Positions 1 to 64,000 of a DNA stretch of 64,000 nucleotides are shown here, piece by piece (within the stretch, counting starts at the first letter, position 1; the number at the start of each line of letters is the position of its first letter). Where the stretch lies: NCBI GenBank assembly GCA_041662245.1, contig JBAZSW010000006.1, forward strand, positions 10,442-74,441, given 5' to 3'. The notes under the pieces were generated by a model. It saw only the letters and a list, made by a program, of their open reading frames with translations, made no database searches and had not been told where the DNA came from. The stretch comes from Parcubacteria group bacterium (GTDB lineage: Bacteria > Patescibacteriota > Minisyncoccia > Moranbacterales > UBA9337). The position numbers and the translations under genes are program-made.

Positions 1-318
1 TAAAGCCAAAACCATCTCGGACAGCAAAAACCCATAAAAACCATAAGATAATGAATACAAAAAAAATCCCAATGTTGAAAAAATCCCTCCCAAAATAATG
101 GAAATCTTTCTCCCATATCTGTCTGCAAAATTACCCGTAGGAAGATCTAAAAAAATACTTGCTACAGAAAATAAAGATTGAAGGATAATTGCTTCCTTAA
201 GATTAACTCCATTTTCGGCAAAAAATAAAATGATAATGGAAATGCTAAACATCCCACTTCTAATTGCTCGAATAATGCAAATCTTTTTAAAGTTTAATTG
301 AGCATCGTGTTGTTTCAT
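1..318 (-). CDS. MFS-type transporter, N-terminal fragment (runs off window start)
   Basis: Minus-strand ORF starting ATG at 316-318, MKQHDAQ... Hydrophobic TM stretches and an MFS motif-A-like 'ADRYGRK' loop. Truncated by the window edge. Confidence 0.4.
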   Translation of the reverse strand, partial: MKQHDAQLNFKKICIIRAIRSGMFSISIIILFFAENGVNLKEAIILQSLFSVASIFLDLPTGNFADRYGRKISIILGGIFSTLGFFLYSLSYGFYGFLLSEMVLAL

Positions 319-691
319 TTTATTCTCCTTCTTAGTTAAATTAAATTTTATAAAAGAACTCTTCATGCTAAATAAAAAACTCGGTTTTTATTTAACCGAG
401 TTTTCCCGAAGAAGAATTTTAATATCTTTTATGACTTTTTATATAAAAAATTATTCCGGCAAACACAGTTAAACAAAAAATTTCTGTCCATTGGATAAGC
501 AAAAACCACGCCATTGGCACAAATGGATTTTTTTGCTGTATTCAACTGTGTTCTATGCTGTTGCATAAAATATTTTTAAAATTTATTACACCTCTTTAAT
601 AACATTTATTTAAAATTTTGTCAAATAAAAATTTATCTGTAGCAAAGAATTTTTTAAATACTGAGTGCCTTATACTATTTGTTTATATTTT

Positions 692-2425
692 CTAAACTTG
701 GATATTTTGCAATTCGCTTAATTTTTTGTATACTCCACCGTGATTTATAAGTTTCTGGTGATCGCCTGATTCCACTATTTTCCCGCCTTCAATTACCAAA
801 ATTAAATCCGCTCTACAAATAGTGCTCAAGCGATGAGCAATCACAAAGGTAGTTCTATTTTTCATTACTTCTTCCAAAGCACTCTGCACATATTTTTCCG
901 ATTCGCTATCTAAAGCACTAGTAGCTTCATCTAAAATTAAAATCTTAGGATTTCGTAAAATTGCTCGAGCGATAGCGACTCTTTGTTTTTGTCCAGTAGA
1001 TAATCGTACTCCTTTTTCTCCTACTATTTGCTCATACTTATCGGGAAATTTACTTATAAAATTATGACAATTGGCTAATTTTGAAGCTCGAATAATCTCT
1101 TCTTCTGTTGCTTCTAATTTAGAATAAGCAATATTATTTTTTATTGAATCATTAAAAAGATCAACTTCTTGAGGCACAATAGCAATATTGTCTCGCAAAT
1201 CTTTTAATTTTATCTTTTTTGTGTCTATCCCATCAAATAAAATGTGTCCTTTTTGAGGGATATTATAAAGAGAAATAAGATCTACTAAAGTTGATTTCCC
1301 TTCTCCACTTTTGCCAATAATTGCTACCATTTTTCCGGCAGATACTTTAAAATTTATATTTTCCAAAATAATTTCTTTTTCGTAAGAAAAACCTATATTT
1401 TTAAATTCAATATCTCCTTTGGTATTTTTTAATTGAATTGCATCTGGCGCATCATAAATCTCAGTAACCTCATTAAATATCTTTTCTGATCTTTTAATTG
1501 TCGCCAATCCTTCTTGCAATTTTTTATAATGACCACCTAACATATTTATTGCTCCAGAAACAAAGTTAATATAAGCGATTAACATCACAAATTGACCAAT
1601 GGTTATATTATTTTTACTTACCAAATAAATTCCTGTTCCGAATAAAGCAATAATAGAGAAAGTTGAAATAAGATTTTGCCAAAAATATAAGTTCATCCAC
1701 ATTATCACTCTTTGCTGGCTGATATTAAGACCCCTATTTATCGATTCTCTATTTTTTATATCCTCAAATTCTTCTCTAGAATTTGATTTAATGTTGATTA
1801 TATTAGGTGTTCGATCAAAGATATTTCCATAATATTGTTCAAAAAATTTATTTATCTTTCTTTGATAAGTGATGACGGGATTGGTCTTTTTAATGGTAAC
1901 AATCACATAAAAAATTATAAAAATAATATAAATAATAGCTAGAATCCAATTAATCCAAAAAATTACCACGAAAGCTAAAAAGGACGTTATTAAATATGGC
2001 ACGATACTAAACAGGGCATAATCAATAATGTCATGCAAATAATCATCTGCTCTGGAAAATTTTTGAATCACCTCTCCAATTTTTCTTTTTTTATGGAAAG
2101 AAAGAGGCAGACGCATTAAATGCTTTATAGAATCATTCATCAAGCCAGTGGAAGCTCTATAGCCTAATTTATTGGAAAGAATTACTCTTCCTCGCATAAA
2201 TAATCCTCCACCTATTTGGAGTACCGCCCATATTAAAAGTAATAAATAAACAGATTTTTCAAAAAATCCACCTCGAGAAACAGTATCTACCACTCGACTA
2301 TAAACCAACGGTAAAAACAAATAGGTACTGTTTTCTAAAATAACAAAAACAAATGTTGTCCAAACATCTTTTTTATAAGGTTTTAAATATTTTGTTAGTG
2401 GTCGCAAATCGCTCTTTCTAATCAT
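692..2425 (-). CDS. ABC transporter, fused permease/ATP-binding protein (MsbA-like exporter)
   Basis: N-terminal 6-TM domain. Walker A 'GKSGEGKST', ABC signature 'LSTGQKQRVAIARA', Walker B 'ILILDEATSALD'. Confidence 0.85.
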   Translation of the reverse strand: MIRKSDLRPLTKYLKPYKKDVWTTFVFVILENSTYLFLPLVYSRVVDTVSRGGFFEKSVYLLLLIWAVLQIGGGLFMRGRVILSNKLGYRASTGLMNDSIKHLMRLPLSFHKKRKIGEVIQKFSRADDYLHDIIDYALFSIVPYLITSFLAFVVIFWINWILAIIYIIFIIFYVIVTIKKTNPVITYQRKINKFFEQYYGNIFDRTPNIINIKSNSREEFEDIKNRESINRGLNISQQRVIMWMNLYFWQNLISTFSIIALFGTGIYLVSKNNITIGQFVMLIAYINFVSGAINMLGGHYKKLQEGLATIKRSEKIFNEVTEIYDAPDAIQLKNTKGDIEFKNIGFSYEKEIILENINFKVSAGKMVAIIGKSGEGKSTLVDLISLYNIPQKGHILFDGIDTKKIKLKDLRDNIAIVPQEVDLFNDSIKNNIAYSKLEATEEEIIRASKLANCHNFISKFPDKYEQIVGEKGVRLSTGQKQRVAIARAILRNPKILILDEATSALDSESEKYVQSALEEVMKNRTTFVIAHRLSTICRADLILVIEGGKIVESGDHQKLINHGGVYKKLSELQNIQV

Positions 2426-2598
2426 GTAATCATAACTATTATTTCACTCTTTACTTTATCACAAAAAGAACGTTATACAAAATACCATAATCAGACGACC
2501 GCATTTGAATAGTATAGAGTAATAAAAAAATATATAAATAGGAGGTAAAAAATTATAAAACAGGAACGACGATTTCGTCTTTCCTGTTTTCAAAGCAT

Positions 2599-3021
2599 TT
2601 ACAATAGTGCTACAATCGTTATTTTTTCTCTTCCGAGAGTCACTGCAATTTTGCATGCTTCCTCCCCTTCTCCCGTAAAAACATCGATTTTCCTCCCCTT
2701 TATTTTTTTACCAGTATCTCTGGCAACACCAATTCCATAACCCGGAATAATTAGCACTGTCCCAAAGGGGATAATCCTAGGATCAACTGCAACAGTGCCT
2801 ATGCTGGGAGTAGTTTTTGATTTAGTAATTTTACCTAAACCATTCATCTCCACATCTTTTCTGTAACTACCTCTGGCAAATTTTTTTTGTTTTTCCAGGG
2901 GCTTATAATAAGCCGTACGAACAACTTTTATTTGCTCAATTTTACCAAGCTCCGCTGCTTCGCTAAGCATGCTAAAACTTAATAACAAAAAACAAGCCAT
3001 CACAATTACAATTAATCTCAA
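2599..3021 (-). CDS. 3D domain (MltA-like) secreted protein
   Basis: Signal peptide. 'TAYY...GTVAVDPRIIPFGTVLIIPGYGIGVARDTG' is typical of the 3D domain. Confidence 0.6.
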   Translation of the reverse strand: MRLIVIVMACFLLLSFSMLSEAAELGKIEQIKVVRTAYYKPLEKQKKFARGSYRKDVEMNGLGKITKSKTTPSIGTVAVDPRIIPFGTVLIIPGYGIGVARDTGKKIKGRKIDVFTGEGEEACKIAVTLGREKITIVALL

Positions 3022-3201
3022 AACAATCCTCCTTTTTATTTTTTTGCAAATAAAAAAACTGGCTCTAATTTATTTAGTTTTCCAGTACTTATAGTGTAAC
3101 ATAAAATAATGTACACTCCCTACCCAATTGATACGTATGAAAAATAATTTTCTTTCAAATACACGCTATGTTATATATTAAATAATTTTAATAATAAATT
3201 A

Positions 3202-3798
3202 TTATTTATCTTTTAAAGTTAAACATTCAAAAGCTTCATGCTCATTAAACTTTTTATTCCATTCCTCAGGACTTCCATAATCAGCAAAATCCTTATACCA
3301 CCCATGAGCTACATTCATCTTGCTGGCAGCCTTAATTGGACACCAATATCTTTCCGTACGGGCTCCGATTTCCACTGCATAAGCGAAAAGCCCATTTACA
3401 TAACTACAATATAAACAATGAACTTTTTGAATAATATTTAAATAATCCAAAAATCTTCTATCATAAACGATAAAATCTTTACGTTTAACCTTGGGAATTT
3501 TATATAATGGAAATGCTGCTGCTTGATACACCGTTATGAAAATATCCAAAATAACCACCGGAAAAATCATAGAATAAATAAAAGGCAAGGAAAATGCATG
3601 TCTAATATTTTTAGGAACAGCATATTTCCAAGCTGGAATACGAAAAGTTCTATTTCTTTCTTTTATTTTTTTTAGAAATATTATTTTTTTCTGAGAAATA
3701 TAGAATCCATATTTTTTAGCTAACCTAGATTGTTCCTTGCGAAGAGCAACATTAAGAGCTTCAATTTTTTCGAGAATTTTTCTAATCTTTGATTCCAT
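3202..3798 (-). CDS. hypothetical protein
   Basis: 198-aa ORF, no recognisable motif. Confidence 0.35.
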   Translation of the reverse strand: MESKIRKILEKIEALNVALRKEQSRLAKKYGFYISQKKIIFLKKIKERNRTFRIPAWKYAVPKNIRHAFSLPFIYSMIFPVVILDIFITVYQAAAFPLYKIPKVKRKDFIVYDRRFLDYLNIIQKVHCLYCSYVNGLFAYAVEIGARTERYWCPIKAASKMNVAHGWYKDFADYGSPEEWNKKFNEHEAFECLTLKDK

Positions 3799-3855
3799 AG
3801 TAAAACTTTATATAATTTAAAAACAAATTTATTGTACCTTAAATAAAAAATTTAA

Positions 3856-5043
3856 TTAGTCGCTATTTTTTTCAATATGCGCAACACGGTAAGTTCCGTC
3901 CGCTTTTAAATAATTAACATTGATGGTAATTTTATTTTCTTTTACTGTTATTTCTGCAAAAGCTCCCTGATACTTAGGATTTTTGCCTATTCCAGGAAGA
4001 TCAATATAGTCCACGCCATTAATTTCTTTATAATATAAGTCTTCAATGTGTCCTGCAAAAACAGCCCTAACACCATATTGAGAAAAAATATTTTGTAAAT
4101 CCCGAGCATTAGATAAAAAATCTACATTCAAATCTATGTCGTCATCTAGCAATGGAGGATGATGCATAAAAACGATAACTTTTTTATTTGTATCTTTAAT
4201 CTCATCCTTTAACCATTCCAATTCTTTTTCTGAAACTTTTCCTTGAGTATAACTATTGCCGGCACGCACGTCACTGTCATCTTTTCTGAAATTACTATCT
4301 AAAATTATTATTTTATAATTTCCCACCTCAAAAGATTTATATAAATAATCAATTCCCAAAACCTTCACCCATTGCGCTTTAGTAATCGAACGCAAATCAT
4401 GATTGCCTATTGCCCAATATTTTTCGATTACAGTTCTATCTAATATTTTTTTAACCAAAGATAATTCTTCACTCCCTTGCGTTGAATTAATTCTAGTTCC
4501 TTCAATCATATCTCCGTCTAATAAAATAAAGTTGGGAATAAAAACATTGTTCATTTTTTCGACAAAATAATTCAACTTTTTAGCATAAGATTCTTTTAAA
4601 TATCTACCATTTCCTCCATAGGTAGTACTCATTGCATGTAAATCAGTAGCAAAGCCAATTTTTAATTCATCCGAATTATTTATTTGCTTTTCTGGCTCAG
4701 GAAGAGGCGGAAATTTATCCTGAGAAACATTTTTGTCTGTTTCTGCATTATCAGAAACTTCCTTATTTACATCCAATTGTTCGGCATCGACTTCTAATAT
4801 TTCTTCCTCTGTAGCATCTTCAATTTCATTAGCAGTTGTTTGATTTTGGGATTCTTCAATTATTTCGACTTCCAGTTCCTCCTCTGGTTCAATTTCTTCT
4901 GTTTTTGAGGAGGACGTGTTTTCTCTTATTACTTTATCATATTTAAAAATACCCCAAAAAACTATTCCATAAATAAGAAAAATACCAAAAAAAATAACAA
5001 AATAGATAGCTATTTTTAAATACAACTTTTTTGTTTTTAACAT
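3856..5043 (-). CDS. calcineurin-like metallophosphoesterase, membrane-anchored with acidic linker
   Basis: N-terminal TM helix, E/D-rich low-complexity linker, phosphoesterase motifs 'GDMIEG', 'GNHD', 'FMHHPP'. Confidence 0.7.
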   Translation of the reverse strand: MLKTKKLYLKIAIYFVIFFGIFLIYGIVFWGIFKYDKVIRENTSSSKTEEIEPEEELEVEIIEESQNQTTANEIEDATEEEILEVDAEQLDVNKEVSDNAETDKNVSQDKFPPLPEPEKQINNSDELKIGFATDLHAMSTTYGGNGRYLKESYAKKLNYFVEKMNNVFIPNFILLDGDMIEGTRINSTQGSEELSLVKKILDRTVIEKYWAIGNHDLRSITKAQWVKVLGIDYLYKSFEVGNYKIIILDSNFRKDDSDVRAGNSYTQGKVSEKELEWLKDEIKDTNKKVIVFMHHPPLLDDDIDLNVDFLSNARDLQNIFSQYGVRAVFAGHIEDLYYKEINGVDYIDLPGIGKNPKYQGAFAEITVKENKITINVNYLKADGTYRVAHIEKNSD

Positions 5044-5228
5044 ATATGATCAAAGACTTACTCTGTTAATTTAGCCTCTTTGTAATTCTACTATAACACA
5101 CTATTATGCCTCAAATCAAAAAAACTCTTCATATTTCTACATTCTTTCAAAATTATAAGTTTTAATATATACTTTAGAAAAGATTTCCTGAAGTTCCTTT
5201 TATAAATCCTATACTAACGAGGTAAATA

Positions 5229-5639
5229 ATGGCCAAAAAAAGAACCTATTCAACAGTTCTCAATGAGATACTTATTGATCTAAAAAACGTCCACGACTAC
5301 CAGTGGAAGGAGCTTTTTTCTCTTTCAAAGGGATTTCATCATTTTAGTGAAGGTCTTGTCTTTGCTCGCGGAGACTACCCAAGATGGGAAAAGAAATTTT
5401 TTGAAAAAATGGTTGAAACTGCAACCATACCATCTCACTGGCTTTCTATCGCTCATTCTGCCGAAAGATATTCCCCCGAATGGAACAACGCAGTAGACAA
5501 GCTTCTACAAGACGCGCGGGTAATGAATATTGCCAATCGATGGATTAATATCAGATTAATTTTGCCCCCAAATCACGCCTGTATGAAAGAAGTTCGATCT
5601 AAAATTTCTGATTTGAGAAATGCGCGTAAAAAAGGCTAA
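5229..5639 (+). CDS. hypothetical protein
   Basis: 136-aa ORF, the only sizeable plus-strand gene in this region. No family recognised. Confidence 0.35.
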   Translation: MAKKRTYSTVLNEILIDLKNVHDYQWKELFSLSKGFHHFSEGLVFARGDYPRWEKKFFEKMVETATIPSHWLSIAHSAERYSPEWNNAVDKLLQDARVMNIANRWINIRLILPPNHACMKEVRSKISDLRNARKKG

Positions 5640-5725
5640 ATTATCCTATCAAACCAATCCTGAACTCAAAAATTAAGTTCAGGATTGATTTTTTGTAAAA
5701 GATTTAATGTGTAAGTTTAAAATTT

Positions 5726-6010
5726 CTAATATTGAGAATCTATGCGAGGAAATATTTGTAACACCAAATACCCCGCTAAGACATAAACTACAAGTGCAAT
5801 CAGGGTAGCAAAATCAATTACAAACCCTCCTAAATCTAGACTTGGCAAAATCCCCACAAAGGGTTTCACTAGTGAAGTTGTAGCATTATAAATCCAAGCC
5901 ACAAAAGGAGTGTGTGTATTAACCGCAAAAAATTTAAAGATAAAACGAAGCGACAGCAAAAGCTCCACAATTGATACTAAAACACTTATTAATGTTCGTG
6001 CAATTCCCAT
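5726..6010 (-). CDS. YggT family membrane protein
   Basis: About 90 aa, two TM segments, 'LRFIFKFF...' pattern typical of YggT/Ycf19. Confidence 0.55.
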   Translation of the reverse strand: MGIARTLISVLVSIVELLLSLRFIFKFFAVNTHTPFVAWIYNATTSLVKPFVGILPSLDLGGFVIDFATLIALVVYVLAGYLVLQIFPRIDSQY

Positions 6011-6096
6011 AAATTTAAATTAAATTGTTAATTAACGTTATTATAGCATTAAACTAGCCCCGTGCCTATCTATTTTACTATATAATATGCTTTTTA

Positions 6097-8658
6097 TTAA
6101 TAAAATTTAAATTTAAATAACTTCAATATCTCAAACCACAATAAACTTGCCACTGAAACTACACTAATTAATAACAATTCTCCGATACTAACTGGAGCCA
6201 TATGAAACAAATTAGAAAAGAAAGGCACATATAAAACAATAAAAAGACAAATAATTGCTCCACCTATGACAAAAAGCAATGCCTTATTTCTAGTCAAAAT
6301 AGTTCTGTACATTGTTTTGTGCCAAGAAAGATTAACTACTATTAAAATAAGATTTGATAAAACAAGTGAAACAAAGGCAAATGAACGAACAGCTTCTTCG
6401 CTTCTATTTGTTTTAATCGCATAAAAAAATAATAAAAAAGTTGTTAATAAAATTCCAAGTCCTTGTAATAAGCTTACCCCAACGGTTCTTTTGTTAAAAA
6501 TGGAATCGTTGACATCTCTTGGTGGTCGATGCATCGTGCTTGATGATTCTTTTTCGGATTCAAAAACTGTCGAGCAAGCAGGATCAATTATTAATTCCAA
6601 AAAAGCAATATGCGCTGGCAAAAGTACCACCGGAAAATTAAAAAATAATGGCAAAAGCGCTACTCCAGCAATTGGAATATGTACAGCCAAAATATAACCC
6701 GAAGCTTTTTTTAAATTAGCATAGATACGTCGTCCCAAACGAACTGCATCCACAATAGAAGAAAAATCATCATTTAAAAGAACTAACGCCGAAGCTTCGC
6801 GGGCTACATCTGTACCCCGTTGCCCCATCGCAATCCCGATATCAGCAGCTTTAAGTGCTGGAGCGTCATTAACTCCATCACCTGTCATTGCCACTATTTC
6901 ATTATTCGATTTAAGTGCATCAATAATTTGTAGTTTTTGTTCCGGCGCCACTCGCGCAAAAATGTTTGTTTTTGTTATTCTTTCTTTGAGCTCATACGGA
7001 TGCATCTTGCTCATTTCATCACCCAAGATAAATAATTCTGGATTTTTAATACCAATTTTTTTAGCAATAAATTGAGCAGTTCCGGGATAATCTCCGGTTA
7101 TCATAATCACCCTAATGCCCGCTTGGTAGGCTTGCGCGATTGCTCCTGAAGCTGTATTTCTCGGCAAGTCAACAAAACCAAAAAATCCAGCAAATTTAAA
7201 ATCAAAGTCGTGCTGATTATTTGGCAATTCACTCTTGGAAAAATTAGCCTTTGCTGCTCCCAATACTCTTAAACCTCTACCAGACATATCATTTACAACT
7301 TTCAACAATTTCTTTTTTTCTTCTTCGGTAATATGACATAAATCCAAAATTGCCTCTGGTGTTCCTTTAGAAGCTATCAAATAATTATTATTTTTTGTTT
7401 TCCAAACATGCGACAGGGCAATTAATTCTTTTGACAAAGGATATTCTTTGATTAGAAATGAATCATCTAATGTTTCTTTTTTATTAATTAAACATCTAGC
7501 GCAAGACTTTTTAAGTTCTTTTTCAATAGGATCAAATGGATCTTGCTGACTGGAAAGTAATCCTATCTCAAGCAAATTGATAAATTTTAATGGCAAATCA
7601 TTATTTTTTGTATTTTTTATTTCGAAAAATTCTTCCTTAGAATAAAGAATATCCAATTTCATTTTATTTACAGTAAGTGTCCCAGTTTTATCAGTACAAA
7701 GAACTGTTGCAGCACCCAACGTTTCAATAGCAGCGGAACGTCTAGTTAAAACCATTTTTTTTGAGATACGCCAAGCTCCTAATGTAAAAAAGATTATTAA
7801 AACCACGGGAAATTCTTCGGGAAGCATCGACATACTTAAAGCTAATCCCGCCAAAAAACCTTCCAAAAAATTGCCTCTTGCAAAATAATAAACAAGAACG
7901 AAAGCGATACAAACAATGATACCAAACGCTCCCATCCAACGTGCCACCTTGGAAATTTCTTTACTCAAACGAGTGTCTTCGCTAGTGATTGATTCTAAGC
8001 TTTTGCCGATTTTCCCAATTTTTGTATTAATTCCCGTAAATAAAACCTTTGCAACGCCTCGGCCACTGACCACCAAAGAACCTGCATACACGAGAGAAAC
8101 ATTCGTAGCGCCTATTTTAATTGATTTATTGTCTTCATTTCTTTCGGATTTTCGAACAGGAACAGATTCTCCAGTCAAAAGAGATTCATCCGCATATAAA
8201 TTTTCACAATTTAAAATTAATGCATCAGCAGCAATGCGGTCACCTTCTCTTATTATCATGATATCCCCACGTACCACTTCGCGACCGGAAATTCTTTTTT
8301 GGTCACCATCTCTTATAACTAAAGCCCTAGGACTGGAAAGATTACGCAAGGCATCCAATGTTTTTTCGGTTTTATGCTCTTGATAAAAAGTTATTCCAAT
8401 AACCACAATAATGAAAGAAATAAGTATCAAAGCGTCTTGCAATTCTCCTATCAAAAAGTAAATTGATCCCGCCGTAACTAGAATGAGTAGCATAGGTTCC
8501 TTAATGACACCTAAAAATATTGAAAAAGCACTCTGTTTTTTTTGTGAAGGAAGTTCATTAAATCCTTCTCGCGCAATAATTTTTTTAGCTTGTTTTTCCG
8601 TGACTCCGCTGTATTCGATTTTGTCCTTCACTGGTTTCATAAAAAAATGTTTTATCAA
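6097..8658 (-). CDS. cation-transporting P-type ATPase (Ca2+/Mg2+ type)
   Basis: 'DKTGTLT' phosphorylation motif, 'TGDGVNDAPALK' hinge motif, about 10 TM helices. Confidence 0.85.
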   Translation of the reverse strand: MIKHFFMKPVKDKIEYSGVTEKQAKKIIAREGFNELPSQKKQSAFSIFLGVIKEPMLLILVTAGSIYFLIGELQDALILISFIIVVIGITFYQEHKTEKTLDALRNLSSPRALVIRDGDQKRISGREVVRGDIMIIREGDRIAADALILNCENLYADESLLTGESVPVRKSERNEDNKSIKIGATNVSLVYAGSLVVSGRGVAKVLFTGINTKIGKIGKSLESITSEDTRLSKEISKVARWMGAFGIIVCIAFVLVYYFARGNFLEGFLAGLALSMSMLPEEFPVVLIIFFTLGAWRISKKMVLTRRSAAIETLGAATVLCTDKTGTLTVNKMKLDILYSKEEFFEIKNTKNNDLPLKFINLLEIGLLSSQQDPFDPIEKELKKSCARCLINKKETLDDSFLIKEYPLSKELIALSHVWKTKNNNYLIASKGTPEAILDLCHITEEEKKKLLKVVNDMSGRGLRVLGAAKANFSKSELPNNQHDFDFKFAGFFGFVDLPRNTASGAIAQAYQAGIRVIMITGDYPGTAQFIAKKIGIKNPELFILGDEMSKMHPYELKERITKTNIFARVAPEQKLQIIDALKSNNEIVAMTGDGVNDAPALKAADIGIAMGQRGTDVAREASALVLLNDDFSSIVDAVRLGRRIYANLKKASGYILAVHIPIAGVALLPLFFNFPVVLLPAHIAFLELIIDPACSTVFESEKESSSTMHRPPRDVNDSIFNKRTVGVSLLQGLGILLTTFLLFFYAIKTNRSEEAVRSFAFVSLVLSNLILIVVNLSWHKTMYRTILTRNKALLFVIGGAIICLFIVLYVPFFSNLFHMAPVSIGELLLISVVSVASLLWFEILKLFKFKFY

Positions 8659-8744
8659 AAATAAACTCTAACTATTTTCATTATACATTATTTTTTTCTC
8701 TTAATATATAATATTAAATTTTTAACTACCCCAGAAAAATAAAA

Positions 8745-8770
8745 ACATAAAAGAGGCATTGGCCAGCCTC
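8745..8770 (-). terminator. rho-independent terminator after trxA
   Basis: Hairpin aaagaggc-attggcca-gcctcttt followed by a T-run on the minus strand. Confidence 0.45.
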
Positions 8771-8816
8771 TTTTATGATCTATTTTTCAACAATGATGTA
8801 TTGATAATTCGGATTA

Positions 8817-9131
8817 TTATTCCAATGCTTTTTTTAAATTTTCTTGAGATTGGATACCCACAAATTCTTTGGTAACTTTTCCATTTTTGAAAATTTTTAA
8901 AGCGGGGATAGACATTATGCCGTAGTTTGAAGCCATCAATCCATTTTCATCCACATTAATCTTTCCTACCCTAGCCTTTCCGTCCATTTCTTCTGCCAAA
9001 TTTTCGATAATAGGAGCCATCATTTGACATGGTCCGCACCAAGAGGCCCAAAAATCAACTAACACTGGTTTATCACTTTTTAAAACTTCTTGATCGAAAT
9101 TTTGATCAGTTAATTCTATTACTTTGCTCAT
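8817..9131 (-). CDS. trxA: thioredoxin
   Basis: 104 aa, active site 'WCGPC', thioredoxin fold length. Confidence 0.85.
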   Translation of the reverse strand: MSKVIELTDQNFDQEVLKSDKPVLVDFWASWCGPCQMMAPIIENLAEEMDGKARVGKINVDENGLMASNYGIMSIPALKIFKNGKVTKEFVGIQSQENLKKALE

Positions 9132-9148
9132 ATTTTTTTATTAATTAA

Positions 9149-10294
9149 TTATTTAATTTTTTGATTAGAAAATTCTTCCACTACTGTTTTAAAATCCTCC
9201 ATCTCAATAAATGACCCATCTGCTTTCTTTATGTCATATTTTGTCCCAATATCCTTTAATTTAGTTTTTTTATCCACTCCTTGAGGAAGATTAAGTTTTT
9301 CTTGAAACACCGACAAAGGAATTTTTGTGGTGTCTAGCAGATATTCTAGCGTATTGCTACCTCGTAGATTGGAAATATTTAACTCGCCATTGTCTCCAAT
9401 TAAATTAGAAGGAACTTTGGTTTTCCAGATAGGCGTCAACATAACCAAACCCAACATAACAAAAAATGCTATCATTATTATCCAGCTAAATGATTTCTTT
9501 GAAATTTCTTTTCCCATTGTTGTCGCCTTCAAACTACTTTGTGGACAATCCTTTATACAATTGAGACAACTAATGCAATCCGCTGAATTAACCTCTTTAG
9601 CGTTACCAATGTTTAAATTTGCAGGGCAAACTTCATCGCATATCCCGCAACTGACACAAGTCGTCTCATTTCTTTTGATTTTAAAAGGACTTATTTTTTT
9701 TAAAATTCCTAATCCTGCTCCCAATGGACAAAAATATCGACACCACCAATTTTTTGAAAATAATGAGGCAATAAGTAAGACCACTAAGATTAAATAACCC
9801 ACTACTTTTTCATCAAATTCTTCGCCTAGATGCATCAAAGCGTTAAATGGGTCATATCCTCTAAAAATCAGCTCTCCAGTTTTATATGAAAAATAAATAA
9901 TCACCAATAAAATTATATATTTTATATATCTAGCATATTTATCAACCGATTTGGGAAGCTCCACGTCTTTTTTGAACCCAATCTTTTTGCCCAAAGCGCG
10001 TATCCATTCTTGAAGCGCTCCCAACGGACAAAGATGTGAACAGAAAACTCTCCCAAACAAAAGAGTTAAGATCAAAACTATTCCCATTAGAATAAATGAA
10101 CTAGCATAAATTCTTTGCAAATATTCTCCGGTAGTGACATAAGTCAGAAGTCCCTCAAAAGCCCCAAAGGGACAATAGGCATCAATCGGCGCCGCTTTTT
10201 CAATGCCATATCTTAAGTGGCCGATAGTCAAAAAAAACACAATCCCAACAATGATAATTTGAGAAACTCTTCTTGGTGAAAAAATATTTTTCAT
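9149..10294 (-). CDS. membrane-bound 4Fe-4S polyferredoxin (NapH/MauN-like)
   Basis: Multiple TM helices, two 'CPLGA/CPFGA' motifs, two ferredoxin 'CxxCxxCxxxCP' clusters (CVSCGICDEVCP, CISCLNCIKDCP). Confidence 0.6.
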   Translation of the reverse strand: MKNIFSPRRVSQIIIVGIVFFLTIGHLRYGIEKAAPIDAYCPFGAFEGLLTYVTTGEYLQRIYASSFILMGIVLILTLLFGRVFCSHLCPLGALQEWIRALGKKIGFKKDVELPKSVDKYARYIKYIILLVIIYFSYKTGELIFRGYDPFNALMHLGEEFDEKVVGYLILVVLLIASLFSKNWWCRYFCPLGAGLGILKKISPFKIKRNETTCVSCGICDEVCPANLNIGNAKEVNSADCISCLNCIKDCPQSSLKATTMGKEISKKSFSWIIMIAFFVMLGLVMLTPIWKTKVPSNLIGDNGELNISNLRGSNTLEYLLDTTKIPLSVFQEKLNLPQGVDKKTKLKDIGTKYDIKKADGSFIEMEDFKTVVEEFSNQKIK

Positions 10295-10296
10295 TT

Positions 10297-10605
10297 TTAT
10301 TTTATTAATTGATTAATAATCTTTTTATAATCTTTAATTACTTTTTTATTTAAACCGTAACGAATAAAATTACCCTCTCTTTTCTCATTTAATAATCCAA
10401 TTTTTTTAAGTTTCCCTAGATGATGCGAGGCTAGTTTTTCTGAAATACCTAAAATAGGAAAAATATCACAAACATACTTAGAGCCTCCCTGTAAAACACA
10501 GATAATTTGTAATCTGTTTTTATCCGAAATAACTCGCAAAAAAGCATAGGCTTTACTAATGCATTCTTTTTTGACAAATTTTCCATCACAACATTTAAAT
10601 TCCAT
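10297..10605 (-). CDS. ArsR/SmtB family transcriptional regulator
   Basis: 102 aa, winged-HTH 'CVCDIFPILGISEKLASHHLGKLKKIGLL'. Overlaps the downstream ferredoxin gene start. Confidence 0.7.
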   Translation of the reverse strand: MEFKCCDGKFVKKECISKAYAFLRVISDKNRLQIICVLQGGSKYVCDIFPILGISEKLASHHLGKLKKIGLLNEKREGNFIRYGLNKKVIKDYKKIINQLIK

Positions 10606-10679
10606 AAATAATCTATACTAATTTATATTAGAATAGTATATCATTTATTAAAATATGTCAAATTGATTTTAGTTTAATA

Positions 10680-10708
10680 AAAAACACCCTACAAATAAGG
10701 GTGCTCTG
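10680..10708 (-). terminator. rho-independent terminator
   Basis: Hairpin caccctacaaataagggtg flanked by an A/T-run. Confidence 0.4.
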
Positions 10709-10802
10709 TCTATTTTTTATTTAAAGATATTTTTACATATCTCATATAATAACTAACGCTCATAACCACAAACTGCCTACAAGATTTTACTATCTCTTTG
10801 GA

Positions 10803-11321
10803 TTATATATTTTTTAAATAATCAACAGCCTCCCCAATTGATTTAAAAATTGGTATCTTATTTTTTCGAGCAATTTTTTGCATATATTTTCGATGATTTT
10901 TAACTTGATCTAAGGCATCACTCTTTGCCCCACCGTCATAATTATTTGCTTCTCGATATTTGATATATTTCTTATTTATACTCCAATCAGGCAAAACTAT
11001 AGCATCTGGCATCAACCAATAACAAGAGGCGCCCATAATCCATAATCCCGCCTCTTTGGCTTGCTTGGTGATGATATCACTTTTTTGTTCAACTTCATTT
11101 ATCACATCGATACCTTCTGTCCACCAATTGGTCTGCGGATGTGCATTTGTCGCCATCCAAATCTCATCACCATCTATCCAGTCTTGTTTTGCTTGATTTT
11201 TTACAAAATAAGTTTTACCGCTTCCTGAGGGTGCCAAAATAAAAAATCCCTTAGTATGAGTAACATATTTTTCCCGAAACTTTTTTAGGACATCCTCTCC
11301 ATCACAAAAAATTTGAAACAT
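10803..11321 (-). CDS. P-loop NTPase, function unknown
   Basis: Walker A 'APSGSGKTYF', 172 aa. Confidence 0.4.
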   Translation of the reverse strand: MFQIFCDGEDVLKKFREKYVTHTKGFFILAPSGSGKTYFVKNQAKQDWIDGDEIWMATNAHPQTNWWTEGIDVINEVEQKSDIITKQAKEAGLWIMGASCYWLMPDAIVLPDWSINKKYIKYREANNYDGGAKSDALDQVKNHRKYMQKIARKNKIPIFKSIGEAVDYLKNI

Positions 11322-11333
11322 ATATTTTTAAGA

Positions 11334-12194
11334 TTAAGTTATTTCATATTCCCTCCCTTGAATTTTGCTACTAACCTTCCCTTTGCAATTAATATTGAGG
11401 CTAATCCCAGCACCGTAATCAACTGCCAGATAATTATTAGAATTCATTTCTGCTACTTTATTTTTAGTATAAGGACTGATTGTGTCATAATGAGAAACCG
11501 GCCAAATGATAAGTCTTTTTCCGGAATGTTTTTTATGATAATAATCTGAAAAGTTTTTTAAAGTTTCTATAAATTTGTTATATCGCATCAAAATATCCTC
11601 TGGCCCTTCAGCTCCCAATTTTTTTCTTTCATCTTTTTCCCAATCTTCTTCAAAAGCTTGCCAAAATTGTTGCGTCAAACTACCATACTTGGATTTTAAA
11701 TATTCGAAAAACTCTGGTGATTGATTTATGAATCTTGGTTCTTGAATAGCTTTATTTTTTGTCGGAACTGGACTATCATTTTTTTCACTTACCCCCGTTC
11801 TCGAATTCAAAAGCTGATTCTTATTCAAATCGTATTTTTTAAATACATCTAGTACTCCTTTTACAACTTCGCTAGCTGTTTCAAAGCTTCGCATACCCTT
11901 GGCTTTTCCATAGTCAGTATTGCTAGCAATTACCAAAATATCAACATTTTTACGCTCATCACCTGATAGATCTTCAAATTTGTTTGTTAAAATTTCCACT
12001 GTTTGCTCGTAAGCTTTTTTTGCATCTTCTCGTTCGAGACTGCCTGATCTTTCATGCTCGACATCTCTGATATACTTTTCGTGTCTCTGCATCACAATTT
12101 CTGTTTCGCCTACACTAGGCATTTCTCTTGAAATATCAGACCTTGTTATTTTTTCAAGCGGTTTTGGCATGTTAGCTTCGGGCGACTTAAACAT
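11334..12194 (-). CDS. hypothetical protein
   Basis: 286-aa ORF, no family recognised. Confidence 0.4.
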   Translation of the reverse strand: MFKSPEANMPKPLEKITRSDISREMPSVGETEIVMQRHEKYIRDVEHERSGSLEREDAKKAYEQTVEILTNKFEDLSGDERKNVDILVIASNTDYGKAKGMRSFETASEVVKGVLDVFKKYDLNKNQLLNSRTGVSEKNDSPVPTKNKAIQEPRFINQSPEFFEYLKSKYGSLTQQFWQAFEEDWEKDERKKLGAEGPEDILMRYNKFIETLKNFSDYYHKKHSGKRLIIWPVSHYDTISPYTKNKVAEMNSNNYLAVDYGAGISLNINCKGKVSSKIQGREYEIT

Positions 12195-12250
12195 AACGAT
12201 AAAGTAAAAAATTATATTTTAATTATATCATAAAAAGTGATTATTAAAGA

Positions 12251-12300
12251 CTGCCTTTAATAACTTCTCTTTTTGGTAATTTATTTACATGTATTTTACG
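12251..12300. repeat. ~50-bp direct repeat, copy 1 (27-bp perfect core ctgcctttaataacttctctttttggt)
   Basis: Same sequence recurs at 12767-12818. Confidence 0.6.
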
Positions 12301-12397
12301 TTTAAATTATCCCTTAGTAAAGCAGATCTCTGCAAATTTAAAACGGCTCATTATTTTTCATAACAAACCGTTTATTTTCACAAAGTTTTGCAATTGA

Positions 12398-12631
12398 TTA
12401 TTTTTTTTCTGGAGGAGCTAATACCTTCTTTTCCAAGTGTTTAGACAAACCCCACCTGTCATCCGTCTTAAACAACACAAAAAGAAGGAGGCATTCTACC
12501 AACAGTAAAATGAAAAACCACATCCAAGACCGAGTATAAATTCCAACAATAGCCGGAATTACCAACATTGCCACAAAAAATAGGCGACCCAATATTGGAA
12601 TAACACGACCCGATTCATAAGCAATACCCAT
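12398..12631 (-). CDS. small membrane protein
   Basis: 77 aa, two hydrophobic helices. Confidence 0.3.
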   Translation of the reverse strand: MGIAYESGRVIPILGRLFFVAMLVIPAIVGIYTRSWMWFFILLLVECLLLFVLFKTDDRWGLSKHLEKKVLAPPEKK

Positions 12632-12766
12632 AAAAACCTCCCTTTTTTCTTATTTATGAATGATGAATTAATCCTATATGCCATAATAAAATGAACAACA
12701 CACAAACAGATAACTCCTGATTGACACTAAAGCATATTATGAAACATACAAAAAGTCAAGCCAACG

Positions 12767-12818
12767 CTGCCTTTAATAACTTCTCTTTTTGGTGACTTAT
12801 TTACTTGCATGTATCTTA
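12767..12818. repeat. ~50-bp direct repeat, copy 2
   Basis: Matches 12251-12300 with few mismatches. Confidence 0.6.
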
Positions 12819-12903
12819 TAACTAAATTATTCCAGAATAAAGTAAATTTCAATAAAATAAAAACCAGTGATTCGCCGTTAGGCAAACCACTGGAAATTAG
12901 AAA

Positions 12904-14100
12904 TTATTTTTCTCCGCTAAAAAACTTTAACAATGAATCTGGAGGATTTTTGATCATTTCTTGACCCAAAATCGATTCCAATGAAACCTTGCGATTCCGA
13001 ATACTATGCTCCCAAATTTTAATGAACTCCGGATACAAAACAACCATCGCTTTCATTATTTCTTCGGGTGCAGGGGCCAATTGACCTTCTTGAAAAAGCA
13101 AACTTTGTTGAGCATTGGCTGCCTCAAGTCTGATAAAACTACAGGAATCATAAGAAGTATGCTCTGGATAAATAAAAAGTTTAAATTCTTTATCAAAACC
13201 ATACTCTATCTGCAGATTCATATACAAATGACGATGTAAGGCGATTCGTTTTGAATACACAACTCTTCCTTCGTCATTGGACCTGACACAATCAATAGGT
13301 TGAGAGATCTTAATCACCTGAGTCATATCGCCATAACGTTTATCACGAATACAAACCGTTTTGTAAAATCTGGAATATTGCCCTTCTTTTTTAGGTTTAA
13401 TCCTGACGATTCGAGTGCAAATTCCAAAATTCCGAAACAAAATATTTGCACAAGCAATGGGGCGACCATCACCGGTTTTTTCTTCGACAAAAGATAGTTT
13501 ATAACCCAGTTCACTAAGCTCTTGGATATTTCCCTCGTAAGCCTCCGCTTCGTTTCCTTGCCAAAACTTCTCCCCAAGTTCTTTTGGGGCAAAAAAATTA
13601 TCAATGCTACTTATGCCACTCCAACAGTCAACGCTACTTGTCGCCGTATCAGAATCTTTTTCAGAGCAAAACTCCCTCAGAAAAAGAGGCCAGGTAGAGC
13701 AATCAACCGCCCTTAAAAAATCAGGCAAAAACATTATACGTGTAGCGAAATCTAGACGACTCTTTTCAAATCGACCAGGAAAATCGGTAGGTAAACCAAA
13801 GATAAACATATCTGATAGACGCCACCCCTCAGGAGTCTGCAAATAATCCGATCTATTTTCTTTCGCGATCATTTTCCAAGCCTTCACTGCCTTTCTCATC
13901 AACCTTATCAATTCTATTTTATGCCCGAAATCTCTGAATTGCGAGCTAACGAAGTTATCAATAGAATTGACTGAAGGAGCTTCCTTGACCCATTCGCGTA
14001 AAATTGGATGGCGGAAAGCCCAAGTTGCGTCTATGATCAGTTCCGGCAAACACATTTTTTTCTCTCGTTCTTCCATTTCCTTTCTGTCGTCCTCGTTCAT
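12904..14100 (-). CDS. hypothetical protein
   Basis: 398-aa ORF, no family recognised. Confidence 0.4.
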   Translation of the reverse strand: MNEDDRKEMEEREKKMCLPELIIDATWAFRHPILREWVKEAPSVNSIDNFVSSQFRDFGHKIELIRLMRKAVKAWKMIAKENRSDYLQTPEGWRLSDMFIFGLPTDFPGRFEKSRLDFATRIMFLPDFLRAVDCSTWPLFLREFCSEKDSDTATSSVDCWSGISSIDNFFAPKELGEKFWQGNEAEAYEGNIQELSELGYKLSFVEEKTGDGRPIACANILFRNFGICTRIVRIKPKKEGQYSRFYKTVCIRDKRYGDMTQVIKISQPIDCVRSNDEGRVVYSKRIALHRHLYMNLQIEYGFDKEFKLFIYPEHTSYDSCSFIRLEAANAQQSLLFQEGQLAPAPEEIMKAMVVLYPEFIKIWEHSIRNRKVSLESILGQEMIKNPPDSLLKFFSGEK

Positions 14101-14400
14101 AATGCTCTCCTTTTTTGTTTCACCTTGACCAGCAAGGCAAAAAATTATGGGGTAATCTCCCCGCTATAAGGAACTTCAATTCTGACCTGCAGAATTGATA
14201 AAAATAGCTTAACTTATAAATATTTTACTGTCAATTTAATTGGAAATTAAAAAAACAGCCCCCAGAAAGAAACCATTTTCAGTATACACGCCGTAGTAAA
14301 TACAACTAGAAACAACATTTTGGAAAATTGGAACAGAATTGATGTCAGATTACAACGTGCTCAAGCCTTAATGCAACAAATATAATATAAAAAAATAAAG

Positions 14401-14440
14401 AGCCCTCAATGCGCATTAGCATGAGGGCTTCGTTTTTGTA
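14401..14440 (+). terminator. hairpin + T-run (terminator-like)
   Basis: Perfect stem agccctca/tgagggct followed by tcgtttttg. Confidence 0.35.
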
Positions 14441-14724
14441 CTTCGAGTACTTCTTTGCCAGTCCTAGATGCCTTACCTAGGAAAACAACTGAACTGACTT
14501 TTTTCATATCGATATGCAATTTCAATTTTTTGAAACAAACAAACTACGATAATTCAATTAACAACTAAGCAACGTTTTTGGAAAATTTTCTGCGATGTTA
14601 CAATGTTATTGCTTTGCTACAAATTGATTAGATTATCTGCTTACCTAGGAAGCTTGATATCCAATCACGCTGTGCTCTATAATCACTTACTTCTTGATCA
14701 TGTGACATTTTAGCATATATAAAA

Positions 14725-14750
14725 ATATTTGTCAAGGGGCTGACAAATAT
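14725..14750. promoter_or_regulatory. perfect 10-bp-arm palindrome atatttgtca-aggggc-tgacaaatat
   Basis: Seen directly. Candidate dimeric regulator site in an ORF-free accessory region. Confidence 0.3.
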
Positions 14751-14772
14751 AGACTAGTTTAATACGAAAAAT

Positions 14773-14808
14773 AAGGCTTTACGGAGCCTTATTTTGTCAT
14801 TTGCACGG
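14773..14808. repeat. hairpin + 'TTTTGTCATTTGCACGG' module, copy 1
   Basis: Hairpin aaggctttacggagcctt immediately followed by the 17-nt motif. The same motif follows a hairpin at 15753-15792. Confidence 0.5.
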
Positions 14809-15043
14809 AAGAAGGTATACGCTTCGAACTTTGATGGTGGAAAATTGGGAATTTGTTAGTAAAAAAATGGAACGAGCGATGATTTTAATAAAATAAAAAA
14901 GGTGGACAGCAATATAATCTCCAAAGTCGTTTTCTTTTAATTTTTATTAAAAGAATCGTTTCTTTTTTGAATTACATATTTGTCCACCCATTAGCCTATT
15001 TCGAAAAAACAGTCGATTTTACTACTACGAGACTACGTTAACC

Positions 15044-15571
15044 CTAGGAATCAAGCGTCTGGGACAATCCGCAATGCGAAGGAATTCCATTGTCGCCCTT
15101 CCATTTTTCAGAAGACTGACCTTCGCGTATTTTCTTATAGCAATCAACGGCACTTTGGATATTTACGCTTCCGACGCGAATTGTGATGACAGATCGATAT
15201 GCATAAGCGCTGGAATGTATACATGCCGTTGGCACTTCAAACTTCTTATCTGCATATGTCACAGAATATACGGCCTTGCCCATACTGTCAGTGCCCTGCT
15301 TGATGTGATGATTTTCTTCTTTGAGAATGGTATCGTAGATAGTCACCTTTAAAATCTTAAGGCCCTTGAAAATCCGATGAACCTCAAGATTAACCATATC
15401 ATTAAACTTGACATAGACCTCGGGGTTTCCATTTTCACGTATTACCGTGGCGACTCCAAGACTGGTATAATTATAACCCGATTCTTTTTCGCCTTCGCCT
15501 TCATTAAGAATCCCCGCCTTTACCATCCTCCGCAAAGCTGATTTCTTATTGAAATAAATTCTCGCTTCCAC
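15044..15571 (-). CDS. hypothetical protein in a GC-richer patch (GTG start, strong SD AAGGAGA)
   Basis: 175-aa ORF. Local GC is clearly above the window average. SD 'AAGGAGA' lies 7 nt upstream of GTG. No family recognised. Confidence 0.45.
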   Translation of the reverse strand: MEARIYFNKKSALRRMVKAGILNEGEGEKESGYNYTSLGVATVIRENGNPEVYVKFNDMVNLEVHRIFKGLKILKVTIYDTILKEENHHIKQGTDSMGKAVYSVTYADKKFEVPTACIHSSAYAYRSVITIRVGSVNIQSAVDCYKKIREGQSSEKWKGDNGIPSHCGLSQTLDS

Positions 15572-15752
15572 TGTCTGTCTCCTTGTGTGTAATTAAATGG
15601 TTTAATTTCGTTTAGTTTTGTTCTTTTCGACTGTAAATTCTCAAAGGGCTAATGTGAATTGTTTGATACTTATCAATTAATTCAACTTTTTATGATGGCA
15701 CAAAACTAGTACTTTGTCAAATATTTTCCTTGTATGTGTTAATTAAAAATAG

Positions 15753-15792
15753 AAAAACGCCCTTTTTTAGGCGTTTTTTGTCATTTGCACGG
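15753..15792. repeat. hairpin + 'TTTTGTCATTTGCACGG' module, copy 2
   Basis: Hairpin aaaaacgcc-ctttttta-ggcgttttt followed by the identical 17-nt motif. Confidence 0.5.
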
Positions 15793-16092
15793 GGTCGTCA
15801 GGGACGTTAAAACTATTTTTATGAATAAAAAGGGATATATTTATATCCCAGATCTTAGCATGGAGGCTCAAATAAAGGATATCCCAATTATCTCTCCTGT
15901 ATAAATGAATATATCACACTAGCAGATTTACTTTATTAACTCAATTTCATCTGATTAATTTTTAGTTAAATTTCTTCCACATACCTTCTGAAATTATACT
16001 CATTTCGCTATCAATAATTTTAATTGCACCTTGATCATCAAGAGTATAAAAAGTTTCATAAATTATTTTTCTAATTTATTATTATATACGAA

Positions 16093-16965
16093 TTACACAC
16101 CGATTTTCCAGACACCTTTTTCCCTAAAGGCTGGGATATTTTGTCTTCTGGCAGCATTCAAAAGTGCATGCACTGACTGCGAATTCTTTTTTGCATATTC
16201 AGATAATTTAACAATTTCTTCACCTTTCAAATATGTGATTCTTTTATGCAATGATTCCATCAAGGCCAGAGATAAAACTTTTTCCATTGTCTTTGAATTT
16301 TCCTGATGGCGATAATCACCAAATGATTTATAGTACTGTGCTTTTTCCTTGTCACGAATAATTATCATTGGAAGTCCAAGCCTTAAAAATTGATAATTCA
16401 TAAGAACCCTGCCAATTCTTCCATTGCCATCACAAAAAGGATGAATTGTCTCAAAGTCCAAATGAAATTTGGCAATCTTGTCTAAAAAATATTTGTCTAA
16501 ATTGTTAGTATAATAACTTAATATATCATCAACCATTGAATCAACTTTTTCTGGAGCTGGAGCCACATGTGTTCCAACTCGCACATACTCACCAGTTTTT
16601 CGCAGTCGTCCTGCGAATTCATCATTAATTCCGCCAATCAACATCTGATGGAGCAATAAAATTAATTCCTTATCAATATCTTTTTCTTTGGATTTATCTC
16701 GGATATAGTTAATAACCCTAGACAAATTTTTTGCCTCATAAACTTCTCGCACGCTCACATCGCGAGAAACTTCCATTTCCAAAAGGATTTTTTCAGTTTC
16801 TTTTAATGTTAAAGTTGAATTTTCAATAGCATTAGAATTATAAACACTCTCTGGAATTTCAGCCTCATCAAGTAAAACCAGCAGGGACTCTTTCCCTTTG
16901 CGAAGTTTGTCATATTCACTTTTTAGTGCCCCAATGCGCTTTTTAATTGGATTTGTAATTGGCAT
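16093..16965 (-). CDS. Fic/DOC family protein (AMPylase/toxin-like)
   Basis: Canonical Fic motif 'HPFCDGNGRIGR'. Confidence 0.8.
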   Translation of the reverse strand: MPITNPIKKRIGALKSEYDKLRKGKESLLVLLDEAEIPESVYNSNAIENSTLTLKETEKILLEMEVSRDVSVREVYEAKNLSRVINYIRDKSKEKDIDKELILLLHQMLIGGINDEFAGRLRKTGEYVRVGTHVAPAPEKVDSMVDDILSYYTNNLDKYFLDKIAKFHLDFETIHPFCDGNGRIGRVLMNYQFLRLGLPMIIIRDKEKAQYYKSFGDYRHQENSKTMEKVLSLALMESLHKRITYLKGEEIVKLSEYAKKNSQSVHALLNAARRQNIPAFREKGVWKIGV

Positions 16966-17095
16966 ATTTTTTAGTTAATATTATACATTAAGTATACAGT
17001 ATTAACGTATTATTGTCAATATATCGTTAATATTATGATAAAATAAGATAAATTAACTACTTTTTATATGTAATACTAACTATCAGAATCAAAAA

Positions 17096-17118
17096 AGAGG
17101 CTTATGCAAGCCTCAATT
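17096..17118 (-). terminator. rho-independent terminator downstream of tRNA-Trp
   Basis: Perfect 7-bp stem gaggctt-atgc-aagcctc followed by TTTTTT on the minus strand. Confidence 0.55.
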
Positions 17119-17137
17119 TCAGTTCTATTCTCAAGTG

Positions 17138-17208
17138 CACGGGATGTAGGAATCGAACCTACGTCAGAGCTTTTGGAGAGCCCCATATTACCACTATACG
17201 AATCCCGC
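17138..17208 (-). tRNA. tRNA-Trp (anticodon CCA)
   Basis: Hand-folded cloverleaf: acceptor GCGGGAT/ATCCCGT, D-loop AGTGGTA, anticodon stem GGGCT/AGCTC, loop CTCCAAA, T-arm GTAGG-TTCGATT-CCTAC. CCA is not encoded. Confidence 0.8.
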
Positions 17209-17212
17209 AGTA

Positions 17213-17875
17213 TTATTTTGATAACGTTTTGTACAAATCAATTAACTCCTTCCTAATTCTATAATCATAATAACGAACACTTATGCAACCTGGGTAATTC
17301 TCTCTCTTAATCTTTCCTGAATTCTTTTTAAGGAAAGGCTTAATAAATTGCTTTGAAGGAATATTTGTCACTTTTGACCAAAACTCAATTTGTTTTTTAG
17401 GATTATGATAAGAATGTAAATGAATTGATATTCTAAATTTGCTTTCAGAAATAACAAATGATTTTCGAAACATTTTTAAAAAATAGCTAACCATATTAGG
17501 ATCAGAATTAATAAAAGACATCCTGCCTCCATCTAATTTACCACCTTCACACCAATATAGTACGGCACAAACTAACTTAGAAAATGAAATATTATTTTCG
17601 ATATTCTTAAGTTCTTCTAATATTTCTTCACTTTTTCTATGTATTAATTCATTTTCTTTTTCTGTAGCTTCTCGTCTCGTAGCGTTTCCCTTTTCTCTGC
17701 CATCTATACCTAATTTTTCAATTCTGTTCTTAGCATTTGCTGATAATTCAATATCTCTCAACCACAAACTTGCAGTGCTTTTTGAAATATACAAAATTTC
17801 ACTAATTTCTCTAAATGAAAAACCTTTTTTTCTTAAGCTGATTGCTCTCTCTTTTAATTTAAGATTGTGTTTCAT
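17213..17875 (-). CDS. HTH-domain protein of unknown function, located between rpmG and tRNA-Trp
   Basis: 220 aa with an N-terminal helix-turn-helix 'LRKKGFSFREISEILYISKSTASLWL'. No catalytic motif recognised. Confidence 0.45.
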   Translation of the reverse strand: MKHNLKLKERAISLRKKGFSFREISEILYISKSTASLWLRDIELSANAKNRIEKLGIDGREKGNATRREATEKENELIHRKSEEILEELKNIENNISFSKLVCAVLYWCEGGKLDGGRMSFINSDPNMVSYFLKMFRKSFVISESKFRISIHLHSYHNPKKQIEFWSKVTNIPSKQFIKPFLKKNSGKIKRENYPGCISVRYYDYRIRKELIDLYKTLSK

Positions 17876-17943
17876 GGAACACTAATTATAGGTTATACAA
17901 CTCCCTATAAGGATTCTAACACGATCTTAAAAAAATACCGATA

Positions 17944-18102
17944 TTACTTCTTCATTTCCTTATGTAGTGTATGAGTTTTACAAAATTTACAATGCTTTTT
18001 CATTTCCAATTTCTCTTTGATTTTTTTCTTGTTTCGTCCTGTATAATAATTGATATTTTTACATTCCCCACATCTCATTTTCACTAAATTTTCATTAGCC
18101 AT
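17944..18102 (-). CDS. rpmG: 50S ribosomal protein L33
   Basis: 52-aa ORF below the ORF-track cutoff: [52 protein letters not shown]. CxxC...CxxC zinc ribbon, L33-like. Confidence 0.75.
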
Positions 18103-18207
18103 ATTTTTAACTGATAGCTTTTTAGGTAATAGCTTTTTAGATTAACTACAAGCTAACTTCTACAACCTACAAGCTGATTTAAATTATTTCTTAAATTAAA
18201 TTCCCTG

Positions 18208-18280
18208 AGCCGTTGCGCAGAATCGAACTGCGGACCTTTTCCTTACCATGGAAATGCTCTACCATCTGAGCTACAACGGC
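18208..18280 (-). tRNA. tRNA-Thr (anticodon GGT)
   Basis: Acceptor GCCGTTG/CAACGGC, D-arm GCTC-AGATGGTA-GAGC, anticodon loop ATGGTAA, T-arm CGCAG-TTCGATT-CTGCG. Confidence 0.85.
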
Positions 18281-18429
18281 ACCGTGCGCAAATTCCCAAG
18301 TACCAAAAAACAATTTCCAAACAAACATCAAATCACAATTCACAAAAATAATTCAAATATATGATTTTTCCTTTTTTTAATTTGTCCGTATCTTATTTCT
18401 TGCAATTTATTCCTTTAATTCACTTTTTG

Positions 18430-18512
18430 TGGGCCGGGACGGATTTGAACCGCCGTAGACCGAAGTCGTCAGATTTACAGTCTGATGCAATTGACCGCTC
18501 TGCCACCGACCC
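18430..18512 (-). tRNA. tRNA-Tyr (anticodon GTA), long variable arm
   Basis: Acceptor GGGTCGG/CCGGCCC, anticodon stem TCAGA/TCTGA, loop CTGTAAA, long variable arm, T-loop TTCAAAT. Confidence 0.85.
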
Positions 18513-18517
18513 ACTAT

Positions 18518-18784
18518 TTACTTCTTTATATCTAACTTGCAAAATAATTCTTTAAGTTGTTGCTTTAAAAATCTTTTGCCTTCAGTTGTTTTTAAATATT
18601 TTTCTCTCCTTTCTGCATCTTCTTTTACTGCATAAACTTCATAATGAATAAGTCTAACAGGTAATCTCTTGCTTGTAAACTCTGCTTCACCTCTTTTGTG
18701 TTCAGCTATCCTTCTTTTCAGATCATTAGTAAAGCCAGTATACAATTGATTGTTTTTTAACAATAAAATATAGACATAAAACAT
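18518..18784 (-). CDS. GIY-YIG nuclease domain protein
   Basis: 88 aa. 'YVYILL...YTGFTNDLKRRIAEH' matches the GIY-YIG motif. Sits inside the tRNA cluster. Confidence 0.7.
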   Translation of the reverse strand: MFYVYILLLKNNQLYTGFTNDLKRRIAEHKRGEAEFTSKRLPVRLIHYEVYAVKEDAERREKYLKTTEGKRFLKQQLKELFCKLDIKK

Positions 18785-18820
18785 ATGCAGTCCACTTTAT
18801 TATTATAATATCATTTTGTG

Positions 18821-18893
18821 AGCCACCTGTCGGGCTCGGACCGACGACCTACTGTTTACAAAACAGTTGCTCTACCAACTGAGCTAAGGTGGC
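18821..18893 (-). tRNA. tRNA-Thr (anticodon TGT)
   Basis: Acceptor GCCACCT/AGGTGGC, D-arm GCTC-AGTTGGTA-GAGC, anticodon loop TTTGTAA, T-arm GTCGG-TCCGAGC-CCGAC. Confidence 0.85.
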
Positions 18894-18992
18894 ATAATTA
18901 TTTCTTATATTAAATATTTTAAATAGCATTTTTATCTTCTTCATCTAAGGCTCGCCCTATCATTCGATAGGGCGTCATGTCGGATGACATGG

Positions 18993-19049
18993 CGGACCGA
19001 CGACCTACTGTTTACAAAACAGTTGCTCTACCAACTGAGCTAAGGTGGC
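18993..19049 (-). pseudogene. truncated duplicate of tRNA-Thr(TGT), 5' 57 nt only
   Basis: 57 nt identical to positions 1-57 of the intact tRNA-Thr(TGT) at 18821-18893. The acceptor 3' strand is absent. Followed by two perfect hairpins (18976-18991, 18954-18973). Confidence 0.6.
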
Positions 19050-19136
19050 TTATCTTTAATTTATCTTCAATTCTTTAACCAAATAAAAAACAAACACTTA
19101 TCAATTCTATTCTAAAATTAAATAATTGTAAACAGT

Positions 19137-19883
19137 TTAAAATCTTTTTCGCTTAAATCTGCTTAATTTGTTTCTTACACTTAAGCTTTGAGGATTAAGC
19201 TTGAGAACTTGTTTATAACAAGACTCTGCATCAACTTTATTTCCTTGACTAACGTAATAATCTCCTAATCTTTCATAAGCTTCGATATCCCGCGGATCAG
19301 AAGCAATCCTTTCTACCAAAAGGCTTTCTAATTCCTCTTTATTTTCTTCGGGATAAGTAGCTTCTTTACTTATCATAATTCTCTCTTCACGAGCATCTCG
19401 AATGTCCAATTCTTCTTTTTTTATGCCACGACCTCTGTTAAAAATTCCTCCTTTTTTCTCTGTACTGTTATTTCTTACAGCATCCATGGAATTTACTACT
19501 TCCTTAACGACAGGCTCACTTTCAACCAATTCTCCCAAAATTTCATCTTTGCTCTCCACTAACCCGCCTAAACCATTTTCTTCAAAATCCTTTTTATCTA
19601 AGTCTGACTCAATTTCATTTTTTCTATTCTTTATAAAAGTCAACCGCTTCTCTGTCCAGTTATGAGTTTTTAGCGAAAGTACTTTAAAAATGTGAGCAAT
19701 TTTTTCCAAAAAATGCAACCACCTACTTTTGAATTCCATAGAAATTCTACTTTCGATTTTACCGTCTTCTCCATTTTCAATTTCCTTAGCAATTTCTAAT
19801 GATCTCTTGGAAATCAAAAAAATAATAATTGCCAAACTTATAACTATCACGACTGGAGGCAAAATAAAATATAAGTAAAACAT
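19137..19883 (-). CDS. membrane-anchored protein with C-terminal TPR-like repeat
   Basis: N-terminal TM. 'YERLGDYYVSQGNKVDAESCYKQVLKLNP' is TPR-like. Confidence 0.4.
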   Translation of the reverse strand: MFYLYFILPPVVIVISLAIIIFLISKRSLEIAKEIENGEDGKIESRISMEFKSRWLHFLEKIAHIFKVLSLKTHNWTEKRLTFIKNRKNEIESDLDKKDFEENGLGGLVESKDEILGELVESEPVVKEVVNSMDAVRNNSTEKKGGIFNRGRGIKKEELDIRDAREERIMISKEATYPEENKEELESLLVERIASDPRDIEAYERLGDYYVSQGNKVDAESCYKQVLKLNPQSLSVRNKLSRFKRKRF

Positions 19884-19888
19884 CTTTT

Positions 19889-20683
19889 TTATTTTAAATC
19901 TTCTTTTTTAATTATTACATATTCACCGGTAGTTAGCCTTACCTTAATAGTTTGCTCCAAGGGACTCAGTTCGATTACTTCACCTGTTCCTTTTTTGGTT
20001 TTAAGCGTACTTCCTACTTCAGGTAATCCCTTGAGCATTTCTCGATATTGCTCCGATTCATACGATAAACAGCACATTAATCTACCACAAATTCCCGATA
20101 TCCTATCCGATCCTCTTTGCGCCACATTTTGAACTTTTGCCATATCAGTTGAAATACTAGGAATTTCACCCAAAAATTTTACGCAACATAATTCTTTGCC
20201 ACAAATTCCGCATCCCCCCAAATTTCGAGCTTCGTCTCGAGAACCGATTTGTCTCATTCGCACCGAACGATGAAAAATTCGAGAAAGATTTTTTACCAAT
20301 TGACGAAAATCTATTCTTCCATCCGCAATAAAAGTAACAATAATTGTTCCCTTTCCTAAAGTCGTAAAAACATCGACAAATTTCATTTCCAATTCCATGC
20401 GCTTAGCTTCTTTTCGACAGATGTCCAAGATTTCTTTTCCTTTTTTTGAATTTTTTTCAAAATTTTTCAAATCTCTCTCTGTGGCTTCCCGCAAAATATT
20501 AAATATCTCTTCTTCATTTCCTTTTTTCTCCGATGAATCTAATAAATTTTTTATAGTTCCCAAAATATTTCCCGATTCATCCTCAACTATAACCTTATCT
20601 CCTTTTTTGAATTCGACGTTGCTCAAACACACTTTCAAATCTCCCCAACCGCACAAATTAACCAAATATTTAAACATAATCAA
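19889..20683 (-). CDS. PSP1 C-terminal domain protein (YaaT/RicT-like)
   Basis: 264 aa. Cys cluster 'CGGCGICGKELCC' and overall pattern reminiscent of the PSP1/YaaT family. Confidence 0.45.
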   Translation of the reverse strand: MIMFKYLVNLCGWGDLKVCLSNVEFKKGDKVIVEDESGNILGTIKNLLDSSEKKGNEEEIFNILREATERDLKNFEKNSKKGKEILDICRKEAKRMELEMKFVDVFTTLGKGTIIVTFIADGRIDFRQLVKNLSRIFHRSVRMRQIGSRDEARNLGGCGICGKELCCVKFLGEIPSISTDMAKVQNVAQRGSDRISGICGRLMCCLSYESEQYREMLKGLPEVGSTLKTKKGTGEVIELSPLEQTIKVRLTTGEYVIIKKEDLK

Positions 20684-20769
20684 ATAGTTTTAACAAAACA
20701 AATCACCCCTCTTATTCACATTATAGCACACTTAAAGACAAAGCTAAACGCATCGAAATTTGGTCTATT

Positions 20770-21351
20770 CTATAATTCAAAACGAGAAAACTCGCCTAAT
20801 TGAATATTTTCTCCAATTTTTCCAATTTTCTCAGTAACTAAATCCTTTATGGTGATATCTGGATTTTTTACAAAAGGTTGAGATGATAAGGAAACTTCCT
20901 CTCTAAATTTCTTCTCTTTACCCACCATTATTTTATCAGTGATTTCCTGAGATTTTCCTTCGTTTTTAAGTTGTTCTATCCAAATTGCTTTTTCTTTCTC
21001 AACAATTTCATCACTGACATCTTCTGGATTCAAGAACCTTGGATTCATTGCGCTGATATGCATTGCGATATCTCTAGCTAATTCCTTAAATTCTTCATTC
21101 CTTGCCACAAAATCTGTTTCGCAATAAAGTTTAATCATTGCGCAAATTTTATTATTAGAATGGGTATAAGAGCCAATCACTCCTTCCTTAGCTTCTCTAT
21201 CAGTTTTTTTTAGGGCTTTGGCTTGACCGTTTTTTCTTAAAATCTCTATAGCCTTAGCTTCATCACCTTGAGATTCATCTAGGGCTTTTTTTACATCTAC
21301 CATTCCTGCGCCTGTTTGTTCTCTTATTTTTTTTATTTGTTCTAAAGACAT
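20770..21351 (-). CDS. tsf: elongation factor Ts
   Basis: 'MSLEQIKKIREQTGAGMVDVKKALDES' UBA-like N-terminus typical of EF-Ts. Immediately downstream of rpsB. Confidence 0.85.
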   Translation of the reverse strand: MSLEQIKKIREQTGAGMVDVKKALDESQGDEAKAIEILRKNGQAKALKKTDREAKEGVIGSYTHSNNKICAMIKLYCETDFVARNEEFKELARDIAMHISAMNPRFLNPEDVSDEIVEKEKAIWIEQLKNEGKSQEITDKIMVGKEKKFREEVSLSSQPFVKNPDITIKDLVTEKIGKIGENIQLGEFSRFEL

Positions 21352-21369
21352 AATTTTAATCGCTAAATT

Positions 21370-22137
21370 TTATTTTAATATTGAACCGACTAAATATTCC
21401 ATTATAGTTTTTATTGAAGAAACTGCGTCATCATTAGCTGGAATCGGATAATCTATCGTATTTGGATTTACGTTAGTGTCCACGATGGCGATAACCGGAA
21501 TTTTGGCATTAAGCGCTTCTTTTAAAGCTATTTCATCAGTTTTAATATCAGAAATAAAGATAGCGGCGGGCAAATTTCTCATTTCTTTTAGTCCTCCCAT
21601 CTTCTTTTCTAATTTTTCCAATTCTTCAAATTTCTTAAGTTTTTCTAATTTAGTATATTTATCAAATCCTCCCGTTGCCATCTGCTCTTGGGATTCTTTC
21701 AAATATTGAGCTCTCTTTTTAATCACACCAAAGTTAGTAAAAGTTCCTCCTAACCATCTCTCGGTAACATGAGGCATATCGGAAGCAATCGCAGCGTTTT
21801 TTACGATAGTCTTAGCTTGTTTTTTTGTTCCTACAAATAGAATTTGTTTCTGTTCATCTTTTAATTTTTTAACAAATTCTATTGTTCGCCTTAGCTCCTC
21901 TTCTGTCTTTTGTAAATCAATTATGTTAATTCCTCTCTTGGCTCCAAAGATATATCTGTTCATTCTTGGATCCTTACAAGATTTATTGTGCCCAAAATGA
22001 ACACCGTTTTTTAGCATCTTGTCTAAACTTATTTCATTATCAGAAAAATCTAATTTGTATCTTTCTTCTAATGCATTAACTTTTTCGGAGTCTTTTTTTA
22101 CATCTTCTCCGGTAGATGTTTTTTCGATATCACTCAT
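21370..22137 (-). CDS. rpsB: 30S ribosomal protein S2
   Basis: 'MLKNGVHFGHNKSCKDPRMNRYIFGAKRGINIIDLQKT' is the conserved S2 N-terminal core. Confidence 0.9.
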   Translation of the reverse strand: MSDIEKTSTGEDVKKDSEKVNALEERYKLDFSDNEISLDKMLKNGVHFGHNKSCKDPRMNRYIFGAKRGINIIDLQKTEEELRRTIEFVKKLKDEQKQILFVGTKKQAKTIVKNAAIASDMPHVTERWLGGTFTNFGVIKKRAQYLKESQEQMATGGFDKYTKLEKLKKFEELEKLEKKMGGLKEMRNLPAAIFISDIKTDEIALKEALNAKIPVIAIVDTNVNPNTIDYPIPANDDAVSSIKTIMEYLVGSILK

Positions 22138-22414
22138 TTTTTCCTTTTTTATTAAATTAATTAATCCTCTGCTTTTTCTGTTTTTAGCTCATAATCTCAA
22201 AAAATTGAGACAGGAACGAGCCCAGTAAAAAAGCATGTTTTTATGACATTATTTGACATCAAATTCAAAAATTTCATGCCAACTAAGCACATAAGATAGT
22301 ATATCAAAATCGACGCACTTGTCAATTATTTTTTTCTATGCTAGTATTCCCTTTGTACTATCAAAGATAAATTTATTCATGTTCGAGCTATTGGGCAGAG
22401 AACTAACAAAAAAT

Positions 22415-22708
22415 ATGAAAAAAGACATTCATCCAAAATATTATCCAGCAACAACTATCAAATGCGCTTGTGGCGCGATTTTAGAAACAGGAGCCACTAA
22501 AGAGAATATTGAAGTGGAAATTTGCTCTCAATGTCATCCTTACTTTACAGGAGACAAAAAGGTAGTTGACACAGCTGGTCGAGTAGAAAGATTCAAGAAA
22601 TTAGCTGAAGCCTCCGCTAAACTTAAAAGTGCTAAAAAGGCCAAAAAAGAAACTAAGCTAGCTAAAGAAAAGAAAACTTCGCCCAAAAAAGTTACTAAGA
22701 AAAAATAA
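22415..22708 (+). CDS. rpmE: 50S ribosomal protein L31 with a Lys-rich C-terminal extension
   Basis: '[10 protein letters not shown]...CACG...[10 protein letters not shown]' is the L31 zinc ribbon. The true start is ATG at 22415; the track's upstream start (22319) adds a non-conserved hydrophobic leader. C-terminal ~35 aa are K/A-rich. Confidence 0.85.
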
Positions 22709-22727
22709 CAACATTCTTTCAATAAAA

Positions 22728-22760
22728 AACCGCCAAATATTTTTTTAGGCGGTTTTTATA
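22728..22760. terminator. bidirectional rho-independent terminator between rpmE (+) and gpmI (-)
   Basis: aaaaccgcc-aaatattttttta-ggcggtttt hairpin with T-runs on both sides. Confidence 0.55.
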
Positions 22761-22769
22761 TTGTTATTT

Positions 22770-24329
22770 TTAGTTCAATAATGAATCACACGTCATTTCT
22801 TTAGGTTTTTTTAAATCCATAATTTCTAAAATTGTCGGGGCAATATTGCCCAATTTCCCCCCCAGCTTCAGTTCCCTATTTTTAAATTTATCTCCCAAAA
22901 CAGAAAAAATAACTTTATTTTTAGTATGAAAGGTATTAGGGAATTCTTTGCCATCGATTATATCAATCATATTATCCGCATTGCCATGATCAGCTGTAAC
23001 AATTAGACTCCCCTTTCTTTTGTTAATTTCTTCCCAAAGCATTGCTAATTTTTTATCCACAAATTCCACTGCTTGTACAGTGGCCTTTATATCTCCCGTA
23101 TGTCCTACCATATCAGCATTGGCAAAATTAATAGCATAAAAATCATACTGTGAATTTCTCATCTTTCCCAAAACAAAATTGGTAATTTTTTCGGCTGACA
23201 TTTCAGGTGCTTTAGCATAAGAACCCACCGCTAAGGATGGCACCATTAATCTGTCTTCGCCATTTATACTATCAGCATAACCCCCGTTAAAAAAATAAGT
23301 GATATGCGCATATTTTTCTCCTTCGGCAATATAAAATTGTTTTTTATTTTCAAGAGCTATTGGCAAAGAATTTTTTAGAGAGCTACTCATAAAAGCGGTA
23401 TGCACATCCATATCTGGACCGAAATCCCCCATCGAAACAAAATACAAAGATTCTATTTTCTCTGCTTGAGGGAGCTTATCATTTTTTTTTATTTCAGGGC
23501 TGACTTCTACAAATAGTTTAGTAAATTGTCTTGCCCTATCAGATCTAAAATTAAAAAAAATTAAACTATCATTTTTATCTAATCTAGCTACGGGCAAGTT
23601 GTTCTTTAAAATAACTGTCGGCAAAATATTTTCATCTGTTTCTCCTCTCTTGTAAGCTTTTTTAATTGCTTCTTCAGGAGAATCAGCGACTTCTCCTTTA
23701 GAAAAAGCCAAAGCATTGTAAGCCTTTAATAATCTATCCCAATTTTTAGCTCTGTCCATCGCCCAAAATCTACCACTAATTGAAGCAACTCTTCCAATTC
23801 CTTCACTTTTAATAATTTCTTTGTATTTTTCCAATAAATCTAATGCGCATTTTGGATAAGAATCCCGTCCATCTGTAAAAAAATGACAATAAACTTCTCG
23901 GATGCCATTTTTTTTCGCCAATCGCAAAAGCATTTTAAAATGGTTAGGGTTGCTATGCTGACTATCGGTAGTACTCATCAAACCCATAAGATGAAATTTA
24001 CTTCCTTTGATTCTACAATTTTTTATAGCATCTACCAAGACAGGATTGATAAAGAATTCCCCACTTTCAATTTCTCTATCTATTATATAAGATTCCTGAA
24101 TAACCACTCTTCCTCCACCAATATTAATATGACCCGCCTCAGAACCACTCATTTGATTTTCATTTAATCCTACGGCTTTTCCTGTAGCGTCTAATAAAGT
24201 AAAAGGAAATTTTTCTTTTAACCCATCCATAAAAGGAGTTCTCGCCAAAGAAATAGCGTTAGCTCTATTTTTTGGAGCCTCCCCCCAACCATCTAAAATC
24301 ACTAAGACTGTCGGTTTTTTATTTTGCAT
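22770..24329 (-). CDS. gpmI: 2,3-bisphosphoglycerate-independent phosphoglycerate mutase
   Basis: 519 aa. 'VLVILDGWGEAP' N-terminus and metalloenzyme core typical of iPGM. Confidence 0.9.
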   Translation of the reverse strand: MQNKKPTVLVILDGWGEAPKNRANAISLARTPFMDGLKEKFPFTLLDATGKAVGLNENQMSGSEAGHINIGGGRVVIQESYIIDREIESGEFFINPVLVDAIKNCRIKGSKFHLMGLMSTTDSQHSNPNHFKMLLRLAKKNGIREVYCHFFTDGRDSYPKCALDLLEKYKEIIKSEGIGRVASISGRFWAMDRAKNWDRLLKAYNALAFSKGEVADSPEEAIKKAYKRGETDENILPTVILKNNLPVARLDKNDSLIFFNFRSDRARQFTKLFVEVSPEIKKNDKLPQAEKIESLYFVSMGDFGPDMDVHTAFMSSSLKNSLPIALENKKQFYIAEGEKYAHITYFFNGGYADSINGEDRLMVPSLAVGSYAKAPEMSAEKITNFVLGKMRNSQYDFYAINFANADMVGHTGDIKATVQAVEFVDKKLAMLWEEINKRKGSLIVTADHGNADNMIDIIDGKEFPNTFHTKNKVIFSVLGDKFKNRELKLGGKLGNIAPTILEIMDLKKPKEMTCDSLLN

Positions 24330-24390
24330 ATTTATTTTAGGAAGTTACGAATATGAGAATTTAGGAATTTGAGATTTGTCGCCTAAAAAA

Positions 24391-25647
24391 CTAACTTAGT
24401 TGTTCATTAATCCTCAGCATTCGATTGTATTTACAAATTCTTTCTCCACGGGAAAGAGAGCCTGTTTTAATAAAATCCGCATTTGTTCCAACGGCTAAAT
24501 CAGCAATAAAATCATCCGTAGTTTCCCCACTTCGATGAGATATTACTATTCTCATATTATTTTTTTTGGCCAAGTTTATACAATCAATTGTTTCACTCAG
24601 TGTTCCAATTTGGTTTACTTTAATAAGAACACTATTGCAAGCTTCTTCTATTATTGCCCTTTCTAGTCTTTTTACATTAGTAACCAACAAATCGTCTCCA
24701 ATAGTCATCACCTCTTTCCCGATTTTTTCATTCATCATTTTCCAACCAGCCCAATCTTCTTCGGCCAATCCATCTTCCACTGACATAATGTTATATTTAC
24801 TAATCCAATCCTTATAAAGATTTATCAAATTCTCTTTATTTAATTTTTCATTTTCTGGTTTTAAAAAATATACGTCCTCTCCAGATTCATAAAAAGAATT
24901 AGCTGCTGCATCTAAAGCCACAAAAATCTGCTTTCCTGGTGCGTACCCAGCTTCGACAATAGCCTGATTAATAATTTCCAAGGCCTGAGAATTACTTTCT
25001 AATCTAGGTGCAAAACCGCCCTCATCACCCACCGCCGTACTTTGTCCCAAAGAAGTTAAAATTTTCTTTAAGGCAAAAAATACTTCACTTCCTGCTCTTA
25101 GCTGTTCCGCATAGTCAGTAATCCCCAGAGGCACCAATTTAAACTCTTGGATACTTAAACCCGAATCAGAATGTTCTCCTCCATTTAAAATATTAAACAT
25201 TGGAATAGTTTTAAATCCATCCAATTTAAATCCAAAGGTATCCGCGATATATTGATATAGTTTTTTACCTTGAGCACCAGCAGTCGCCTTACACACCGCT
25301 AAAGATACACCTAAAATAGCATTAGCTCCCAAATTCGTCTTGTTTTCACTACCATCTAGTTCTAACATCTTAGCATCTATTTCTCTTTGGTTTTCACTTT
25401 CCATTCCTATTAAAACTTCTGCAATTCTTTCGTTAACGTTAGCCACAGCTTTTAAAACACCTTTTCCTCCGTAACGATTTTTGTCTTCATCTCTCAATTC
25501 CAATGCTTCATGCGATCCCGTTGACGCTCCCGAAGGAACAGCTGCGACACCCATGATTCCACCCTCCAAAGTCACTTCCACTTCAACTGTTGGATTGCCT
25601 CGAGAATCAAGAATCTCACGAGCATATATTTTTTCTATTTTTGACAT
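24391..25647 (-). CDS. eno: enolase
   Basis: 'MSKIEKIYAREILDSRGNPTVEVEV', 418 aa, enolase signature throughout. Confidence 0.95.
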   Translation of the reverse strand: MSKIEKIYAREILDSRGNPTVEVEVTLEGGIMGVAAVPSGASTGSHEALELRDEDKNRYGGKGVLKAVANVNERIAEVLIGMESENQREIDAKMLELDGSENKTNLGANAILGVSLAVCKATAGAQGKKLYQYIADTFGFKLDGFKTIPMFNILNGGEHSDSGLSIQEFKLVPLGITDYAEQLRAGSEVFFALKKILTSLGQSTAVGDEGGFAPRLESNSQALEIINQAIVEAGYAPGKQIFVALDAAANSFYESGEDVYFLKPENEKLNKENLINLYKDWISKYNIMSVEDGLAEEDWAGWKMMNEKIGKEVMTIGDDLLVTNVKRLERAIIEEACNSVLIKVNQIGTLSETIDCINLAKKNNMRIVISHRSGETTDDFIADLAVGTNADFIKTGSLSRGERICKYNRMLRINEQLS

Positions 25648-25877
25648 AATTGATTAGTTCTTTAGATAGTAGTTTTTAGCTTTTTAGTTTATCTAACGCA
25701 CAACAACTAACGGCTACCAACTACCCAACTAAGTAATTTACTATTTACATTTTAAATTATACTATTTTAAAAGATTGAGAACAAGTAACTTGAAGTAGCT
25801 AATAGTTGGTAACTCGTAACTAATAAAAAAATTTAGCAATAAATATCTTTTACTTTTTGTTATTTATTAATTTAAAA

Positions 25878-26105
25878 TTAGTGCAAGCCATCTATGTCTA
25901 CCATTTTAATCTTGGCGGATTTACCGCCTACAATCTTCACGAGACTTTTTGAAACATCAAAATATTTAGCTAAAACCTTTATTAACATAGCATTAGCTTC
26001 ACCATCAACTGGCGGAGCAGTTATTTTCACTCGATATTCATCTTTGTTTATTTCTTTAATTTCGTTTTTAGAAGATCGCGGGATAACTTTTACATAAATT
26101 CTCAT
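25878..26105 (-). CDS. DUF167/YggU family protein
   Basis: 75 aa. 'VKVIPRSSKNEI...ITAPPVDGEANAMLIKVLAK' is typical of UPF0235. Confidence 0.6.
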   Translation of the reverse strand: MRIYVKVIPRSSKNEIKEINKDEYRVKITAPPVDGEANAMLIKVLAKYFDVSKSLVKIVGGKSAKIKMVDIDGLH

Positions 26106-26962
26106 ATATTGCTATTATTTTTTAGTTTAAAATAATTAATTATTTTCGTAACCATATTTACGACAATAATTATCATTAAAAATAAATTCATTCCAATAAA
26201 AACATTTCTCACAATTTCATTTTTTAAATCTGTTCCCAAAAAAAATCCATGCACAATCACAACTCCATACAAAACAATATTTAAATAATGAGAGAATCGC
26301 CAAAGTTTATAAGAAGTAAATTTCCTAAAATAAGAATTGACGACCAATAGCACCATCAAATACATTCCTATTATTCCTAGAGCTACCTCATTAGTATACA
26401 ATTTACTTATAAAGGGAATCGTAACATCGTAAATGTTAAAATTTAAATATTTATCAAATAACAAAGCTCCCATATGAATAAAAACAAAAAATAGAGCCTG
26501 TACCGAAAGCCAAGTATGTACATTGAGAGAATTAATCGGTTTTATCAACTTATTTAAAAGAGGAGTTTTGATGCTAAGACCCAAAAACATTACCAAATAA
26601 AGCAATAAAAATGCTACTAATCCTGTGGCGCGAGTAACATACCAGCCCCAAGGAATCTCATTTTGAATAATATCATTGAAATTAACTATAGTCTTTGTTG
26701 CTACGGGAGAAGTATTATCTAGTGCATTAGTGTTTGATAGAATTTCTACACCATCATAAAACCCATCCATGTCTGAATCAGGAGCAAGGGGGTCAGTTTT
26801 AAAAATTTCTTTTTCTCCTTGATCAGTTAATCCATCCAAATCACCGTCTACAATTACAGCATCTTTGTAATCCAATTTAATATCATCGTATACGGCGTTA
26901 GCTATACTAAAAATAAAAAATAATCCACTAATCAACAAAATTTTCACACTTATTTTTTTCAT
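26102..26962 (-). CDS. membrane protein: signal peptide, dockerin/thrombospondin-type-3-like Asp repeats, ferric-reductase-like heme-binding TM domain
   Basis: 'DGDLDGLTDQ...DSDMDGFYDG' calcium-binding-type repeats followed by 6 TMs with paired His (HMGALLF, HGFFLG). Confidence 0.4.
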   Translation of the reverse strand: MKKISVKILLISGLFFIFSIANAVYDDIKLDYKDAVIVDGDLDGLTDQGEKEIFKTDPLAPDSDMDGFYDGVEILSNTNALDNTSPVATKTIVNFNDIIQNEIPWGWYVTRATGLVAFLLLYLVMFLGLSIKTPLLNKLIKPINSLNVHTWLSVQALFFVFIHMGALLFDKYLNFNIYDVTIPFISKLYTNEVALGIIGMYLMVLLVVNSYFRKFTSYKLWRFSHYLNIVLYGVVIVHGFFLGTDLKNEIVRNVFIGMNLFLMIIIVVNMVTKIINYFKLKNNSNI

Positions 26963-26965
26963 ATT

Positions 26966-27895
26966 TTATTCGAAAGTAATAAAATTAGACATAACCATAG
27001 TTTTATCTTTTTTTAAAAAAATACTTTTTATTTTGTTTTTATTGGCAAACTTGAATCCTTTTTCTATTCCCAACAAAAATAATACCTTTGCCATTACATC
27101 CGCCTCCAAAGTATTTTTGGCAATTACAGTAACTGATTTCAAATCAAAATCAAATTTATCCGAATTGATTGGGTTTATAAGATGATGAAATTTTTTACCA
27201 TCTATTTCCCAAAATTTTCTGGTATTTCCACTAGTTGCCACCGCTTCATCGGAAATCTCTATTAAAGTTTTATTTTCATTTCTGCTCTCTTCTAGCGCAA
27301 TCCCCCATTTTTCCTTGTTTTTGTTTTTCCCCTTAGCGTACATATCTCCACCCGAATCAACCAAAAAATTATCCCACCTTTGCAAAATCAAAAAATCAGC
27401 TATCCTATCCGTGATATATCCTTTAGCAATTCCTGAAAAATCCATTTTTTTCAAAAATTTAACTTCGTTATTTTTTATAATCAAATCATTCTTTAGATTT
27501 TTATCAAATAATTTCTTTTGAAATGATTTATTTTCTTCAAATTTATTTTGCCTAAAATCTCTTCTGTAGCCAATGGCCTCTAACTTTTCCAAAATTCTCA
27601 GATCAAAGATGCCTCTACTTTTATCATAATACTCCAACGATTTTTCTGCCAAATATACAATGTCGCGTGAAACTTGAACAAATTTACCTAAATTATAATT
27701 TATTTTAGAAAGCTCACTATCCTTATCGAATCGACTCAGTAACTTCTCTTGTCTTTTGTAAATATCAACAACTTTCAAAAAATCACGCTCAGCTTTATGA
27801 ATGTCAAATTCTTCACTTACTAATTGCAGATAAATATCAGTTCCTAATGCTTTAAATTCTTTTTCAAAAACATTTATTTTCATTTTATTTCTCAA
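26966..27895 (-). CDS. apbE: FAD:protein FMN transferase (ApbE family)
   Basis: 'DFSGIAKGYITDRIADFL' matches the ApbE conserved motif. 309 aa. Confidence 0.7.
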   Translation of the reverse strand: MRNKMKINVFEKEFKALGTDIYLQLVSEEFDIHKAERDFLKVVDIYKRQEKLLSRFDKDSELSKINYNLGKFVQVSRDIVYLAEKSLEYYDKSRGIFDLRILEKLEAIGYRRDFRQNKFEENKSFQKKLFDKNLKNDLIIKNNEVKFLKKMDFSGIAKGYITDRIADFLILQRWDNFLVDSGGDMYAKGKNKNKEKWGIALEESRNENKTLIEISDEAVATSGNTRKFWEIDGKKFHHLINPINSDKFDFDLKSVTVIAKNTLEADVMAKVLFLLGIEKGFKFANKNKIKSIFLKKDKTMVMSNFITFE

Positions 27896-28181
27896 ATTTA
27901 TCCACTATCCCATTTCTATTATCATCCGCCACTATATATATTTCCCCAATATTGGGATGAGGATCATCTTTATCGATAATTCCATCCCCATCACTGTCTC
28001 CTAAGATAATTGTTTCCACGTTTTTGCTTGTAGTAGTAACTGCGGATTGACTACTTTTTGGATTTTCATTCTCATCTTCATCTTCATCTTCGTCGTCTGC
28101 AGCCCTAAGTGCGAAGCCACTTGCCACAAATAATATTACAAGTAAAATTAAACCCCACCATTTTATTTTTTCTCTTTTCAT
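27885..28181 (-). CDS. small secreted protein with poly-acidic stretch and dockerin-like Asp repeats
   Basis: Signal peptide. 'DDEDEDEDENENP' and 'DSDGDGIIDKDDPHPN'. Confidence 0.35.
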   Translation of the reverse strand: MKREKIKWWGLILLVILFVASGFALRAADDEDEDEDENENPKSSQSAVTTTSKNVETIILGDSDGDGIIDKDDPHPNIGEIYIVADDNRNGIVDKFEK

Positions 28182-28201
28182 AAATTTTTCTTAAAAATAT
28201 T

Positions 28202-28510
28202 TTAAGATGTTTTAGTTTTTCGAGTTGGAGCAGAAACAGGAGCAACGGTTTTTGTAGTGGTAGTTATATTTTCCTGTTTAATATCTTTGGGAGAAGTATT
28301 TAAATCTCTTAACTTATTCTCTCTATCAGTAGCTATTTCGTTTTGAAGTTCCAAAATATCTGCGTTTACCGGCACAATATTTTCTTCGCTTTTATCTTGA
28401 AAAACAATTTTATTTTTATCTCTATCTTTTATTCCACAAATAATCAAGGCTACAATTAATAAATTGACCCCAAAAACAAATATTTTTTGACCATGTTTTT
28501 TTATTTCCAT
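28202..28510 (-). CDS. small membrane-anchored protein
   Basis: 102 aa with a single N-terminal TM. Confidence 0.3.
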   Translation of the reverse strand: MEIKKHGQKIFVFGVNLLIVALIICGIKDRDKNKIVFQDKSEENIVPVNADILELQNEIATDRENKLRDLNTSPKDIKQENITTTTKTVAPVSAPTRKTKTS

Positions 28511-28636
28511 GATATTTTAAATTAAAATTTGCTTATAAAATATTTTTTACTTGTTTGCTAAATCTTCTATGAAGAAGTTGTATGTAGAGATTGCCACGGA
28601 GCATCTCGCAATGACAGAAAATGAAAAAACATGATT

Positions 28637-29329
28637 TTATTTTATCTCATAAATAACATCTTTTTTTTCTACTATTATTTTCCATTTATTTTCTTGAGCA
28701 ATTTCCTTTAAATTATGATTAGGATTAAAGGCAATTGGATTTTCTACTAATTCTAAAAAGCTGGCATCCGATTCAGTGTCTCCCACCCCATAAGAATCTT
28801 TGAAAGTTAATTTGTTTTCATATACATATTGTTTAATAAATTGACCTTTATTTCTTACCGGTACAAATCCTTCCCTGCCTGTATAAATATTATTTTCATC
28901 TTGCTCATAAACACTGCCAAACACCTCGTCAAAATGCAAATGTAATTTATTGAATTCATTAACTATTTCAATAGGCGAACCACTCACGGCAATAATATGA
29001 TAATTTTTTTCTTTTAATTCCTCTATCAGATTCTCAGCAAAAACATAAGTTCTATCCTTATGAAAAGGCACCACTATTCTACTGGCATTTATAATATCTT
29101 CTTGTGAACAACCCTTTACATTTTTTTCATAAAGCCCAATTAGTGTTTTCCTATAATCTTCGTAAGTTCCCACGTGTTCGAGCCAATTGGTATAAGCTTT
29201 GTTTAATTCTTTCCTAACGTTTTGCGGAAAAACTTTGAGCCAAACTAATTCACTAATTAACTCAAAATGAAGATTTTTACGAAAGATTGTTCCATCTATA
29301 TCAAAGACGGCTAATTTATTTTTTATCAT
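28637..29329 (-). CDS. HAD superfamily hydrolase
   Basis: HAD motif I 'LAVFDIDGTIF'; 'GDTESD' motif IV-like. Confidence 0.7.
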   Translation of the reverse strand: MIKNKLAVFDIDGTIFRKNLHFELISELVWLKVFPQNVRKELNKAYTNWLEHVGTYEDYRKTLIGLYEKNVKGCSQEDIINASRIVVPFHKDRTYVFAENLIEELKEKNYHIIAVSGSPIEIVNEFNKLHLHFDEVFGSVYEQDENNIYTGREGFVPVRNKGQFIKQYVYENKLTFKDSYGVGDTESDASFLELVENPIAFNPNHNLKEIAQENKWKIIVEKKDVIYEIK

Positions 29330-29354
29330 ACGTTATTTGCAAAAACTCATTTAA

Positions 29355-29849
29355 TTAGTAAATTTTCTCTGTTAATTTATATCCTGCTACTCCCAATGCC
29401 ACCGCGACATTAAGAGATTGTTTTTTTCCTCGCATCGGTATTTCTATTAGATTATCACATTTATTAAGAATTCTTTTATCAATTCCCCTCGGCTCATTTC
29501 CCACAATCAGGGCCATCTTATCAACTCCTTTAAATTTTCTATAATCTACGCTTTTCCTGTCTTGTTCCAAAGCAATAATACAAAATTTTTCTTTTTTTAA
29601 TTTATCAATAACCTTACTCACACTAACTACTTTTTCCCAAGGCACATATTTATCCGCTCCCAATGCCGTCTTGGATAACATTTTCTCTGCCTTGGTTTGC
29701 ATCAGATATTCTTTTTTTGAAGGGGCTTGAGTAAATCCGGTAATAAATATTTTATCCACTCCGATTCCGTCCGCACTACGAAACATTGATCCTACATTAT
29801 ACGCGCTTCGAATACGATGTAAGATTAAATAAAATTTTTTTTCTTTCAT
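29355..29849 (-). CDS. SpoU/TrmH family RNA 2'-O-methyltransferase
   Basis: 164 aa. 'IALEQD...', 'LIVGNEPRGI', 'NVAVALGV' are SPOUT motifs. Confidence 0.7.
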   Translation of the reverse strand: MKEKKFYLILHRIRSAYNVGSMFRSADGIGVDKIFITGFTQAPSKKEYLMQTKAEKMLSKTALGADKYVPWEKVVSVSKVIDKLKKEKFCIIALEQDRKSVDYRKFKGVDKMALIVGNEPRGIDKRILNKCDNLIEIPMRGKKQSLNVAVALGVAGYKLTEKIY

Positions 29850-29856
29850 AATTCCT

Positions 29857-30522
29857 TTAAAACTTTAGATAGTTTTCCCAATAATCATACAGTTTGGCTG
29901 TGGCTTTTATATCCCGAGCACAATACTGAGCAATTTCTTTTTGTCTACCCGATTGAAACATCTCTCCAATCATCGCACCGTCTATTCCTTCTTCTTTGGG
30001 ACTTCTGATGCCAAATTGTTTAGTATAAAAATCTAGACTAAATCGACGGCTAGCTCCATAATAAGTAAATTGATCAAGCAAATCACAATGTAATTTATAA
30101 TCATAACGATAAGGAACTAAATTACGACTAGGTTTGACTTTTAAAATAGCACTTCTTAAATGAAGGAAAGGAGCATCGAAAACCCTTCCATTGAAAGTTA
30201 TTATTTGCTTATATTTCCCAATATCCTCCCAAAAGCTTTTTAACATTTCCCTTTCCGATTTTATCTTAAAAATCACACCTTCTTCTAAAAAATCACCATC
30301 TTTTTCTTTCCCTTGATAATAAGTTATCCCTTTCTCCGTAACAGGATTAAACATTCCGATAGCCACGATTTCCCCCGTCAGAGGACTGAGTGCTAAGCTT
30401 TCTTTTATTTTATTCTGTTCTTCTTCATCTTTGGCATACTTCAATAAATATTCCTTGGATTTTTCATCCAAACTCTCGAAATCTATCCCAATTGTTTCAA
30501 TATCCACAACAACCTTACTCAT
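29857..30522 (-). CDS. RNase H-like 3'-5' exonuclease domain protein (YprB/PolB-exo-like)
   Basis: N-terminal 'VVVDIETIG' DEDD-type motif; 221 aa. Confidence 0.45.
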   Translation of the reverse strand: MSKVVVDIETIGIDFESLDEKSKEYLLKYAKDEEEQNKIKESLALSPLTGEIVAIGMFNPVTEKGITYYQGKEKDGDFLEEGVIFKIKSEREMLKSFWEDIGKYKQIITFNGRVFDAPFLHLRSAILKVKPSRNLVPYRYDYKLHCDLLDQFTYYGASRRFSLDFYTKQFGIRSPKEEGIDGAMIGEMFQSGRQKEIAQYCARDIKATAKLYDYWENYLKF

Positions 30523-30531
30523 ACGAAATTA

Positions 30532-31155
30532 TTAACTATTAGTCGTTTTCTCTAATTCATCTTTAAACTCTTGATATATTTTTTCTAATTCTTCAATTTC
30601 CGCATTATCATCTTCTGCAATTCTGACTATTACTTCATGAATGGCTTTTTCTCTCTCTGCGTCAACATCGAAATCTTTTTCATCTTTTTTATCAAAAGCA
30701 TCCACTAACATAATAAGATCTTCTTCTAGGTATTGGATAAATTTATAATTTCCACCACCATTAGAATATTTATCTTTTAATTTAACAGCCACGTTTTTTA
30801 TTTCACTTATAGTTTTTTTGGTTTTAAGAAATTCTTCTTTAATGTGAGCAAAAACATCTCCATCAATCCCTGTTTCACTTACCATAACGCCCGTCTCAGA
30901 TTCGATAAACATATCCATTATTTCTTCTCCTCCAAATTTTTCCATCCCTGCCAATATAAAGACTTTCTCCGTACTAGCCAAATGGTTGATAAAATCCTTT
31001 ATAACTCCGTAGGGAGGATATCTTTTTTCCACTATCCGCCTAACCATATCAATTTTTTCCAGCTCTTGAGTAACCTTTTCTTTTTCGTTGCCCACTTGCT
31101 CAAAGTTATCATTATCCAATCTTTTTTCCGATGTATTTTCTTCTATGATAGACAT
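30532..31155 (-). CDS. hypothetical acidic protein
   Basis: 207 aa, E/D-rich, no family recognised. Confidence 0.35.
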   Translation of the reverse strand: MSIIEENTSEKRLDNDNFEQVGNEKEKVTQELEKIDMVRRIVEKRYPPYGVIKDFINHLASTEKVFILAGMEKFGGEEIMDMFIESETGVMVSETGIDGDVFAHIKEEFLKTKKTISEIKNVAVKLKDKYSNGGGNYKFIQYLEEDLIMLVDAFDKKDEKDFDVDAEREKAIHEVIVRIAEDDNAEIEELEKIYQEFKDELEKTTNS

Positions 31156-31181
31156 ATAATTTGTTTTTTAAAATTAAGAAA

Positions 31182-31661
31182 TTATTTTTTAATTCCAGCA
31201 GCTTTGGCAAAAAAATCTATTACATCTGGATCACCCATATAACATTTTCCTTCACTGTAAACAAAAGGAACTCCAATATTTTTTGGATCTAATCCGCATT
31301 TTGTGGCCGCCTGAGTTAACTCCTTGCCATTTTCCTGATTATGCCAAACTTCCTTTTTGACAAACTTAACCTTGTTATAAATATCATTTTGATCTAAATA
31401 CGCTATAACATTTTCACAATGAGGGCATTCTTCTCCGTAATAATAAATCGTACCACTGATATTCGCAACAGTTGAGCTTTCTGTCACACCTGAATTTTTA
31501 TTATTTTTCACAGACGCATCTGTTTTTGACTCTACTTTTTCAGGCACATTTTTGTTATTATCTTTTTTGTTATTTTTCAAATCTTGAAAATGCCAATAAA
31601 CAAAAAATATGCCCAATAAAACCACTGCCCCCGATAAAAACAAAATATTTCTATTCTTCAT
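31182..31661 (-). CDS. membrane-anchored thioredoxin-fold/glutaredoxin-like protein
   Basis: N-terminal TM, 'CPHCENV' redox motif. Confidence 0.5.
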   Translation of the reverse strand: MKNRNILFLSGAVVLLGIFFVYWHFQDLKNNKKDNNKNVPEKVESKTDASVKNNKNSGVTESSTVANISGTIYYYGEECPHCENVIAYLDQNDIYNKVKFVKKEVWHNQENGKELTQAATKCGLDPKNIGVPFVYSEGKCYMGDPDVIDFFAKAAGIKK

Positions 31662-31729
31662 ACATACCTCATCTGATTAGTTGAATCCTCAATAAACTCA
31701 AACAACCAAATATTTTTTAAAGTTATTAA

Positions 31730-32908
31730 TTAATTATTTAATTTTTCATATAAGGCCAATGTTTCTTTGGCCACATTATCCCAATCAAAATCTTTAGCTC
31801 TTTCTAATCCTCTTTTCTTAAATTCATCACGCATATTCTTATCATGAGAGAAACTAAATATTGCATTTGCAATTCCTTCCGTATCTATCGGATTAACAAA
31901 ATAAGCCGCATCTCTCGCTATCTCAACTAGAGAAGATACCCGAGAAACTATTGCGGGCGTTCCTGTCGCAAAAGCCTCCAGAACCGTCATTCCAAATCCT
32001 TCATAGAGAGAAGGTAGGATAAAAAATTCTGCATTTTTGAAAAGTGGCAAAAGCTCATCTCCGATAATATAACCAGCAAAAATGATATCTTTCTTTACGC
32101 CTAAATCTTTAGCAATTTGAATATATTCTTTAGCTAACCATCCACTTTTTCCTACCAGCAAAAGCTGATAATCAAATTTTTTGTTTATGTCATTCTTTTT
32201 ATTTTCTTCAATAATTTTATTTTTAAAACTTGCAAAAGCTCCCAGCATTCTAGTGATATTTTTGCTAGGTTCAATAGTTCCTAAAAATAAAATATATTTT
32301 TTTCCTACTCCTAATTTTCCCAATATTCTCTCTGCGCCATCATCTGTTCCATTAAAAAATCGTTTATCCAAACCGCTATAAATAACTTCTACCTTATTAC
32401 CCACTTTAAAAATATTATCCAAATCCTCTTTGATAGAATTAGACACAGCAATAATTTTATCCACTTTTTTAGCCATCAACTGATAAGAAACCTTATTCCT
32501 CATTAAAGTTGTCCGAGGAAAACACTCTGGAATTTTATACATCGCCATATCGTGAAAAGTTGCTATCGTTTTCCCTTTGTAAGTCGTAGGAATCCGACTC
32601 ACAGGAGAAGTCGAATGCAAGACATCCAATTTTTCCTTTGCCAAGGTAGCTGCCGTTAAAATTTCATTATAAGCACCCGGGAGATACTTGCGATAATCTG
32701 AAAAAGGATAAAAAATAATTTTAGTATTGGGCAGAGTAAATTTTTTAATATCTTTTTCTCTAGCGCGAAAGTCAAGGAAAAGAACATATTCATTTTTTTT
32801 ATCCAAATCTAAAAGATGCTTAATTAATTGATAAGTATAATGTCCCGAGCCAACCGCTTCTCCTTTTTTGGGATTTAAAATTGTGCGAGCATCTATTCCT
32901 ATACGCAT
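31730..32908 (-). CDS. glycosyltransferase family 4 (GT-B)
   Basis: C-terminal 'EGFGMTVLEAFATGTPAIVS' E-x7-E-type motif. Confidence 0.8.
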   Translation of the reverse strand: MRIGIDARTILNPKKGEAVGSGHYTYQLIKHLLDLDKKNEYVLFLDFRAREKDIKKFTLPNTKIIFYPFSDYRKYLPGAYNEILTAATLAKEKLDVLHSTSPVSRIPTTYKGKTIATFHDMAMYKIPECFPRTTLMRNKVSYQLMAKKVDKIIAVSNSIKEDLDNIFKVGNKVEVIYSGLDKRFFNGTDDGAERILGKLGVGKKYILFLGTIEPSKNITRMLGAFASFKNKIIEENKKNDINKKFDYQLLLVGKSGWLAKEYIQIAKDLGVKKDIIFAGYIIGDELLPLFKNAEFFILPSLYEGFGMTVLEAFATGTPAIVSRVSSLVEIARDAAYFVNPIDTEGIANAIFSFSHDKNMRDEFKKRGLERAKDFDWDNVAKETLALYEKLNN

Positions 32909-33135
32909 ATATTTTTTATTAATCTACTTATATCTTACTATATTATAAGGTGTTTATCAAGAAAGCTATTTTTGACAAAAATAAAAAACGCATACCTTTT
33001 CCTTAAGGTATGCGCCCAACAAAATTTGAATTATAAAAATCTAATTTTAATTTTTTCTATTTTTTGTTTTTTTAACTCAATCCAATTTGGACCAATAGAT
33101 TCAACTCCAGCTATTTCTCTCATAAAAAAGATGAT

Positions 33136-34566
33136 TTAAGAATTATTTTTTCTTCTTCTGAGCAAAACTGCCACTGTCTTAAATATTATTTGAATATCCA
33201 AAAGCAATGTCCAATTTTCTATATAATATAAGTCTAATTTATATTCATCTTCGAAATCCAAGTCTGATCTTCCCGAAACTTGCGCCATGCCAGTTATCCC
33301 CGGCTTGATAGTCAACAATCGTCTGTGATATTCTCGATATTTTTCAACTTCTCTTTTTTGATGTGGCCTAGGGCCCACCAAACTCAAATCGCCCAAAAAA
33401 ACATTATAAAACTGAGGAAATTCATCGATGGAATATTTTTCAATAAATGTTCCAATTTTAGTTTTTCTGGGATCATCTTTAATTTTATAAAGGGGTCCTT
33501 GGCGTATACTTCTTTCTTCAATTAACTTTTTCTCAAAAGCCAAAGCCTCTTTAAAATTGGGATTATTTTTATCTATACAATATTTCCATTGAAAGTAACG
33601 CAATTTAAAAACCTTTATTTCTCTGCCATGCGAACTGATTCTTTTATTTTTGTAGATAATAGGCCCTCCACGATCCTCTAATTTTATTAAAATTGCCACC
33701 ACCACTAAAATAGGAAAAGTTAAAATTATAAAGAATAAAGAAACAACGATATCAAAAATTCTTTTTATGATTTTATTCCAACCATCTAAAGGAGTGTGTT
33801 TAATTTCAATGATAGGCTCTCCAGCGAAAACTCCCATTTCAAAATGAGCAGTTTGCAAAGTAGTCGGAATAAAACGATAAGTAATATTGTTAATCGCACA
33901 AAAATCGATTAATTTTTCAATATCGTCTTCTGGAATAGTGGCATCTGATAAAATAATTTCATCAATTCCCTTATCCTCTCGAATACTTTTTACAATTGTT
34001 ACACGGGCAGTATCAATAACATCAATTATTTCATAGCCAAATTTAGGATTTCTTTCAATTATTTTCCTTAGGGTATCAATTTTACCGTTTCTACCAATTA
34101 GTAGTGTTCGGTGTACTCCGATTCTCTTATTTTTTAAAAGCCACTTTTGCACCGATTGCAATAAAAACCGAATTATTATTACATAAAAAGTCACCAAAAA
34201 CCATGCCAAAAGAATAATAAAACGAGAAGAAAACCATTCTCGTTTTAAAAAGAAAGTTACCACCACCAACATCAAAACAATAGTTGTAGCTGAAAAAACC
34301 TTCAATGATTCTTGCCAAAACTTTCTAGTAGCTCTGATATCATATAATCCTTGAGTGGCAAAAACTAAAATAAAAAAAGGAATTGCTACTAACACAATTC
34401 TCAAAAATTCATCAAAAGGAACCAATTTCAAAAGAGATTTTAATTCTAGCACCTCCCTAACCATTTCCGAGTCTCGTAACCAAAAAGCCGTAGTAGCTGC
34501 AACTAAAATAGCAATTGCATCCAAAGGAACTTGTATAGCACTAAAAAATAATTCTGATTTCTTCAT
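33136..34566 (-). CDS. polyprenyl-phosphate glycosyl-1-phosphate transferase (WbaP/sugar transferase family)
   Basis: N-terminal TM bundle plus C-terminal bacterial sugar transferase domain ('...SLVGPRP...'). Confidence 0.8.
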   Translation of the reverse strand: MKKSELFFSAIQVPLDAIAILVAATTAFWLRDSEMVREVLELKSLLKLVPFDEFLRIVLVAIPFFILVFATQGLYDIRATRKFWQESLKVFSATTIVLMLVVVTFFLKREWFSSRFIILLAWFLVTFYVIIIRFLLQSVQKWLLKNKRIGVHRTLLIGRNGKIDTLRKIIERNPKFGYEIIDVIDTARVTIVKSIREDKGIDEIILSDATIPEDDIEKLIDFCAINNITYRFIPTTLQTAHFEMGVFAGEPIIEIKHTPLDGWNKIIKRIFDIVVSLFFIILTFPILVVVAILIKLEDRGGPIIYKNKRISSHGREIKVFKLRYFQWKYCIDKNNPNFKEALAFEKKLIEERSIRQGPLYKIKDDPRKTKIGTFIEKYSIDEFPQFYNVFLGDLSLVGPRPHQKREVEKYREYHRRLLTIKPGITGMAQVSGRSDLDFEDEYKLDLYYIENWTLLLDIQIIFKTVAVLLRRRKNNS

Positions 34567-34755
34567 GTTGTTCTCTACGGATTACGAATTAATACGAATA
34601 TACCAATGCGTGAAAAATTAAAATTATTCCACAAATTACTTATTCGTATATTCGTACAAAATTTGTAATTCGTAGGAAGCCAAACTCAATCAAATAATAT
34701 TAAACGCGCAATAAATTCAAAACAATCGATAAAGCGAGTTTGAATAAAAAATCAA

Positions 34756-35358
34756 TTATCTATCAAGACAAATCTATAAGCCGGATTCTGTCCCTTAAAA
34801 ATTAATTCAAGGGGGCAATCATTTATCTAGCCATATTGTTACCAATATGATCATTAGCAGCACTCCGCCACTGCATAGCAGTGGAATAATCAAATAACAA
34901 TTTACAAGATACAAACAAATTTCAAATCTCGGAAATCAATATTTCAAACAGGTCTGTTTGAATTATTGGAAACTGATCATTGTTTATTATTTGGAAATCG
35001 CATCTTGATACTTGAAATTTCCAATGCTACGCATTGACGACACGGCCTTGCACCAAGTAGGGTTTACCACGTTCTTCTATTGCTAGAGAACGAGAATTAT
35101 AGCTACAAATTTCATTGCTTCTGCAGAAATGCCAGCAACAAAAAATAAACATTAATTCACTTTTCACGTTTCTCCCATTACTTGTAAGTAATAGGATAGT
35201 ATTGTCTCTGTGGCACTTTCCCGTGATTTATCTCGCGATAAATCAGGTGGGCATTACCCACTACCTATATGTTGATAAATCAACATAGTGTCCGGACTTT
35301 CCTCTCGATATATTTAAAAAATATATCCAGCGATTGCCCGATTTGCCTTGATAGATAA
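34756..35358 (-). ncRNA. rnpB: RNase P RNA (bacterial type A), about 600 nt with expansions
   Basis: Minus-strand 'GAGGAAAGUCCGGACAC' (P4 5' strand, + 35288-35305). 'ACAGAAUCCGGCUUA' (P4 3' strand, + 34776-34790). 'CUAGAUAAAUGAUUG' matches the E. coli 'CUAGAUGAAUGACUG' region. A 19-bp P1 helix pairs the ends (UUAUCUAUCAAGGCAAAUC / GAUUUGUCUUGAUAGAUAA). No genuine ORF in 34.57-35.50 kb. Confidence 0.8.
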
Positions 35359-35502
35359 CAAATTTTAAAATAACTTTTCATATTTCCAATCCCCCCAACT
35401 ATAGCACAAATTGACCAAAAAATCAATACCAATTACCTCTTTGAAAAATACCTTCAACTGTGCTATATTTATAGCACCTAAGTAATAATTAAAATAAAAA
35501 AT

Positions 35503-35772
35503 ATGGAAATTCTTGGAGAAACTCTCCCTCAAACACCCGAGCAGCCAAAAAGTAAACGTGAAGCGTATTTAGATCTTATTGAATCTGAAAAAGAAACAAT
35601 TAAAGATATTAAAACAAAAGAGGATTTAGCAGATCCAAACGTAAAGGTGCGTTTAAACAACTCAGAGAATCTGCTCGCTTTGCTTCAAGACGAACTGGAA
35701 GAATTAGATGATTTGGAAACATCTTCTGATGATGAAAAAGAAAATCCAGACAATATTGAATCTATACATTAA
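35503..35772 (+). CDS. small acidic hypothetical protein
   Basis: 89 aa, E/D-rich, followed by a terminator. Confidence 0.4.
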   Translation: MEILGETLPQTPEQPKSKREAYLDLIESEKETIKDIKTKEDLADPNVKVRLNNSENLLALLQDELEELDDLETSSDDEKENPDNIESIH

Positions 35773-35795
35773 AATAAGTTCTCAAAAAAACCGTC

Positions 35796-35826
35796 AGATC
35801 TATTTTATAGACTGACGGTTTTTTAA
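35796..35826 (+). terminator. rho-independent terminator
   Basis: aaccgtcag-...-ctgacggtt hairpin followed by tttttt. Confidence 0.55.
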
Positions 35827-35880
35827 GCTTTTGAAGAAATAAATCTAGGTGAATATTTTCCACCCAGAAGGGCTTAGTGA

Positions 35881-36159
35881 TTACTTGATCATTTCCATCA
35901 ATTTTTCAAGGGGTATTTGCAACAAAACATCATCCTTTATGGAATCCGTCCTCAAAGGAGAATGCAGATACCCGACATTACACATACAAAAGCATAAATA
36001 TCGGCAAGGAGGAAGATCCTCCTTTTTTGGCGCTATCACCGAAATTCCTTTTTCTGCAAAAAAGGATTCTATACGCTCCAGAACTTCTCTCATTTGAAAA
36101 CAATTCAGTTTTCTTTCCATAATCTCCCTTGCTGTGGCAAGATCTTCTCTTCTCATCAT
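35881..36159 (-). CDS. hypothetical small protein
   Basis: 92-aa ORF with SD 'AAGGGAGA' 5 nt upstream of ATG. Competes with overlapping small ORFs in other frames. Confidence 0.3.
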   Translation of the reverse strand: MMRREDLATAREIMERKLNCFQMREVLERIESFFAEKGISVIAPKKEDLPPCRYLCFCMCNVGYLHSPLRTDSIKDDVLLQIPLEKLMEMIK

Positions 36160-36303
36160 GAATTCTCCCTTTTAGATTATTTGAGCTACTCAATTATATA
36201 TATGTTAATCGAAATAACAAAATAGATATTTCGACCCTTTATGCTAACATAAAAAAGCCATTTAGTCAATCCTCTAAAGTAATGCCAAGCGATAATTCCT
36301 CTG

Positions 36304-37938
36304 TCAATCCACGAAGCATTCTTTGGGGAGAATATCTTTCCTAATTTCATCTATTTGGGGACTTATTAATTGAACAGACATTGTCCCAAAAGGAATAGCG
36401 CCATTCTCTCCTTTGTTTTTTATTAATAAAACATGATTTTGAAATATGGACTCTTCTAAAGAGCCTTTCTGATAACACCCTTTTCTCCCCTTTTCTATCG
36501 AAAGGATGTAATAAAGTGAACGCACATAACGACTTTCTCCAGAAATAAAAATAAAGCCATTGTCAGAAAAATTATTATCAATTTTTGTAGCAATGGCGCG
36601 AAGTTGCCCCAATGTCACTTTTTCCTCTGTACCAAAAACGAGATCTTTTTCCATTTTATCAGATGTTTTTCCTGCATACGAAAGATTCTTTAAATAAATA
36701 TCTGTAGAATAAAGATTTAAAAAAATAAATACTAATATTATCAAAGAAACCAATGCTTTCGAAAAATTATTCGGAATAATTTGCGCTAACCACTCTAACA
36801 AAAAAGCAACCAAAAGGAAAATCAAAGGAGTAATGCCCAAATAAAATCGAGTAGAAATTTGATAAGCAAGAAGAACAGTAATCAGAAAAAAACTACCAAA
36901 CCATATTCCAAAAAATAATAAAATTTGTTTAGTGATATCTTTTTCTTTTTTCCATTTCCAAAAACCAATCCAAATTAAAAAAGAAAAAAACAAAAGAGAG
37001 ATTACGGTTATAGGAAGATCTGTTCTGCAATCTTTATCGCATTTTAAGGAAAATCCTCGCGTAAGGATGGTATTTGTATTTTGCCCGCCAGTTGCGACTA
37101 ACCAAAAGATTTTTGCTTCTTCCTGATATGCCCGAAAAAACTTTTCATGAATTCCATGATTATTATTTTGTGAACCTTTTTCTTCAACTGTCTTTATAAA
37201 TATTTCGCTCATAGCACCCTTGTTTTTTATCTCATACAAAAAAGTCGGCGCTTGAAAGATAAAGATAACAAAAACGCATATTAAAAATTCTTTCCAGTTC
37301 AACGGTTGAAAAAGTAATAAAAACACAAGTAAACTCCCGAGAAGGCTCAGTGCTACAACAAAATGTAATTGAAATATTATGCCCGTGCATATTGATAAAC
37401 CCACTAAAATCCATACTCGTGATTTATTTTTTCCAATAGAAAGAGCAAAAAATAAGGCCAACAAAGTCGAAAAAAACGGCAAACTATTTGGATTCCAAGC
37501 GAATCTTGAGAACGTAACCAAAAAAAGCGAAACACTTGCCAGACCAGTCACTCCCAAAGCTATCCAATTTGAAACAAACATCCTTAATAGGAAAAAGAGA
37601 ACCGGAATAGTAAGAATACCAAAAAAAAGATCGGGATAGGCAAAACTCTCGGGACTTGCTCCAAAAATTTTACCTGAAAAATATTGAAAATAATAAAAAA
37701 TAGGACCCAGATGAAGCTCACTTCCTCTAGCCTGAGGTCCGCTGAGAGGAAGCTTATCAATGCCCTCGATGATAGCTTTATTGACAATAAAAGAATCTCG
37801 GGATTGATCAGATTGAAAAATCAACCAATCTCCAAAATGGATAGAGCGAAAAAAAATCCCAACACCAAAAATAAATATAAATATTATTACATTTAAAAGA
37901 AATCTCTTATTATTAAAAATAAAATGTTTTTTAAGCAT
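36304..37938 (-). CDS. polytopic membrane glycosyltransferase (GT39/ArnT-PMT-like)
   Basis: 544 aa, more than 10 TM helices, overall GT-C-like architecture. Confidence 0.45.
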   Translation of the reverse strand: MLKKHFIFNNKRFLLNVIIFIFIFGVGIFFRSIHFGDWLIFQSDQSRDSFIVNKAIIEGIDKLPLSGPQARGSELHLGPIFYYFQYFSGKIFGASPESFAYPDLFFGILTIPVLFFLLRMFVSNWIALGVTGLASVSLFLVTFSRFAWNPNSLPFFSTLLALFFALSIGKNKSRVWILVGLSICTGIIFQLHFVVALSLLGSLLVFLLLFQPLNWKEFLICVFVIFIFQAPTFLYEIKNKGAMSEIFIKTVEEKGSQNNNHGIHEKFFRAYQEEAKIFWLVATGGQNTNTILTRGFSLKCDKDCRTDLPITVISLLFFSFLIWIGFWKWKKEKDITKQILLFFGIWFGSFFLITVLLAYQISTRFYLGITPLIFLLVAFLLEWLAQIIPNNFSKALVSLIILVFIFLNLYSTDIYLKNLSYAGKTSDKMEKDLVFGTEEKVTLGQLRAIATKIDNNFSDNGFIFISGESRYVRSLYYILSIEKGRKGCYQKGSLEESIFQNHVLLIKNKGENGAIPFGTMSVQLISPQIDEIRKDILPKECFVD

Positions 37939-37975
37939 CTAAATCTAAAGATTATCGTTACTTCTTGTGAAAACA

Positions 37976-39196
37976 TTACAGCTCCTGCAATTCTTCCATT
38001 AATCTCATGTAGAATTTCAGATTGTGGATAGAGGCTAAACGCATTCCCAATGGATCGCCCAAACGAAACAGATGATTAAGATAAGCCCGCGTATAATTTT
38101 GGCAAAGCTCACAATCACAATTTTTATCCACTGGCCCAAAATCATTTTTAAATTTTCCGTTTCGGATGTTAACTATTTCATAAAATAATTTTTGGTTTTT
38201 TGAATTTGGGTTTTTGAATTTGTTTGGAAATTGGGAATTGGAAATTGGGAATTCAAATTGTTTATTGGAAATAAACAATCTACCATGTCTTCCTTCTCTA
38301 GTCGGGATCACACAATCAAACATGTCCCAGCCTAATTTATAACATTTGATAATATCCTCTGGCGTTCCCACTCCTAAAGCAAAACGCAATGATTTTTCAG
38401 GAATAAAATCAGCAGTCGCTTTTAAAATTTTATCCATGAAAACCCCTTTTTCGTCAATATGACGCGCGCCAAATCCATAGCCATCCCAATCTCTCCCCAC
38501 TTCACGACCAACATCAATTAGACCTTCAACGCATCTTTTTCGTAAATCAACATATTTTCCTCCTTGCACTACTGCAAAAATAAGTGGTCTAGTTTTAGCT
38601 GTTAATTTTCTTTTTTTGATTTGCTTATTATATTCAATCAGGCATCTTTTGGCCCAACTAATCGTTCGCTCTACGGCTGAAGATATTCTTTCCTTTGAAT
38701 AATTATTAGGTGGCGGATCATCAAAACAAACTAACATGTCCACCCCCAAATCAAATTGGATCTGAATGGATTTTTCGGGAGTAATAGTGTGTTTTTCTCC
38801 GCTAGCAGGAGAACGAAAAACAACTTCATTATCAGTAATTCTACCCATTTGAGGATTCTTATGAATTAAAGAAAAAACTTGATATCCGCCACTATCCGAA
38901 AGTAGTGGTTTATGATAATTCATAAATTTATGTACTCCACCTGCCTTTTTGATAGTTTCCATTGTTGGTTGCAAAAAAAGATGGTAAGTATTTACCACCA
39001 TAGGAACCACTCCTGCTTTTTCCAGATCGTCATTACTTAAAAATTTTACCAACGCCCGCGTCGCATCCGGCATAAAAAACGGAGTTTTTAACTTTCCGTT
39101 TTTTGTAGTAATTATTTGATGCCTAAATTTATCCATCTTTATTTTTAATTTATCTTTTACCTGTAGTAAAATTAATGTCTTCCAAGGTAAACTCAT
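37976..39196 (-). CDS. tgt: queuine tRNA-ribosyltransferase
   Basis: Catalytic 'LSDSGGYQVFSL'; zinc site 'CDCELC...H'. Contains a low-complexity insertion encoded by tandem repeats at 38180-38280. Confidence 0.85.
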   Translation of the reverse strand: MSLPWKTLILLQVKDKLKIKMDKFRHQIITTKNGKLKTPFFMPDATRALVKFLSNDDLEKAGVVPMVVNTYHLFLQPTMETIKKAGGVHKFMNYHKPLLSDSGGYQVFSLIHKNPQMGRITDNEVVFRSPASGEKHTITPEKSIQIQFDLGVDMLVCFDDPPPNNYSKERISSAVERTISWAKRCLIEYNKQIKKRKLTAKTRPLIFAVVQGGKYVDLRKRCVEGLIDVGREVGRDWDGYGFGARHIDEKGVFMDKILKATADFIPEKSLRFALGVGTPEDIIKCYKLGWDMFDCVIPTREGRHGRLFISNKQFEFPISNSQFPNKFKNPNSKNQKLFYEIVNIRNGKFKNDFGPVDKNCDCELCQNYTRAYLNHLFRLGDPLGMRLASIHNLKFYMRLMEELQEL

Positions 39197-41003
39197 CCTT
39201 ACCCGTGATCATAATATCCTGATTTATTTTTAAGTCCTCTTTGTTTTGATTAACTTCTGGGGTTATTCCTATTTGAAATTTAACCTCTTTGGGATTATTC
39301 AAAAATCCCCTTCCATTTTCCAATGTTCCCACATTCCAAATTACCTCGTGAGTTCTTTCATTAAAAGAGATATCTTCACCCTGAGGAAAGACAACTCCTT
39401 TCCATTTTGCCCAAGTAGGAATAGTAGAATAAACTTTAATACCACTAACTGTATTAGAAACATTGGTTATTTTTAAATCAATAGCATAAGTTGTTTCTTG
39501 ACCCACCTCCACAGGATTTGGTCCAGAATTTTTTATGTCATTATCATTAAAGTTAACCTCTCTTGTTAGGGCCACCTTGGAATTTAATTTAACAAAAACC
39601 GTATTGCTAATATTCTTACTACTTCCCAATGAATGATAAGCGATATCAGAACTATCAATACTAGCCATTGCTTCAATGGCATAATTTTTATCATCAGCGC
39701 TTTTTATATCTAAACTATTTTTTACAGGAAGCACCACTATAAACTGTCCACTATCTCCCGGTTCTAATTTTTTTAAGTCTTTAGAATCGGCCACTTTCCA
39801 AGTAAAATCTTTGTTGGTACTATCATAAGCTCCTCCGTTAAGATTTACATGAGCATAATCAATTATAGGACTATCCAACTTTAATTTGACAATAACATCT
39901 TTTAACCCAATATCTCCTCGGTTGGAATAAGTAATGACATAAGTTAGTCTGTCTCCCAAATTAACATTGACCGAATTTTTTTCATTTACCTTTAAGTCAA
40001 TCGCTAGGGGTGGCATAACAACTTTTGTTGTGGCTTCCGATTTTCCATAGACAATCTCTTTCTCGTTATTTTCATTCTTGTAGATACTCGCCCTTATTAA
40101 TTTAATATCATATTGTTGCCCATTTATCTTACTTTTTATTTTTATAGAACCCCTTGCTCCTATGCTTAGATTTCCCAGATACCAATTGTTATCCCCCTCC
40201 ACTGGCTTAGGTACAGCTTCTTGAAAAATCAATCCATCTGGATATTCCAATTTAAGATTCAAATTATTCAAGGCTACTCCACCTTTATTTTCATAACTAA
40301 CCGTGTACTCAATTGTAGATTCATCTATGGCTTCCTTGGGAGTTTCTATTCCCAAAAATACTGGCGAACTAGTTACTTTTACACCCAATTGAGAAGTTGC
40401 GACAAAAAAACTATTAAAATTTTGAGCCTTATATTTTAATGTTGGTTGCAAATAAACCATAAAATTTTCTGCTGCATAAAATTTTCCCGTAACCTCAATT
40501 TCTCCATTACCAAAAGCCTTTATTTCTCCTAAATTCACCCGTACATTTCTATCATTATCTATTTCTATTTTATCATTTTTTTCTGGATAAAAATTTTCAG
40601 AATGATTTAATACTATTTCAACATTGCTCAATGAAACTCTATTTTTATTTTCATATTTAATAGTATAAGTAGCATCTTTAACACTGTTAACCACTTCGGG
40701 ACCCTCTACTTTAACCGTTACTCTATTTTCTGAAAAAGCCGTTTCTTTAAAATTAACTATCGCCACATAACCCAGGGAAAGTATTCCAATAGAACCGAGA
40801 GCAATCGCTCCAACATAAACCGCCCACCTTTTTTCATTAGTCAGCCATTCTTCATAAAAATTTTCCCACCAAGTTTTTTTTTCTTTAAAGCTATCTCCTG
40901 CCATTTTCGCCTCATCTAAATCGAACTCACTTCCCGAATGACCTCTTTTCTCAATTTCTGAATCAGGCTTATAAAGTTTTTCTTCTGTATTTTTCAGTGA
41001 CAT
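39150..41003 (-). CDS. large cell-surface protein with DUF11/CARDB-like repeats
   Basis: N-terminal TM anchor plus repeated beta-rich modules ('YENKGGVALNNL', 'YSNRGDIGLKDV'). Confidence 0.5.
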   Translation of the reverse strand: MSLKNTEEKLYKPDSEIEKRGHSGSEFDLDEAKMAGDSFKEKKTWWENFYEEWLTNEKRWAVYVGAIALGSIGILSLGYVAIVNFKETAFSENRVTVKVEGPEVVNSVKDATYTIKYENKNRVSLSNVEIVLNHSENFYPEKNDKIEIDNDRNVRVNLGEIKAFGNGEIEVTGKFYAAENFMVYLQPTLKYKAQNFNSFFVATSQLGVKVTSSPVFLGIETPKEAIDESTIEYTVSYENKGGVALNNLNLKLEYPDGLIFQEAVPKPVEGDNNWYLGNLSIGARGSIKIKSKINGQQYDIKLIRASIYKNENNEKEIVYGKSEATTKVVMPPLAIDLKVNEKNSVNVNLGDRLTYVITYSNRGDIGLKDVIVKLKLDSPIIDYAHVNLNGGAYDSTNKDFTWKVADSKDLKKLEPGDSGQFIVVLPVKNSLDIKSADDKNYAIEAMASIDSSDIAYHSLGSSKNISNTVFVKLNSKVALTREVNFNDNDIKNSGPNPVEVGQETTYAIDLKITNVSNTVSGIKVYSTIPTWAKWKGVVFPQGEDISFNERTHEVIWNVGTLENGRGFLNNPKEVKFQIGITPEVNQNKEDLKINQDIMITGKDEFTLEDINFTTGKR

Positions 41004-41094
41004 ATTTTAATAACAAAAAATAACACCAACCTATTTGTTTTTATTTTGTATTTAGATTTTATATATAGTTAGATTTTACCAAAAAAACCAACAA

Positions 41095-41811
41095 TTAACA
41101 AATCCATTTTATAAACATTCGTGATATGTGACTTAATTCTTTGGATTCTCTAGCGCTTATTTTTAGCTTAACTAAATTACTGATTTTATTTTGAAAAAAA
41201 ATCCTAATAATCTTTATAGAGTTATTACTGATAGGAAGAATGTTGGCACCTTCCTTGGCGCAATCCCCGCAAACTGCTCCACCTAAATTATATTCAAAGA
41301 AATTTCTGCTTCGGGATAATTTTTTTTCACATTTTACACATTTATTTAATTCTATTTTGTAACCTAGACAATCCAACAGCTTGAATACAAATCCTTGAGT
41401 AATGAGATTTTTTTGAATTTCATCTAGACTATCACTGATTTTGTCCAAAGCCTCCAAATAATCTACAAACAGGAAAAAAATGTCCGCGTCCTTTTCTTGA
41501 TCATTTATCAAGCGATTAAACGCTTTGGCCACCTTAAAAACTTTTTCTAACGAATCAAAATCATTGCGAATTTTCTTAAAATTATTTTCTACAATAGAGC
41601 TAGAAATATTTCCCATTCCCCTATTTCTCATTATAGTCAAATCTACCAAATAATAATTCTCCAAATGTCCGGCCAACTTAGATTTAGATTTTCGCACTCC
41701 TCTAGCAATCGCAGAAATTTTACCTTGCTCCAAAGTATAGACATTATAAATTCGATCGGTTTCTCCGATATCTTTTTTATTTAATATTATCCCTGTATAT
41801 TTATATTCCAT
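41095..41811 (-). CDS. recO: DNA repair protein RecO
   Basis: N-terminal OB-fold 'YKYTGIILNKKDIGETDRIYNVYTLEQGKISAIARG'. C-terminal Cys4 zinc motif 'CVKCEKK...CGDC'. Confidence 0.75.
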   Translation of the reverse strand: MEYKYTGIILNKKDIGETDRIYNVYTLEQGKISAIARGVRKSKSKLAGHLENYYLVDLTIMRNRGMGNISSSIVENNFKKIRNDFDSLEKVFKVAKAFNRLINDQEKDADIFFLFVDYLEALDKISDSLDEIQKNLITQGFVFKLLDCLGYKIELNKCVKCEKKLSRSRNFFEYNLGGAVCGDCAKEGANILPISNNSIKIIRIFFQNKISNLVKLKISARESKELSHISRMFIKWIC

Positions 41812-41918
41812 TTTTTATCATTGCTTTAGCTGCCACTCTTTGATTATACCGGCAAATAACCAAATTGTTAAATACAAAAAGGCCTCTGCTCAATATCAGC
41901 AAAAACCTTTTGAATCTC

Positions 41919-42077
41919 TTAATTATTTTTAGGAGACTTTTTCTTGTCTTGAGATACTCCTCCTTTATTTGATTCATTTTCAAGACTTCTGAAAAAAAGT
42001 CCTAAAACAACGCCCAAAAACACTATCCCCAACAAAATGAAAGCAACAACATAAAAAAGAATTAAAATTTTTAACAT
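41919..42077 (-). CDS. small membrane protein (52 aa), below the ORF-track threshold
   Basis: MLKILILFYVVAFILLGIVFLGVVLGLFFRSLENESNKGGVSQDKKKSPKNN with SD GAGGTGA upstream. Tentative. Confidence 0.25.
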   Translation of the reverse strand: MLKILILFYVVAFILLGIVFLGVVLGLFFRSLENESNKGGVSQDKKKSPKNN

Positions 42078-42093
42078 CCTTTCACCTCTTTGG

Positions 42094-45000
42094 CTATCTT
42101 TTTATAGTAATGACAATTTTTTCTCCATCAATTACAAATTCTTTTTCTAAATCTACTTTCGGGGATTTATTTTCCCTAGAAAGAACTTCGTCGGCCAATG
42201 TTTCTTTGGCAATAATATTTCTTAAATTTTCATCACCAAAAACCTCATTTGCCCCATCATACCATACCTTTATGCGATTGTCGACTTCATAGCCTGCTTG
42301 CTTACGCATTTCTTGTATAAAACGAATAATTTCTCGCGCTTGTCCTTCGAGTTTTAATTCGGGAGTAATTTCTGTATCTAGCTCAATAGCTAAGACATCA
42401 GCTGTTGGCTTATTTGTTTTGCCAGACAAAACATCCTTCATATTCGTTGTTTTAATAATAGCTTTGTGTTCTACTTTATCACCCTCATTTTTCCCAACAA
42501 CATAAGCTATATTTTTAACATTAACTTCTTCTTTTATTATTTCCAAGAGCTCTTCACTTAATCCACAATTCTTGATTCTTAATTCACCCAAAGGTTGTCT
42601 GACTTTTATCCCGCTCTTGGCTCGAAGCTGTAATCCAATGTTTACAATCTCCCGCACCGCTTGCATATCCAAATTTATTTTTTCATCAATCAAACCCTCA
42701 TCTGCCACCGGAAAATCAGCCAAATGCACCGACAATAAGGCCTCCTCCCCTCCCTGAGGGGAGGATTGAGAAGGGGTGGAAATTAAATTTCTAAATATTT
42801 CTTCACTCACAAACGGTGTAAACGGTGCCATCACCTTGGAAAGCTCTACTAAAACATAATACAAAGTCTGATAGGCTTCATTTTTATCACCATCGTTTTC
42901 ACTTTTCCAAAATCTCTTTCGACTGCGACGAATATACCAGTTGGACAGATTATCGACAAATTTTGGCAAAAGCCTCGCGGCTTTATGCAACTCATAATTT
43001 TCCATATGCAGATTAAATTCTCTAATCAACATATGCAATTCTGAAATAAGCCATTTGTCCAATAGGCCATTTAATTTTTGCGGATTAAAATTTTTATCCG
43101 CTTCAAACTTATCAATCTCAGCGTAAAGCACAAAAAAAGAATAGCTGTTCCAAAGCATTCGCATCATTCCACGAGTGATTTCCCCCACTTCATTCTCGAT
43201 AAAATTCATATTTTGAGCCGCCACCACAGGAGAACTCATCAAATAATAACGCACACTATCTGCTCCGTATTTCTCAAACATTTCCATCGGATCAGGATAA
43301 TTTTTTAGTTTCTTAGCCATTTTCTTTCCGTCCTCGGCTAATACGATTCCATTTACTATCACATTTTTAAAAGCGTTGCTATCTTTTATCCCGCTGGCAA
43401 TTACATGCTGATAATAAAACCAAGCTCTGGTCTGATCTATTCCTTCAGCGATAAAATCAGCTGGAAAACTTTCTTCAAATCTATCTTTATTTTCAAATGG
43501 ATAATGTTTTTGAGCATAAGGCATCGAACCACTGTCAAACCAAGTGTCTAGCACATCTGGCACTCTTTTCATTTCTCCTTTACACTTTTCACACTTGAAA
43601 ATAATTTTATCAACCACATGTTTGTGTAGATCATTAATTTTTTCTCCACTAATTTTTTCAAGTTCTGCGATAGAACCGAAAACTTTTTTTTCTCCACACT
43701 CTTCACATACCCAAATCGGCATTACACTAGCCCAAAAACGTTGACGACTGATAGACCAATCTCTCGCCCCCTCCAACCAATTACCAAAACGTCCTTCTTT
43801 TATATTAGCCGGAGACCAATTGATATTTTTGGCTAGCTTTAACATCTTATCTTTTATTTTCGTTACTGCTACAAACCATGAACTCGTCGCATAATTTATC
43901 AATGGAGTATCACAACGCCAACAATGCGGATAGCTGTGCTCAAATTTTTCTTTATGAAACAAATTTCCATTTTTCGCTAGATATTTAATAATTTCTACGT
44001 CAGTAGCTTGTGGGTTTTCAATCGGCTTTACATTCAACCCTGCTAACTCTCCCATCTCATCCTTAAAACTTCCATCCATTGCCACATGTTGTATAAAGGG
44101 AAGCTTTTTTTCTTTCCCTAATTTCATATCATCTTCACCAAAAGCCGGTGCAATGTGAACCACTCCCGTTCCTTCATCTGTTGTCACAAAATCACCAGCA
44201 TAAATTTTCCAACCATTTTCCCTATTTTCCAAGTTTTCATCTTTACTATAAAAATCAAAAAGCGGTTTGTATTTTTTACCAACTAAATCTTTACCCTTAA
44301 ATTCTTCAATAATTTTATATTCACTATCCTTAAAAACATCTGTCAATCTATCCTTAGCTAAAATAAATCTCACTAGCTTACCCACACCCTCATCTTTCTT
44401 TTCTATTTTTACATAATTAATATTTTCACCAACTGCAAGTGCCACGTTTCCTGGTAAAGTCCAAGGTGTTGTCGTCCAAGCTAAAATAGAGGTCTTGACC
44501 TCCCCTCCTCCCTGAGGAGGGGATTGAGGAGTGGTGTCTTCGCCATTGTCAGAAATAAATTCAAACTCTGCGATCACACTCAAATCCTTCACATCCTTAT
44601 ATCCTTCGGAAACTTCTTGCTGCGAAAGCGTGGTTTCACAACGCGGACAAATATGCATAGAGCGATAATCTTGGTAAATTAAATCCTTATCCCATAATTC
44701 TTTAAAAACCCACCAAACACTCTCCATGTAATCTTTATCCATAGTGCGATAAGCATTTTTCATATCTGCCCAGCGTCCCAACCTTGGAATAAGTCGCTCC
44801 CATTCATCTACATATGCCAAAACTTTGCTACGACAAAGTTCATTAAATTTTTCTACACCCATCACTTCAATATCTTTTTTCTTCTTGCTTCCCAATTCTT
44901 TTTCTACAATGTTTTCAATTGGCAAACCATGACAATCCCAACCCCATTTACGCTGCACATAGAACCCACGCATCGTCCAATATCTCGGCACTACATCTTT

Positions 45001-45192
45001 CAAAAGACTCCCCACGATATGTCCATAATGAGGAGTGCCTGTCGCGAAAGGAGGTCCATCATAAAAAGTATATTCTTTGGCACCTTTGCGATTTTCCATT
45101 GATTTTTCAAATATTTTATTTTCATTCCAAAAATCGATGATATTTTTTTCCATCTCCGGAAACTTTTGATTTGATTCAACTTTCTTAAACAT
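42094..45192 (-). CDS. ileS: isoleucine--tRNA ligase
   Basis: 1032 aa. HIGH-type motif 'PHYGH', KMSKS-like 'KMAKKL', editing domain, zinc knuckles 'CPRCETTL' and 'CWRCDTPL'. Confidence 0.9.
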   Translation of the reverse strand: MFKKVESNQKFPEMEKNIIDFWNENKIFEKSMENRKGAKEYTFYDGPPFATGTPHYGHIVGSLLKDVVPRYWTMRGFYVQRKWGWDCHGLPIENIVEKELGSKKKKDIEVMGVEKFNELCRSKVLAYVDEWERLIPRLGRWADMKNAYRTMDKDYMESVWWVFKELWDKDLIYQDYRSMHICPRCETTLSQQEVSEGYKDVKDLSVIAEFEFISDNGEDTTPQSPPQGGGEVKTSILAWTTTPWTLPGNVALAVGENINYVKIEKKDEGVGKLVRFILAKDRLTDVFKDSEYKIIEEFKGKDLVGKKYKPLFDFYSKDENLENRENGWKIYAGDFVTTDEGTGVVHIAPAFGEDDMKLGKEKKLPFIQHVAMDGSFKDEMGELAGLNVKPIENPQATDVEIIKYLAKNGNLFHKEKFEHSYPHCWRCDTPLINYATSSWFVAVTKIKDKMLKLAKNINWSPANIKEGRFGNWLEGARDWSISRQRFWASVMPIWVCEECGEKKVFGSIAELEKISGEKINDLHKHVVDKIIFKCEKCKGEMKRVPDVLDTWFDSGSMPYAQKHYPFENKDRFEESFPADFIAEGIDQTRAWFYYQHVIASGIKDSNAFKNVIVNGIVLAEDGKKMAKKLKNYPDPMEMFEKYGADSVRYYLMSSPVVAAQNMNFIENEVGEITRGMMRMLWNSYSFFVLYAEIDKFEADKNFNPQKLNGLLDKWLISELHMLIREFNLHMENYELHKAARLLPKFVDNLSNWYIRRSRKRFWKSENDGDKNEAYQTLYYVLVELSKVMAPFTPFVSEEIFRNLISTPSQSSPQGGEEALLSVHLADFPVADEGLIDEKINLDMQAVREIVNIGLQLRAKSGIKVRQPLGELRIKNCGLSEELLEIIKEEVNVKNIAYVVGKNEGDKVEHKAIIKTTNMKDVLSGKTNKPTADVLAIELDTEITPELKLEGQAREIIRFIQEMRKQAGYEVDNRIKVWYDGANEVFGDENLRNIIAKETLADEVLSRENKSPKVDLEKEFVIDGEKIVITIKR

Positions 45193-45248
45193 ATATTTTA
45201 TATATTTTATAAAACTTTAAATTATTAAATTATTAGCTTATTACCTTT

Positions 45249-45286
45249 TTGCATTTTACTGCTACGCTTTGAAGTGTGGAAGTAAA
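45249..45286. repeat. 38-bp perfect direct repeat, copy 1 (ttgcattttactgctacgctttgaagtgtggaagtaaa)
   Basis: Identical to 45850-45887. Lies 57 bp upstream of the ileS start. Confidence 0.8.
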
Positions 45287-45293
45287 TGACTAT

Positions 45294-45839
45294 TTAAAAA
45301 TATTTAGTCATTCTCTTCAATTTCTTATATAGATCTGTTTTTTCTTTCATCTTATTCATTTGCTCCACAACCTTTCTAATTTCCTCCCTTTGCTTTTTGT
45401 TGGAGTTCTTTATAATATTCTCCAAAACAATTTCCGGCCAATAATACATGGGATATTTTTTCTTTATATTGCTAAAATTTCTTTTAAAATAATCGTCTTC
45501 TTTTACAATATCTTTGCCCTTAGTAATCTCCACTGCTTTGCGATAGCCTTCTCCTGAAATATTTAGCCACTCTCGTACTCTAGCAATTGTTCCATCTCCT
45601 ACCTTTAATTCATCTTTTATTTCCTCATAAGAAAACCCATCCAATATCATTTCTGCAATTTTTAATCTTTTGGAAATCATTTTTACTTCATTGACAGTAA
45701 GTAAGTCACTTAAAAAACCTGCTATTTCTTCTGGCTTTTTTATTTTAGACACAGCCAAACATAGCTTATAAAACATCTTTCCCAAGTCTTTCTTATTCAC
45801 ACTCTCTTTTTTACTTGTATTCTCTTTTAATTTATCCAT
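45294..45839 (-). CDS. TrpR-like YerC/YecD family DNA-binding protein with C-terminal extension
   Basis: 'LSDLLTVNEVKMISKRLKIAEMILDGFSYEEIKDELKVGDGTIARV' resembles the YerC/YecD HTH. 181 aa. Confidence 0.45.
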   Translation of the reverse strand: MDKLKENTSKKESVNKKDLGKMFYKLCLAVSKIKKPEEIAGFLSDLLTVNEVKMISKRLKIAEMILDGFSYEEIKDELKVGDGTIARVREWLNISGEGYRKAVEITKGKDIVKEDDYFKRNFSNIKKKYPMYYWPEIVLENIIKNSNKKQREEIRKVVEQMNKMKEKTDLYKKLKRMTKYF

Positions 45840-45849
45840 AAAAATAAAA

Positions 45850-45887
45850 TTGCATTTTACTGCTACGCTTTGAAGTGTGGAAGTAAA
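45850..45887. repeat. 38-bp perfect direct repeat, copy 2
   Basis: Identical to 45249-45286. Lies 11 bp upstream of the YerC-like ORF start. Confidence 0.8.
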
Positions 45888-45899
45888 ATAGTTTTTTTA

Positions 45900-46185
45900 A
45901 TTTTATAATTTTCGTAGCATAAAAAAACAAAAAATCCCTACGCAAAAATTGCATAAGGACGAATAAATCGTGGTACCACCTTAGTTTAGCTTGTAGTTTT
46001 TAGATTTTTAGTTTGTAGTAAAAAATACTACTATCTAAAAAGTTAATCGCTACCAGCTCTTAATTTCAGCTATTACGGGCTTACCCGATAAGGTCTACTC
46101 ATCAAAAAGACTTTCTTCTTATATTCTCTCGCTTATTAGGCGAATTCAAATGGTGATAGCCACCCTACTGGAGAATTTTAATTGA
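45900..46185 (-). promoter_or_regulatory. candidate T-box riboswitch leader (with upstream sigma70-like promoter at 46192-46220)
   Basis: Minus-strand RNA carries 'AAGGUGGUACCACG' (+ 45968-45983), one mismatch from T-box consensus AGGGUGGNACCGCG. Followed by a hairpin (45934-45958) and U-run (45920-45933). Upstream promoter TTGCCA-17-TAATAT. Confidence 0.45.
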
Positions 46186-46228
46186 CAAGTTTATATTACA
46201 TTAAAAATATTTTTTTGGCAATAATTTT

Positions 46229-46774
46229 TTATAATTCACTAAATAAAATATTTTTCTTGTCTTTTTCAGAAATAATTGGAATTTCAATCCCATTTTTAGA
46301 TAATTGCCAATCAATATTCAAATCTTTGTCATCCCACATTATGCCTACTTCTAAAGTAGGGTTATAAAAATTGGTGCACTTATAACTAAAAATAGTGCCG
46401 TCTTCCAAAGAAAGAAATCCGTGTGCCAATCCCGGAGATATCCAAAATTGTTTTTTGTTTTCTCCTGATAATTCTATTGAAAAATATTCTCCGAATGTTG
46501 GAGAATCTTTACGAATATCCACAGCCACATCTAAAACTTTCCCTTGTATTACCTGTACTAACTTTCCCTGAGCAAAAGGCTCCTTTTGAAAATGCAAACC
46601 ACGTAATACTCCCTTGGCCGAAGAAGAAAGATTATCTTGCACAAAATCAAACTCGATTCCTGCCTCCTTATATCTTTGAGTATTATAAGTCTCGACAAAA
46701 AAACCTCTTTCATCTCCAAAAATCTTTGGTTCGATAACTAACACTCCTTCTATTTTTGTTTTTATAATATTCAT
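46229..46774 (-). CDS. rfbC: dTDP-4-dehydrorhamnose 3,5-epimerase
   Basis: 'MNIIKTKIEGVLVIEPKIFGDERGFFVETYN' cupin fold. 181 aa. Confidence 0.85.
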   Translation of the reverse strand: MNIIKTKIEGVLVIEPKIFGDERGFFVETYNTQRYKEAGIEFDFVQDNLSSSAKGVLRGLHFQKEPFAQGKLVQVIQGKVLDVAVDIRKDSPTFGEYFSIELSGENKKQFWISPGLAHGFLSLEDGTIFSYKCTNFYNPTLEVGIMWDDKDLNIDWQLSKNGIEIPIISEKDKKNILFSEL

Positions 46775-46893
46775 ATTTATTTTTCAAAACCCAAAAGATA
46801 AGCAATTATTTAAATTTTAAAAAAAATTATTTTATTTTTTATATCAATCTTATTTTAGACAAAATTCAAGGGAATCTACATTAAGATTCCCCC

Positions 46894-47172
46894 TTAATCC
46901 AATTGGCAAACTGTCGGAGCTTTGCCCCTAACGAACATAATGTAAAATCTATCATCTGGCATATTCCATTTCAACATTTTTTCTTTGCTTAAACCAAGAT
47001 TTTTGGCAGAGATAATAAGATTTCCATTTTTACCTGCTTTATCCCGACAGATACTAATAAACCTTTTGGCCTCATCTTCCGCTCCCTTAAATCCACATTG
47101 TTTAATTAGCCTTTTAACAGCATGATTTGAAGCCGCCCCAGAAACTTTAAGAAGCTTCCCTCCTTTTGCCAT
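46894..47172 (-). CDS. hypothetical small basic protein
   Basis: 92 aa, no family recognised. Confidence 0.3.
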   Translation of the reverse strand: MAKGGKLLKVSGAASNHAVKRLIKQCGFKGAEDEAKRFISICRDKAGKNGNLIISAKNLGLSKEKMLKWNMPDDRFYIMFVRGKAPTVCQLD

Positions 47173-47187
47173 TTTGTCCTCCTTTGT

Positions 47188-48414
47188 CTAAAAAACTATT
47201 TTAACAAAATTTATCTTTCCAACTTTAAGTATTTTTCCATTAAATTTATCCTTTGTCAATATTTCCGTTCCCACTGAAATTTTTTCACCCTCAATTGAAA
47301 CACCCCCCTGTTCAATTTTTCGTCTAGCATCACCCCTGCTGTTAGCTAAACCACAAGAAACCATAAAATCTATAACATTTTCTTCCGCTTCATAGGCGTC
47401 TACCCATTTTGGAGTACACTCGCGTACATCAGTTGGAATTTCTTTTTTTGAAAAAGTATTTGAAAAATATTCCTGAGATTTATCTGCCTCAGTTTCACCA
47501 TGATAAATTTTTACGATTTCCCAAGCTAATCGCATTTTGGCATCACGTGGATTTTCTAATTTCATCAACTCTTCAATTTCTACTAAAGAAATTCGGGTAC
47601 ATCCGATAGCCAAAGGTTTAATCATTCCATCAGATTGCGACATTATCGCTCCATAAAGATTATTGGCATCCAAATCCAAGAACACTCCCGTTCCATTAGA
47701 TTTTGACATCAACATCCCTGTCTTCTCATCTGCGATTAATTTAGTTGCAATGACAAATTTTTCTTTATTTTTTAATTTTTGCATTAAAGTCCTACCCGCT
47801 AGCGCATTAAATATCTGATCTGTCCCGCAAAGCTCCACATCCACATCCAGTACGACACTGTCATAACCTTGCATCAACGGATACAAGAATTCATGTACAT
47901 AAATTGGTCGCCCTTCTTTCATTCTCTTATCAAACATGTCCCGCTCCAACATTTGTTGAACCGTAAAATTACTAGCTAATTCCAAAACTTCTGCAAAATT
48001 GAGTCTTCTCAACCAATCAGAATTATATTTTATCTGCACCGGATTATTTTCGTCATCAAAGTTAAGTATATTCTTAACTTGCTCTTTCCAATTTTTAAAA
48101 TTTTCCTCCACTCCTTCACGAGTTTGCTTCACTCTCGCCGAAGATTTATCACTCGGATCACCTATCATACCAGTAAAATCGCCAATCAAAAATATAACTT
48201 CATGCCCTAATTTTCTGAAATCTTCCAATACCATTAAATTTTGAGCGTGTCCCAAATGAAGAGCCTTGGCAGTAGCATCTGCTCCAATATAAAAACGCAT
48301 TTTTTCTTCTGTTAACAATTTTTTGCGAAATTCTTCTTTAGTGGGCAAAAATTCTATTAAAACACCTCTTTCTAAAACCTCATCCACCTTTTGCTCTAAT
48401 TCTTTTTTATTCAT
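47188..48414 (-). CDS. tyrS: tyrosine--tRNA ligase
   Basis: Class I 'HLGH' and 'KMSKS' ('LMSKSNGTG') motifs. C-terminal S4-like domain. 408 aa. Confidence 0.8.
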   Translation of the reverse strand: MNKKELEQKVDEVLERGVLIEFLPTKEEFRKKLLTEEKMRFYIGADATAKALHLGHAQNLMVLEDFRKLGHEVIFLIGDFTGMIGDPSDKSSARVKQTREGVEENFKNWKEQVKNILNFDDENNPVQIKYNSDWLRRLNFAEVLELASNFTVQQMLERDMFDKRMKEGRPIYVHEFLYPLMQGYDSVVLDVDVELCGTDQIFNALAGRTLMQKLKNKEKFVIATKLIADEKTGMLMSKSNGTGVFLDLDANNLYGAIMSQSDGMIKPLAIGCTRISLVEIEELMKLENPRDAKMRLAWEIVKIYHGETEADKSQEYFSNTFSKKEIPTDVRECTPKWVDAYEAEENVIDFMVSCGLANSRGDARRKIEQGGVSIEGEKISVGTEILTKDKFNGKILKVGKINFVKIVF

Positions 48415-48640
48415 ATTTGTTGGAATAAGTCTATAATTTAAGTAATTTTATTGTAACACTAATAAATGTTGATTTCAACATTTATTAAATAATCAATATT
48501 CAATGCTCAATACTCAGTAAATTTGTAATAATCAATTTATCAATAAAAAATGAATATTACGATATTGAGTATCGAATGAATGTTTATTATTGGATATTCA
48601 AAAACCCCTAGCTTTCACTAGAGGTTTCTATCTTTTTAAT

Positions 48641-49183
48641 CTACTTTAATAATTCTTCAATCTGTTTTTCTAGCTCTTCCAACGTGCCGTTGTTATCTAA
48701 AATTACATCTGCCTGTTCTCTTAGTCCTGCAATAGTTAGCTCTGCCTCTCTTTGTGCATCAAATTTGAAATCTTTTAAAGTTTTATTTTTATCATCAGAG
48801 TTTTCCTCTCGCTTGACTATTCGCTCATATCGTTTTTCCAAGCTGACATCCACAAAAACTAATTTAAAATCAGGATTTTTTTTCAAAAACTCGATATCTT
48901 CCACCCTCCTGATACCATCAATAACGACAATTTTATTTTTATCTTCTTTTGTGTCCCCTGCCATCACCTTAGCTAGAATATTTTCCCCGTAAGTATTCCG
49001 AAGCATAGAAGACGCTTGTTGCAATGTCTCTCGAGAATGCTTTATATGCAATCTGTCTAAAATATCCCGAAGCATCGTCGAAAAACGATGATTTGAAGCT
49101 CCATATTTTTCAGTCAAATATTTCACAACTGTGCCTTTGCCGCTAGCTATTTCACCTACTAAACCTATTATTATTTTTTCCAT
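48641..49183 (-). CDS. P-loop nucleotide kinase-like protein (dephospho-CoA kinase-like), paralog 1
   Basis: Walker A 'GLVGEIASGKGTV', about 180 aa. Confidence 0.4.
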   Translation of the reverse strand: MEKIIIGLVGEIASGKGTVVKYLTEKYGASNHRFSTMLRDILDRLHIKHSRETLQQASSMLRNTYGENILAKVMAGDTKEDKNKIVVIDGIRRVEDIEFLKKNPDFKLVFVDVSLEKRYERIVKREENSDDKNKTLKDFKFDAQREAELTIAGLREQADVILDNNGTLEELEKQIEELLK

Positions 49184-49237
49184 AATATTATTATTTACAA
49201 AAAAGAAGCTCCTAAAAGCCTCTTTTCTTTTGTAATA

Positions 49238-49804
49238 TTATCTTTTTTTAATTTCTTCCATCACCTTATCCGCTTCAGCCAACAAGTGTGCTAAGTCTTT
49301 ATCATTTTCAATCACAAAATCCGCCTTGGCTCCCATCTCAGGAACATACTTTTCAGTTTCCATAGTTTGCTCTGTTTCTATGAATTTTTCAAAACTCATC
49401 GCATCATCACTTTTTTCTCCACGGTTAATCGTTCTTTCCCAACGAATTTTTTGGGGCACATCTATATAAAGAATGTAACTATCCGTATAAGATTTTACAA
49501 AATGAAAATCCTCCCAAAAACGCACTCCATTTACCATAATAATTCCTTCTCCGTTATCAATTCTTTTTCGAAGCGCGCGGCTCAAAATATCATCTCCAAA
49601 TCTATTTCTAAATTGTACCGCTAGCCAAGACTGGTCTTCTTTAGAAAATTTATCAAAATAAATCGCCAATGTTTCTTTTAAAGGGTCAGCAAAACGCATC
49701 TTTTGTACGCCATGCTTTTCTTCTAAGTAATTGGCCACTGTGTCCTTTCCTGATCCGGTTGCCCCCACAAGTCCAATTACAATTCTCTTTTTTTCCTTTG
49801 TCAT
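49238..49804 (-). CDS. P-loop nucleotide kinase-like protein, paralog 2
   Basis: Walker A 'GLVGATGSGKDTV'. Same architecture as the upstream paralog. Confidence 0.4.
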   Translation of the reverse strand: MTKEKKRIVIGLVGATGSGKDTVANYLEEKHGVQKMRFADPLKETLAIYFDKFSKEDQSWLAVQFRNRFGDDILSRALRKRIDNGEGIIMVNGVRFWEDFHFVKSYTDSYILYIDVPQKIRWERTINRGEKSDDAMSFEKFIETEQTMETEKYVPEMGAKADFVIENDKDLAHLLAEADKVMEEIKKR

Positions 49805-49979
49805 TTTGTTAAAGTTTTTTAAATCAATTAGATTCTTTAAAATAAAACACGCCTTAAACCATCCCCTGATTCAACAACATTATTAATTTTATAAAAAATA
49901 TCCAGATAAGTCAATGGCTCATAGATATCAAATAAAATATAAAAGAGTATTAAACTCAATCACCTACATAAAAAGTCTA

Positions 49980-50573
49980 CTATCTATAAGCAATTATATC
50001 GAATGTTTTTATAGCTGAATTGTAAGGAACATACTTACTTTTTTTATCTCCTTCAACAATATCAATATTTTTAAAACCACACGCCAACAATACAGCATTG
50101 ATATCTTCAATTTTATGAATATATTTATCAACTTGTATGTCTTTTCTTTCAAAAATTCCTCCTGACATATTATAGCTAGAAACAAATATCCCTCCCTCAT
50201 TCAAAGACTCAAATATTTGATCAATCATTTTATGTAATTCATTTTTATTAAGATATTGAAAAAGTCTTGTGGCAATCACTATATTATATTTATTTCCCTC
50301 AAAATAATCGGTAACTGATTTTTTTATAAAAGAAATATTTTCTTGAATCTCACCTTCTAGATGAGACATAAAATCAAGATCAGCAATATCAATCGCGTCA
50401 ACATGAAATCCTTTTTTGGCAAGATATATTGAATTCCTACCATTACCACATCCCAAATCAAGCACTTTCGATTTGATAGGGATATCCCCAGCTATCTTTT
50501 TGACAATTTTACTTGGATTTATCGTGTTAATTGAAAATTTTTTCTGCTGGTATGCTTTTTCCCATTTATGCAT
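49980..50573 (-). CDS. class I SAM-dependent methyltransferase
   Basis: Motif I 'VLDLGCGNGRNS'. Confidence 0.7.
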   Translation of the reverse strand: MHKWEKAYQQKKFSINTINPSKIVKKIAGDIPIKSKVLDLGCGNGRNSIYLAKKGFHVDAIDIADLDFMSHLEGEIQENISFIKKSVTDYFEGNKYNIVIATRLFQYLNKNELHKMIDQIFESLNEGGIFVSSYNMSGGIFERKDIQVDKYIHKIEDINAVLLACGFKNIDIVEGDKKSKYVPYNSAIKTFDIIAYR

Positions 50574-50625
50574 ATAAACTATTAATAATTATATTTGTAT
50601 ATTATTCATCAATTCAATTTTTTAA

Positions 50626-53600
50626 CTACAATTTTCCTCCCGAAATATCGAAAAATCTCTCAAAGAAACTTGTTAACCTATTCAAGACACTTTCTCGTTT
50701 TTGTGTTCGTTCACCACTTGGAGAGAATCGAGATACTGGTGGCAATACCTTTGTAATTGCAGTACCAGTTGTCGCAATATTTCCGTCCCGAAAAGCATTT
50801 TTTATAAACTTATATGTCGCTTCCCTATCAAGATTTTCGTTTTCAATAATTCTGTCTAATTCCTCAATTTTCCTTTCTTCAACAAATTTTTGCCAATCTT
50901 CATCTACAATTGAATGAACATCGAGTGAGGTGATAAACTGATTAATAAGATCTTTTTTATTACGAAGTTCAACACTGGAATCAATCGCTTTATTAATATC
51001 AACCAATAACTCTTTGTTTTTAGCATGATCCTCATGGTACTTTTTAATCAGCCCCAAAACAAAATCAATATTAATCTCAACTTGCTTAATAAGCTCCATT
51101 TCAAAAACCACATCATCATTAACGTTTTCTTTTTCCCCTTCTACGCCTTTGCGAAATTCATTATACAAATCAATATACATACTGTGATAATCCTGCACAT
51201 CACGCTCGGTTAAAATCTCATTGCCAATAAATTCGTCAAAAGTTGTCAAAATATTACGCACACGCAAAACCGCTCCATATAATTTGATAAAGTCTTTTTG
51301 ATCCTGTTCCCCCACAATCCTCTTTCCTGCAGGAAATTTCTCCAAAAGCTCCGCGATCAAACTTTTATACCCTCGCACTTCCTTATCATCACCTGCCTTG
51401 TCGGCAGACAGGTCCATGTAGCCGTTGTAATAATCCTCATAAGCCTTAAGGAGCACGATTCCGCAAGCTTCTTTATCTCCAAAAAGCGCGATAGATTCAT
51501 TGGTCGCTTTTTCTAAATTACGAAAACAAACAATATTTCCAAAAGTTTTTACACTATTCAAAATACGATTGGTTCTAGAAAATGCTTGAAGCAAACCATG
51601 CAAACGTAAATTTTTATCGACCCAAAGAGTGTTTAGAGTTGTCGCGTCAAATCCGGTCAAAAACATATTTACTACAATCAAAATATCTACTTCTCTTTTT
51701 TTAACTCTCTCACTAACATCTTTATAATAATTTTGAAATTTATCTGATGACGTGTCATAAGAAGTTCCAAACATTTTGTTGTAATCAATAATGGCACTTT
51801 CAAGAAAATCACGCGAGCTGATATCAAGTCCGCTGGTGTCCTCGGAATTTTCATCAATCATGCCATCCGAGTCTTCATCATTGACTCCGAAACTGAAAAT
51901 TGTTGCTACTTTTAATCTTTTATCACTTGGTTCATTAGCTAATTGTTTTTTAAACTCAAGATAATATTTTTTTGCCACGTCAATAGACGCAACGGCAAAA
52001 ATTGAGTTGAAGCCCGCTAGTCTCCTGTCCTTAATTTTATAAAAACTATTTCGCTTTGTTTTTTGATCAAAGTGCTCACGAATATACTTTACGATATTTT
52101 CCAGTCGCTCTGGCGCAGACAAAATGGCCTCGCGATCGATATCTCTCACTTTTTCATCTTTAATATTCTCGGCTTCATGAACTGTTGAAACATAGTCAAC
52201 TTTAAATGGCAAAACATTTTTATCCGCAATTGCATCCACAATTGTATAAGTGTGCAATTTTTCACCAAAAGCCTGCTCGGTAGTTTTGAAATCAACTCGC
52301 CCACCAGATGAAGAATTTAGGGCAAAAATAGGCGTCCCGGTAAAGCCGAATAAATGATAATTTTTAAAAGCTTTTACAATACTGGCATGCATATCTCCAA
52401 ATTGGCTGCGATGACATTCGTCAAAAATGATAACCATATGCCCATCAAATATTTCATGCTTGCTATTTTTCCCGATAAATTTATCCAGCTTCTGAATAGT
52501 TGTAACAATTATTCTTGAATTTGAATTTTCTAATTGTTTTTTTAAAATAGCGGTACTGGTATTACTATTGGCGGCGCCTTTTTCAAATTTGTCATATTCT
52601 AACATTGTTTGATAATCCAAATCTTTGCGATCAACCACAAATAATACTTTATCGACATATGGCAATTTGCTTGCCAATTGTGCCGTCTTAAAACTAGTTA
52701 AAGTTTTCCCCGATCCAGTGGTATGCCAAATATATCCGCCAGCTTCTAACGTTCCAAGTTTTTTGTAATTAGTACTGATTTCGATCTTGTTTAAAATTTT
52801 CTCAGTGGCGACAATTTGATAGGGTCGCATAGCCAGCAAAAGTCTATCTGTGGTAAAGACGCAATATTTTGTCAAAATATTTAAAATCGTATGCTTGGCA
52901 AAAAATGTCTTGGCAAAATCCATGAGATCAGTAATCGGTCGATTGGTCGCATCCGCCCACCAACTGGTAAATTCAAAACTATTGCTCGTTTTTTTACCTT
53001 TCTTAATCTTACCTTCAGTTGAATCTTTGATGTGCTGGAATCTGGTTGTATTGCTGTAATATTTTGTATGAGTTCCATTGGAAATAACAAACAATTGCAC
53101 ATATTCGAAAAGTCCGCTCGATGCCCAAAAGCTTTCTCGTTGATACCGATTAATTTGATTAAAAGCTTCAGCGATCGCAACACCACGGCGTTTCAGCTCA
53201 ATATGAACCAATGGCAGTCCGTTTACCAACACCGTCACATCATAACGATTAGCGCGCTGTCCTTCCTCAGTAGCATATTGATTAATAACTTGCAGACTAT
53301 TGTTGTGAATATTTTTCTTGTCGATGAGATCAATATTTTTAAAAGTCCCGTCATCTCGGTCTAATATTTTTGTGCTGTCTTCTTGAATAGTGGCTGTTTT
53401 TTCTTCGATGTTTTGATTGGGATTGGCAATAGTACTGACAAAAAACTTTTCCCATTCAGTATCTGAAAAAGTAAAATTGTTTAGTTTTTCTAGTTGCTGC
53501 CTTAAATTAAGCACCAATTCATCCTCAGAGGTGATGCGCAAATATTCATAAGCTTGAGTTTCCAATTGCTTGATAAAAGCGCGTTCAAGATCGGCTTCGC

Positions 53601-53694
53601 TTTGGTAATTTGCGTCACGCAAAAGATCGCCGTTTGGAATGTACAGACCAACCACGGTACTTTCAGGATTTTGCGCGACTAAATTATATTTCAT
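50626..53694 (-). CDS. hsdR: Type I restriction enzyme R subunit
   Basis: 1022 aa. Helicase motif I 'TGSGKT', motif II 'DECH', SF2 motifs. Confidence 0.9.
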   Translation of the reverse strand: MKYNLVAQNPESTVVGLYIPNGDLLRDANYQSEADLERAFIKQLETQAYEYLRITSEDELVLNLRQQLEKLNNFTFSDTEWEKFFVSTIANPNQNIEEKTATIQEDSTKILDRDDGTFKNIDLIDKKNIHNNSLQVINQYATEEGQRANRYDVTVLVNGLPLVHIELKRRGVAIAEAFNQINRYQRESFWASSGLFEYVQLFVISNGTHTKYYSNTTRFQHIKDSTEGKIKKGKKTSNSFEFTSWWADATNRPITDLMDFAKTFFAKHTILNILTKYCVFTTDRLLLAMRPYQIVATEKILNKIEISTNYKKLGTLEAGGYIWHTTGSGKTLTSFKTAQLASKLPYVDKVLFVVDRKDLDYQTMLEYDKFEKGAANSNTSTAILKKQLENSNSRIIVTTIQKLDKFIGKNSKHEIFDGHMVIIFDECHRSQFGDMHASIVKAFKNYHLFGFTGTPIFALNSSSGGRVDFKTTEQAFGEKLHTYTIVDAIADKNVLPFKVDYVSTVHEAENIKDEKVRDIDREAILSAPERLENIVKYIREHFDQKTKRNSFYKIKDRRLAGFNSIFAVASIDVAKKYYLEFKKQLANEPSDKRLKVATIFSFGVNDEDSDGMIDENSEDTSGLDISSRDFLESAIIDYNKMFGTSYDTSSDKFQNYYKDVSERVKKREVDILIVVNMFLTGFDATTLNTLWVDKNLRLHGLLQAFSRTNRILNSVKTFGNIVCFRNLEKATNESIALFGDKEACGIVLLKAYEDYYNGYMDLSADKAGDDKEVRGYKSLIAELLEKFPAGKRIVGEQDQKDFIKLYGAVLRVRNILTTFDEFIGNEILTERDVQDYHSMYIDLYNEFRKGVEGEKENVNDDVVFEMELIKQVEINIDFVLGLIKKYHEDHAKNKELLVDINKAIDSSVELRNKKDLINQFITSLDVHSIVDEDWQKFVEERKIEELDRIIENENLDREATYKFIKNAFRDGNIATTGTAITKVLPPVSRFSPSGERTQKRESVLNRLTSFFERFFDISGGKL

Positions 53695-53699
53695 ATTTT

Positions 53700-54545
53700 T
53701 TATTTCTTAGTTGGTTTATTTTTTTTCGAAAGTAACACTTTTCTAGCGTTTAAAGAGCTGATTACTTTTTTGCCTGTTTCAGCTTCTAATTTCATACGAG
53801 CCTCCTTGGCGATATTGCCTCCGCGCTGTGCGACAACTCCATGCTCTTGAAACGATTTTGGATTTGATACCTCTGATATTTCCTTGGTAGATAGTTCAGC
53901 TAACATATTCAAGATTAATTCCTTGTTGGTCATATTATCTCGAAGATTTTCTTTTTTTAAATCTTTAAACTTTTTATATTCTTTGGCTGTTTTTCCTGCC
54001 CAGGTTTTATAAATAATATCAGTAAGTGTTGCAAATTCCAAGCCTTCTTTTAGTCCGTATTTTTTCCATTCATCGGTGAGTTCTTTGCGAATCTCAATAC
54101 TTTTAAGTCTTTGATTGATCCAATTTTCTGAATATCCAAGATTTTTATAATCCCACATAGCTTGCTCAATAGAAAGTTCCGGATCTTGCATTTGATCAAG
54201 ACGTTTTTTAGCGACTTCCGCTAACCACAATTTAAAAGGTTCCGCTTTTTTGGAAGGGATTGATTGAATAATACGCAAAATCTGTTCAGTATCAACGACA
54301 TCGGTCAGTCTCATTTTTCCGTCAGGAGTTCTCAATTTCAACTGGTTAGTTATACTAACCACTTCACTTCCCTCCTCCTTTAACCTATTTTTAAGCCATT
54401 TCCAATAATTGCGTGTTTTTTTGTAGTCCGATTGATCGGTAAGAATGGCGATAATATCCAAAACGGAAAACCACCATTTTTCGGCGTGCTCATCCCAAAC
54501 CGTACGAACTTGTTTTTTTTCAAAAAGTTGGATAGCGTTTTTCAT
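53700..54545 (-). CDS. BRO-N domain protein (DinD/antirepressor-like) between hsdS and hsdR
   Basis: N-terminus 'IQLFEKKQVRTVWDEHAEKWWFSVLDIIAILT' fits the Bro-N pattern. 281 aa. Confidence 0.4.
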   Translation of the reverse strand: MKNAIQLFEKKQVRTVWDEHAEKWWFSVLDIIAILTDQSDYKKTRNYWKWLKNRLKEEGSEVVSITNQLKLRTPDGKMRLTDVVDTEQILRIIQSIPSKKAEPFKLWLAEVAKKRLDQMQDPELSIEQAMWDYKNLGYSENWINQRLKSIEIRKELTDEWKKYGLKEGLEFATLTDIIYKTWAGKTAKEYKKFKDLKKENLRDNMTNKELILNMLAELSTKEISEVSNPKSFQEHGVVAQRGGNIAKEARMKLEAETGKKVISSLNARKVLLSKKNKPTKK

Positions 54546-54631
54546 AAAAAATAAAGTTAATAATTAATTGAGGCGAATTCGCCATAATTAAACATTTTCT
54601 ACACGCATCAAATCCGATGGGTTTAAAGTGG

Positions 54632-55765
54632 TCAAATTCGACCACTTAACGGCTTAAATGTCAAAAGCTTCCCCCGGTAATATTCATATTGCGATCTTCG
54701 AGCTTTGAGCTCGGCAGGAAGACCGATTGAAATGTCGTTTACCAAAGCATCAAATTTATCAAGAATTGAAACGATGCGTTTTTGTTCTTCAAGAGAATAT
54801 TTTGGGATTGGAATTTTATTAAGATTTGCTTGATTAAGTTTTGGTTGAGCAGCCCCGCTAATGTATGGAGTTAAATCAATTGAATTCAAATAAAACTCAA
54901 TGAACCTTCGTTCCTCATAAGTTTCAAATTCTAACACATGGGCATGATTATTAATCCAGCTCTTCCCACTTACTGAAAAAGCAATTGGTGTAGATCTGGC
55001 TAGTAAATTAGCTCCGTCTTCAGAAACTAAAAGATAATCACCATCAAATATATAATCTTCAACATAATCGACTATTCCTGAAGCCCCATAATAAGGGATC
55101 TCTCCTTTTGTTCGCACCCCTCTTGTGACTGGCTTTCTTTTTGAATCAAGGTTTAGAGAAATTTTATCAAGAGTTGTAAACTCTAAGTCATCTGAATTTA
55201 AAAGTTTGTCTCTATAATACTCGTATTGCCTCTTTCTCGCTTCTAATTCTGCTTCTAATTCTGCTTCTAGCTCTGTAAAACTATTAAGAATTTTAACAAT
55301 TTCTTTTTGGATGGCAAGGGGCGGGATGGGGATTTTTATTTTTTTTAAAAAACTAAAATGCCTTGTGTATTTACCAGTTTTTAAATAAAAATTATTTAAA
55401 GCATAGTAAAAATATTTTATATCTAATACGCTTTGATTTGTTTTAAGAATCTTAATACCATCTGCACCTTGAGCAAAAGAAAAATCAATATATTTTATTG
55501 CTTCAGTATGGTCTCCAAATATAACGTATGAATCTTTAACAATGACTGCGGCATTATCATCAGTATAGCCAACAATGAAATCTTGCCCTTGATCTATAAT
55601 AGGAAATTCACCTGTTGTTTTGTAATATTTTTTTGTAAGCTTTTTAGGGGGAATGCAGGTTTTTACAACTTTATCTTCAAGTAAAATATCAATATCAAAA
55701 AACTTCACACCATTAGGGCATAGTTCAGCAATTAGTTTTTCGATTTTATTTTGTACCTCTAGCAT
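54632..55765 (-). CDS. hsdS: Type I restriction-modification specificity subunit
   Basis: Two target-recognition domains separated by conserved coiled-coil repeats ('ELEARKRQYEYYRDKLL', 'LKARRSQYEYYRGKLLTF'). Confidence 0.85.
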   Translation of the reverse strand: MLEVQNKIEKLIAELCPNGVKFFDIDILLEDKVVKTCIPPKKLTKKYYKTTGEFPIIDQGQDFIVGYTDDNAAVIVKDSYVIFGDHTEAIKYIDFSFAQGADGIKILKTNQSVLDIKYFYYALNNFYLKTGKYTRHFSFLKKIKIPIPPLAIQKEIVKILNSFTELEAELEAELEARKRQYEYYRDKLLNSDDLEFTTLDKISLNLDSKRKPVTRGVRTKGEIPYYGASGIVDYVEDYIFDGDYLLVSEDGANLLARSTPIAFSVSGKSWINNHAHVLEFETYEERRFIEFYLNSIDLTPYISGAAQPKLNQANLNKIPIPKYSLEEQKRIVSILDKFDALVNDISIGLPAELKARRSQYEYYRGKLLTFKPLSGRI

Positions 55766-55773
55766 AATAATAT

Positions 55774-56778
55774 TTATGTGACATCAAATAAAGATTTTTG
55801 ATTAATATTTTTTTCCTCTCTTTTCTTTGTATCTTTTTTTATAGCTAAATCTTTTTTATGTTGAACCAAATTATCATTATGAGAAACAACCTTCTTTACA
55901 TATAGATTAGGTTTCCCAAATTTTCCACTAGTATAATTATAATAAAGACTGATATCAAAAACTACTCCAATATTATCGCCACTTGTAAATGAAATCTCTT
56001 GGTCTAGAATTTGCTTTTTATACTCATCATCTTGCATATAAAAAAATACATTCTCTCCATCTTCTACTAGTAATTTTCCATCGTTATCAAGAATATCACC
56101 TCCATAATATATTCCTTTCCATGCCGCACCCCTTCCATATTGTTGTTGTTTATCAATAAACGGCTGCGATAATTGTATATGACCAGATAAATCCGTCCTT
56201 AAAAATTCTTTTTCCTTGGGAAAATCCTCTATATATAAAGCAAAATCACTTCTATAAATCTCTTTTTCAAAACTATTTTTATCTTCTTTAACAACTGTCT
56301 TTATGCTGGTGACATTACTATCTGAAATTACAGATTCATAAAATTTGTTTTTCTGTTTCTTGGGAAAATATGAATCACATATATCACTCACAGTCTGGAT
56401 TTTTTCATCATCTAAGCCAAGCTCTTTACATTTTTCTACGATCTCTAATATATTAAGATCAGAAGTTGTATTATTCAATCTTATTTGACTACCAAATAAT
56501 AATGCTGGGATCAAAACACCCACGACTGAAATAACCCCTTGGTTATTATTCAAAAATTTAATAATCTTCCAATCCCCATAGGATCCATCTTGTGGTGGCA
56601 AAGATAAAATCTCAAATTTTTCATTAGGATATAATGTCCTTATTACATAAGAAATTATTTTTACCTGAGCCAAGGAACATGCATTTTTTGTGTAAAAATT
56701 AATCGAATGAACATCATTATTAAAAAAATTATAATGCAATTTAATAACTATTTCATTTTTGGATAAATTAATTTTCAT
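55774..56778 (-). CDS. hypothetical protein, third gene of the cassette embedded in the Type I R-M operon
   Basis: 334 aa, no recognisable motif. Co-oriented with the upstream cassette genes and hsdM, and tightly packed against hsdS. Confidence 0.4.
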   Translation of the reverse strand: MKINLSKNEIVIKLHYNFFNNDVHSINFYTKNACSLAQVKIISYVIRTLYPNEKFEILSLPPQDGSYGDWKIIKFLNNNQGVISVVGVLIPALLFGSQIRLNNTTSDLNILEIVEKCKELGLDDEKIQTVSDICDSYFPKKQKNKFYESVISDSNVTSIKTVVKEDKNSFEKEIYRSDFALYIEDFPKEKEFLRTDLSGHIQLSQPFIDKQQQYGRGAAWKGIYYGGDILDNDGKLLVEDGENVFFYMQDDEYKKQILDQEISFTSGDNIGVVFDISLYYNYTSGKFGKPNLYVKKVVSHNDNLVQHKKDLAIKKDTKKREEKNINQKSLFDVT

Positions 56779-56788
56779 ATTATCATAA

Positions 56789-57676
56789 TTAATTTAACGG
56801 TTTTGAAGTAGCGTCTTTTTCAGGAATACTCATATCAACTTCGTCAGCAATGAAGTGATTGCATACATATCTGAGATATTCAAAAACTTCCTCTAGCTTT
56901 ATTATTCCGTTATCAATATAAATTTCAGGGATACTTACAATTAACTTATTGCAAATATTAAGCTTTTGAGAGGACTTTATGTAGCTATAAATTATTTTTT
57001 TCAAAATGTCTTTTTTCTGCTCTGGCGTTCTCCCGTGTCCTGCATTAATAATGGGAATAGTTACAACATCATTTCTACAAGAATCATTCGCAATATAATC
57101 CCATAAACTAATGAGTGACTTTTGCAAATCACCATCTTCAGATTTAACACGATTATTTTCTTGCTTACGAGTATTAACAAGCAAATAAAATAACTTATAA
57201 TTTTTCTCCACCTCAACAACTGTTCCTATTTCATGTTCAATATTAGTTTTGTGTGTTTTATTTATGTCTAAATCTAAGTGCTCAGATTTATTGTCGTAGT
57301 AATCCACAATTAGTCGATTTTGCAGACTACCCGCTTTTGCAACATTTCCATTTAAGGAAACATCCAAATAATTATTAAATGGGATAACTAAAGCACCTTT
57401 ATTATCAAAAGCATCTCCTACTTTTAATTCTACGAAATTATCTCTATCTTTTATCTTCTCTGTTCTTGAACTTACCGGTCTATTTAACCAAAATGAAAGG
57501 GTAGCAAAAATTGATAAAGAAAAAATGTAAACAAATGCATTTTTAAAATAAAAATCACTCTTATTATCTGTGAAATAGCTTGTTACTTCAACCAATAACC
57601 AAAAAACAGTTAACAGACTTATTAATGTTGTTCCAATTTCGTTTAACCTATTCTTTTTTAGCCATCTTTTTATCAT
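56789..57676 (-). CDS. 2TM + Macro-like domain protein (ThsA-like effector of type II Thoeris-like system)
   Basis: Two N-terminal TM helices, then 'GDAF...GALVIPFNNYL....GNVAKA' resembling the macro 'GDI..DAIVNAAN..L.GGGV.AI' motif. 'VTIPIINAGHGRTP' resembles macro 'IAFPAISTGIYGYP'. Start overlaps the upstream TIR-like gene by 4 bp. Confidence 0.5.
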   Translation of the reverse strand: MIKRWLKKNRLNEIGTTLISLLTVFWLLVEVTSYFTDNKSDFYFKNAFVYIFSLSIFATLSFWLNRPVSSRTEKIKDRDNFVELKVGDAFDNKGALVIPFNNYLDVSLNGNVAKAGSLQNRLIVDYYDNKSEHLDLDINKTHKTNIEHEIGTVVEVEKNYKLFYLLVNTRKQENNRVKSEDGDLQKSLISLWDYIANDSCRNDVVTIPIINAGHGRTPEQKKDILKKIIYSYIKSSQKLNICNKLIVSIPEIYIDNGIIKLEEVFEYLRYVCNHFIADEVDMSIPEKDATSKPLN

Positions 57677-58179
57677 ATTCCTAATTGATTATAGATTTCA
57701 TCTTTATAATAGTAGTCTGTTTTACTTCCTTGTTTTTTAAAATTTTCATGCAAATTGGGCCACTCGCTTATAGCTTTAGCTATAATTGCTTTATTAAAGC
57801 TCACGTGGAGAGATAATTCATTATTCAAAATTGAGGGGCAAAGATTTGAATCTTTGTATCTTAAATTATTTAAATTTACGACAATTATTGGTATTTCTCT
57901 GCTCGAAGCTTGCTCTATTTCCCAACGAACAAACTTATATAGAGACTTTGTGCTATTTCCGACTAATAAGATGAAAACTTTTGTGTTATTTAATCGTTCT
58001 CTAAGTTTTGATTTTATTGTTTCTTCGGAGGAGAAAGACATAAGATTATTTAAATCATGTGCATCAAAAAAATTGAAGGAAGATCCATCAGTTTTTTTCC
58101 ATGCCTGCATTAAGCGATAGTATCTAATATCATTGTCTGCATCAAATGCGACGTAAGTTTTATTTGTGTAAGTATTCAT
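57673..58179 (-). CDS. TIR-like (DUF1863-type) domain protein, ThsB-like
   Basis: 'KTYVAFDADNDIRYY' (cf. 'kvFiSYahkDd') and 'VFILLVGNSTKSLYKFVRWEIEQAS..EIPIIVVNL' (cf. 'vvlvllSpnyleSeWv..Ei..A...g..iiPv') match the DUF1863/TIR-like pattern. 168 aa. Confidence 0.55.
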   Translation of the reverse strand: MNTYTNKTYVAFDADNDIRYYRLMQAWKKTDGSSFNFFDAHDLNNLMSFSSEETIKSKLRERLNNTKVFILLVGNSTKSLYKFVRWEIEQASSREIPIIVVNLNNLRYKDSNLCPSILNNELSLHVSFNKAIIAKAISEWPNLHENFKKQGSKTDYYYKDEIYNQLGI

Positions 58180-58222
58180 ATATCTATTTTATTAATTCTT
58201 TTAATAAATTTGTGATTCTATT

Positions 58223-59806
58223 TTATTTTTCAATATCCCCCACAATCTCATCTATCGCCACCCTCAAATCACTCTGCCTTGCCACAATCCGATCAATCTC
58301 CTTATTAAGAACTTTAATATCAACCACCTCTCGCGTATCTTCCGCCACCACATAGCTTGATACCGCGATATTATAATCATTTTCAGCAATAGTGGTGTTG
58401 TCGACCAGCTTGGCAAAATAATCTGCATCTTTACGCTTGATAAAAGCATTCAGAATCTTTTTGCGATTATTTTCACTCAGTTTATTTTTATTCCCGCCTC
58501 GCACAAATTCTTTCGACGCGTCGATAAACAAAGTCTTATTTTCTTTCTTGCTCTTTTTAAGGACAATGATGCAAGTGGCAATTGTTGTGCCAAAGAAAAG
58601 ATCCGGCGGAAGCTGGATAACCGCATCTACATAATTATTATCAACCAAATATTTTCGAATCTTACCCTCTGCTCCACCACGATAGAGTACTCCTGGGAAT
58701 TCAACAATCGCTGCCGTCCCACTGGTAGAAAGCCAAGCGAGCATATGCATCGTAAAAGCCAAATCAGCTTTACTCTTTGGCGCGAGCACTCCCGCTGGAG
58801 AAAAACGTAGATCATTAATTATCAAAGGATTAGCATCGCCATCCCACTTGATAGAATAAGGCGGATTGGAAACGATAGCGTCAAAGGGTTCATCGTCCCA
58901 ATGTTTCGGATCAGTGAGAGTGTCACCATGGGCAACATCAAAATTATTATAATTGATATCGTGCAAAAACATATTGATTCGGCAAAGATTATAAGTAGTC
59001 AGATTTATTTCTTGACCATAAAAACCCTGTCTAACATTTTCCTTGCCCAACACTTTGGCAAATTTTAAGAGAAGTGAACCAGATCCACAACAAGGATCAT
59101 AAACTTTATTGACTTCTTTTTTGCCCACAGTGGTAATTTCTGCTAGCAGTTCGCTCACTTCCTGCGGAGTATAAAACTCTCCTCCGGATTTTCCGGCGTT
59201 TGATGCATACATGGCCATCAAATATTCATAAGCATCGCCAAAAGCATCAATTGTATTATCAGCATACTCACCCAAACGAAGATCGCCAATTGCTTCTAAT
59301 AGTTTTGCAATTCTTTGATTTCTTTTTTCTACCGTTGGTCCAAGCTTATTAGAATTCACATCAATGTCATCAAACAATCCCCTTAGGTCATCCTCACTTT
59401 CAAATCCTTTGGCAGAATTTTCAATATTATCAAAAATCTTAGCCAGTGTTTCATTGAGGTTTTCGTCATTACGAGCATTTTTGCAAACATTCACAAAAAG
59501 CTCACTCGGCAAAATGTAAAAGCCTTTATTGATTATGGTTTCACTACGACCAAATTCCGCTTCTTTATCACTCAATTTTGTATAATCAAATTCTTCCTGC
59601 CCAGAAATTCGTCGTTCGTCTTCATTAATAAAACTAGTCAGATTTTCACTAATAAAACGATAAAAAAGTATTCCAAGGACATACTGCTTGAAATCCCAAC
59701 CATCCACACTTCCCCTAAGGTCATTGGCAATCTGCCAAATGGCGCGATGAAGCTCTGAACGCTCTTGCTCCTTGGTCATATTTAAATTTGTATCTTTTTT
59801 ACTCAT
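58223..59806 (-). CDS. hsdM: Type I restriction-modification DNA methyltransferase subunit
   Basis: N6-adenine MTase motif IV 'NPPYS'; SAM-binding 'DPCCGSGS'. Confidence 0.9.
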   Translation of the reverse strand: MSKKDTNLNMTKEQERSELHRAIWQIANDLRGSVDGWDFKQYVLGILFYRFISENLTSFINEDERRISGQEEFDYTKLSDKEAEFGRSETIINKGFYILPSELFVNVCKNARNDENLNETLAKIFDNIENSAKGFESEDDLRGLFDDIDVNSNKLGPTVEKRNQRIAKLLEAIGDLRLGEYADNTIDAFGDAYEYLMAMYASNAGKSGGEFYTPQEVSELLAEITTVGKKEVNKVYDPCCGSGSLLLKFAKVLGKENVRQGFYGQEINLTTYNLCRINMFLHDINYNNFDVAHGDTLTDPKHWDDEPFDAIVSNPPYSIKWDGDANPLIINDLRFSPAGVLAPKSKADLAFTMHMLAWLSTSGTAAIVEFPGVLYRGGAEGKIRKYLVDNNYVDAVIQLPPDLFFGTTIATCIIVLKKSKKENKTLFIDASKEFVRGGNKNKLSENNRKKILNAFIKRKDADYFAKLVDNTTIAENDYNIAVSSYVVAEDTREVVDIKVLNKEIDRIVARQSDLRVAIDEIVGDIEK

Positions 59807-59988
59807 TTATTTTTTTCTAATTTGAAGTTATCTAACAAAACGCATATGTCTTTATTCTACGCCAAAAAATAAGGCTTGGCAAAAACCTATCCTCTAAACA
59901 AAAAAGATAAGGGTTTATATTTGAGATTTCTCCACTCCTATATTTTTGAGTACAAAAATATATCCAGTCGAAATAACACGCGGAAGGA

Positions 59989-60684
59989 CTACATCATATT
60001 CTTCTCTTTTAAGCTGAAGAAGCTGGTTTGGGTGATTATTATGTGGTCGATTAACTCGATGCCCATTATTTTTCCAGCCTCTTTGAGTCGATTGGTGGTG
60101 GTTAAATCATTATCCGAGGGCTCTGCTCCACCAGAGGGATGATTATGAGCGATGATTATCGAAGCCGCCAGATAATCAATAGCTGATTTAAAAACTTCTC
60201 TCGGATGCACTAAATTAGCATTAAGAGTCCCGACAGAAATGATTTCTTTGTGAATTAGTTGATTGCGCGCATTTAAATATAAAACCACCAAATGTTCTTT
60301 TTTGGCGGTGCGGAGTTCTTGAAGTTGTGCCATCGCCTCTCTGGCGGAGCTTATGACAGGTAGATTATTATCCTCTACTGCTAAAGCACGTTTAGTCAGT
60401 TCAAAGGCCGCCAATAATAAACAAGCTTTGACCGTCCCTATTCCTTTAATCTTAGATAAATTTTTTAAATCCAAAGTTAATAATTTTTTAGTGGGAAACT
60501 TTTTTAAAATCTCTCTGGAAACTTCTAAAACATTTTTACCCGCCACTCCAGTGCGAAGTAAAATCGCCATCAATTCATAATCTTTTAAATTCCCCACCCC
60601 CTTTTCCAGCATCTTTTCTCTGGGCATTTCATGCTTGGCTAGGTTTTTTATTTTTGGCATATTTTTTAATCTTATTTTTTTCAA
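59989..60684 (-). CDS. radC: RadC-like JAB/MPN domain protein
   Basis: JAMM motif 'HNHPSG...SDNDL'. N-terminal HhH region. Confidence 0.8.
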   Translation of the reverse strand: MKKIRLKNMPKIKNLAKHEMPREKMLEKGVGNLKDYELMAILLRTGVAGKNVLEVSREILKKFPTKKLLTLDLKNLSKIKGIGTVKACLLLAAFELTKRALAVEDNNLPVISSAREAMAQLQELRTAKKEHLVVLYLNARNQLIHKEIISVGTLNANLVHPREVFKSAIDYLAASIIIAHNHPSGGAEPSDNDLTTTNRLKEAGKIMGIELIDHIIITQTSFFSLKEKNMM

Positions 60685-60934
60685 TCACTAATTATCAATT
60701 TATTTCCTGATTTTTTATTACGTAATCAATTACGTACCTAATTAAACCTTGAAGTTATACTAAATCCCATTAGCCTCTGCACAATTTAATTTTACAATAG
60801 ATCTCTCGACTCCGCATTCACTTCACTCGAGATGACAATTGTGAGTAACAATTGTTTGGAAATGGTATTATCTGACAGAAAGTAGATACCTCTATTTTAC
60901 TCCTATTTTTAGTTCTTTACCAATTAAAAAATAT

Positions 60935-60968
60935 CCACCTCAGGCGGATATTTTTTTATTGAAAGACG
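60935..60968 (-). terminator. rho-independent terminator after ftsZ
   Basis: atatccacc-tca-ggcggatat hairpin with flanking T-run. Confidence 0.45.
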
Positions 60969-60979
60969 TTAAGTTATCT

Positions 60980-62215
60980 TTATTTTCCCATTTTCCTTCG
61001 GATAAAAGCTGGAATTTCTAACTCGTCATCGCTATCGTCATTCATATCTCTAGTTACGGTAATATTATTTCTCTTGGGTTGTAATTTTTCTTCAATTATC
61101 ATTCGACTCTCGACTTTTCTTGTCGGAAAGGCAACTCTTTCTGGCATAACATTTTCGATTTCATCCAAATCCTTATCCATCACCATTATTTCTTCTTTTT
61201 CTGAAGTATTATTTTTTCTTACTCTCGCTATCATATCGGCAGGAGAGTCTCCATAATCATCCGTATCAAATCCTGTTGCCACTACAGTGATATGCAAATC
61301 TCCTTTTCGCACTTGATCATCTGTCACGGCACCAAAGATAACTTTAGCGTTAGGATCCACATTTTCAGTAATGATATTAGCGGCTTCATTAATTTCAAGC
61401 ATAGTTAAATCGCTAGAACCAGAAACATTAAACAATACTCCTTTAGCGCCATCAATTGATAACTCCAATAAAGGACTGCTAATAGCGGCCTTGGCAGCTT
61501 CCGCAGCTCTATTTTCTCCACTAGAAATTCCAATTCCCATCAAAGCGCTTCCACTATCGGCCATAATGGCTCGCACATCTGCAAAATCCACATTAACAAT
61601 TCCTGGTTTAGTAATTAAATCAGAAATTCCTTGCACTCCTTGTCTAAGCACATCATCTACAATCTTAAATGAATTTATCAAAGTAACTTTTTTATCAATA
61701 ATAGAAAGCAATCTATCATTATGAATAGTAATAAAAGTATCTACTCTCTTTTTTAAATTTTCTAAAGCTTCATTGGCAATTGCTTGGCGTTGTGCTCCTT
61801 CAAAAGCAAACGGTTTAGTTACTACCGCTACTGTTAGGGCTCCCAATTCTTTGGCAGTTTCAGCGACTACGGGACCTGCGCCCGAGCCAGTTCCTCCTCC
61901 TAAACCGCAAGTAACGAAAACCATATCAGTACCTTTCAACACCTCTTGAATTTCATCTCTGTTTTCTTCAGCTGCCTGTCTTCCAATTTCTGGATTCATT
62001 CCTGCGCCCAAACCTTTGGTTAAATTTTTACCAATATGAACTTTTTCCGCCGCTCTTGAATGATGGAGAGCTTGTGAGTCAGTATTAACTGCCACAAATT
62101 CAACCCCTTTGATATTAGAATCAATCATTCTGCTTACTGCGCTGTTTCCACTTCCTCCCACTCCAACAACTTTTATTTTTGCGAAAGTTTCTATATCGGG
62201 TTTAACCTCGGCCAT
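60980..62215 (-). CDS. ftsZ: cell division protein FtsZ
   Basis: Tubulin signature '[10 protein letters not shown]'. 411 aa. Confidence 0.95.
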
Positions 62216-62345
62216 ATATTTTTTAAATAATTACTGACGAATCCAATTCTTTTAGTAAATTAGCTCCTCAATAAAAAATAATTTTTAATTCATTCTTCTT
62301 AGTATATAAATCTATCACAGTTACACAACCTATGTCAAGTAAGCT

Positions 62346-63602
62346 CTAAGGAAGGAAATTATCCGTCCACTTCTTTATTCTACCACCAATTTTTTTCATA
62401 TTAATTTTATCCGTAGAAAAGAAATTCATATATTTATTATGATTTTTATTCTTGCAAGCATTTTGATAGGAACTTGCCAAAAGTCCAATCACTGTAGAAA
62501 ACGACGGTGAATCAATTTTATCTAAAACTCCCGTAACTTCAGTAGGATAACCAGTCTTAGCCGGAAGTCCCAAAATATCTTTAGCAAAAGAAACTACTCC
62601 CGGTAATTCCGATCCGCCACCTATCAAAACTACTCCTGCTGGCAACAATCCCGCTTTGCCGATTTTCTTCAATTCATTATTTATCATTTCAAAAATTTCT
62701 CGAAGTCTGGCTTCAATAATTTCTGCCACATGATATCTCAAAACAACTCCTTCTTCTTTTATGTCAATTTCTGATAATTCTATAATATCTCTTTTATTTA
62801 TTTCTTTAGGAAAAGCACTTCCATATTCTAATTTTATTTTTTCAGCCACTTCTATAGAGGTTCGCAACCCAATAGCCAAATCATTAGTAATATGTCCTGC
62901 ACCTACTGGCAAAACTGTTAAGTAACTAAGCTCGCCCTCCTCATAAATTGTTATTGAAGTTGTCCCACCTCCAATATCCACGATAGCTACTCCCAATTCC
63001 TTTTGGCTTTTATCCAACACTACCGCTGAAGCCGCCACCGAATTTACTGCCAATTCATCAATGTTTACATAATGTCCAACACTTTTGGTTAAATTTCCCA
63101 AATGAGTTGAGGCATCTTCAATCATTAAAACATCCGCCTCTAATCTAATTCCTTTTAGCCCCAAGGGATTTCTTATTTCGCTTTGATCATCTAATTTATA
63201 ACTCTTAGCGATAGAATGGATTATCTCGCTATTTATCGGCATTGAAGCGTTTTTAGCTGCTTCTAAAACTCTTTGAATATCTTCTTCCTCCACTGTTCCA
63301 TTGGCTCTGCCTATGGCGATAACCCCTTTCGTTTTTTGTAACTTTATATCTGTTCCGCCTATTCCCAAAACGATATCATGCACCCGACAATCAATAATAG
63401 TTTCCAATTTATTAATTACTTCACTAATTGATTTGGAAGCGTCTTCAACATCAATCACAGCTCCTCTCCTTATTCCTCTTGATTTAGAAATAGCCACACC
63501 CAAAATCTGTATTTCTTCTTCGTTGTTGATTTGAGCAGCTGCAGCTCTGATATTATTAGAGCCTACATCTAAACTAATTATAATATTGTCCTTATTTGAC
63601 AT
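62346..63602 (-). CDS. ftsA: cell division protein FtsA
   Basis: Actin-like ATPase fold. Immediately upstream of ftsZ. Confidence 0.9.
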   Translation of the reverse strand: MSNKDNIIISLDVGSNNIRAAAAQINNEEEIQILGVAISKSRGIRRGAVIDVEDASKSISEVINKLETIIDCRVHDIVLGIGGTDIKLQKTKGVIAIGRANGTVEEEDIQRVLEAAKNASMPINSEIIHSIAKSYKLDDQSEIRNPLGLKGIRLEADVLMIEDASTHLGNLTKSVGHYVNIDELAVNSVAASAVVLDKSQKELGVAIVDIGGGTTSITIYEEGELSYLTVLPVGAGHITNDLAIGLRTSIEVAEKIKLEYGSAFPKEINKRDIIELSEIDIKEEGVVLRYHVAEIIEARLREIFEMINNELKKIGKAGLLPAGVVLIGGGSELPGVVSFAKDILGLPAKTGYPTEVTGVLDKIDSPSFSTVIGLLASSYQNACKNKNHNKYMNFFSTDKINMKKIGGRIKKWTDNFLP

Positions 63603-63607
63603 AAAAA

Positions 63608-63991
63608 TTAGAAATAGAAATTTAGTAAATTAAATATATGAGGCAAAAATATTATTAATCCTAGCAAAATAGACATCACCGAAGAAATTAAAACTACTCC
63701 TGCCATAATATCTTTTATCAAGCGAGCAAAAGGATGCACCCTAGGCTCGAGAATATCTACCACTCTTTCTACAACAGTGTTAATAAGCTCTGTGACTAAT
63801 ACCCAAGTAATTAAAAAGATGACCACCACAAATTCCCAAATTTTTATATCAAAAATAATTGAACAAAAAACAACAAATATCGCAATCATTAATTCTATTC
63901 TGAAATTTCTTTCATTTTTTATGACATACCTCAGCCCTCTGATGGCACATCGCAAACTACTCTTAAACTTGTTGCTTCTCTTATGCTTCAT
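63608..63991 (-). CDS. dgkA: diacylglycerol/undecaprenol kinase (DgkA family)
   Basis: About 125 aa, three TM helices, 'ELINTVVERVVD' resembles the DgkA conserved core. Confidence 0.65.
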   Translation of the reverse strand: MKHKRSNKFKSSLRCAIRGLRYVIKNERNFRIELMIAIFVVFCSIIFDIKIWEFVVVIFLITWVLVTELINTVVERVVDILEPRVHPFARLIKDIMAGVVLISSVMSILLGLIIFLPHIFNLLNFYF

Positions 63992-64000
63992 ACTAATATT

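Follow-up and report, generated by a model that had tools for sequence, protein, structure and literature searches.

A putative isoleucine T-box leader with an ultrashort Stem I and a predicted intrinsic terminator upstream of yerC and ileS in Patescibacteria

Results

Organization of the yerC-ileS locus

The stretch of DNA analysed here, a 64 kb sequence referred to throughout as the window, derives from a Parcubacteria/Moranbacteria (CPR) host and not from a Firmicute. On its minus strand, a leader spanning 46221..45924 precedes two genes, a yerC-like gene encoding a product of 181 aa (45294..45839) and ileS, encoding an isoleucyl-tRNA synthetase of 1032 aa (42094..45192). The former was identified as a YerC/YecD (HisR) TrpR-family HTH protein carrying a C-terminal extension of ~75 aa (PF01371, E = 9e-18; TIGR02531, 59.1 versus a cutoff of 42.2), and the latter by its TIGR00392 equivalog score (952.8 versus a cutoff of 621.4) and its match to Pfam tRNA-synt_1 (E = 6e-137). 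These Pfam and TIGRFAM matches bear out the order of T-box, YerC/TrpR-like ORF and ileS given in a preliminary description of the locus. A fold search with the yerC product matched PDB entries 3kor, 3frw and 3g1c (Foldseek TM 0.82-0.87) over residues 22-110 only, corresponding to the TrpR-like domain alone and leaving the C-terminal extension without a match.

The sigma70-like promoter previously proposed to lie ~290 nt before the terminator was recovered by a promoter scan of the minus strand (46193..46221), with a -35 element TTGCCA (46221..46216), a 17-nt spacer and a -10 element TAATAT (46198..46193), about 287 nt from the terminator end. The pattern TTGCNN-16/17-TANNNT is present in all ten window-type loci, and in each of these the end of the -10 box lies 23-29 nt from the hairpin that carries the specifier. 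Downstream of the leader, the terminator scan predicted no terminator-like site from 45934 to the ileS start, such that readthrough transcripts should reach ileS. No tRNA-Ile gene was found in the window or in the family loci examined, except for a tRNA-Ile(UAU) gene in locus L126, and a search of 22 family loci found no tRNA-Ile(GAU).

Similarity to Rfam T-boxes and identification of a Patescibacteria family

Comparison of the leader with the Rfam T-box model RF00230 matched 219 of 219 model positions with a score of 38.9 bits, corresponding to E = 4.6e-07 for the local region and, once both strands of the window and all 4227 families are counted in, to E = 4.2e-05. The anticipated resemblance to RF00230 therefore holds as a full-length match with a significant E-value, but it does not extend to the gathering score of 93 bits, at which the leader is not reported. 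The sole large deletion relative to the model reduces 69 upper Stem I positions to 2 nt, and we attribute the low score to these ~70 missing nucleotides.

Conservation of the leader, with covarying positions, extends to 18 other loci. Of the 63 Patescibacteria yerC loci, exactly six have GGTGGTACC upstream, and these are the six with a downstream ileS; the genes downstream of the other 57 lack a common function. At least nine related leaders from other Patescibacteria lie directly 5' of ileS without an intervening yerC, including one from a distant lineage whose IleRS is 39% identical. Family relatives score 34-63 bits against RF00230, so that annotation at the Rfam gathering score of 93 misses the entire family. 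In an alignment of 15 sequences (alignment A2), 96.5% of cells pair, a figure that falls to 28-53% once partners are slid; both sides change in 12 of 25 pairs, and none of 500 shuffles reached the observed score. Selection of family members demanded a hairpin flanking NNATCR, which somewhat inflates the Stem I pairing percentages given below, whereas Stem II, the antiterminator helix A2, the Stem I helices P1 and P3, and the terminator played no part in selection.

The sub-threshold Rfam score, a weak antiterminator and the reduced genomes of CPR bacteria might be taken as signs of a decayed, non-functional T-box relic or of chance resemblance. Given the window-scale E-value (4.2e-05), the retention of all functional elements with compensatory changes in 18 distinct homologous leaders, and the strict link to ileS, we regard such decay or coincidence as highly unlikely.

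An ultrashort Stem I presenting an isoleucine specifier

The specifier is predicted to reside in a small hairpin, P2 (GGUGG-CUAUCA-CCAUU; minus strand, 46149..46164), defined by covariation in alignment A2. Its 5-bp stem pairs in 98.7% of cells, with changes on both sides at four of five pairs, and is capped by a 6-nt apical loop (46159..46154) that contains the triplet AUC (46157..46155) followed by a conserved 3' purine, here A (46154). The AUC triplet, followed by either A or G, is invariant among the 15 sequences of alignment A2 and three further leaders (18 related leaders), all of which have a downstream ileS, either directly or after yerC. The preliminary description had expected an AUC specifier without being able to place it; the AUC-A at 46157..46154, invariant and borne on a covarying stem, now supplies its position. 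As AUC matches the amino-acid specificity of the ileS product, ileS is the gene that corresponds to this T-box.

In the clade of the window, the specifier hairpin is embedded in a three-way junction (46123..46176, minus strand), the predicted form of which is supported by an alignment of nine distinct sequences (alignment A3). The enclosing helix P1 pairs AUUCU (46176..46172) with AGAAU (46127..46123) and is joined to P2 by CCAGUAG (J1/2, 46171..46165), while UGAA (J2/3, 46148..46145) leads from P2 into a variable hairpin, P3 (UUCGC-CUAAUAA-GCGAG, 46144..46128). Every cell of P1 pairs (100%), and three of its five pairs change on both sides, with variants AUUCU/AGAAU, ACUCU/AGAGU (L003 and L193), AUCUC/GGGGU (L185) and GCCCU/GGGGU; pairing in P3 reaches 94% of cells, around an unconserved loop. 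Over the whole of alignment A3, 96% of cells pair, and sliding the 3' partners lowers this to 53-68%. The plain-type relatives possess a K-turn at this position (GC-RAU-GA...GA-GC), in place of which the window has AGUAG...UGAA together with the P3/P1 junction; the RF00230 alignment puts the K-turn on P3 in the window.

Several other assignments were considered for this region and set aside. The P3 loop CUAAUAA (AUA-A), where Rfam places Stem I, varies among relatives (UUUUA, GAUGU and others) and was rejected as the specifier. A UUC following GAA, read as a Phe specifier in a canonical specifier-loop layout, consists of nucleotides that are paired in P3 and show a compensatory change in L005. 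A lower stem of the specifier hairpin formed by AAUUC/GAAUU was likewise discarded, as covariation prefers AYUCU/AGARU, that is, P1.

The distal AG bulge and distal loop, which form the elbow-binding double T-loop, are absent from the leader, as judged from the RF00230 alignment and the position of the promoter. It is exceedingly improbable that the locus instead encodes a canonical class I T-box whose long Stem I and specifier loop were overlooked, even though a leader of ~290 nt is typical of class I and the 3' half is canonical. A long Stem I does not fit into the 23-29 nt that separate the -10 box from the specifier hairpin, the covariance model drops the 69 upper Stem I positions, and the specifier occupies an apical loop rather than a side bulge. 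The length of the leader is explained not by a long Stem I but by the ~70-nt Stem III (71 nt in the window) and the extra hairpin P3.

Stem II, the IIA/B element and Stem III

Downstream of the junction, RF00230 aligns Stem II to 46088..46122 of the minus strand, where its base is formed by AUAAG (46122..46118) and CUUAU (46092..46088). All five pairs of this base change on both sides, with 98.7% of cells pairing in alignment A2, while the tip is variable. Within Stem II, an S-turn consisting of AAGAAA (46117..46112) opposite AGUAGA (46099..46094) is nearly invariant in its letters. Stem II is followed by a IIA/B element, CGGGUAAGCCCGUAAUAGCU (46068..46087, minus strand), in which helix IIA (CGG/CCG) pairs in 100% of cells and barely varies in alignment A2. 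A candidate helix IIB between the loop AGC and the linker GCU pairs in 93% of cells, its outer pair showing two compensatory changes and three mismatches, and we consider a IIB pseudoknot plausible on the basis of this pattern.

A linker, UGAAAUUAAG (46068..46059), containing RAG purines, precedes Stem III, which is predicted by folding to be an imperfect hairpin of 71 nt (45988..46058, minus strand). Each of the 15 family members has a single hairpin at this position (53-76 nt, 21-30 bp, z -1.4 to -9.4), separated from antiterminator helix A1 by exactly 5 nt in all 15, in the window AAACU (45987..45983), whose leading AA supplies the purines on the 3' flank of Stem III.

Antiterminator and terminator

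The T-box sequence corresponds to the 14-mer AAGGUGGUACCACG (AAGGTGGTACCACG; 45982..45969, minus strand), which differs from the consensus AGGGUGGNACCGCG by two substitutions, G2A and G12A; GGTGGNACC has a single occurrence in the 64 kb window. Each substitution is matched on the partner strand of the antiterminator, or discriminator (45955..45982, minus strand), which RF00230 aligned with high posterior probability and which comprises helix A1 (AAGG/CCUU), helix A2 (ACGA/UCGU) and, between them, a 7-nt bulge UGGUACC (45978..45972). In this structure the 5' half is contributed by the GGUGGUACCACG segment and the 3' strand by UCGUCCUU (45962..45955). A1 and the bulge are invariant among the 15 sequences, while the inner pairs of helix A2 covary. 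UGGU within the bulge is complementary to the ACCA 3' end of a tRNA, which predicts a discriminator base A73 in the tRNA ligand.

A terminator scan identified an intrinsic terminator, GUCCUUAUGCAA-UUU-UUGCGUAGGGAU (45960..45934), with a U-tract at 45933..45924 (together 45924..45960, minus strand). This 12-bp hairpin, which includes G-U pairs and is followed by TTTTTGTTTT, has a predicted energy of -13.9 kcal/mol, compared with -3.2 kcal/mol for the constrained fold of the antiterminator, and was the top terminator-like site in a scan that returned four sites against 0.6 expected from shuffles. The scan agrees with the original observation of a GU-containing hairpin and U-run after the T-box motif, although 8 nt (45968..45961), and not 13 nt, separate the 14-mer from the terminator stem. 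The first 6 nt of the terminator 5' arm (GUCCUU, 45960..45955) overlap the 3' strand of the antiterminator, rendering the two structures mutually exclusive, and the alternative pairing of the T-box segment that a T-box attenuator calls for is thus present. A hairpin of 8-22 bp with a U-rich tail overlaps the antiterminator 3' strand in 15 of 15 members, despite differing sequences. The whole-leader MFE fold also paired the specifier hairpin with the T-box sequence; we regard this pairing as non-specific, since GGUGGU can pair with any RYYRYY sequence.

The decoding architecture and target gene are held in common with the actinobacterial ultrashort class (bioRxiv 10.1101/2023.02.28.530422), which raises the question of whether the leader acts translationally, by sequestering a ribosome-binding site in the actinobacterial style. 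Such a mechanism appears very doubtful here, where a U-tract follows the hairpin in all 15 members and the nearest start codon, that of yerC (45839), lies ~95 nt past the hairpin. At plain-type loci the ileS start codon is likewise found 20-150 nt beyond the U-tract. A genuine sequestrator, such as that of L160, is built differently, with CCUU pairing with an AAGGAGG directly before AUG.

Palindromic elements flanking yerC

The interval between the terminator and yerC contains a 38-nt tandem palindrome resembling a YerC operator, TTTACTTCCACACTTCAAAGCGTAGCAGTAAAATGCAA (copy 1; 45850..45887, minus strand), which is repeated exactly in the interval between yerC and ileS (copy 2; 45249..45286, minus strand, read 45286..45249). 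The same two-copy arrangement is found in L001-L006 with genome-specific sequences. More broadly, palindromes of the form ATACT-N3-ATACT...AGTAT-N3-AGTAT precede yerC in most of the 63 Patescibacteria loci, and on the basis of this association we consider them putative YerC operators.

Operator- or promoter-like elements past the terminator could free yerC and ileS in part from T-box control. In a stronger form, the T-box would now mainly govern yerC, with ileS (and perhaps yerC too) expressed chiefly from YerC-controlled promoters at the palindromes, such that T-box control of ileS would be weak or vestigial in this clade. We consider this rather unlikely, though far from negligible. The exact 38-nt copies precede both yerC and ileS and co-vary within each genome in seven of seven loci examined, the same palindrome type overlaps a TTGACA-17-TAGTAT promoter 5' of yerC in other Patescibacteria, and the promoter scan flagged TCCACA-16-TAAAAT in both copies of the window. 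However, TAAAAT coincides with the outer palindrome half-site, and its candidacy as a conserved -10 box was rejected, which weakens the reading as an internal promoter; the corresponding -35 region is unconserved between genomes. The stretch from the T-box to ileS, as described above, also lacks a predicted terminator. Further, the Ile specifier and all functional T-box elements are invariant in the yerC-containing clade, which argues for continued selection tied to ileS.

Discussion

The leader is very probably a genuine isoleucine T-box that controls the yerC-ileS operon through transcription attenuation. Direct observation covers its sequence elements and their conservation, the covariation of its helices, the fact that the two 3' structures exclude one another, and the association of the specifier with ileS. 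The initial interpretation as a tRNA-sensing T-box attenuator is upheld in this form, but its "classic geometry" is not, as Stem I is ultrashort and devoid of the distal tRNA-elbow module. To our knowledge, an ultrashort Stem I has so far been known from translational actinobacterial T-boxes only, and in our understanding the field holds that a T-box under transcriptional (kinetic) control essentially cannot do without the elbow contact that a long Stem I provides. Set against the published class description, the leader as predicted here is a new combination, pairing an ultrashort decoding stem with a classical transcription terminator. A search of the literature collection available to the analysis found no paper linking T-boxes with CPR bacteria.

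T-boxes with a short Stem I are defined by a specifier in the apical loop, and all described members regulate ileS with an AUC specifier (PMC7583486; bioRxiv 10.1101/2023.02.28.530422; PMC11297988). Ultrashort ileS T-boxes have been described for M. tuberculosis, M. smegmatis and N. farcinica (Sherwood et al. 2015, as cited in PMC7583486, PMC11297988 and bioRxiv 10.1101/2023.02.28.530422). The window leader shares with these actinobacterial elements the AUC and purine in an apical loop, a very short Stem I lacking the distal elbow module, a Stem II with an S-turn, the IIA/B element, Stem III, the T-box bulge and the ileS target, while the plain-type relatives (L006, L070, L126, L195 and others) additionally share the K-turn of the ultrashort class directly flanking the hairpin. 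It differs in possessing a terminator and U-tract rather than a Shine-Dalgarno sequestrator, in its Patescibacteria host, in the rebuilding of the K-turn region as a three-way junction with an extra hairpin in the window clade, in the ~70-nt length of Stem III, and in the presence of yerC between leader and ileS. With class I transcriptional T-boxes (RF00230; e.g. B. subtilis tyrS and glyQS) it has in common the T-box sequence, an antiterminator with a UGGN bulge, a competing terminator, Stems II, IIA/B and III, and regulation of an aminoacyl-tRNA synthetase gene, but it lacks the ~70 nt of Stem I that comprise the specifier side-bulge, AG bulge and distal loop (the interdigitated T-loop module).

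From solved complexes of actinobacterial ileS T-boxes with tRNA and from the general T-box mechanism, we infer tRNA binding, aminoacylation sensing, a docking role for Stem II and a transcription start site. Transcription would start ~10-15 nt upstream of P1 from the conserved sigma70-like promoter. The decoding module would fold first, with the ultrashort Stem I displaying AUC and the purine in its 6-nt apical loop, and Stem II with its S-turn and the IIA/B element would fold after the three-way junction P1/P2/P3. The anticodon GAU of tRNA-Ile could then pair with AUC, leaving the tRNA elbow unheld owing to the missing distal Stem I module. Past the ~70-nt Stem III, UGGU of the bulge would pair with the free 3' ACCA of uncharged tRNA-Ile, stabilizing the weak antiterminator (about -3 kcal/mol) against the terminator (about -14 kcal/mol) and permitting readthrough to yerC and ileS. 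Charged tRNA would be incapable of this stabilization, leaving the terminator free to form and to halt transcription at the U-tract (45933..45924). Because transcriptional T-boxes are reported generally to require an elbow-binding distal Stem I (PMC7583486), we offer co-transcriptional function of an ultrashort Stem I as a proposal.

A broader and more tentative possibility is that these leaders represent a distinct, unannotated class of Patescibacteria T-boxes in which ultrashort, elbow-free decoding drives a co-transcriptional terminator, with the ~70-nt Stem III buying time for tRNA capture. Moranbacteria may have added YerC in series as an amino-acid-sensing, TrpR/HisR-like repressor, with tandem operators flanking yerC and before ileS that could either form a roadblock or regulate a promoter. 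If so, IleRS synthesis would integrate the charging of tRNA-Ile with a small-molecule signal. A covarying family that joins an ultrashort Stem I to a terminator offers a natural test of whether recognition of the anticodon and 3' end suffices for a co-transcriptional decision, and may show what compensates for the missing elbow contact, be it the long Stem III or the three-way junction. It would also place tRNA-sensing riboregulation in the CPR/Patescibacteria, where gene regulation is almost unexplored.

The junction of the window clade bears comparison with the k-junction, in which a K-turn is extended to a three-way junction, as known from the work of the Lilley laboratory. Compared with the plain K-turn relatives, the window clade gains a third helix, P3, on the non-bulged strand, where it separates the G-A region underlying the specifier hairpin from the closing helix P1, as in a k-junction. 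The G-A/A-G tandem is however not strictly kept, the window having AGUAG...UGAA and its relatives AAUAG...CAAA or GGAU...GAAA.

HisR (B. subtilis YerC) and E. coli TrpR are amino-acid-sensing TrpR-family repressors that bind palindromic operators (PMC9413887). The window likewise has a YerC/YecD protein as its first ORF, with long palindromes, composed of ATACT/AGTAT half-sites 8 bp apart, flanking the gene. Compared with HisR, the window protein adds ~75 aa at its C-terminus and neighbours ileS rather than his genes, and its putative operator has a consensus unlike cacTTTA-N6-TAAAgtg. The yerC cassette and its operators may provide a handle on the function of the YerC family beyond histidine metabolism. 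The palindromes of the window also resemble the GTACTAG half-sites of TrpR and its tandem binding.

Leader elements and gene context

Based on sequence and structure comparisons, we classify the leader upstream of yerC and ileS on the minus strand of the window as a terminator-coupled ultrashort Ile T-box whose Stem I forms a three-way junction specific to its clade and whose Stem III is long, combined in this clade with a YerC regulator cassette. The promoter (TTGCCA-17-TAATAT, 46221..46193), the T-box 14-mer (AAGGTGGTACCACG, 45982..45969) and the terminator, a 12-bp hairpin followed by TTTTTGTTTT (45960..45934), claimed in the preliminary description were all found on this strand, in that order. 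The hairpin was the top entry of a terminator scan returning four sites versus 0.6 expected from shuffles, and GGTGGNACC occurs once in the 64 kb. No T-box was reported in the window at Rfam gathering thresholds. With permissive filters, the T-box model RF00230, which the description had suggested as a check, matched 45952..46157 over all 219 model positions with 38.9 bits, yet below the gathering score (E = 4.6e-07 on a 701-nt region; E = 4.2e-05 for the whole window, both strands and all 4227 families). This was the sole match at E <= 0.01 in the whole window besides tRNA and RNase P. The low score has a single cause, namely 2 nt in place of 69 upper Stem I positions; alignment of the leader's 3' half was of high posterior probability, and relatives scored 34-63 bits.

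Downstream on the same strand, and in the order previously proposed, lie a TrpR-related YerC/YecD protein of 181 aa (45839..45294; PF01371, E = 9e-18; TIGR02531, score 59.1, cutoff 42.2) and ileS (45192..42094; TIGR00392, score 952.8, cutoff 621.4). The host is a member of the CPR/Patescibacteria and no Firmicute; MAGs labelled Parcubacteria group or Candidatus Moranbacteria are the annotated source of identical or near-identical proteins. Alignment of YerC homologs led to 63 genome loci, all from Patescibacteria, among which ileS directly follows yerC in exactly the six closest (L001-L006); GGTGGTACC is found upstream in exactly these six. With a metagenome pattern scan and look-ups of intermediate homologs, the set grew to 18 distinct leaders besides that of the window. 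The architecture of the window leader recurs in nine leaders, all ordered T-box, yerC, ileS (L001-L005, L099, L185, L187, L193), and nine others possess a simpler Stem I, including L006, also ordered T-box, yerC, ileS. Leaders L070, L072, L125, L126, L145, L147, L171 and L195 lie directly upstream of ileS, without yerC. Annotations of the IleRS proteins in this set name Moranbacteria, an ACD aquifer bin or "Patescibacteria group bacterium", and the most distant protein is only 39% identical to the IleRS of the window. The most parsimonious account is that the T-box originally lay immediately 5' of ileS and that yerC was inserted later in the clade of the window. Two loci also vary in gene content: in the close relative L193/L194 the T-box-controlled IleRS comprises 1140 aa with a NUDIX domain match (gene 1803..3263 in L193), suggesting an IleRS-NUDIX fusion, and one lineage, L185, carries an extra 137-aa ORF without a Pfam match between yerC and ileS (2114..2527).

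Stem I and the specifier

Every leader contains a 4-5 bp hairpin with a 6-nt NNAUCR loop, in which the specifier AUC is invariant and the next base is A or G. In the window this apical loop, carrying the codon that had been anticipated for Ile, belongs to hairpin P2 (GGUGG-CUAUCA-CCAUU, 46164..46149, minus strand). The stem covaries at 4/5 pairs with 98.7% of cells paired; since family members were chosen partly by a hairpin around NNATCR, the pairing percentages for Stem I are somewhat circular, while the compensatory changes are not. Among plain-type relatives, those with the simpler Stem I, a textbook K-turn (GGC-RAU-GA...GA-GCY) flanks the specifier hairpin on both sides, and RF00230 aligned its own K-turn there, with its 76-position upper stem reduced to the 6-nt loop. 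The hallmark of short Stem I's is a specifier "mounted in an apical loop" (PMC7583486), and the ultrashort class has been defined as translational, with a terminal-loop specifier and ileS as its invariable target (10.1101/2023.02.28.530422).

Unlike the plain type, the window leader and its nine window-type relatives form a three-way junction. In the window, CCAGUAG and UGAA lie on either side of P2; 3' of these comes hairpin P3, whose loop is not conserved (46144..46128, minus strand), and helix P1 (AUUCU/AGAAU, 46176..46172 / 46127..46123, minus strand) closes both hairpins. P1 is paired in 100% of cells (nine distinct sequences), with compensatory changes at 3/5 pairs (AUUCU/AGAAU, ACUCU/AGAGU, AUCUC/GGGGU, GCCCU/GGGGU). 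In alignments brought to fixed length by excising hairpin tips, 96% of P1+P2+P3 cells are paired, compared with 53-68% after sliding of the 3' partners, and the observed score was reached by 0/500 shuffles; the shuffle controls ignore phylogeny, while the slid-partner controls do not, and the two agree. We read the junction as a K-turn whose non-bulged strand has probably gained a third helix, with a topology that we take to be that of k-junctions; strict conservation of the junction purines is absent. The P3 loop at first resembled a specifier because RF00230 mistook P3 for Stem I, and was rejected given its lack of conservation.

A TTGCNN-16/17-TANNNT promoter is present in 10/10 window-type loci, and rfbC ends just upstream of it. 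Only 23-29 nt separate the end of the -10 box from the specifier hairpin, and the transcript therefore cannot contain a long Stem I. Of the "classic" T-box geometry originally proposed, the attenuator platform stands; Stem I is ultrashort and lacks the elbow-binding module.

Stem II, Stem III and the expression platform

The base of Stem II covaries at 5/5 pairs, its S-turn (AAGAAA/AGUAGA) is nearly invariant, and the window leader carries the conserved IIA/B element CGGGUAAGCCCGUAAUAGC on the minus strand, for which a IIB pseudoknot pairing (xGC with GCx) is weakly suggested. Stem III is a single hairpin of 53-76 nt in 15/15 aligned members, preceded by a RAG-containing linker and separated by exactly 5 nt from helix A1; at 71 nt in the window (46058..45988, minus strand), it compares with ~20 nt in the Rfam consensus.

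The antiterminator consists of helix A1 (AAGG/CCUU), the bulge UGGUACC and helix A2 (ACGA/UCGU), and its constrained fold in the window reaches -3.2 kcal/mol versus -13.9 kcal/mol for the terminator. The first 6 nt of the terminator are part of the antiterminator 3' strand, bearing out the mutual exclusivity that an attenuator would predict. In 15/15 members there is an equivalent hairpin of 8-22 bp that ends in a U-rich tail and overlaps the antiterminator by 4-13 nt; the stem sequences vary by member (e.g. CCUUAUGCA/UGCGUAGGG vs CCUUAAACA/UGUUUAAGG). Given this conserved terminator and U-rich tail, a nearest downstream start codon ~95 nt away, and no sequestered Shine-Dalgarno (SD) sequence in the window leader, the expression platform is transcriptional. 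The terminator scan found no further terminator-like site between 45934 and the ileS start. In five relatives (L001, L002, L003, L072, L185), the A2 loop contains an additional hairpin of 25-30 nt that the window lacks and that resembles the "stem Sa" insertion of staphylococcal glyS; it lifts predicted antiterminator stability from ~-3 to between -12 and -19 kcal/mol.

The leader is best read as following the usual T-box scheme with a minimal decoder. Its elements, their conservation and covariation, their structural exclusivity and their link to ileS are established by these comparisons; binding of tRNA, discrimination of its charge and the transcription start site are predicted. The tRNA-Ile(GAU) anticodon would pair with AUC, stabilised by the Stem II S-turn, by analogy with solved actinobacterial complexes (PMC7583486). 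Uncharged tRNA would then pair through its free 3' ACCA with UGGU and lock the weak antiterminator, while charged tRNA would be unable to do so and the terminator would win. Searches of the window and of the fetched loci yielded no tRNA-Ile(GAU) gene. L126 encodes a tRNA-Ile with anticodon UAU (8101..8175) downstream of its T-box-regulated ileS, which is not the predicted ligand, as AUC needs GAU.

The yerC cassette

An exact direct repeat of a 38-nt element, TTTACTTCCACACTTCAAAGCGTAGCAGTAAAATGCAA, flanks yerC with zero mismatches on the minus strand, one copy lying between terminator and yerC (45887..45850) and the other between yerC and ileS (45286..45249). The two-copy arrangement is found in all six close relatives, the sequences matching within but differing between genomes. 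The pattern extends across Patescibacteria: in most of the 63 yerC loci, a long palindrome with the structure [ATACT-N3-ATACT]-N2-6-[AGTAT-N3-AGTAT] precedes yerC by 20-90 nt, and in many it recurs immediately past the yerC stop codon; L185 has no obvious palindrome before yerC. In three loci (L029, L035, L043), TTGACA lies 17 nt upstream of the inner TAGTAT or TATCAT half-site, such that the putative operator overlaps the core promoter. The YerC of Bacillus subtilis is HisR, a repressor of the TrpR family that responds to histidine and has a palindromic operator of 20 bp (PMC9413887). Given this relatedness, half-sites resembling the GTACTAG of TrpR, and superposition of the modelled N-terminal domain on YerC/TrpR structures (TM 0.82-0.87), we interpret the palindromic elements as likely YerC operators. 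These predicted operators could impose a roadblock on T-box readthrough transcripts, serve as internal promoters under autoregulation, or do both. Genes downstream of yerC are heterogeneous in other lineages, and its link to ileS is therefore specific to this clade. The CPR YerC-like proteins also possess a conserved helical C-terminal extension of ~75 aa (residues ~105-181) with a KKKYPMYYWPE motif, which is absent from HisR/TrpR proteins of <100 aa and returned no Pfam, PDB-sequence or Foldseek match.

Comparison with known T-boxes

The window leader shows most features of the T-box definition, except a long Stem I with an elbow-binding module and a score at the Rfam gathering threshold. It shares its decoding module and target gene with the ultrashort ileS class, but that class uses a translational platform, whereas the window leader uses a terminator and occurs outside Actinobacteria. 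Transcriptional T-boxes generally require a long Stem I (PMC7583486), the class II model was searched in Actinobacteria only (PMC7778990), and the literature, as we read it, treats ultrashort T-boxes as translational. A full-text search returned no papers linking T-boxes with CPR or Patescibacteria; an earlier mention in the primary literature is possible.

The metagenome pattern scan also recovered an unrelated short-Stem-I leader, L160 (metagenome contig Ga0..., GC 0.49), ~260 nt upstream of core position 335, with a K-turn and the apical loop CUAACAA (AAC, perhaps Asn), upstream of an ORF resembling the N-terminus of AsnRS or AspRS. In contrast to the window, it carries an SD-sequestering helix (CCUUGUGUU...AACACAAAGGAGG-N5-AUG), with CCUU...AAGGAGG-AUG as sequestrator; if confirmed, this would represent an ultrashort translational T-box regulating a gene other than ileS. 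Two further metagenome loci contain reduced-Stem-I T-boxes with terminators, L154, in which a side-bulge specifier resembling AAG (Lys) sits above a K-turn, and L140, which lies upstream of a SerRS-like ORF.

Other RNAs in the window

A tRNA match at 18978..19043 (minus strand; Rfam 37.7 bits, model positions 7-64 only) adjoins a Thr/Tyr/Thr/Trp tRNA cluster, received no ARAGORN call, and may represent a truncated or unusual tRNA. The class A RNase P RNA at 34761..35349 (minus strand) spans 589 nt versus a 367-position model, with several large insertions, including blocks of 56 and 128 nt, and is thus expanded in a reduced-genome CPR bacterium.

What the first reader, a model, noticed from the sequence alone, without database searches (positions are those of the whole stretch)
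55774..58179. Three-gene TIR-like + 2TM-Macro + unknown cassette inside a Type I R-M operon: candidate Thoeris-type II-like defense module
hsdM (58223-59806) and hsdS (54632-55765) are normally adjacent. Here three co-directional, tightly packed genes sit between them. (1) A 168-aa protein whose N-terminal 'KTYVAFDADND' and central 'VFILLVGNSTKSLYKFVRWEIEQAS' match the DUF1863/TIR-like (ThsB-type) pattern. (2) A 295-aa protein with two N-terminal TM helices and a C-terminal region resembling a macro (ADP-ribose-binding) domain, overlapping the TIR gene by 4 bp (ATGA), which suggests translational coupling. (3) A 334-aa protein with no recognisable family. TIR producer plus membrane-anchored Macro effector is the architecture of type II Thoeris. 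The extra third gene and the location inside an RM operon suggest a variant or undescribed arrangement.
Basis: partly seen in the sequence, partly recalled or inferred. Interest (0 to 1): 0.85.

Follow-up and report, generated by a model that had tools for sequence, protein, structure and literature searches.

The report
Type II Thoeris plus separate embedded gene
A restriction-modification operon in a tiny-genome (Parcubacteria) bacterium carries an ordinary two-gene type II Thoeris anti-phage system. The neighbouring "third gene" is an unrelated, separately inherited candidate defence gene (PADLOC family PDC-S42), so this is two known kinds of module stacked together and not a new three-gene system.

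Summary
Three tightly packed, co-directional ORFs of 168, 295 and 334 aa lie between hsdM and hsdS of an intact type I R-M operon.

- **ThsB/ThsA.** The 168-aa protein is a ThsB TIR (Pfam PF08937 7e-20; PADLOC 1.6e-70; EcThsB2 structure 8v6t 2e-27, with active-site Tyr/Glu and C-terminal tail conserved). The 295-aa protein is a 2TM-Macro ThsA (PF20016 9e-30). Together they are a canonical type II Thoeris.
- **Third gene.** It is not part of Thoeris. It belongs to PADLOC candidate family PDC-S42. None of 17 other loci encoding its close relatives has Thoeris, and 11 of them show the gene beside hsdM and/or hsdS. None of 9 other contexts of the Thoeris pair has the third gene, and 5 of them are hsdM-thsB-thsA-hsdS.
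- **Variable slot.** The hsdM-to-G3 gap holds nothing, Thoeris, a PtuA-like ATPase, a DUF6119 protein or an unknown gene in different relatives. One relative keeps a recombination scar (hsdS 5' and hsdM 3' remnants).
- **G3 structure.** A confident model (pLDDT 88) shows a conserved hydrophobic helix and an OB-like barrel, with no solved homolog. Its function is unknown, and distant relatives sit among non-defence genes.

Verdict: a new member of known kinds, of modest interest.

The parts
58223..59806 (-). hsdM, type I R-M methyltransferase subunit (host operon, first gene)
   Evidence: PF02384 N6_Mtase 8.7e-116 and PF12161 HsdM_N 2.2e-18. 80-94% identical HsdM in L001-L004, L010, L027, L030, L031.
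58180..58222 (-). 43-bp hsdM-thsB spacer; possibly a decayed remnant of an hsdS 5' start (reads NKIE..I in one frame)
   Evidence: Local alignment to the window's own hsdS 5' end: 23 nt, 83% identity, reached by 7 of 500 shuffles (D11, 105). Weak evidence; suggestive only.
57673..58179 (-). thsB, TIR-domain signal synthase of type II Thoeris (ThsB 'subfamily 9', EcThsB2-like)
   Evidence: PF08937 7.2e-20. PADLOC ThsB 1.6e-70, full length. PDB 8v6t (EcThsB2) 2e-27 over residues 3-168. EcThsB2 active-site Y8/E89 align to Y9/E87, and tail Y159/Y164 to Y158/Y163.
56789..57676 (-). thsA, 2TM-Macro effector of type II Thoeris
   Evidence: PF20016 ThsA_Macro 9.3e-30, residues 82-249. PADLOC ThsA 7.9e-34. 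PDB ThsA Macro domains 8v6q, 8r66, 9uuz, 8v6s. Hydrophobic helices at 14-32 and 46-64. D88 and R216 align with the His-ADPR-binding D100 and R240 of B. amyloliquefaciens ThsA and are invariant in 21 homologs.
55774..56778 (-). G3, PDC-S42-family gene: an independent single-gene module, not part of Thoeris. Predicted N-terminal alpha/beta domain, conserved hydrophobic helix (81-99), helical linker, OB-like beta-barrel (about 190-300) and C-terminal helix.
54632..55765 (-). hsdS, type I R-M specificity subunit
   Evidence: PF01420 Methylase_S 8.6e-35, two stretches.
54559..54596 (.). Palindrome (core GGCGAATTCGCC) in the 86-bp hsdS to Bro-N spacer, followed by a T-rich run; the only sizeable non-coding gap in the operon
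   Evidence: the repeat finder I6; sequence. Function not tested.
53700..54545 (-). Bro-N domain gene, PADLOC candidate PDC-S13: a further embedded module between hsdS and hsdR
   Evidence: PF02498 Bro-N 2.3e-10. PADLOC PDC-S13 7.4e-126. phrog_15286 1.2e-110. Bro-N/PDC-S13-type genes sit downstream of hsdS in L004 and L010 as well.
50626..53694 (-). hsdR, type I R-M restriction/translocase subunit (last gene of the operon)
   Evidence: HSDR_N, SWI2_SNF2, ResIII, T1R_D3-like and EcoR124_C domains, E values 1e-40 to 1e-66.

Best explanation
The locus is an intact type I R-M operon (hsdM...hsdS...hsdR) of a Parcubacteria-group bacterium. It has collected three independent embedded modules.

(1) A canonical two-gene type II Thoeris system (thsB-thsA, translationally coupled).
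(2) A single PDC-S42-family gene (G3).
(3) A Bro-N/PDC-S13 gene.

Thoeris mechanism, inferred from characterised homologs. On phage infection the ThsB TIR enzyme (active-site Y9/E87) converts NAD+ into a histidine-ADPR-type signal. The signal binds the ThsA Macro pocket (D88, R216). Macro domains oligomerise, the two N-terminal TM helices cluster, and the membrane is compromised or growth arrests, which stops phage spread.

G3 is not a Thoeris component. It is an older resident of the hsdM-hsdS gap in this operon family and acts, if at all, on its own. The slot between hsdM and G3 is a variable position into which different genes, Thoeris here, have been placed. The likely route is recombination between type I operons, using the conserved hsdM 3' and hsdS 5' ends as homology arms.

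For G3 I commit to this reading: a membrane-associated single-protein anti-phage module, with a conserved hydrophobic helix and a cytoplasmic OB-like barrel that senses or binds a phage component. Probability about 0.45.

Shown here: gene identities, the independence of the modules, the variable slot, and a scar in a relative. Inferred: the signal chemistry, the effector action, any activity of G3, and co-transcription.
For: - **Identity of the Thoeris pair.** (Pfam, PADLOC and PDB matches). ThsB aligns end to end with EcThsB2 (8v6t), including the Tyr-Glu active site and the Tyr-rich C-terminal tail that define the TM-Macro-specific ThsB subfamily 9 (PMC11204291). ThsA keeps the adenine-binding Asp and the histidine-carboxylate-binding Arg of the His-ADPR pocket.
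- **Two genes suffice.** Shown for E. coli thsA+thsB2.
- **Independence.** The 17 other G3-clade loci contain no Thoeris. Eleven show G3 beside hsdM and/or hsdS (L001/14, L002, L003, L004, L009, L015-L018, L026, L027). Nine other Thoeris contexts contain no G3. Five are hsdM-thsB-thsA-hsdS (L010-12, L013, L030, L031, L032), one is hsdS-thsB-thsA-hsdR (L036), and three are not embedded (L033-L035). The 329-aa gene after hsdM in L036 is not a G3 relative.
- **Mobility of the Thoeris pair.** L013 has ThsB 90% and ThsA 80% identical, but its HsdM is only 34% identical.
- **G3 tracks the operon.** The closest HsdM and HsdR (94% and 90%) go with the closest G3 (71-74%).
- **Variable slot between hsdM and G3.** Empty (L001-3, L018), Thoeris (window), PtuA-like ATPase plus a 130-aa protein (L004), DUF6119 (L026), 164-aa unknown (L027).
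- **Recombination scar.** The L026 spacer holds an hsdS 5' remnant and an hsdM 3' remnant: alignment scores 43-50 against shuffles of 17+-3, 0 of 500 reaching them.
- **G3 clade neighbours are defence genes.** PrrC 3.8e-97, PtuA-like, retron-type RT, type II REase/GmrSD, Mrr_N.
Against:
- EcThsB2, the closest solved ThsB, showed no NADase activity in vitro. The E. coli thsAB2 system caused growth arrest without detectable cell-death markers. The exact chemistry and outcome for this subfamily are therefore unsettled.
- The ThsA pocket is only partly conserved: N133 maps to Q119/N120, Q135 to R121, S194 to T169, and Y277 could not be aligned.
- The TM calls rest on simple hydropathy.
- The contexts sampled are few (about 27 loci), come from metagenomes, and some may be redundant.
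- Tight packing (a 10-bp gap) would allow co-expression of G3 with Thoeris, so conditional cooperation in this one genome cannot be excluded.
Confidence: 0.8

Rival explanations
1. A genuine three-gene Thoeris variant: G3 is a functional third component (a sensor, regulator or second effector) of the ThsB-ThsA system in this lineage.
For: The genes are adjacent, co-directional and only 10 bp apart. All three have below-average GC (0.277-0.298 against an ORF mean of 0.334). G3 has a hydrophobic helix like ThsA, so both could act at the membrane.
Against: None of 17 other G3-clade loci carries Thoeris, and none of 9 other Thoeris contexts carries G3, including the closest relatives of each. Homologous two-gene systems are sufficient in E. 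coli and Bacillus. G3 has no TIR, Macro, SLOG or other nucleotide-signal domain.
Confidence: 0.04
2. G3 is an accessory or guard of the type I R-M enzyme itself, PrrC-like in logic. It would be held inactive by the Hsd complex and released or activated when phage anti-restriction proteins attack the enzyme.
For: In 11 of 17 other loci of its clade, G3 lies next to hsdM and/or hsdS, immediately upstream of hsdS wherever that side is visible, and it tracks operon phylogeny. The same operon family also hosts a true PrrC (L004, 3.8e-97), so guard-type passengers do occur there.
Against: Six clade members (L005-L008, L019, L020) and all 4 annotated distant contexts examined (L021, L023, L024/25, L029) show no homolog of this operon's Hsd subunits or annotated type I R-M genes beside G3. 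There is no ATPase or nuclease domain and no PrrC HMM hit. No interaction data exist.
Confidence: 0.15
3. G3 is not a defence gene. It is a membrane-associated protein of some other role that merely hitch-hikes in a permissive intergenic slot of the operon.
For: Distant PDC-S42 members sit among metabolic and housekeeping genes. The family is a purely computational candidate. It has no catalytic-looking domain and no match to validated defence HMMs.
Against: In the CPR clade its neighbours are almost always defence genes (R-M, PrrC, PtuA-like, retron RT, REase, Mrr). The genomes are streamlined, which argues against retaining useless passengers. Full-length structural matches are to (pro)phage proteins, one carrying DUF6575, a domain present in a validated E. 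coli defence system (a lead only).
Confidence: 0.25

Closest known systems
Type II Thoeris (TM-Macro ThsA + TIR ThsB): B. amyloliquefaciens Y2, E. coli CFT073 and E. coli ATCC 25922 systems
   Same: It has the same two-gene architecture, with thsB upstream of and overlapping thsA. ThsB belongs to the EcThsB2-type subfamily, with the Tyr-Glu active site and C-terminal tail. ThsA has two N-terminal TM helices and a C-terminal ThsA-type Macro domain with the conserved adenine-binding Asp and histidine-binding Arg.
   Different: There is only one ThsB, whereas the E. coli loci have ThsB1 and ThsB2. The Trp motif reads WxxxD (W27..D31) instead of WxxxE. The His-ADPR pocket is only partly identical. 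The host is a CPR/Parcubacteria bacterium. The pair is nested between hsdM and hsdS of a type I R-M operon.
PADLOC phage defence candidate PDC-S42 (Payne et al. 2024, 'guilt-by-embedding')
   Same: G3 matches the PDC-S42 HMM over its full length, and all 85 aligned relatives do too. It is embedded in a type I R-M operon, which is exactly how PDCs were nominated.
   Different: G3 is a divergent CPR branch: E=1.2e-21 against 1e-120 for the best member. Nothing is known experimentally about any member. Many distant members are not embedded and not in defence islands.
PrrC / EcoprrI (anticodon nuclease embedded in a type I R-M operon)
   Same: It shares the genetic logic of a passenger gene nested within hsdM/hsdS/hsdR. 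A true PrrC occurs in a sister operon (L004).
   Different: G3 and ThsB/ThsA have no ATPase or anticodon-nuclease domains. There is no evidence that either is regulated by the Hsd complex.
Defence-island hotspots / cassette exchange by flanking homology
   Same: Variable content sits between conserved flanks (the hsdM 3' end, and G3 or the hsdS 5' end). A scar of duplicated flank remnants is present in L026.
   Different: The flanks are genes of another defence system rather than core genes. No integrase, att-like repeats or direct/inverted repeats bound the cassette.

Membership tests
Type II Thoeris | ThsB protein with a TIR-like (PF08937) domain | tested here: met
   PF08937 7.2e-20, above the 21.2-bit cutoff at 71.7 bits. 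PADLOC ThsB 1.6e-70. PDB 8v6t 2e-27.
Type II Thoeris | Catalytic glutamate in the TIR and, for the TM-Macro-specific subfamily 9, an active-site tyrosine and a ~20-residue C-terminal tail | tested here: met
   By alignment to EcThsB2: Y8 to Y9, E89 to E87, Y159 to Y158, Y164 to Y163, with the alignment running to the last residue. This is sequence alignment only; no structure of this protein was modelled.
Type II Thoeris | ThsA effector with N-terminal transmembrane helices (not SIR2) | tested here: met
   Kyte-Doolittle 19-residue windows of 1.6 or more at 14-32 and 46-64. No SIR2 or SLOG hit. Full-length match to PADLOC TM-Macro-type ThsA models.
Type II Thoeris | ThsA C-terminal Macro domain of the ThsA type | tested here: met
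   PF20016 9.3e-30 (104 bits against a cutoff of 25), residues 82-249. The only PDB matches at E<=0.01 (profile search) are the ThsA Macro domains 8v6q, 8r66, 9uuz and 8v6s.
Type II Thoeris | Conservation of the His-ADPR-binding residues (D100, N133, Q135, S194, R240, Y277 of ThsA_amylo) | tested here: inconclusive
   D100 to D88 and R240 to R216, both invariant in 21 homologs. S194 to T169. N133 to Q119 (N120 adjacent). Q135 to R121. Y277 lies outside the aligned region. The low-identity profile alignment limits certainty.
Type II Thoeris | thsB and thsA adjacent in one operon | tested here: met
   4-bp ATGA overlap. The same overlap is present in L010, L013, L030 and L031.
Type II Thoeris | Phage-induced production of a His-ADPR-type signal, and protection against phage | not testable with these tools
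   Requires phage challenge and LC-MS.
Three-gene Thoeris variant including G3 | Conserved co-occurrence of G3 with ThsB/ThsA across genomes | tested here: not met
   0 of 17 other G3-clade loci have Thoeris, and 0 of 9 other Thoeris contexts have G3.
PADLOC PDC-S42 candidate family | Full-length match to the PDC-S42 HMMs | tested here: met
   PDLC05016 1.2e-21, residues 8-331 on model positions 7-317 of 320. 85 of 85 relatives hit, best 1.1e-120.
PADLOC PDC-S42 candidate family | Found embedded in BREX, DISARM or type I R-M loci | tested here: met
   The window and 11 related loci. PDC definition.
PADLOC PDC-S42 candidate family | Demonstrated anti-phage activity | not testable with these tools
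   No paper in the library mentions PDC-S42. PDCs are untested predictions.
Type I restriction-modification system (host operon) | Intact hsdM, hsdS (two TRDs) and hsdR in one operon | tested here: met
   N6_Mtase and HsdM_N; Methylase_S with two stretches; HSDR_N, SWI2_SNF2, T1R_D3 and EcoR124_C. All ORFs are uninterrupted.
PrrC-type R-M-embedded anticodon nuclease (considered for G3) | ABC-type ATPase N-domain plus anticodon-nuclease C-domain; PrrC HMM match | tested here: not met
   No PrrC or ATPase hit for G3 in PADLOC or Pfam, whereas the L004 protein hits PrrC at 3.8e-97.
DUF6575-containing defence proteins (considered for G3) | Pfam DUF6575 sequence match | tested here: not met
   No DUF6575 hit for G3 or any of 85 relatives, even at E<=10 for 10 of them. 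There is only a Foldseek full-length structural match to a phage protein so annotated (E=1.3e-9, TM about 0.4).

The most novel reading that the evidence does not exclude
The hsdM-hsdS junction of this CPR type I R-M operon family may be a dedicated docking and exchange site. Defence cassettes (Thoeris II, PtuA-like, DUF6119, PrrC, PDC-S42, PDC-S13) would be shuffled between operons, with the conserved hsdM 3' and hsdS 5' ends serving as portable recombination arms. PDC-S42 would itself be a previously uncharacterised membrane-anchored, OB-fold anti-phage protein, possibly one that functionally cooperates with the R-M enzyme.
Probability: 0.25. Interest if true: 0.55.

Novelty: new member of a known kind. 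Interest (0 to 1): 0.3.

Why it matters
It corrects a tempting misreading. Adjacency inside an operon does not make a three-gene system. Here two separately inherited modules have been stacked.

It adds a type II Thoeris example from an ultra-small CPR genome. It also shows that one Thoeris II lineage is habitually nested between hsdM and hsdS, including in an operon whose HsdM is only 34% identical to the window's.

The variable slot and the recombination scar in a relative give a concrete, testable picture of how R-M operons accumulate passengers.

The confident structural model of PDC-S42 (conserved hydrophobic helix, OB-like barrel, no solved homolog) gives a starting point for testing a widespread, completely uncharacterised candidate family of about 190 clusters at 50% identity.

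Tried and rejected
- **DUF6575 lead.** The Foldseek viral hits pointed to a DUF6575-annotated phage protein. Sequence searches did not confirm it, and the domain's system could not be identified from the Vassallo supplements. It is kept as a lead only.
- **Literature on PDC-S42.** It is not mentioned in any held paper or in the stored, truncated supplement tables of Payne et al..
- **Sequence searches in phages and plasmids.** tblastn of G3 and of a distant relative against sequenced phages found no match. Plasmids gave only Vibrio chromids and one Parabacteroides plasmid, in uninformative or non-defence contexts.
- **Viral contig scan.** The scan with alignment A3 failed because no stretch was conserved enough.
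- **Cassette boundaries.** There are no direct or inverted repeats bounding the cassette. Promoter-like sites are at chance level (51 against 44.6+-7.1), and no terminator lies inside the cassette.
- **GC content.** It is only mildly deviant and is not used as evidence of transfer.
- **L036 gene.** The 329-aa gene after hsdM was tested as a possible cryptic G3 relative and rejected (hhalign probability 0.07).
- **L027 gene.** The 164-aa gene was considered as a possible cryptic TIR and rejected: no tblastn match to ThsB and no PADLOC hit.
Full report
**1. Observation**

On the minus strand the order is:

| Gene | Coordinates | Length |
|---|---|---|
| hsdM | 58223-59806 | 527 aa |
| ORF1 | 57673-58179 | 168 aa |
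| ORF2 | 56789-57676 | 295 aa |
| ORF3 | 55774-56778 | 334 aa |
| hsdS | 54632-55765 | 377 aa |
| Bro-N gene | 53700-54545 | 281 aa |
| hsdR | 50626-53694 | 1022 aa |

ORF1 and ORF2 overlap by ATGA. The other gaps are 43, 10 and 8 bp. The three Hsd subunits carry complete domain sets, so the host operon is intact. An identical copy of ORF3 is annotated on a 102.6-kb contig of a Parcubacteria-group MAG. The flanks are housekeeping genes: RadC, FtsZ and FtsA on one side, and a methyltransferase, small kinases, TyrRS, IleRS and RecO on the other. The operon is therefore a compact, self-contained defence locus.

**2. ORF1 and ORF2 are a canonical type II Thoeris**

ORF1 hits Pfam ThsB_TIR (7.2e-20) and a full-length PADLOC ThsB model (1.6e-70). 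It also hits the crystal structure of E. coli ThsB2, 8v6t, at 2e-27 over residues 3-168.

Shi et al. (PMC11204291) describe EcThsB2 as the prototype of a ThsB subfamily found only with TM-Macro ThsA. That subfamily is marked by an active-site Tyr hydrogen-bonded to the catalytic Glu (Y8/E89) and by a ~20-residue C-terminal tail containing Y159 and Y164. In the alignment these residues map to Y9, E87, Y158 and Y163 of ORF1.

ORF2 hits Pfam ThsA_Macro (9.3e-30) and PADLOC ThsA models over nearly its full length (7.9e-34). Apart from two marginal lectin hits (E about 0.5), its only PDB matches are ThsA Macro domains. Hydropathy shows two N-terminal hydrophobic helices.

A profile of 21 homologs aligned to 8r66 places D88 and R216, both invariant, on D100 (adenine contact) and R240 (histidine carboxylate contact) of the His-ADPR pocket. 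The other contacts are conservatively changed or could not be aligned.

Published work on homologs shows that the TIR makes His-ADPR (abstract) and that Macro binding drives oligomerisation and TM clustering (abstract). It also shows that thsA+thsB2 alone are sufficient and that the TM helices are essential.

**3. ORF3 (G3) is a separate module**

G3 has no Pfam, NCBIfam, PHROG or PDB match. It does match PADLOC candidate PDC-S42 over its full length. PDCs are untested candidates nominated because they are embedded in BREX, DISARM or type I R-M loci.

I collected 17 other loci encoding close G3 relatives (49-74% identity) and screened them with the window's proteins.

- None contains ThsA or ThsB.
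- Eleven have G3 beside hsdM and/or hsdS (immediately before hsdS wherever that side is on the contig): L001/14, L002, L003, L004, L009, L015-L018, L026, L027.
- Six lack the operon nearby (L005-L008, L019, L020). There the neighbours include a type II REase/GmrSD-HNH with an EcoRI-type methylase, and a retron-type RT.

Conversely, I looked up the contexts of ThsA relatives.

- All five contexts with ThsA 73-82% identical are hsdM-thsB-thsA-hsdS with no G3: L010-12, L013, L030, L031, L032. (P0055 and P0057, 71%, lie on contigs of 3.0 and 1.6 kb and were not examined.)
- One of these, L013, has an HsdM only 34% identical to the window's, so the pair has moved between unrelated type I operons.
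- Among relatives at about 45-50% identity, L036 has the pair between hsdS and hsdR, and L033-L035 are not embedded.
- The unannotated 329-aa gene after hsdM in L036 is not a G3 relative.

Co-occurrence of G3 and Thoeris is thus unique to the window. The three-gene cassette is two modules side by side.

**4. How they came together**

The position between hsdM and G3 is variable:

| Loci | Content of the hsdM-to-G3 slot |
|---|---|
| L001-3, L018 | empty |
| window | Thoeris |
| L004 | PtuA-like ATPase plus a 130-aa ORF |
| L026 | DUF6119 protein |
| L027 | 164-aa unknown |

In L026 the 138-bp spacer between DUF6119 and G3 is made of two remnants. One is a truncated hsdS start (MSNHQNKIEKLITEL*). 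The other is a decayed hsdM 3' end (...IDEIVNNIE*). Local alignment scores are 43-50 against 17+-3 for shuffles, with 0 of 500 shuffles reaching them. This is a scar of recombination between an hsdM-X-hsdS operon and an hsdM-G3-hsdS operon.

The window's own 43-bp hsdM-thsB spacer shows a weak echo of the hsdS start (7 of 500 shuffles), which I treat as suggestive only. No repeats, integrase or att-like sites bound the cassette. Promoter and terminator scans are at chance level, consistent with read-through from the hsdM promoter, though that is an inference.

G3 has the lowest GC of the 47 long ORFs in the window (0.277). thsA and thsB are at 0.293 and 0.298, and hsdM at 0.388. These deviations are mild.

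**5. What G3 might be**

An exhaustive profile search found 190 clusters (at 50% identity) with E<=1e-3. Most of those listed are 300-350 aa and align over most of the profile.

- All 85 members I aligned hit PDC-S42, and none hits Pfam.
- Members occur in CPR bacteria, Flavobacterium, Acinetobacter, Vibrio, Parabacteroides and a Pacearchaeota MAG.
- With this alignment AlphaFold2 gives a confident model (pLDDT 88, pTM 0.72).

The model has an N-terminal alpha/beta domain, a helix at 80-95, a disordered loop, three helices, a beta-hairpin, a beta-barrel at about 190-300 and a long C-terminal helix.

The hydrophobic character of the 81-99 segment is conserved in position but not in sequence. 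KD19 is at least 1.2 in 82 of 85 members, and the segment is the global hydropathy maximum in every member. That is the signature of a membrane-embedded helix.

Against a defence role, the distant members with readable annotation sit among housekeeping genes.

My best guess, at about 0.45, is an autonomous membrane-associated anti-phage protein. A PrrC-like guard of the R-M enzyme is at about 0.15, and a non-defence passenger at about 0.25.

**6. Comparison with what is known, and novelty**

The Thoeris pair passes every sequence-testable membership criterion for type II Thoeris. Only the pocket residues are partly inconclusive, and activity cannot be tested here. G3 is a member of the already catalogued PDC-S42 candidate family. 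Embedding of defence genes in type I R-M operons is already described (PrrC; Payne et al. 2024).

What is modestly new:

- a type II Thoeris in a CPR genome;
- the observation that this Thoeris lineage is habitually nested in the hsdM-hsdS gap, including in an operon with a highly divergent HsdM;
- the variable slot and the recombination scar;
- a confident fold model for PDC-S42.

I rate this a new member of known kinds, with interest 0.3.

Noticed in passing
window 53700-54545 (-): A further embedded gene lies between hsdS and hsdR: a Bro-N domain protein matching PADLOC candidate PDC-S13 (7.4e-126) and phrog_15286 (1.2e-110). Bro-N/PDC-S13-type genes sit downstream of hsdS in L004 and L010 too. 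The L010 protein also partly matches a type I specificity-subunit model.
   Followed up: partly
window 54559-54596: A palindrome with core GGCGAATTCGCC (it contains an EcoRI site), followed by a T-rich run, lies in the 86-bp hsdS to Bro-N spacer. This is the only sizeable non-coding gap in the operon. It could be a terminator or attenuator, or an operator.
   Followed up: no
L026:1640-1777: The spacer between a DUF6119 gene and the G3 homolog consists of a truncated hsdS 5' start and a decayed hsdM 3' end. It is a recombination scar between two type I operons (0 of 500 shuffles reach the alignment scores).
   Followed up: yes
L004:6583-12651: A sister operon carries four passengers: a PtuA-like ATPase plus a 130-aa ORF, the G3 homolog, a true PrrC (PADLOC 3.8e-97) and a Bro-N gene. 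The order is hsdM-PtuA-130aa-G3-hsdS-PrrC-BroN-hsdR.
   Followed up: partly
L036:2587-4264: Two unannotated genes (329 aa and 145 aa, no Pfam or PADLOC hit) sit between hsdM and hsdS of an operon that also carries thsB-thsA between hsdS and hsdR. They are further untested embedded candidates.
   Followed up: partly
L027:6510-7004 and L026:92-1639: A 164-aa protein with no detectable family and a 515-aa DUF6119 protein occupy the same hsdM-to-G3 slot that Thoeris occupies in the window. Neither is in PADLOC.
   Followed up: partly
window 59989-60684; L003:1455-2114; L036:247-927: radC lies upstream of hsdM in the window, in L003 (about 1 kb upstream) and in L036 (about 130 bp upstream), and a RadC-fusion ORF lies near G3 in L007. 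The RadC-type I R-M neighbourhood may be conserved.
   Followed up: no
window 1-64000: All 39 ORFs of 150 aa or more in 1-50000 that are not nested inside longer ones, all genes from 50000 to 64000, and all four tRNAs (17137-18893) are on the minus strand. GC skew is negative in nearly every window over the profiled 48000-64000 stretch. The gene-strand bias is extreme.
   Followed up: no
window 48641-49183 and 49238-49804 (-): Two adjacent, similar small P-loop kinases (DNMK/AAA_17/CoaE-like hits) lie just downstream of the R-M operon. They look like a tandem duplication, and their role is unknown.
   Followed up: no
window thsB residues 27-31: The Trp motif reported as essential in E. coli ThsB2 (WxxxE) reads WKKTD (WxxxD) here. 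The Trp is conserved and the acidic residue is changed from Glu to Asp. The mapping of the motif is my inference from the 8v6t alignment.
   Followed up: partly
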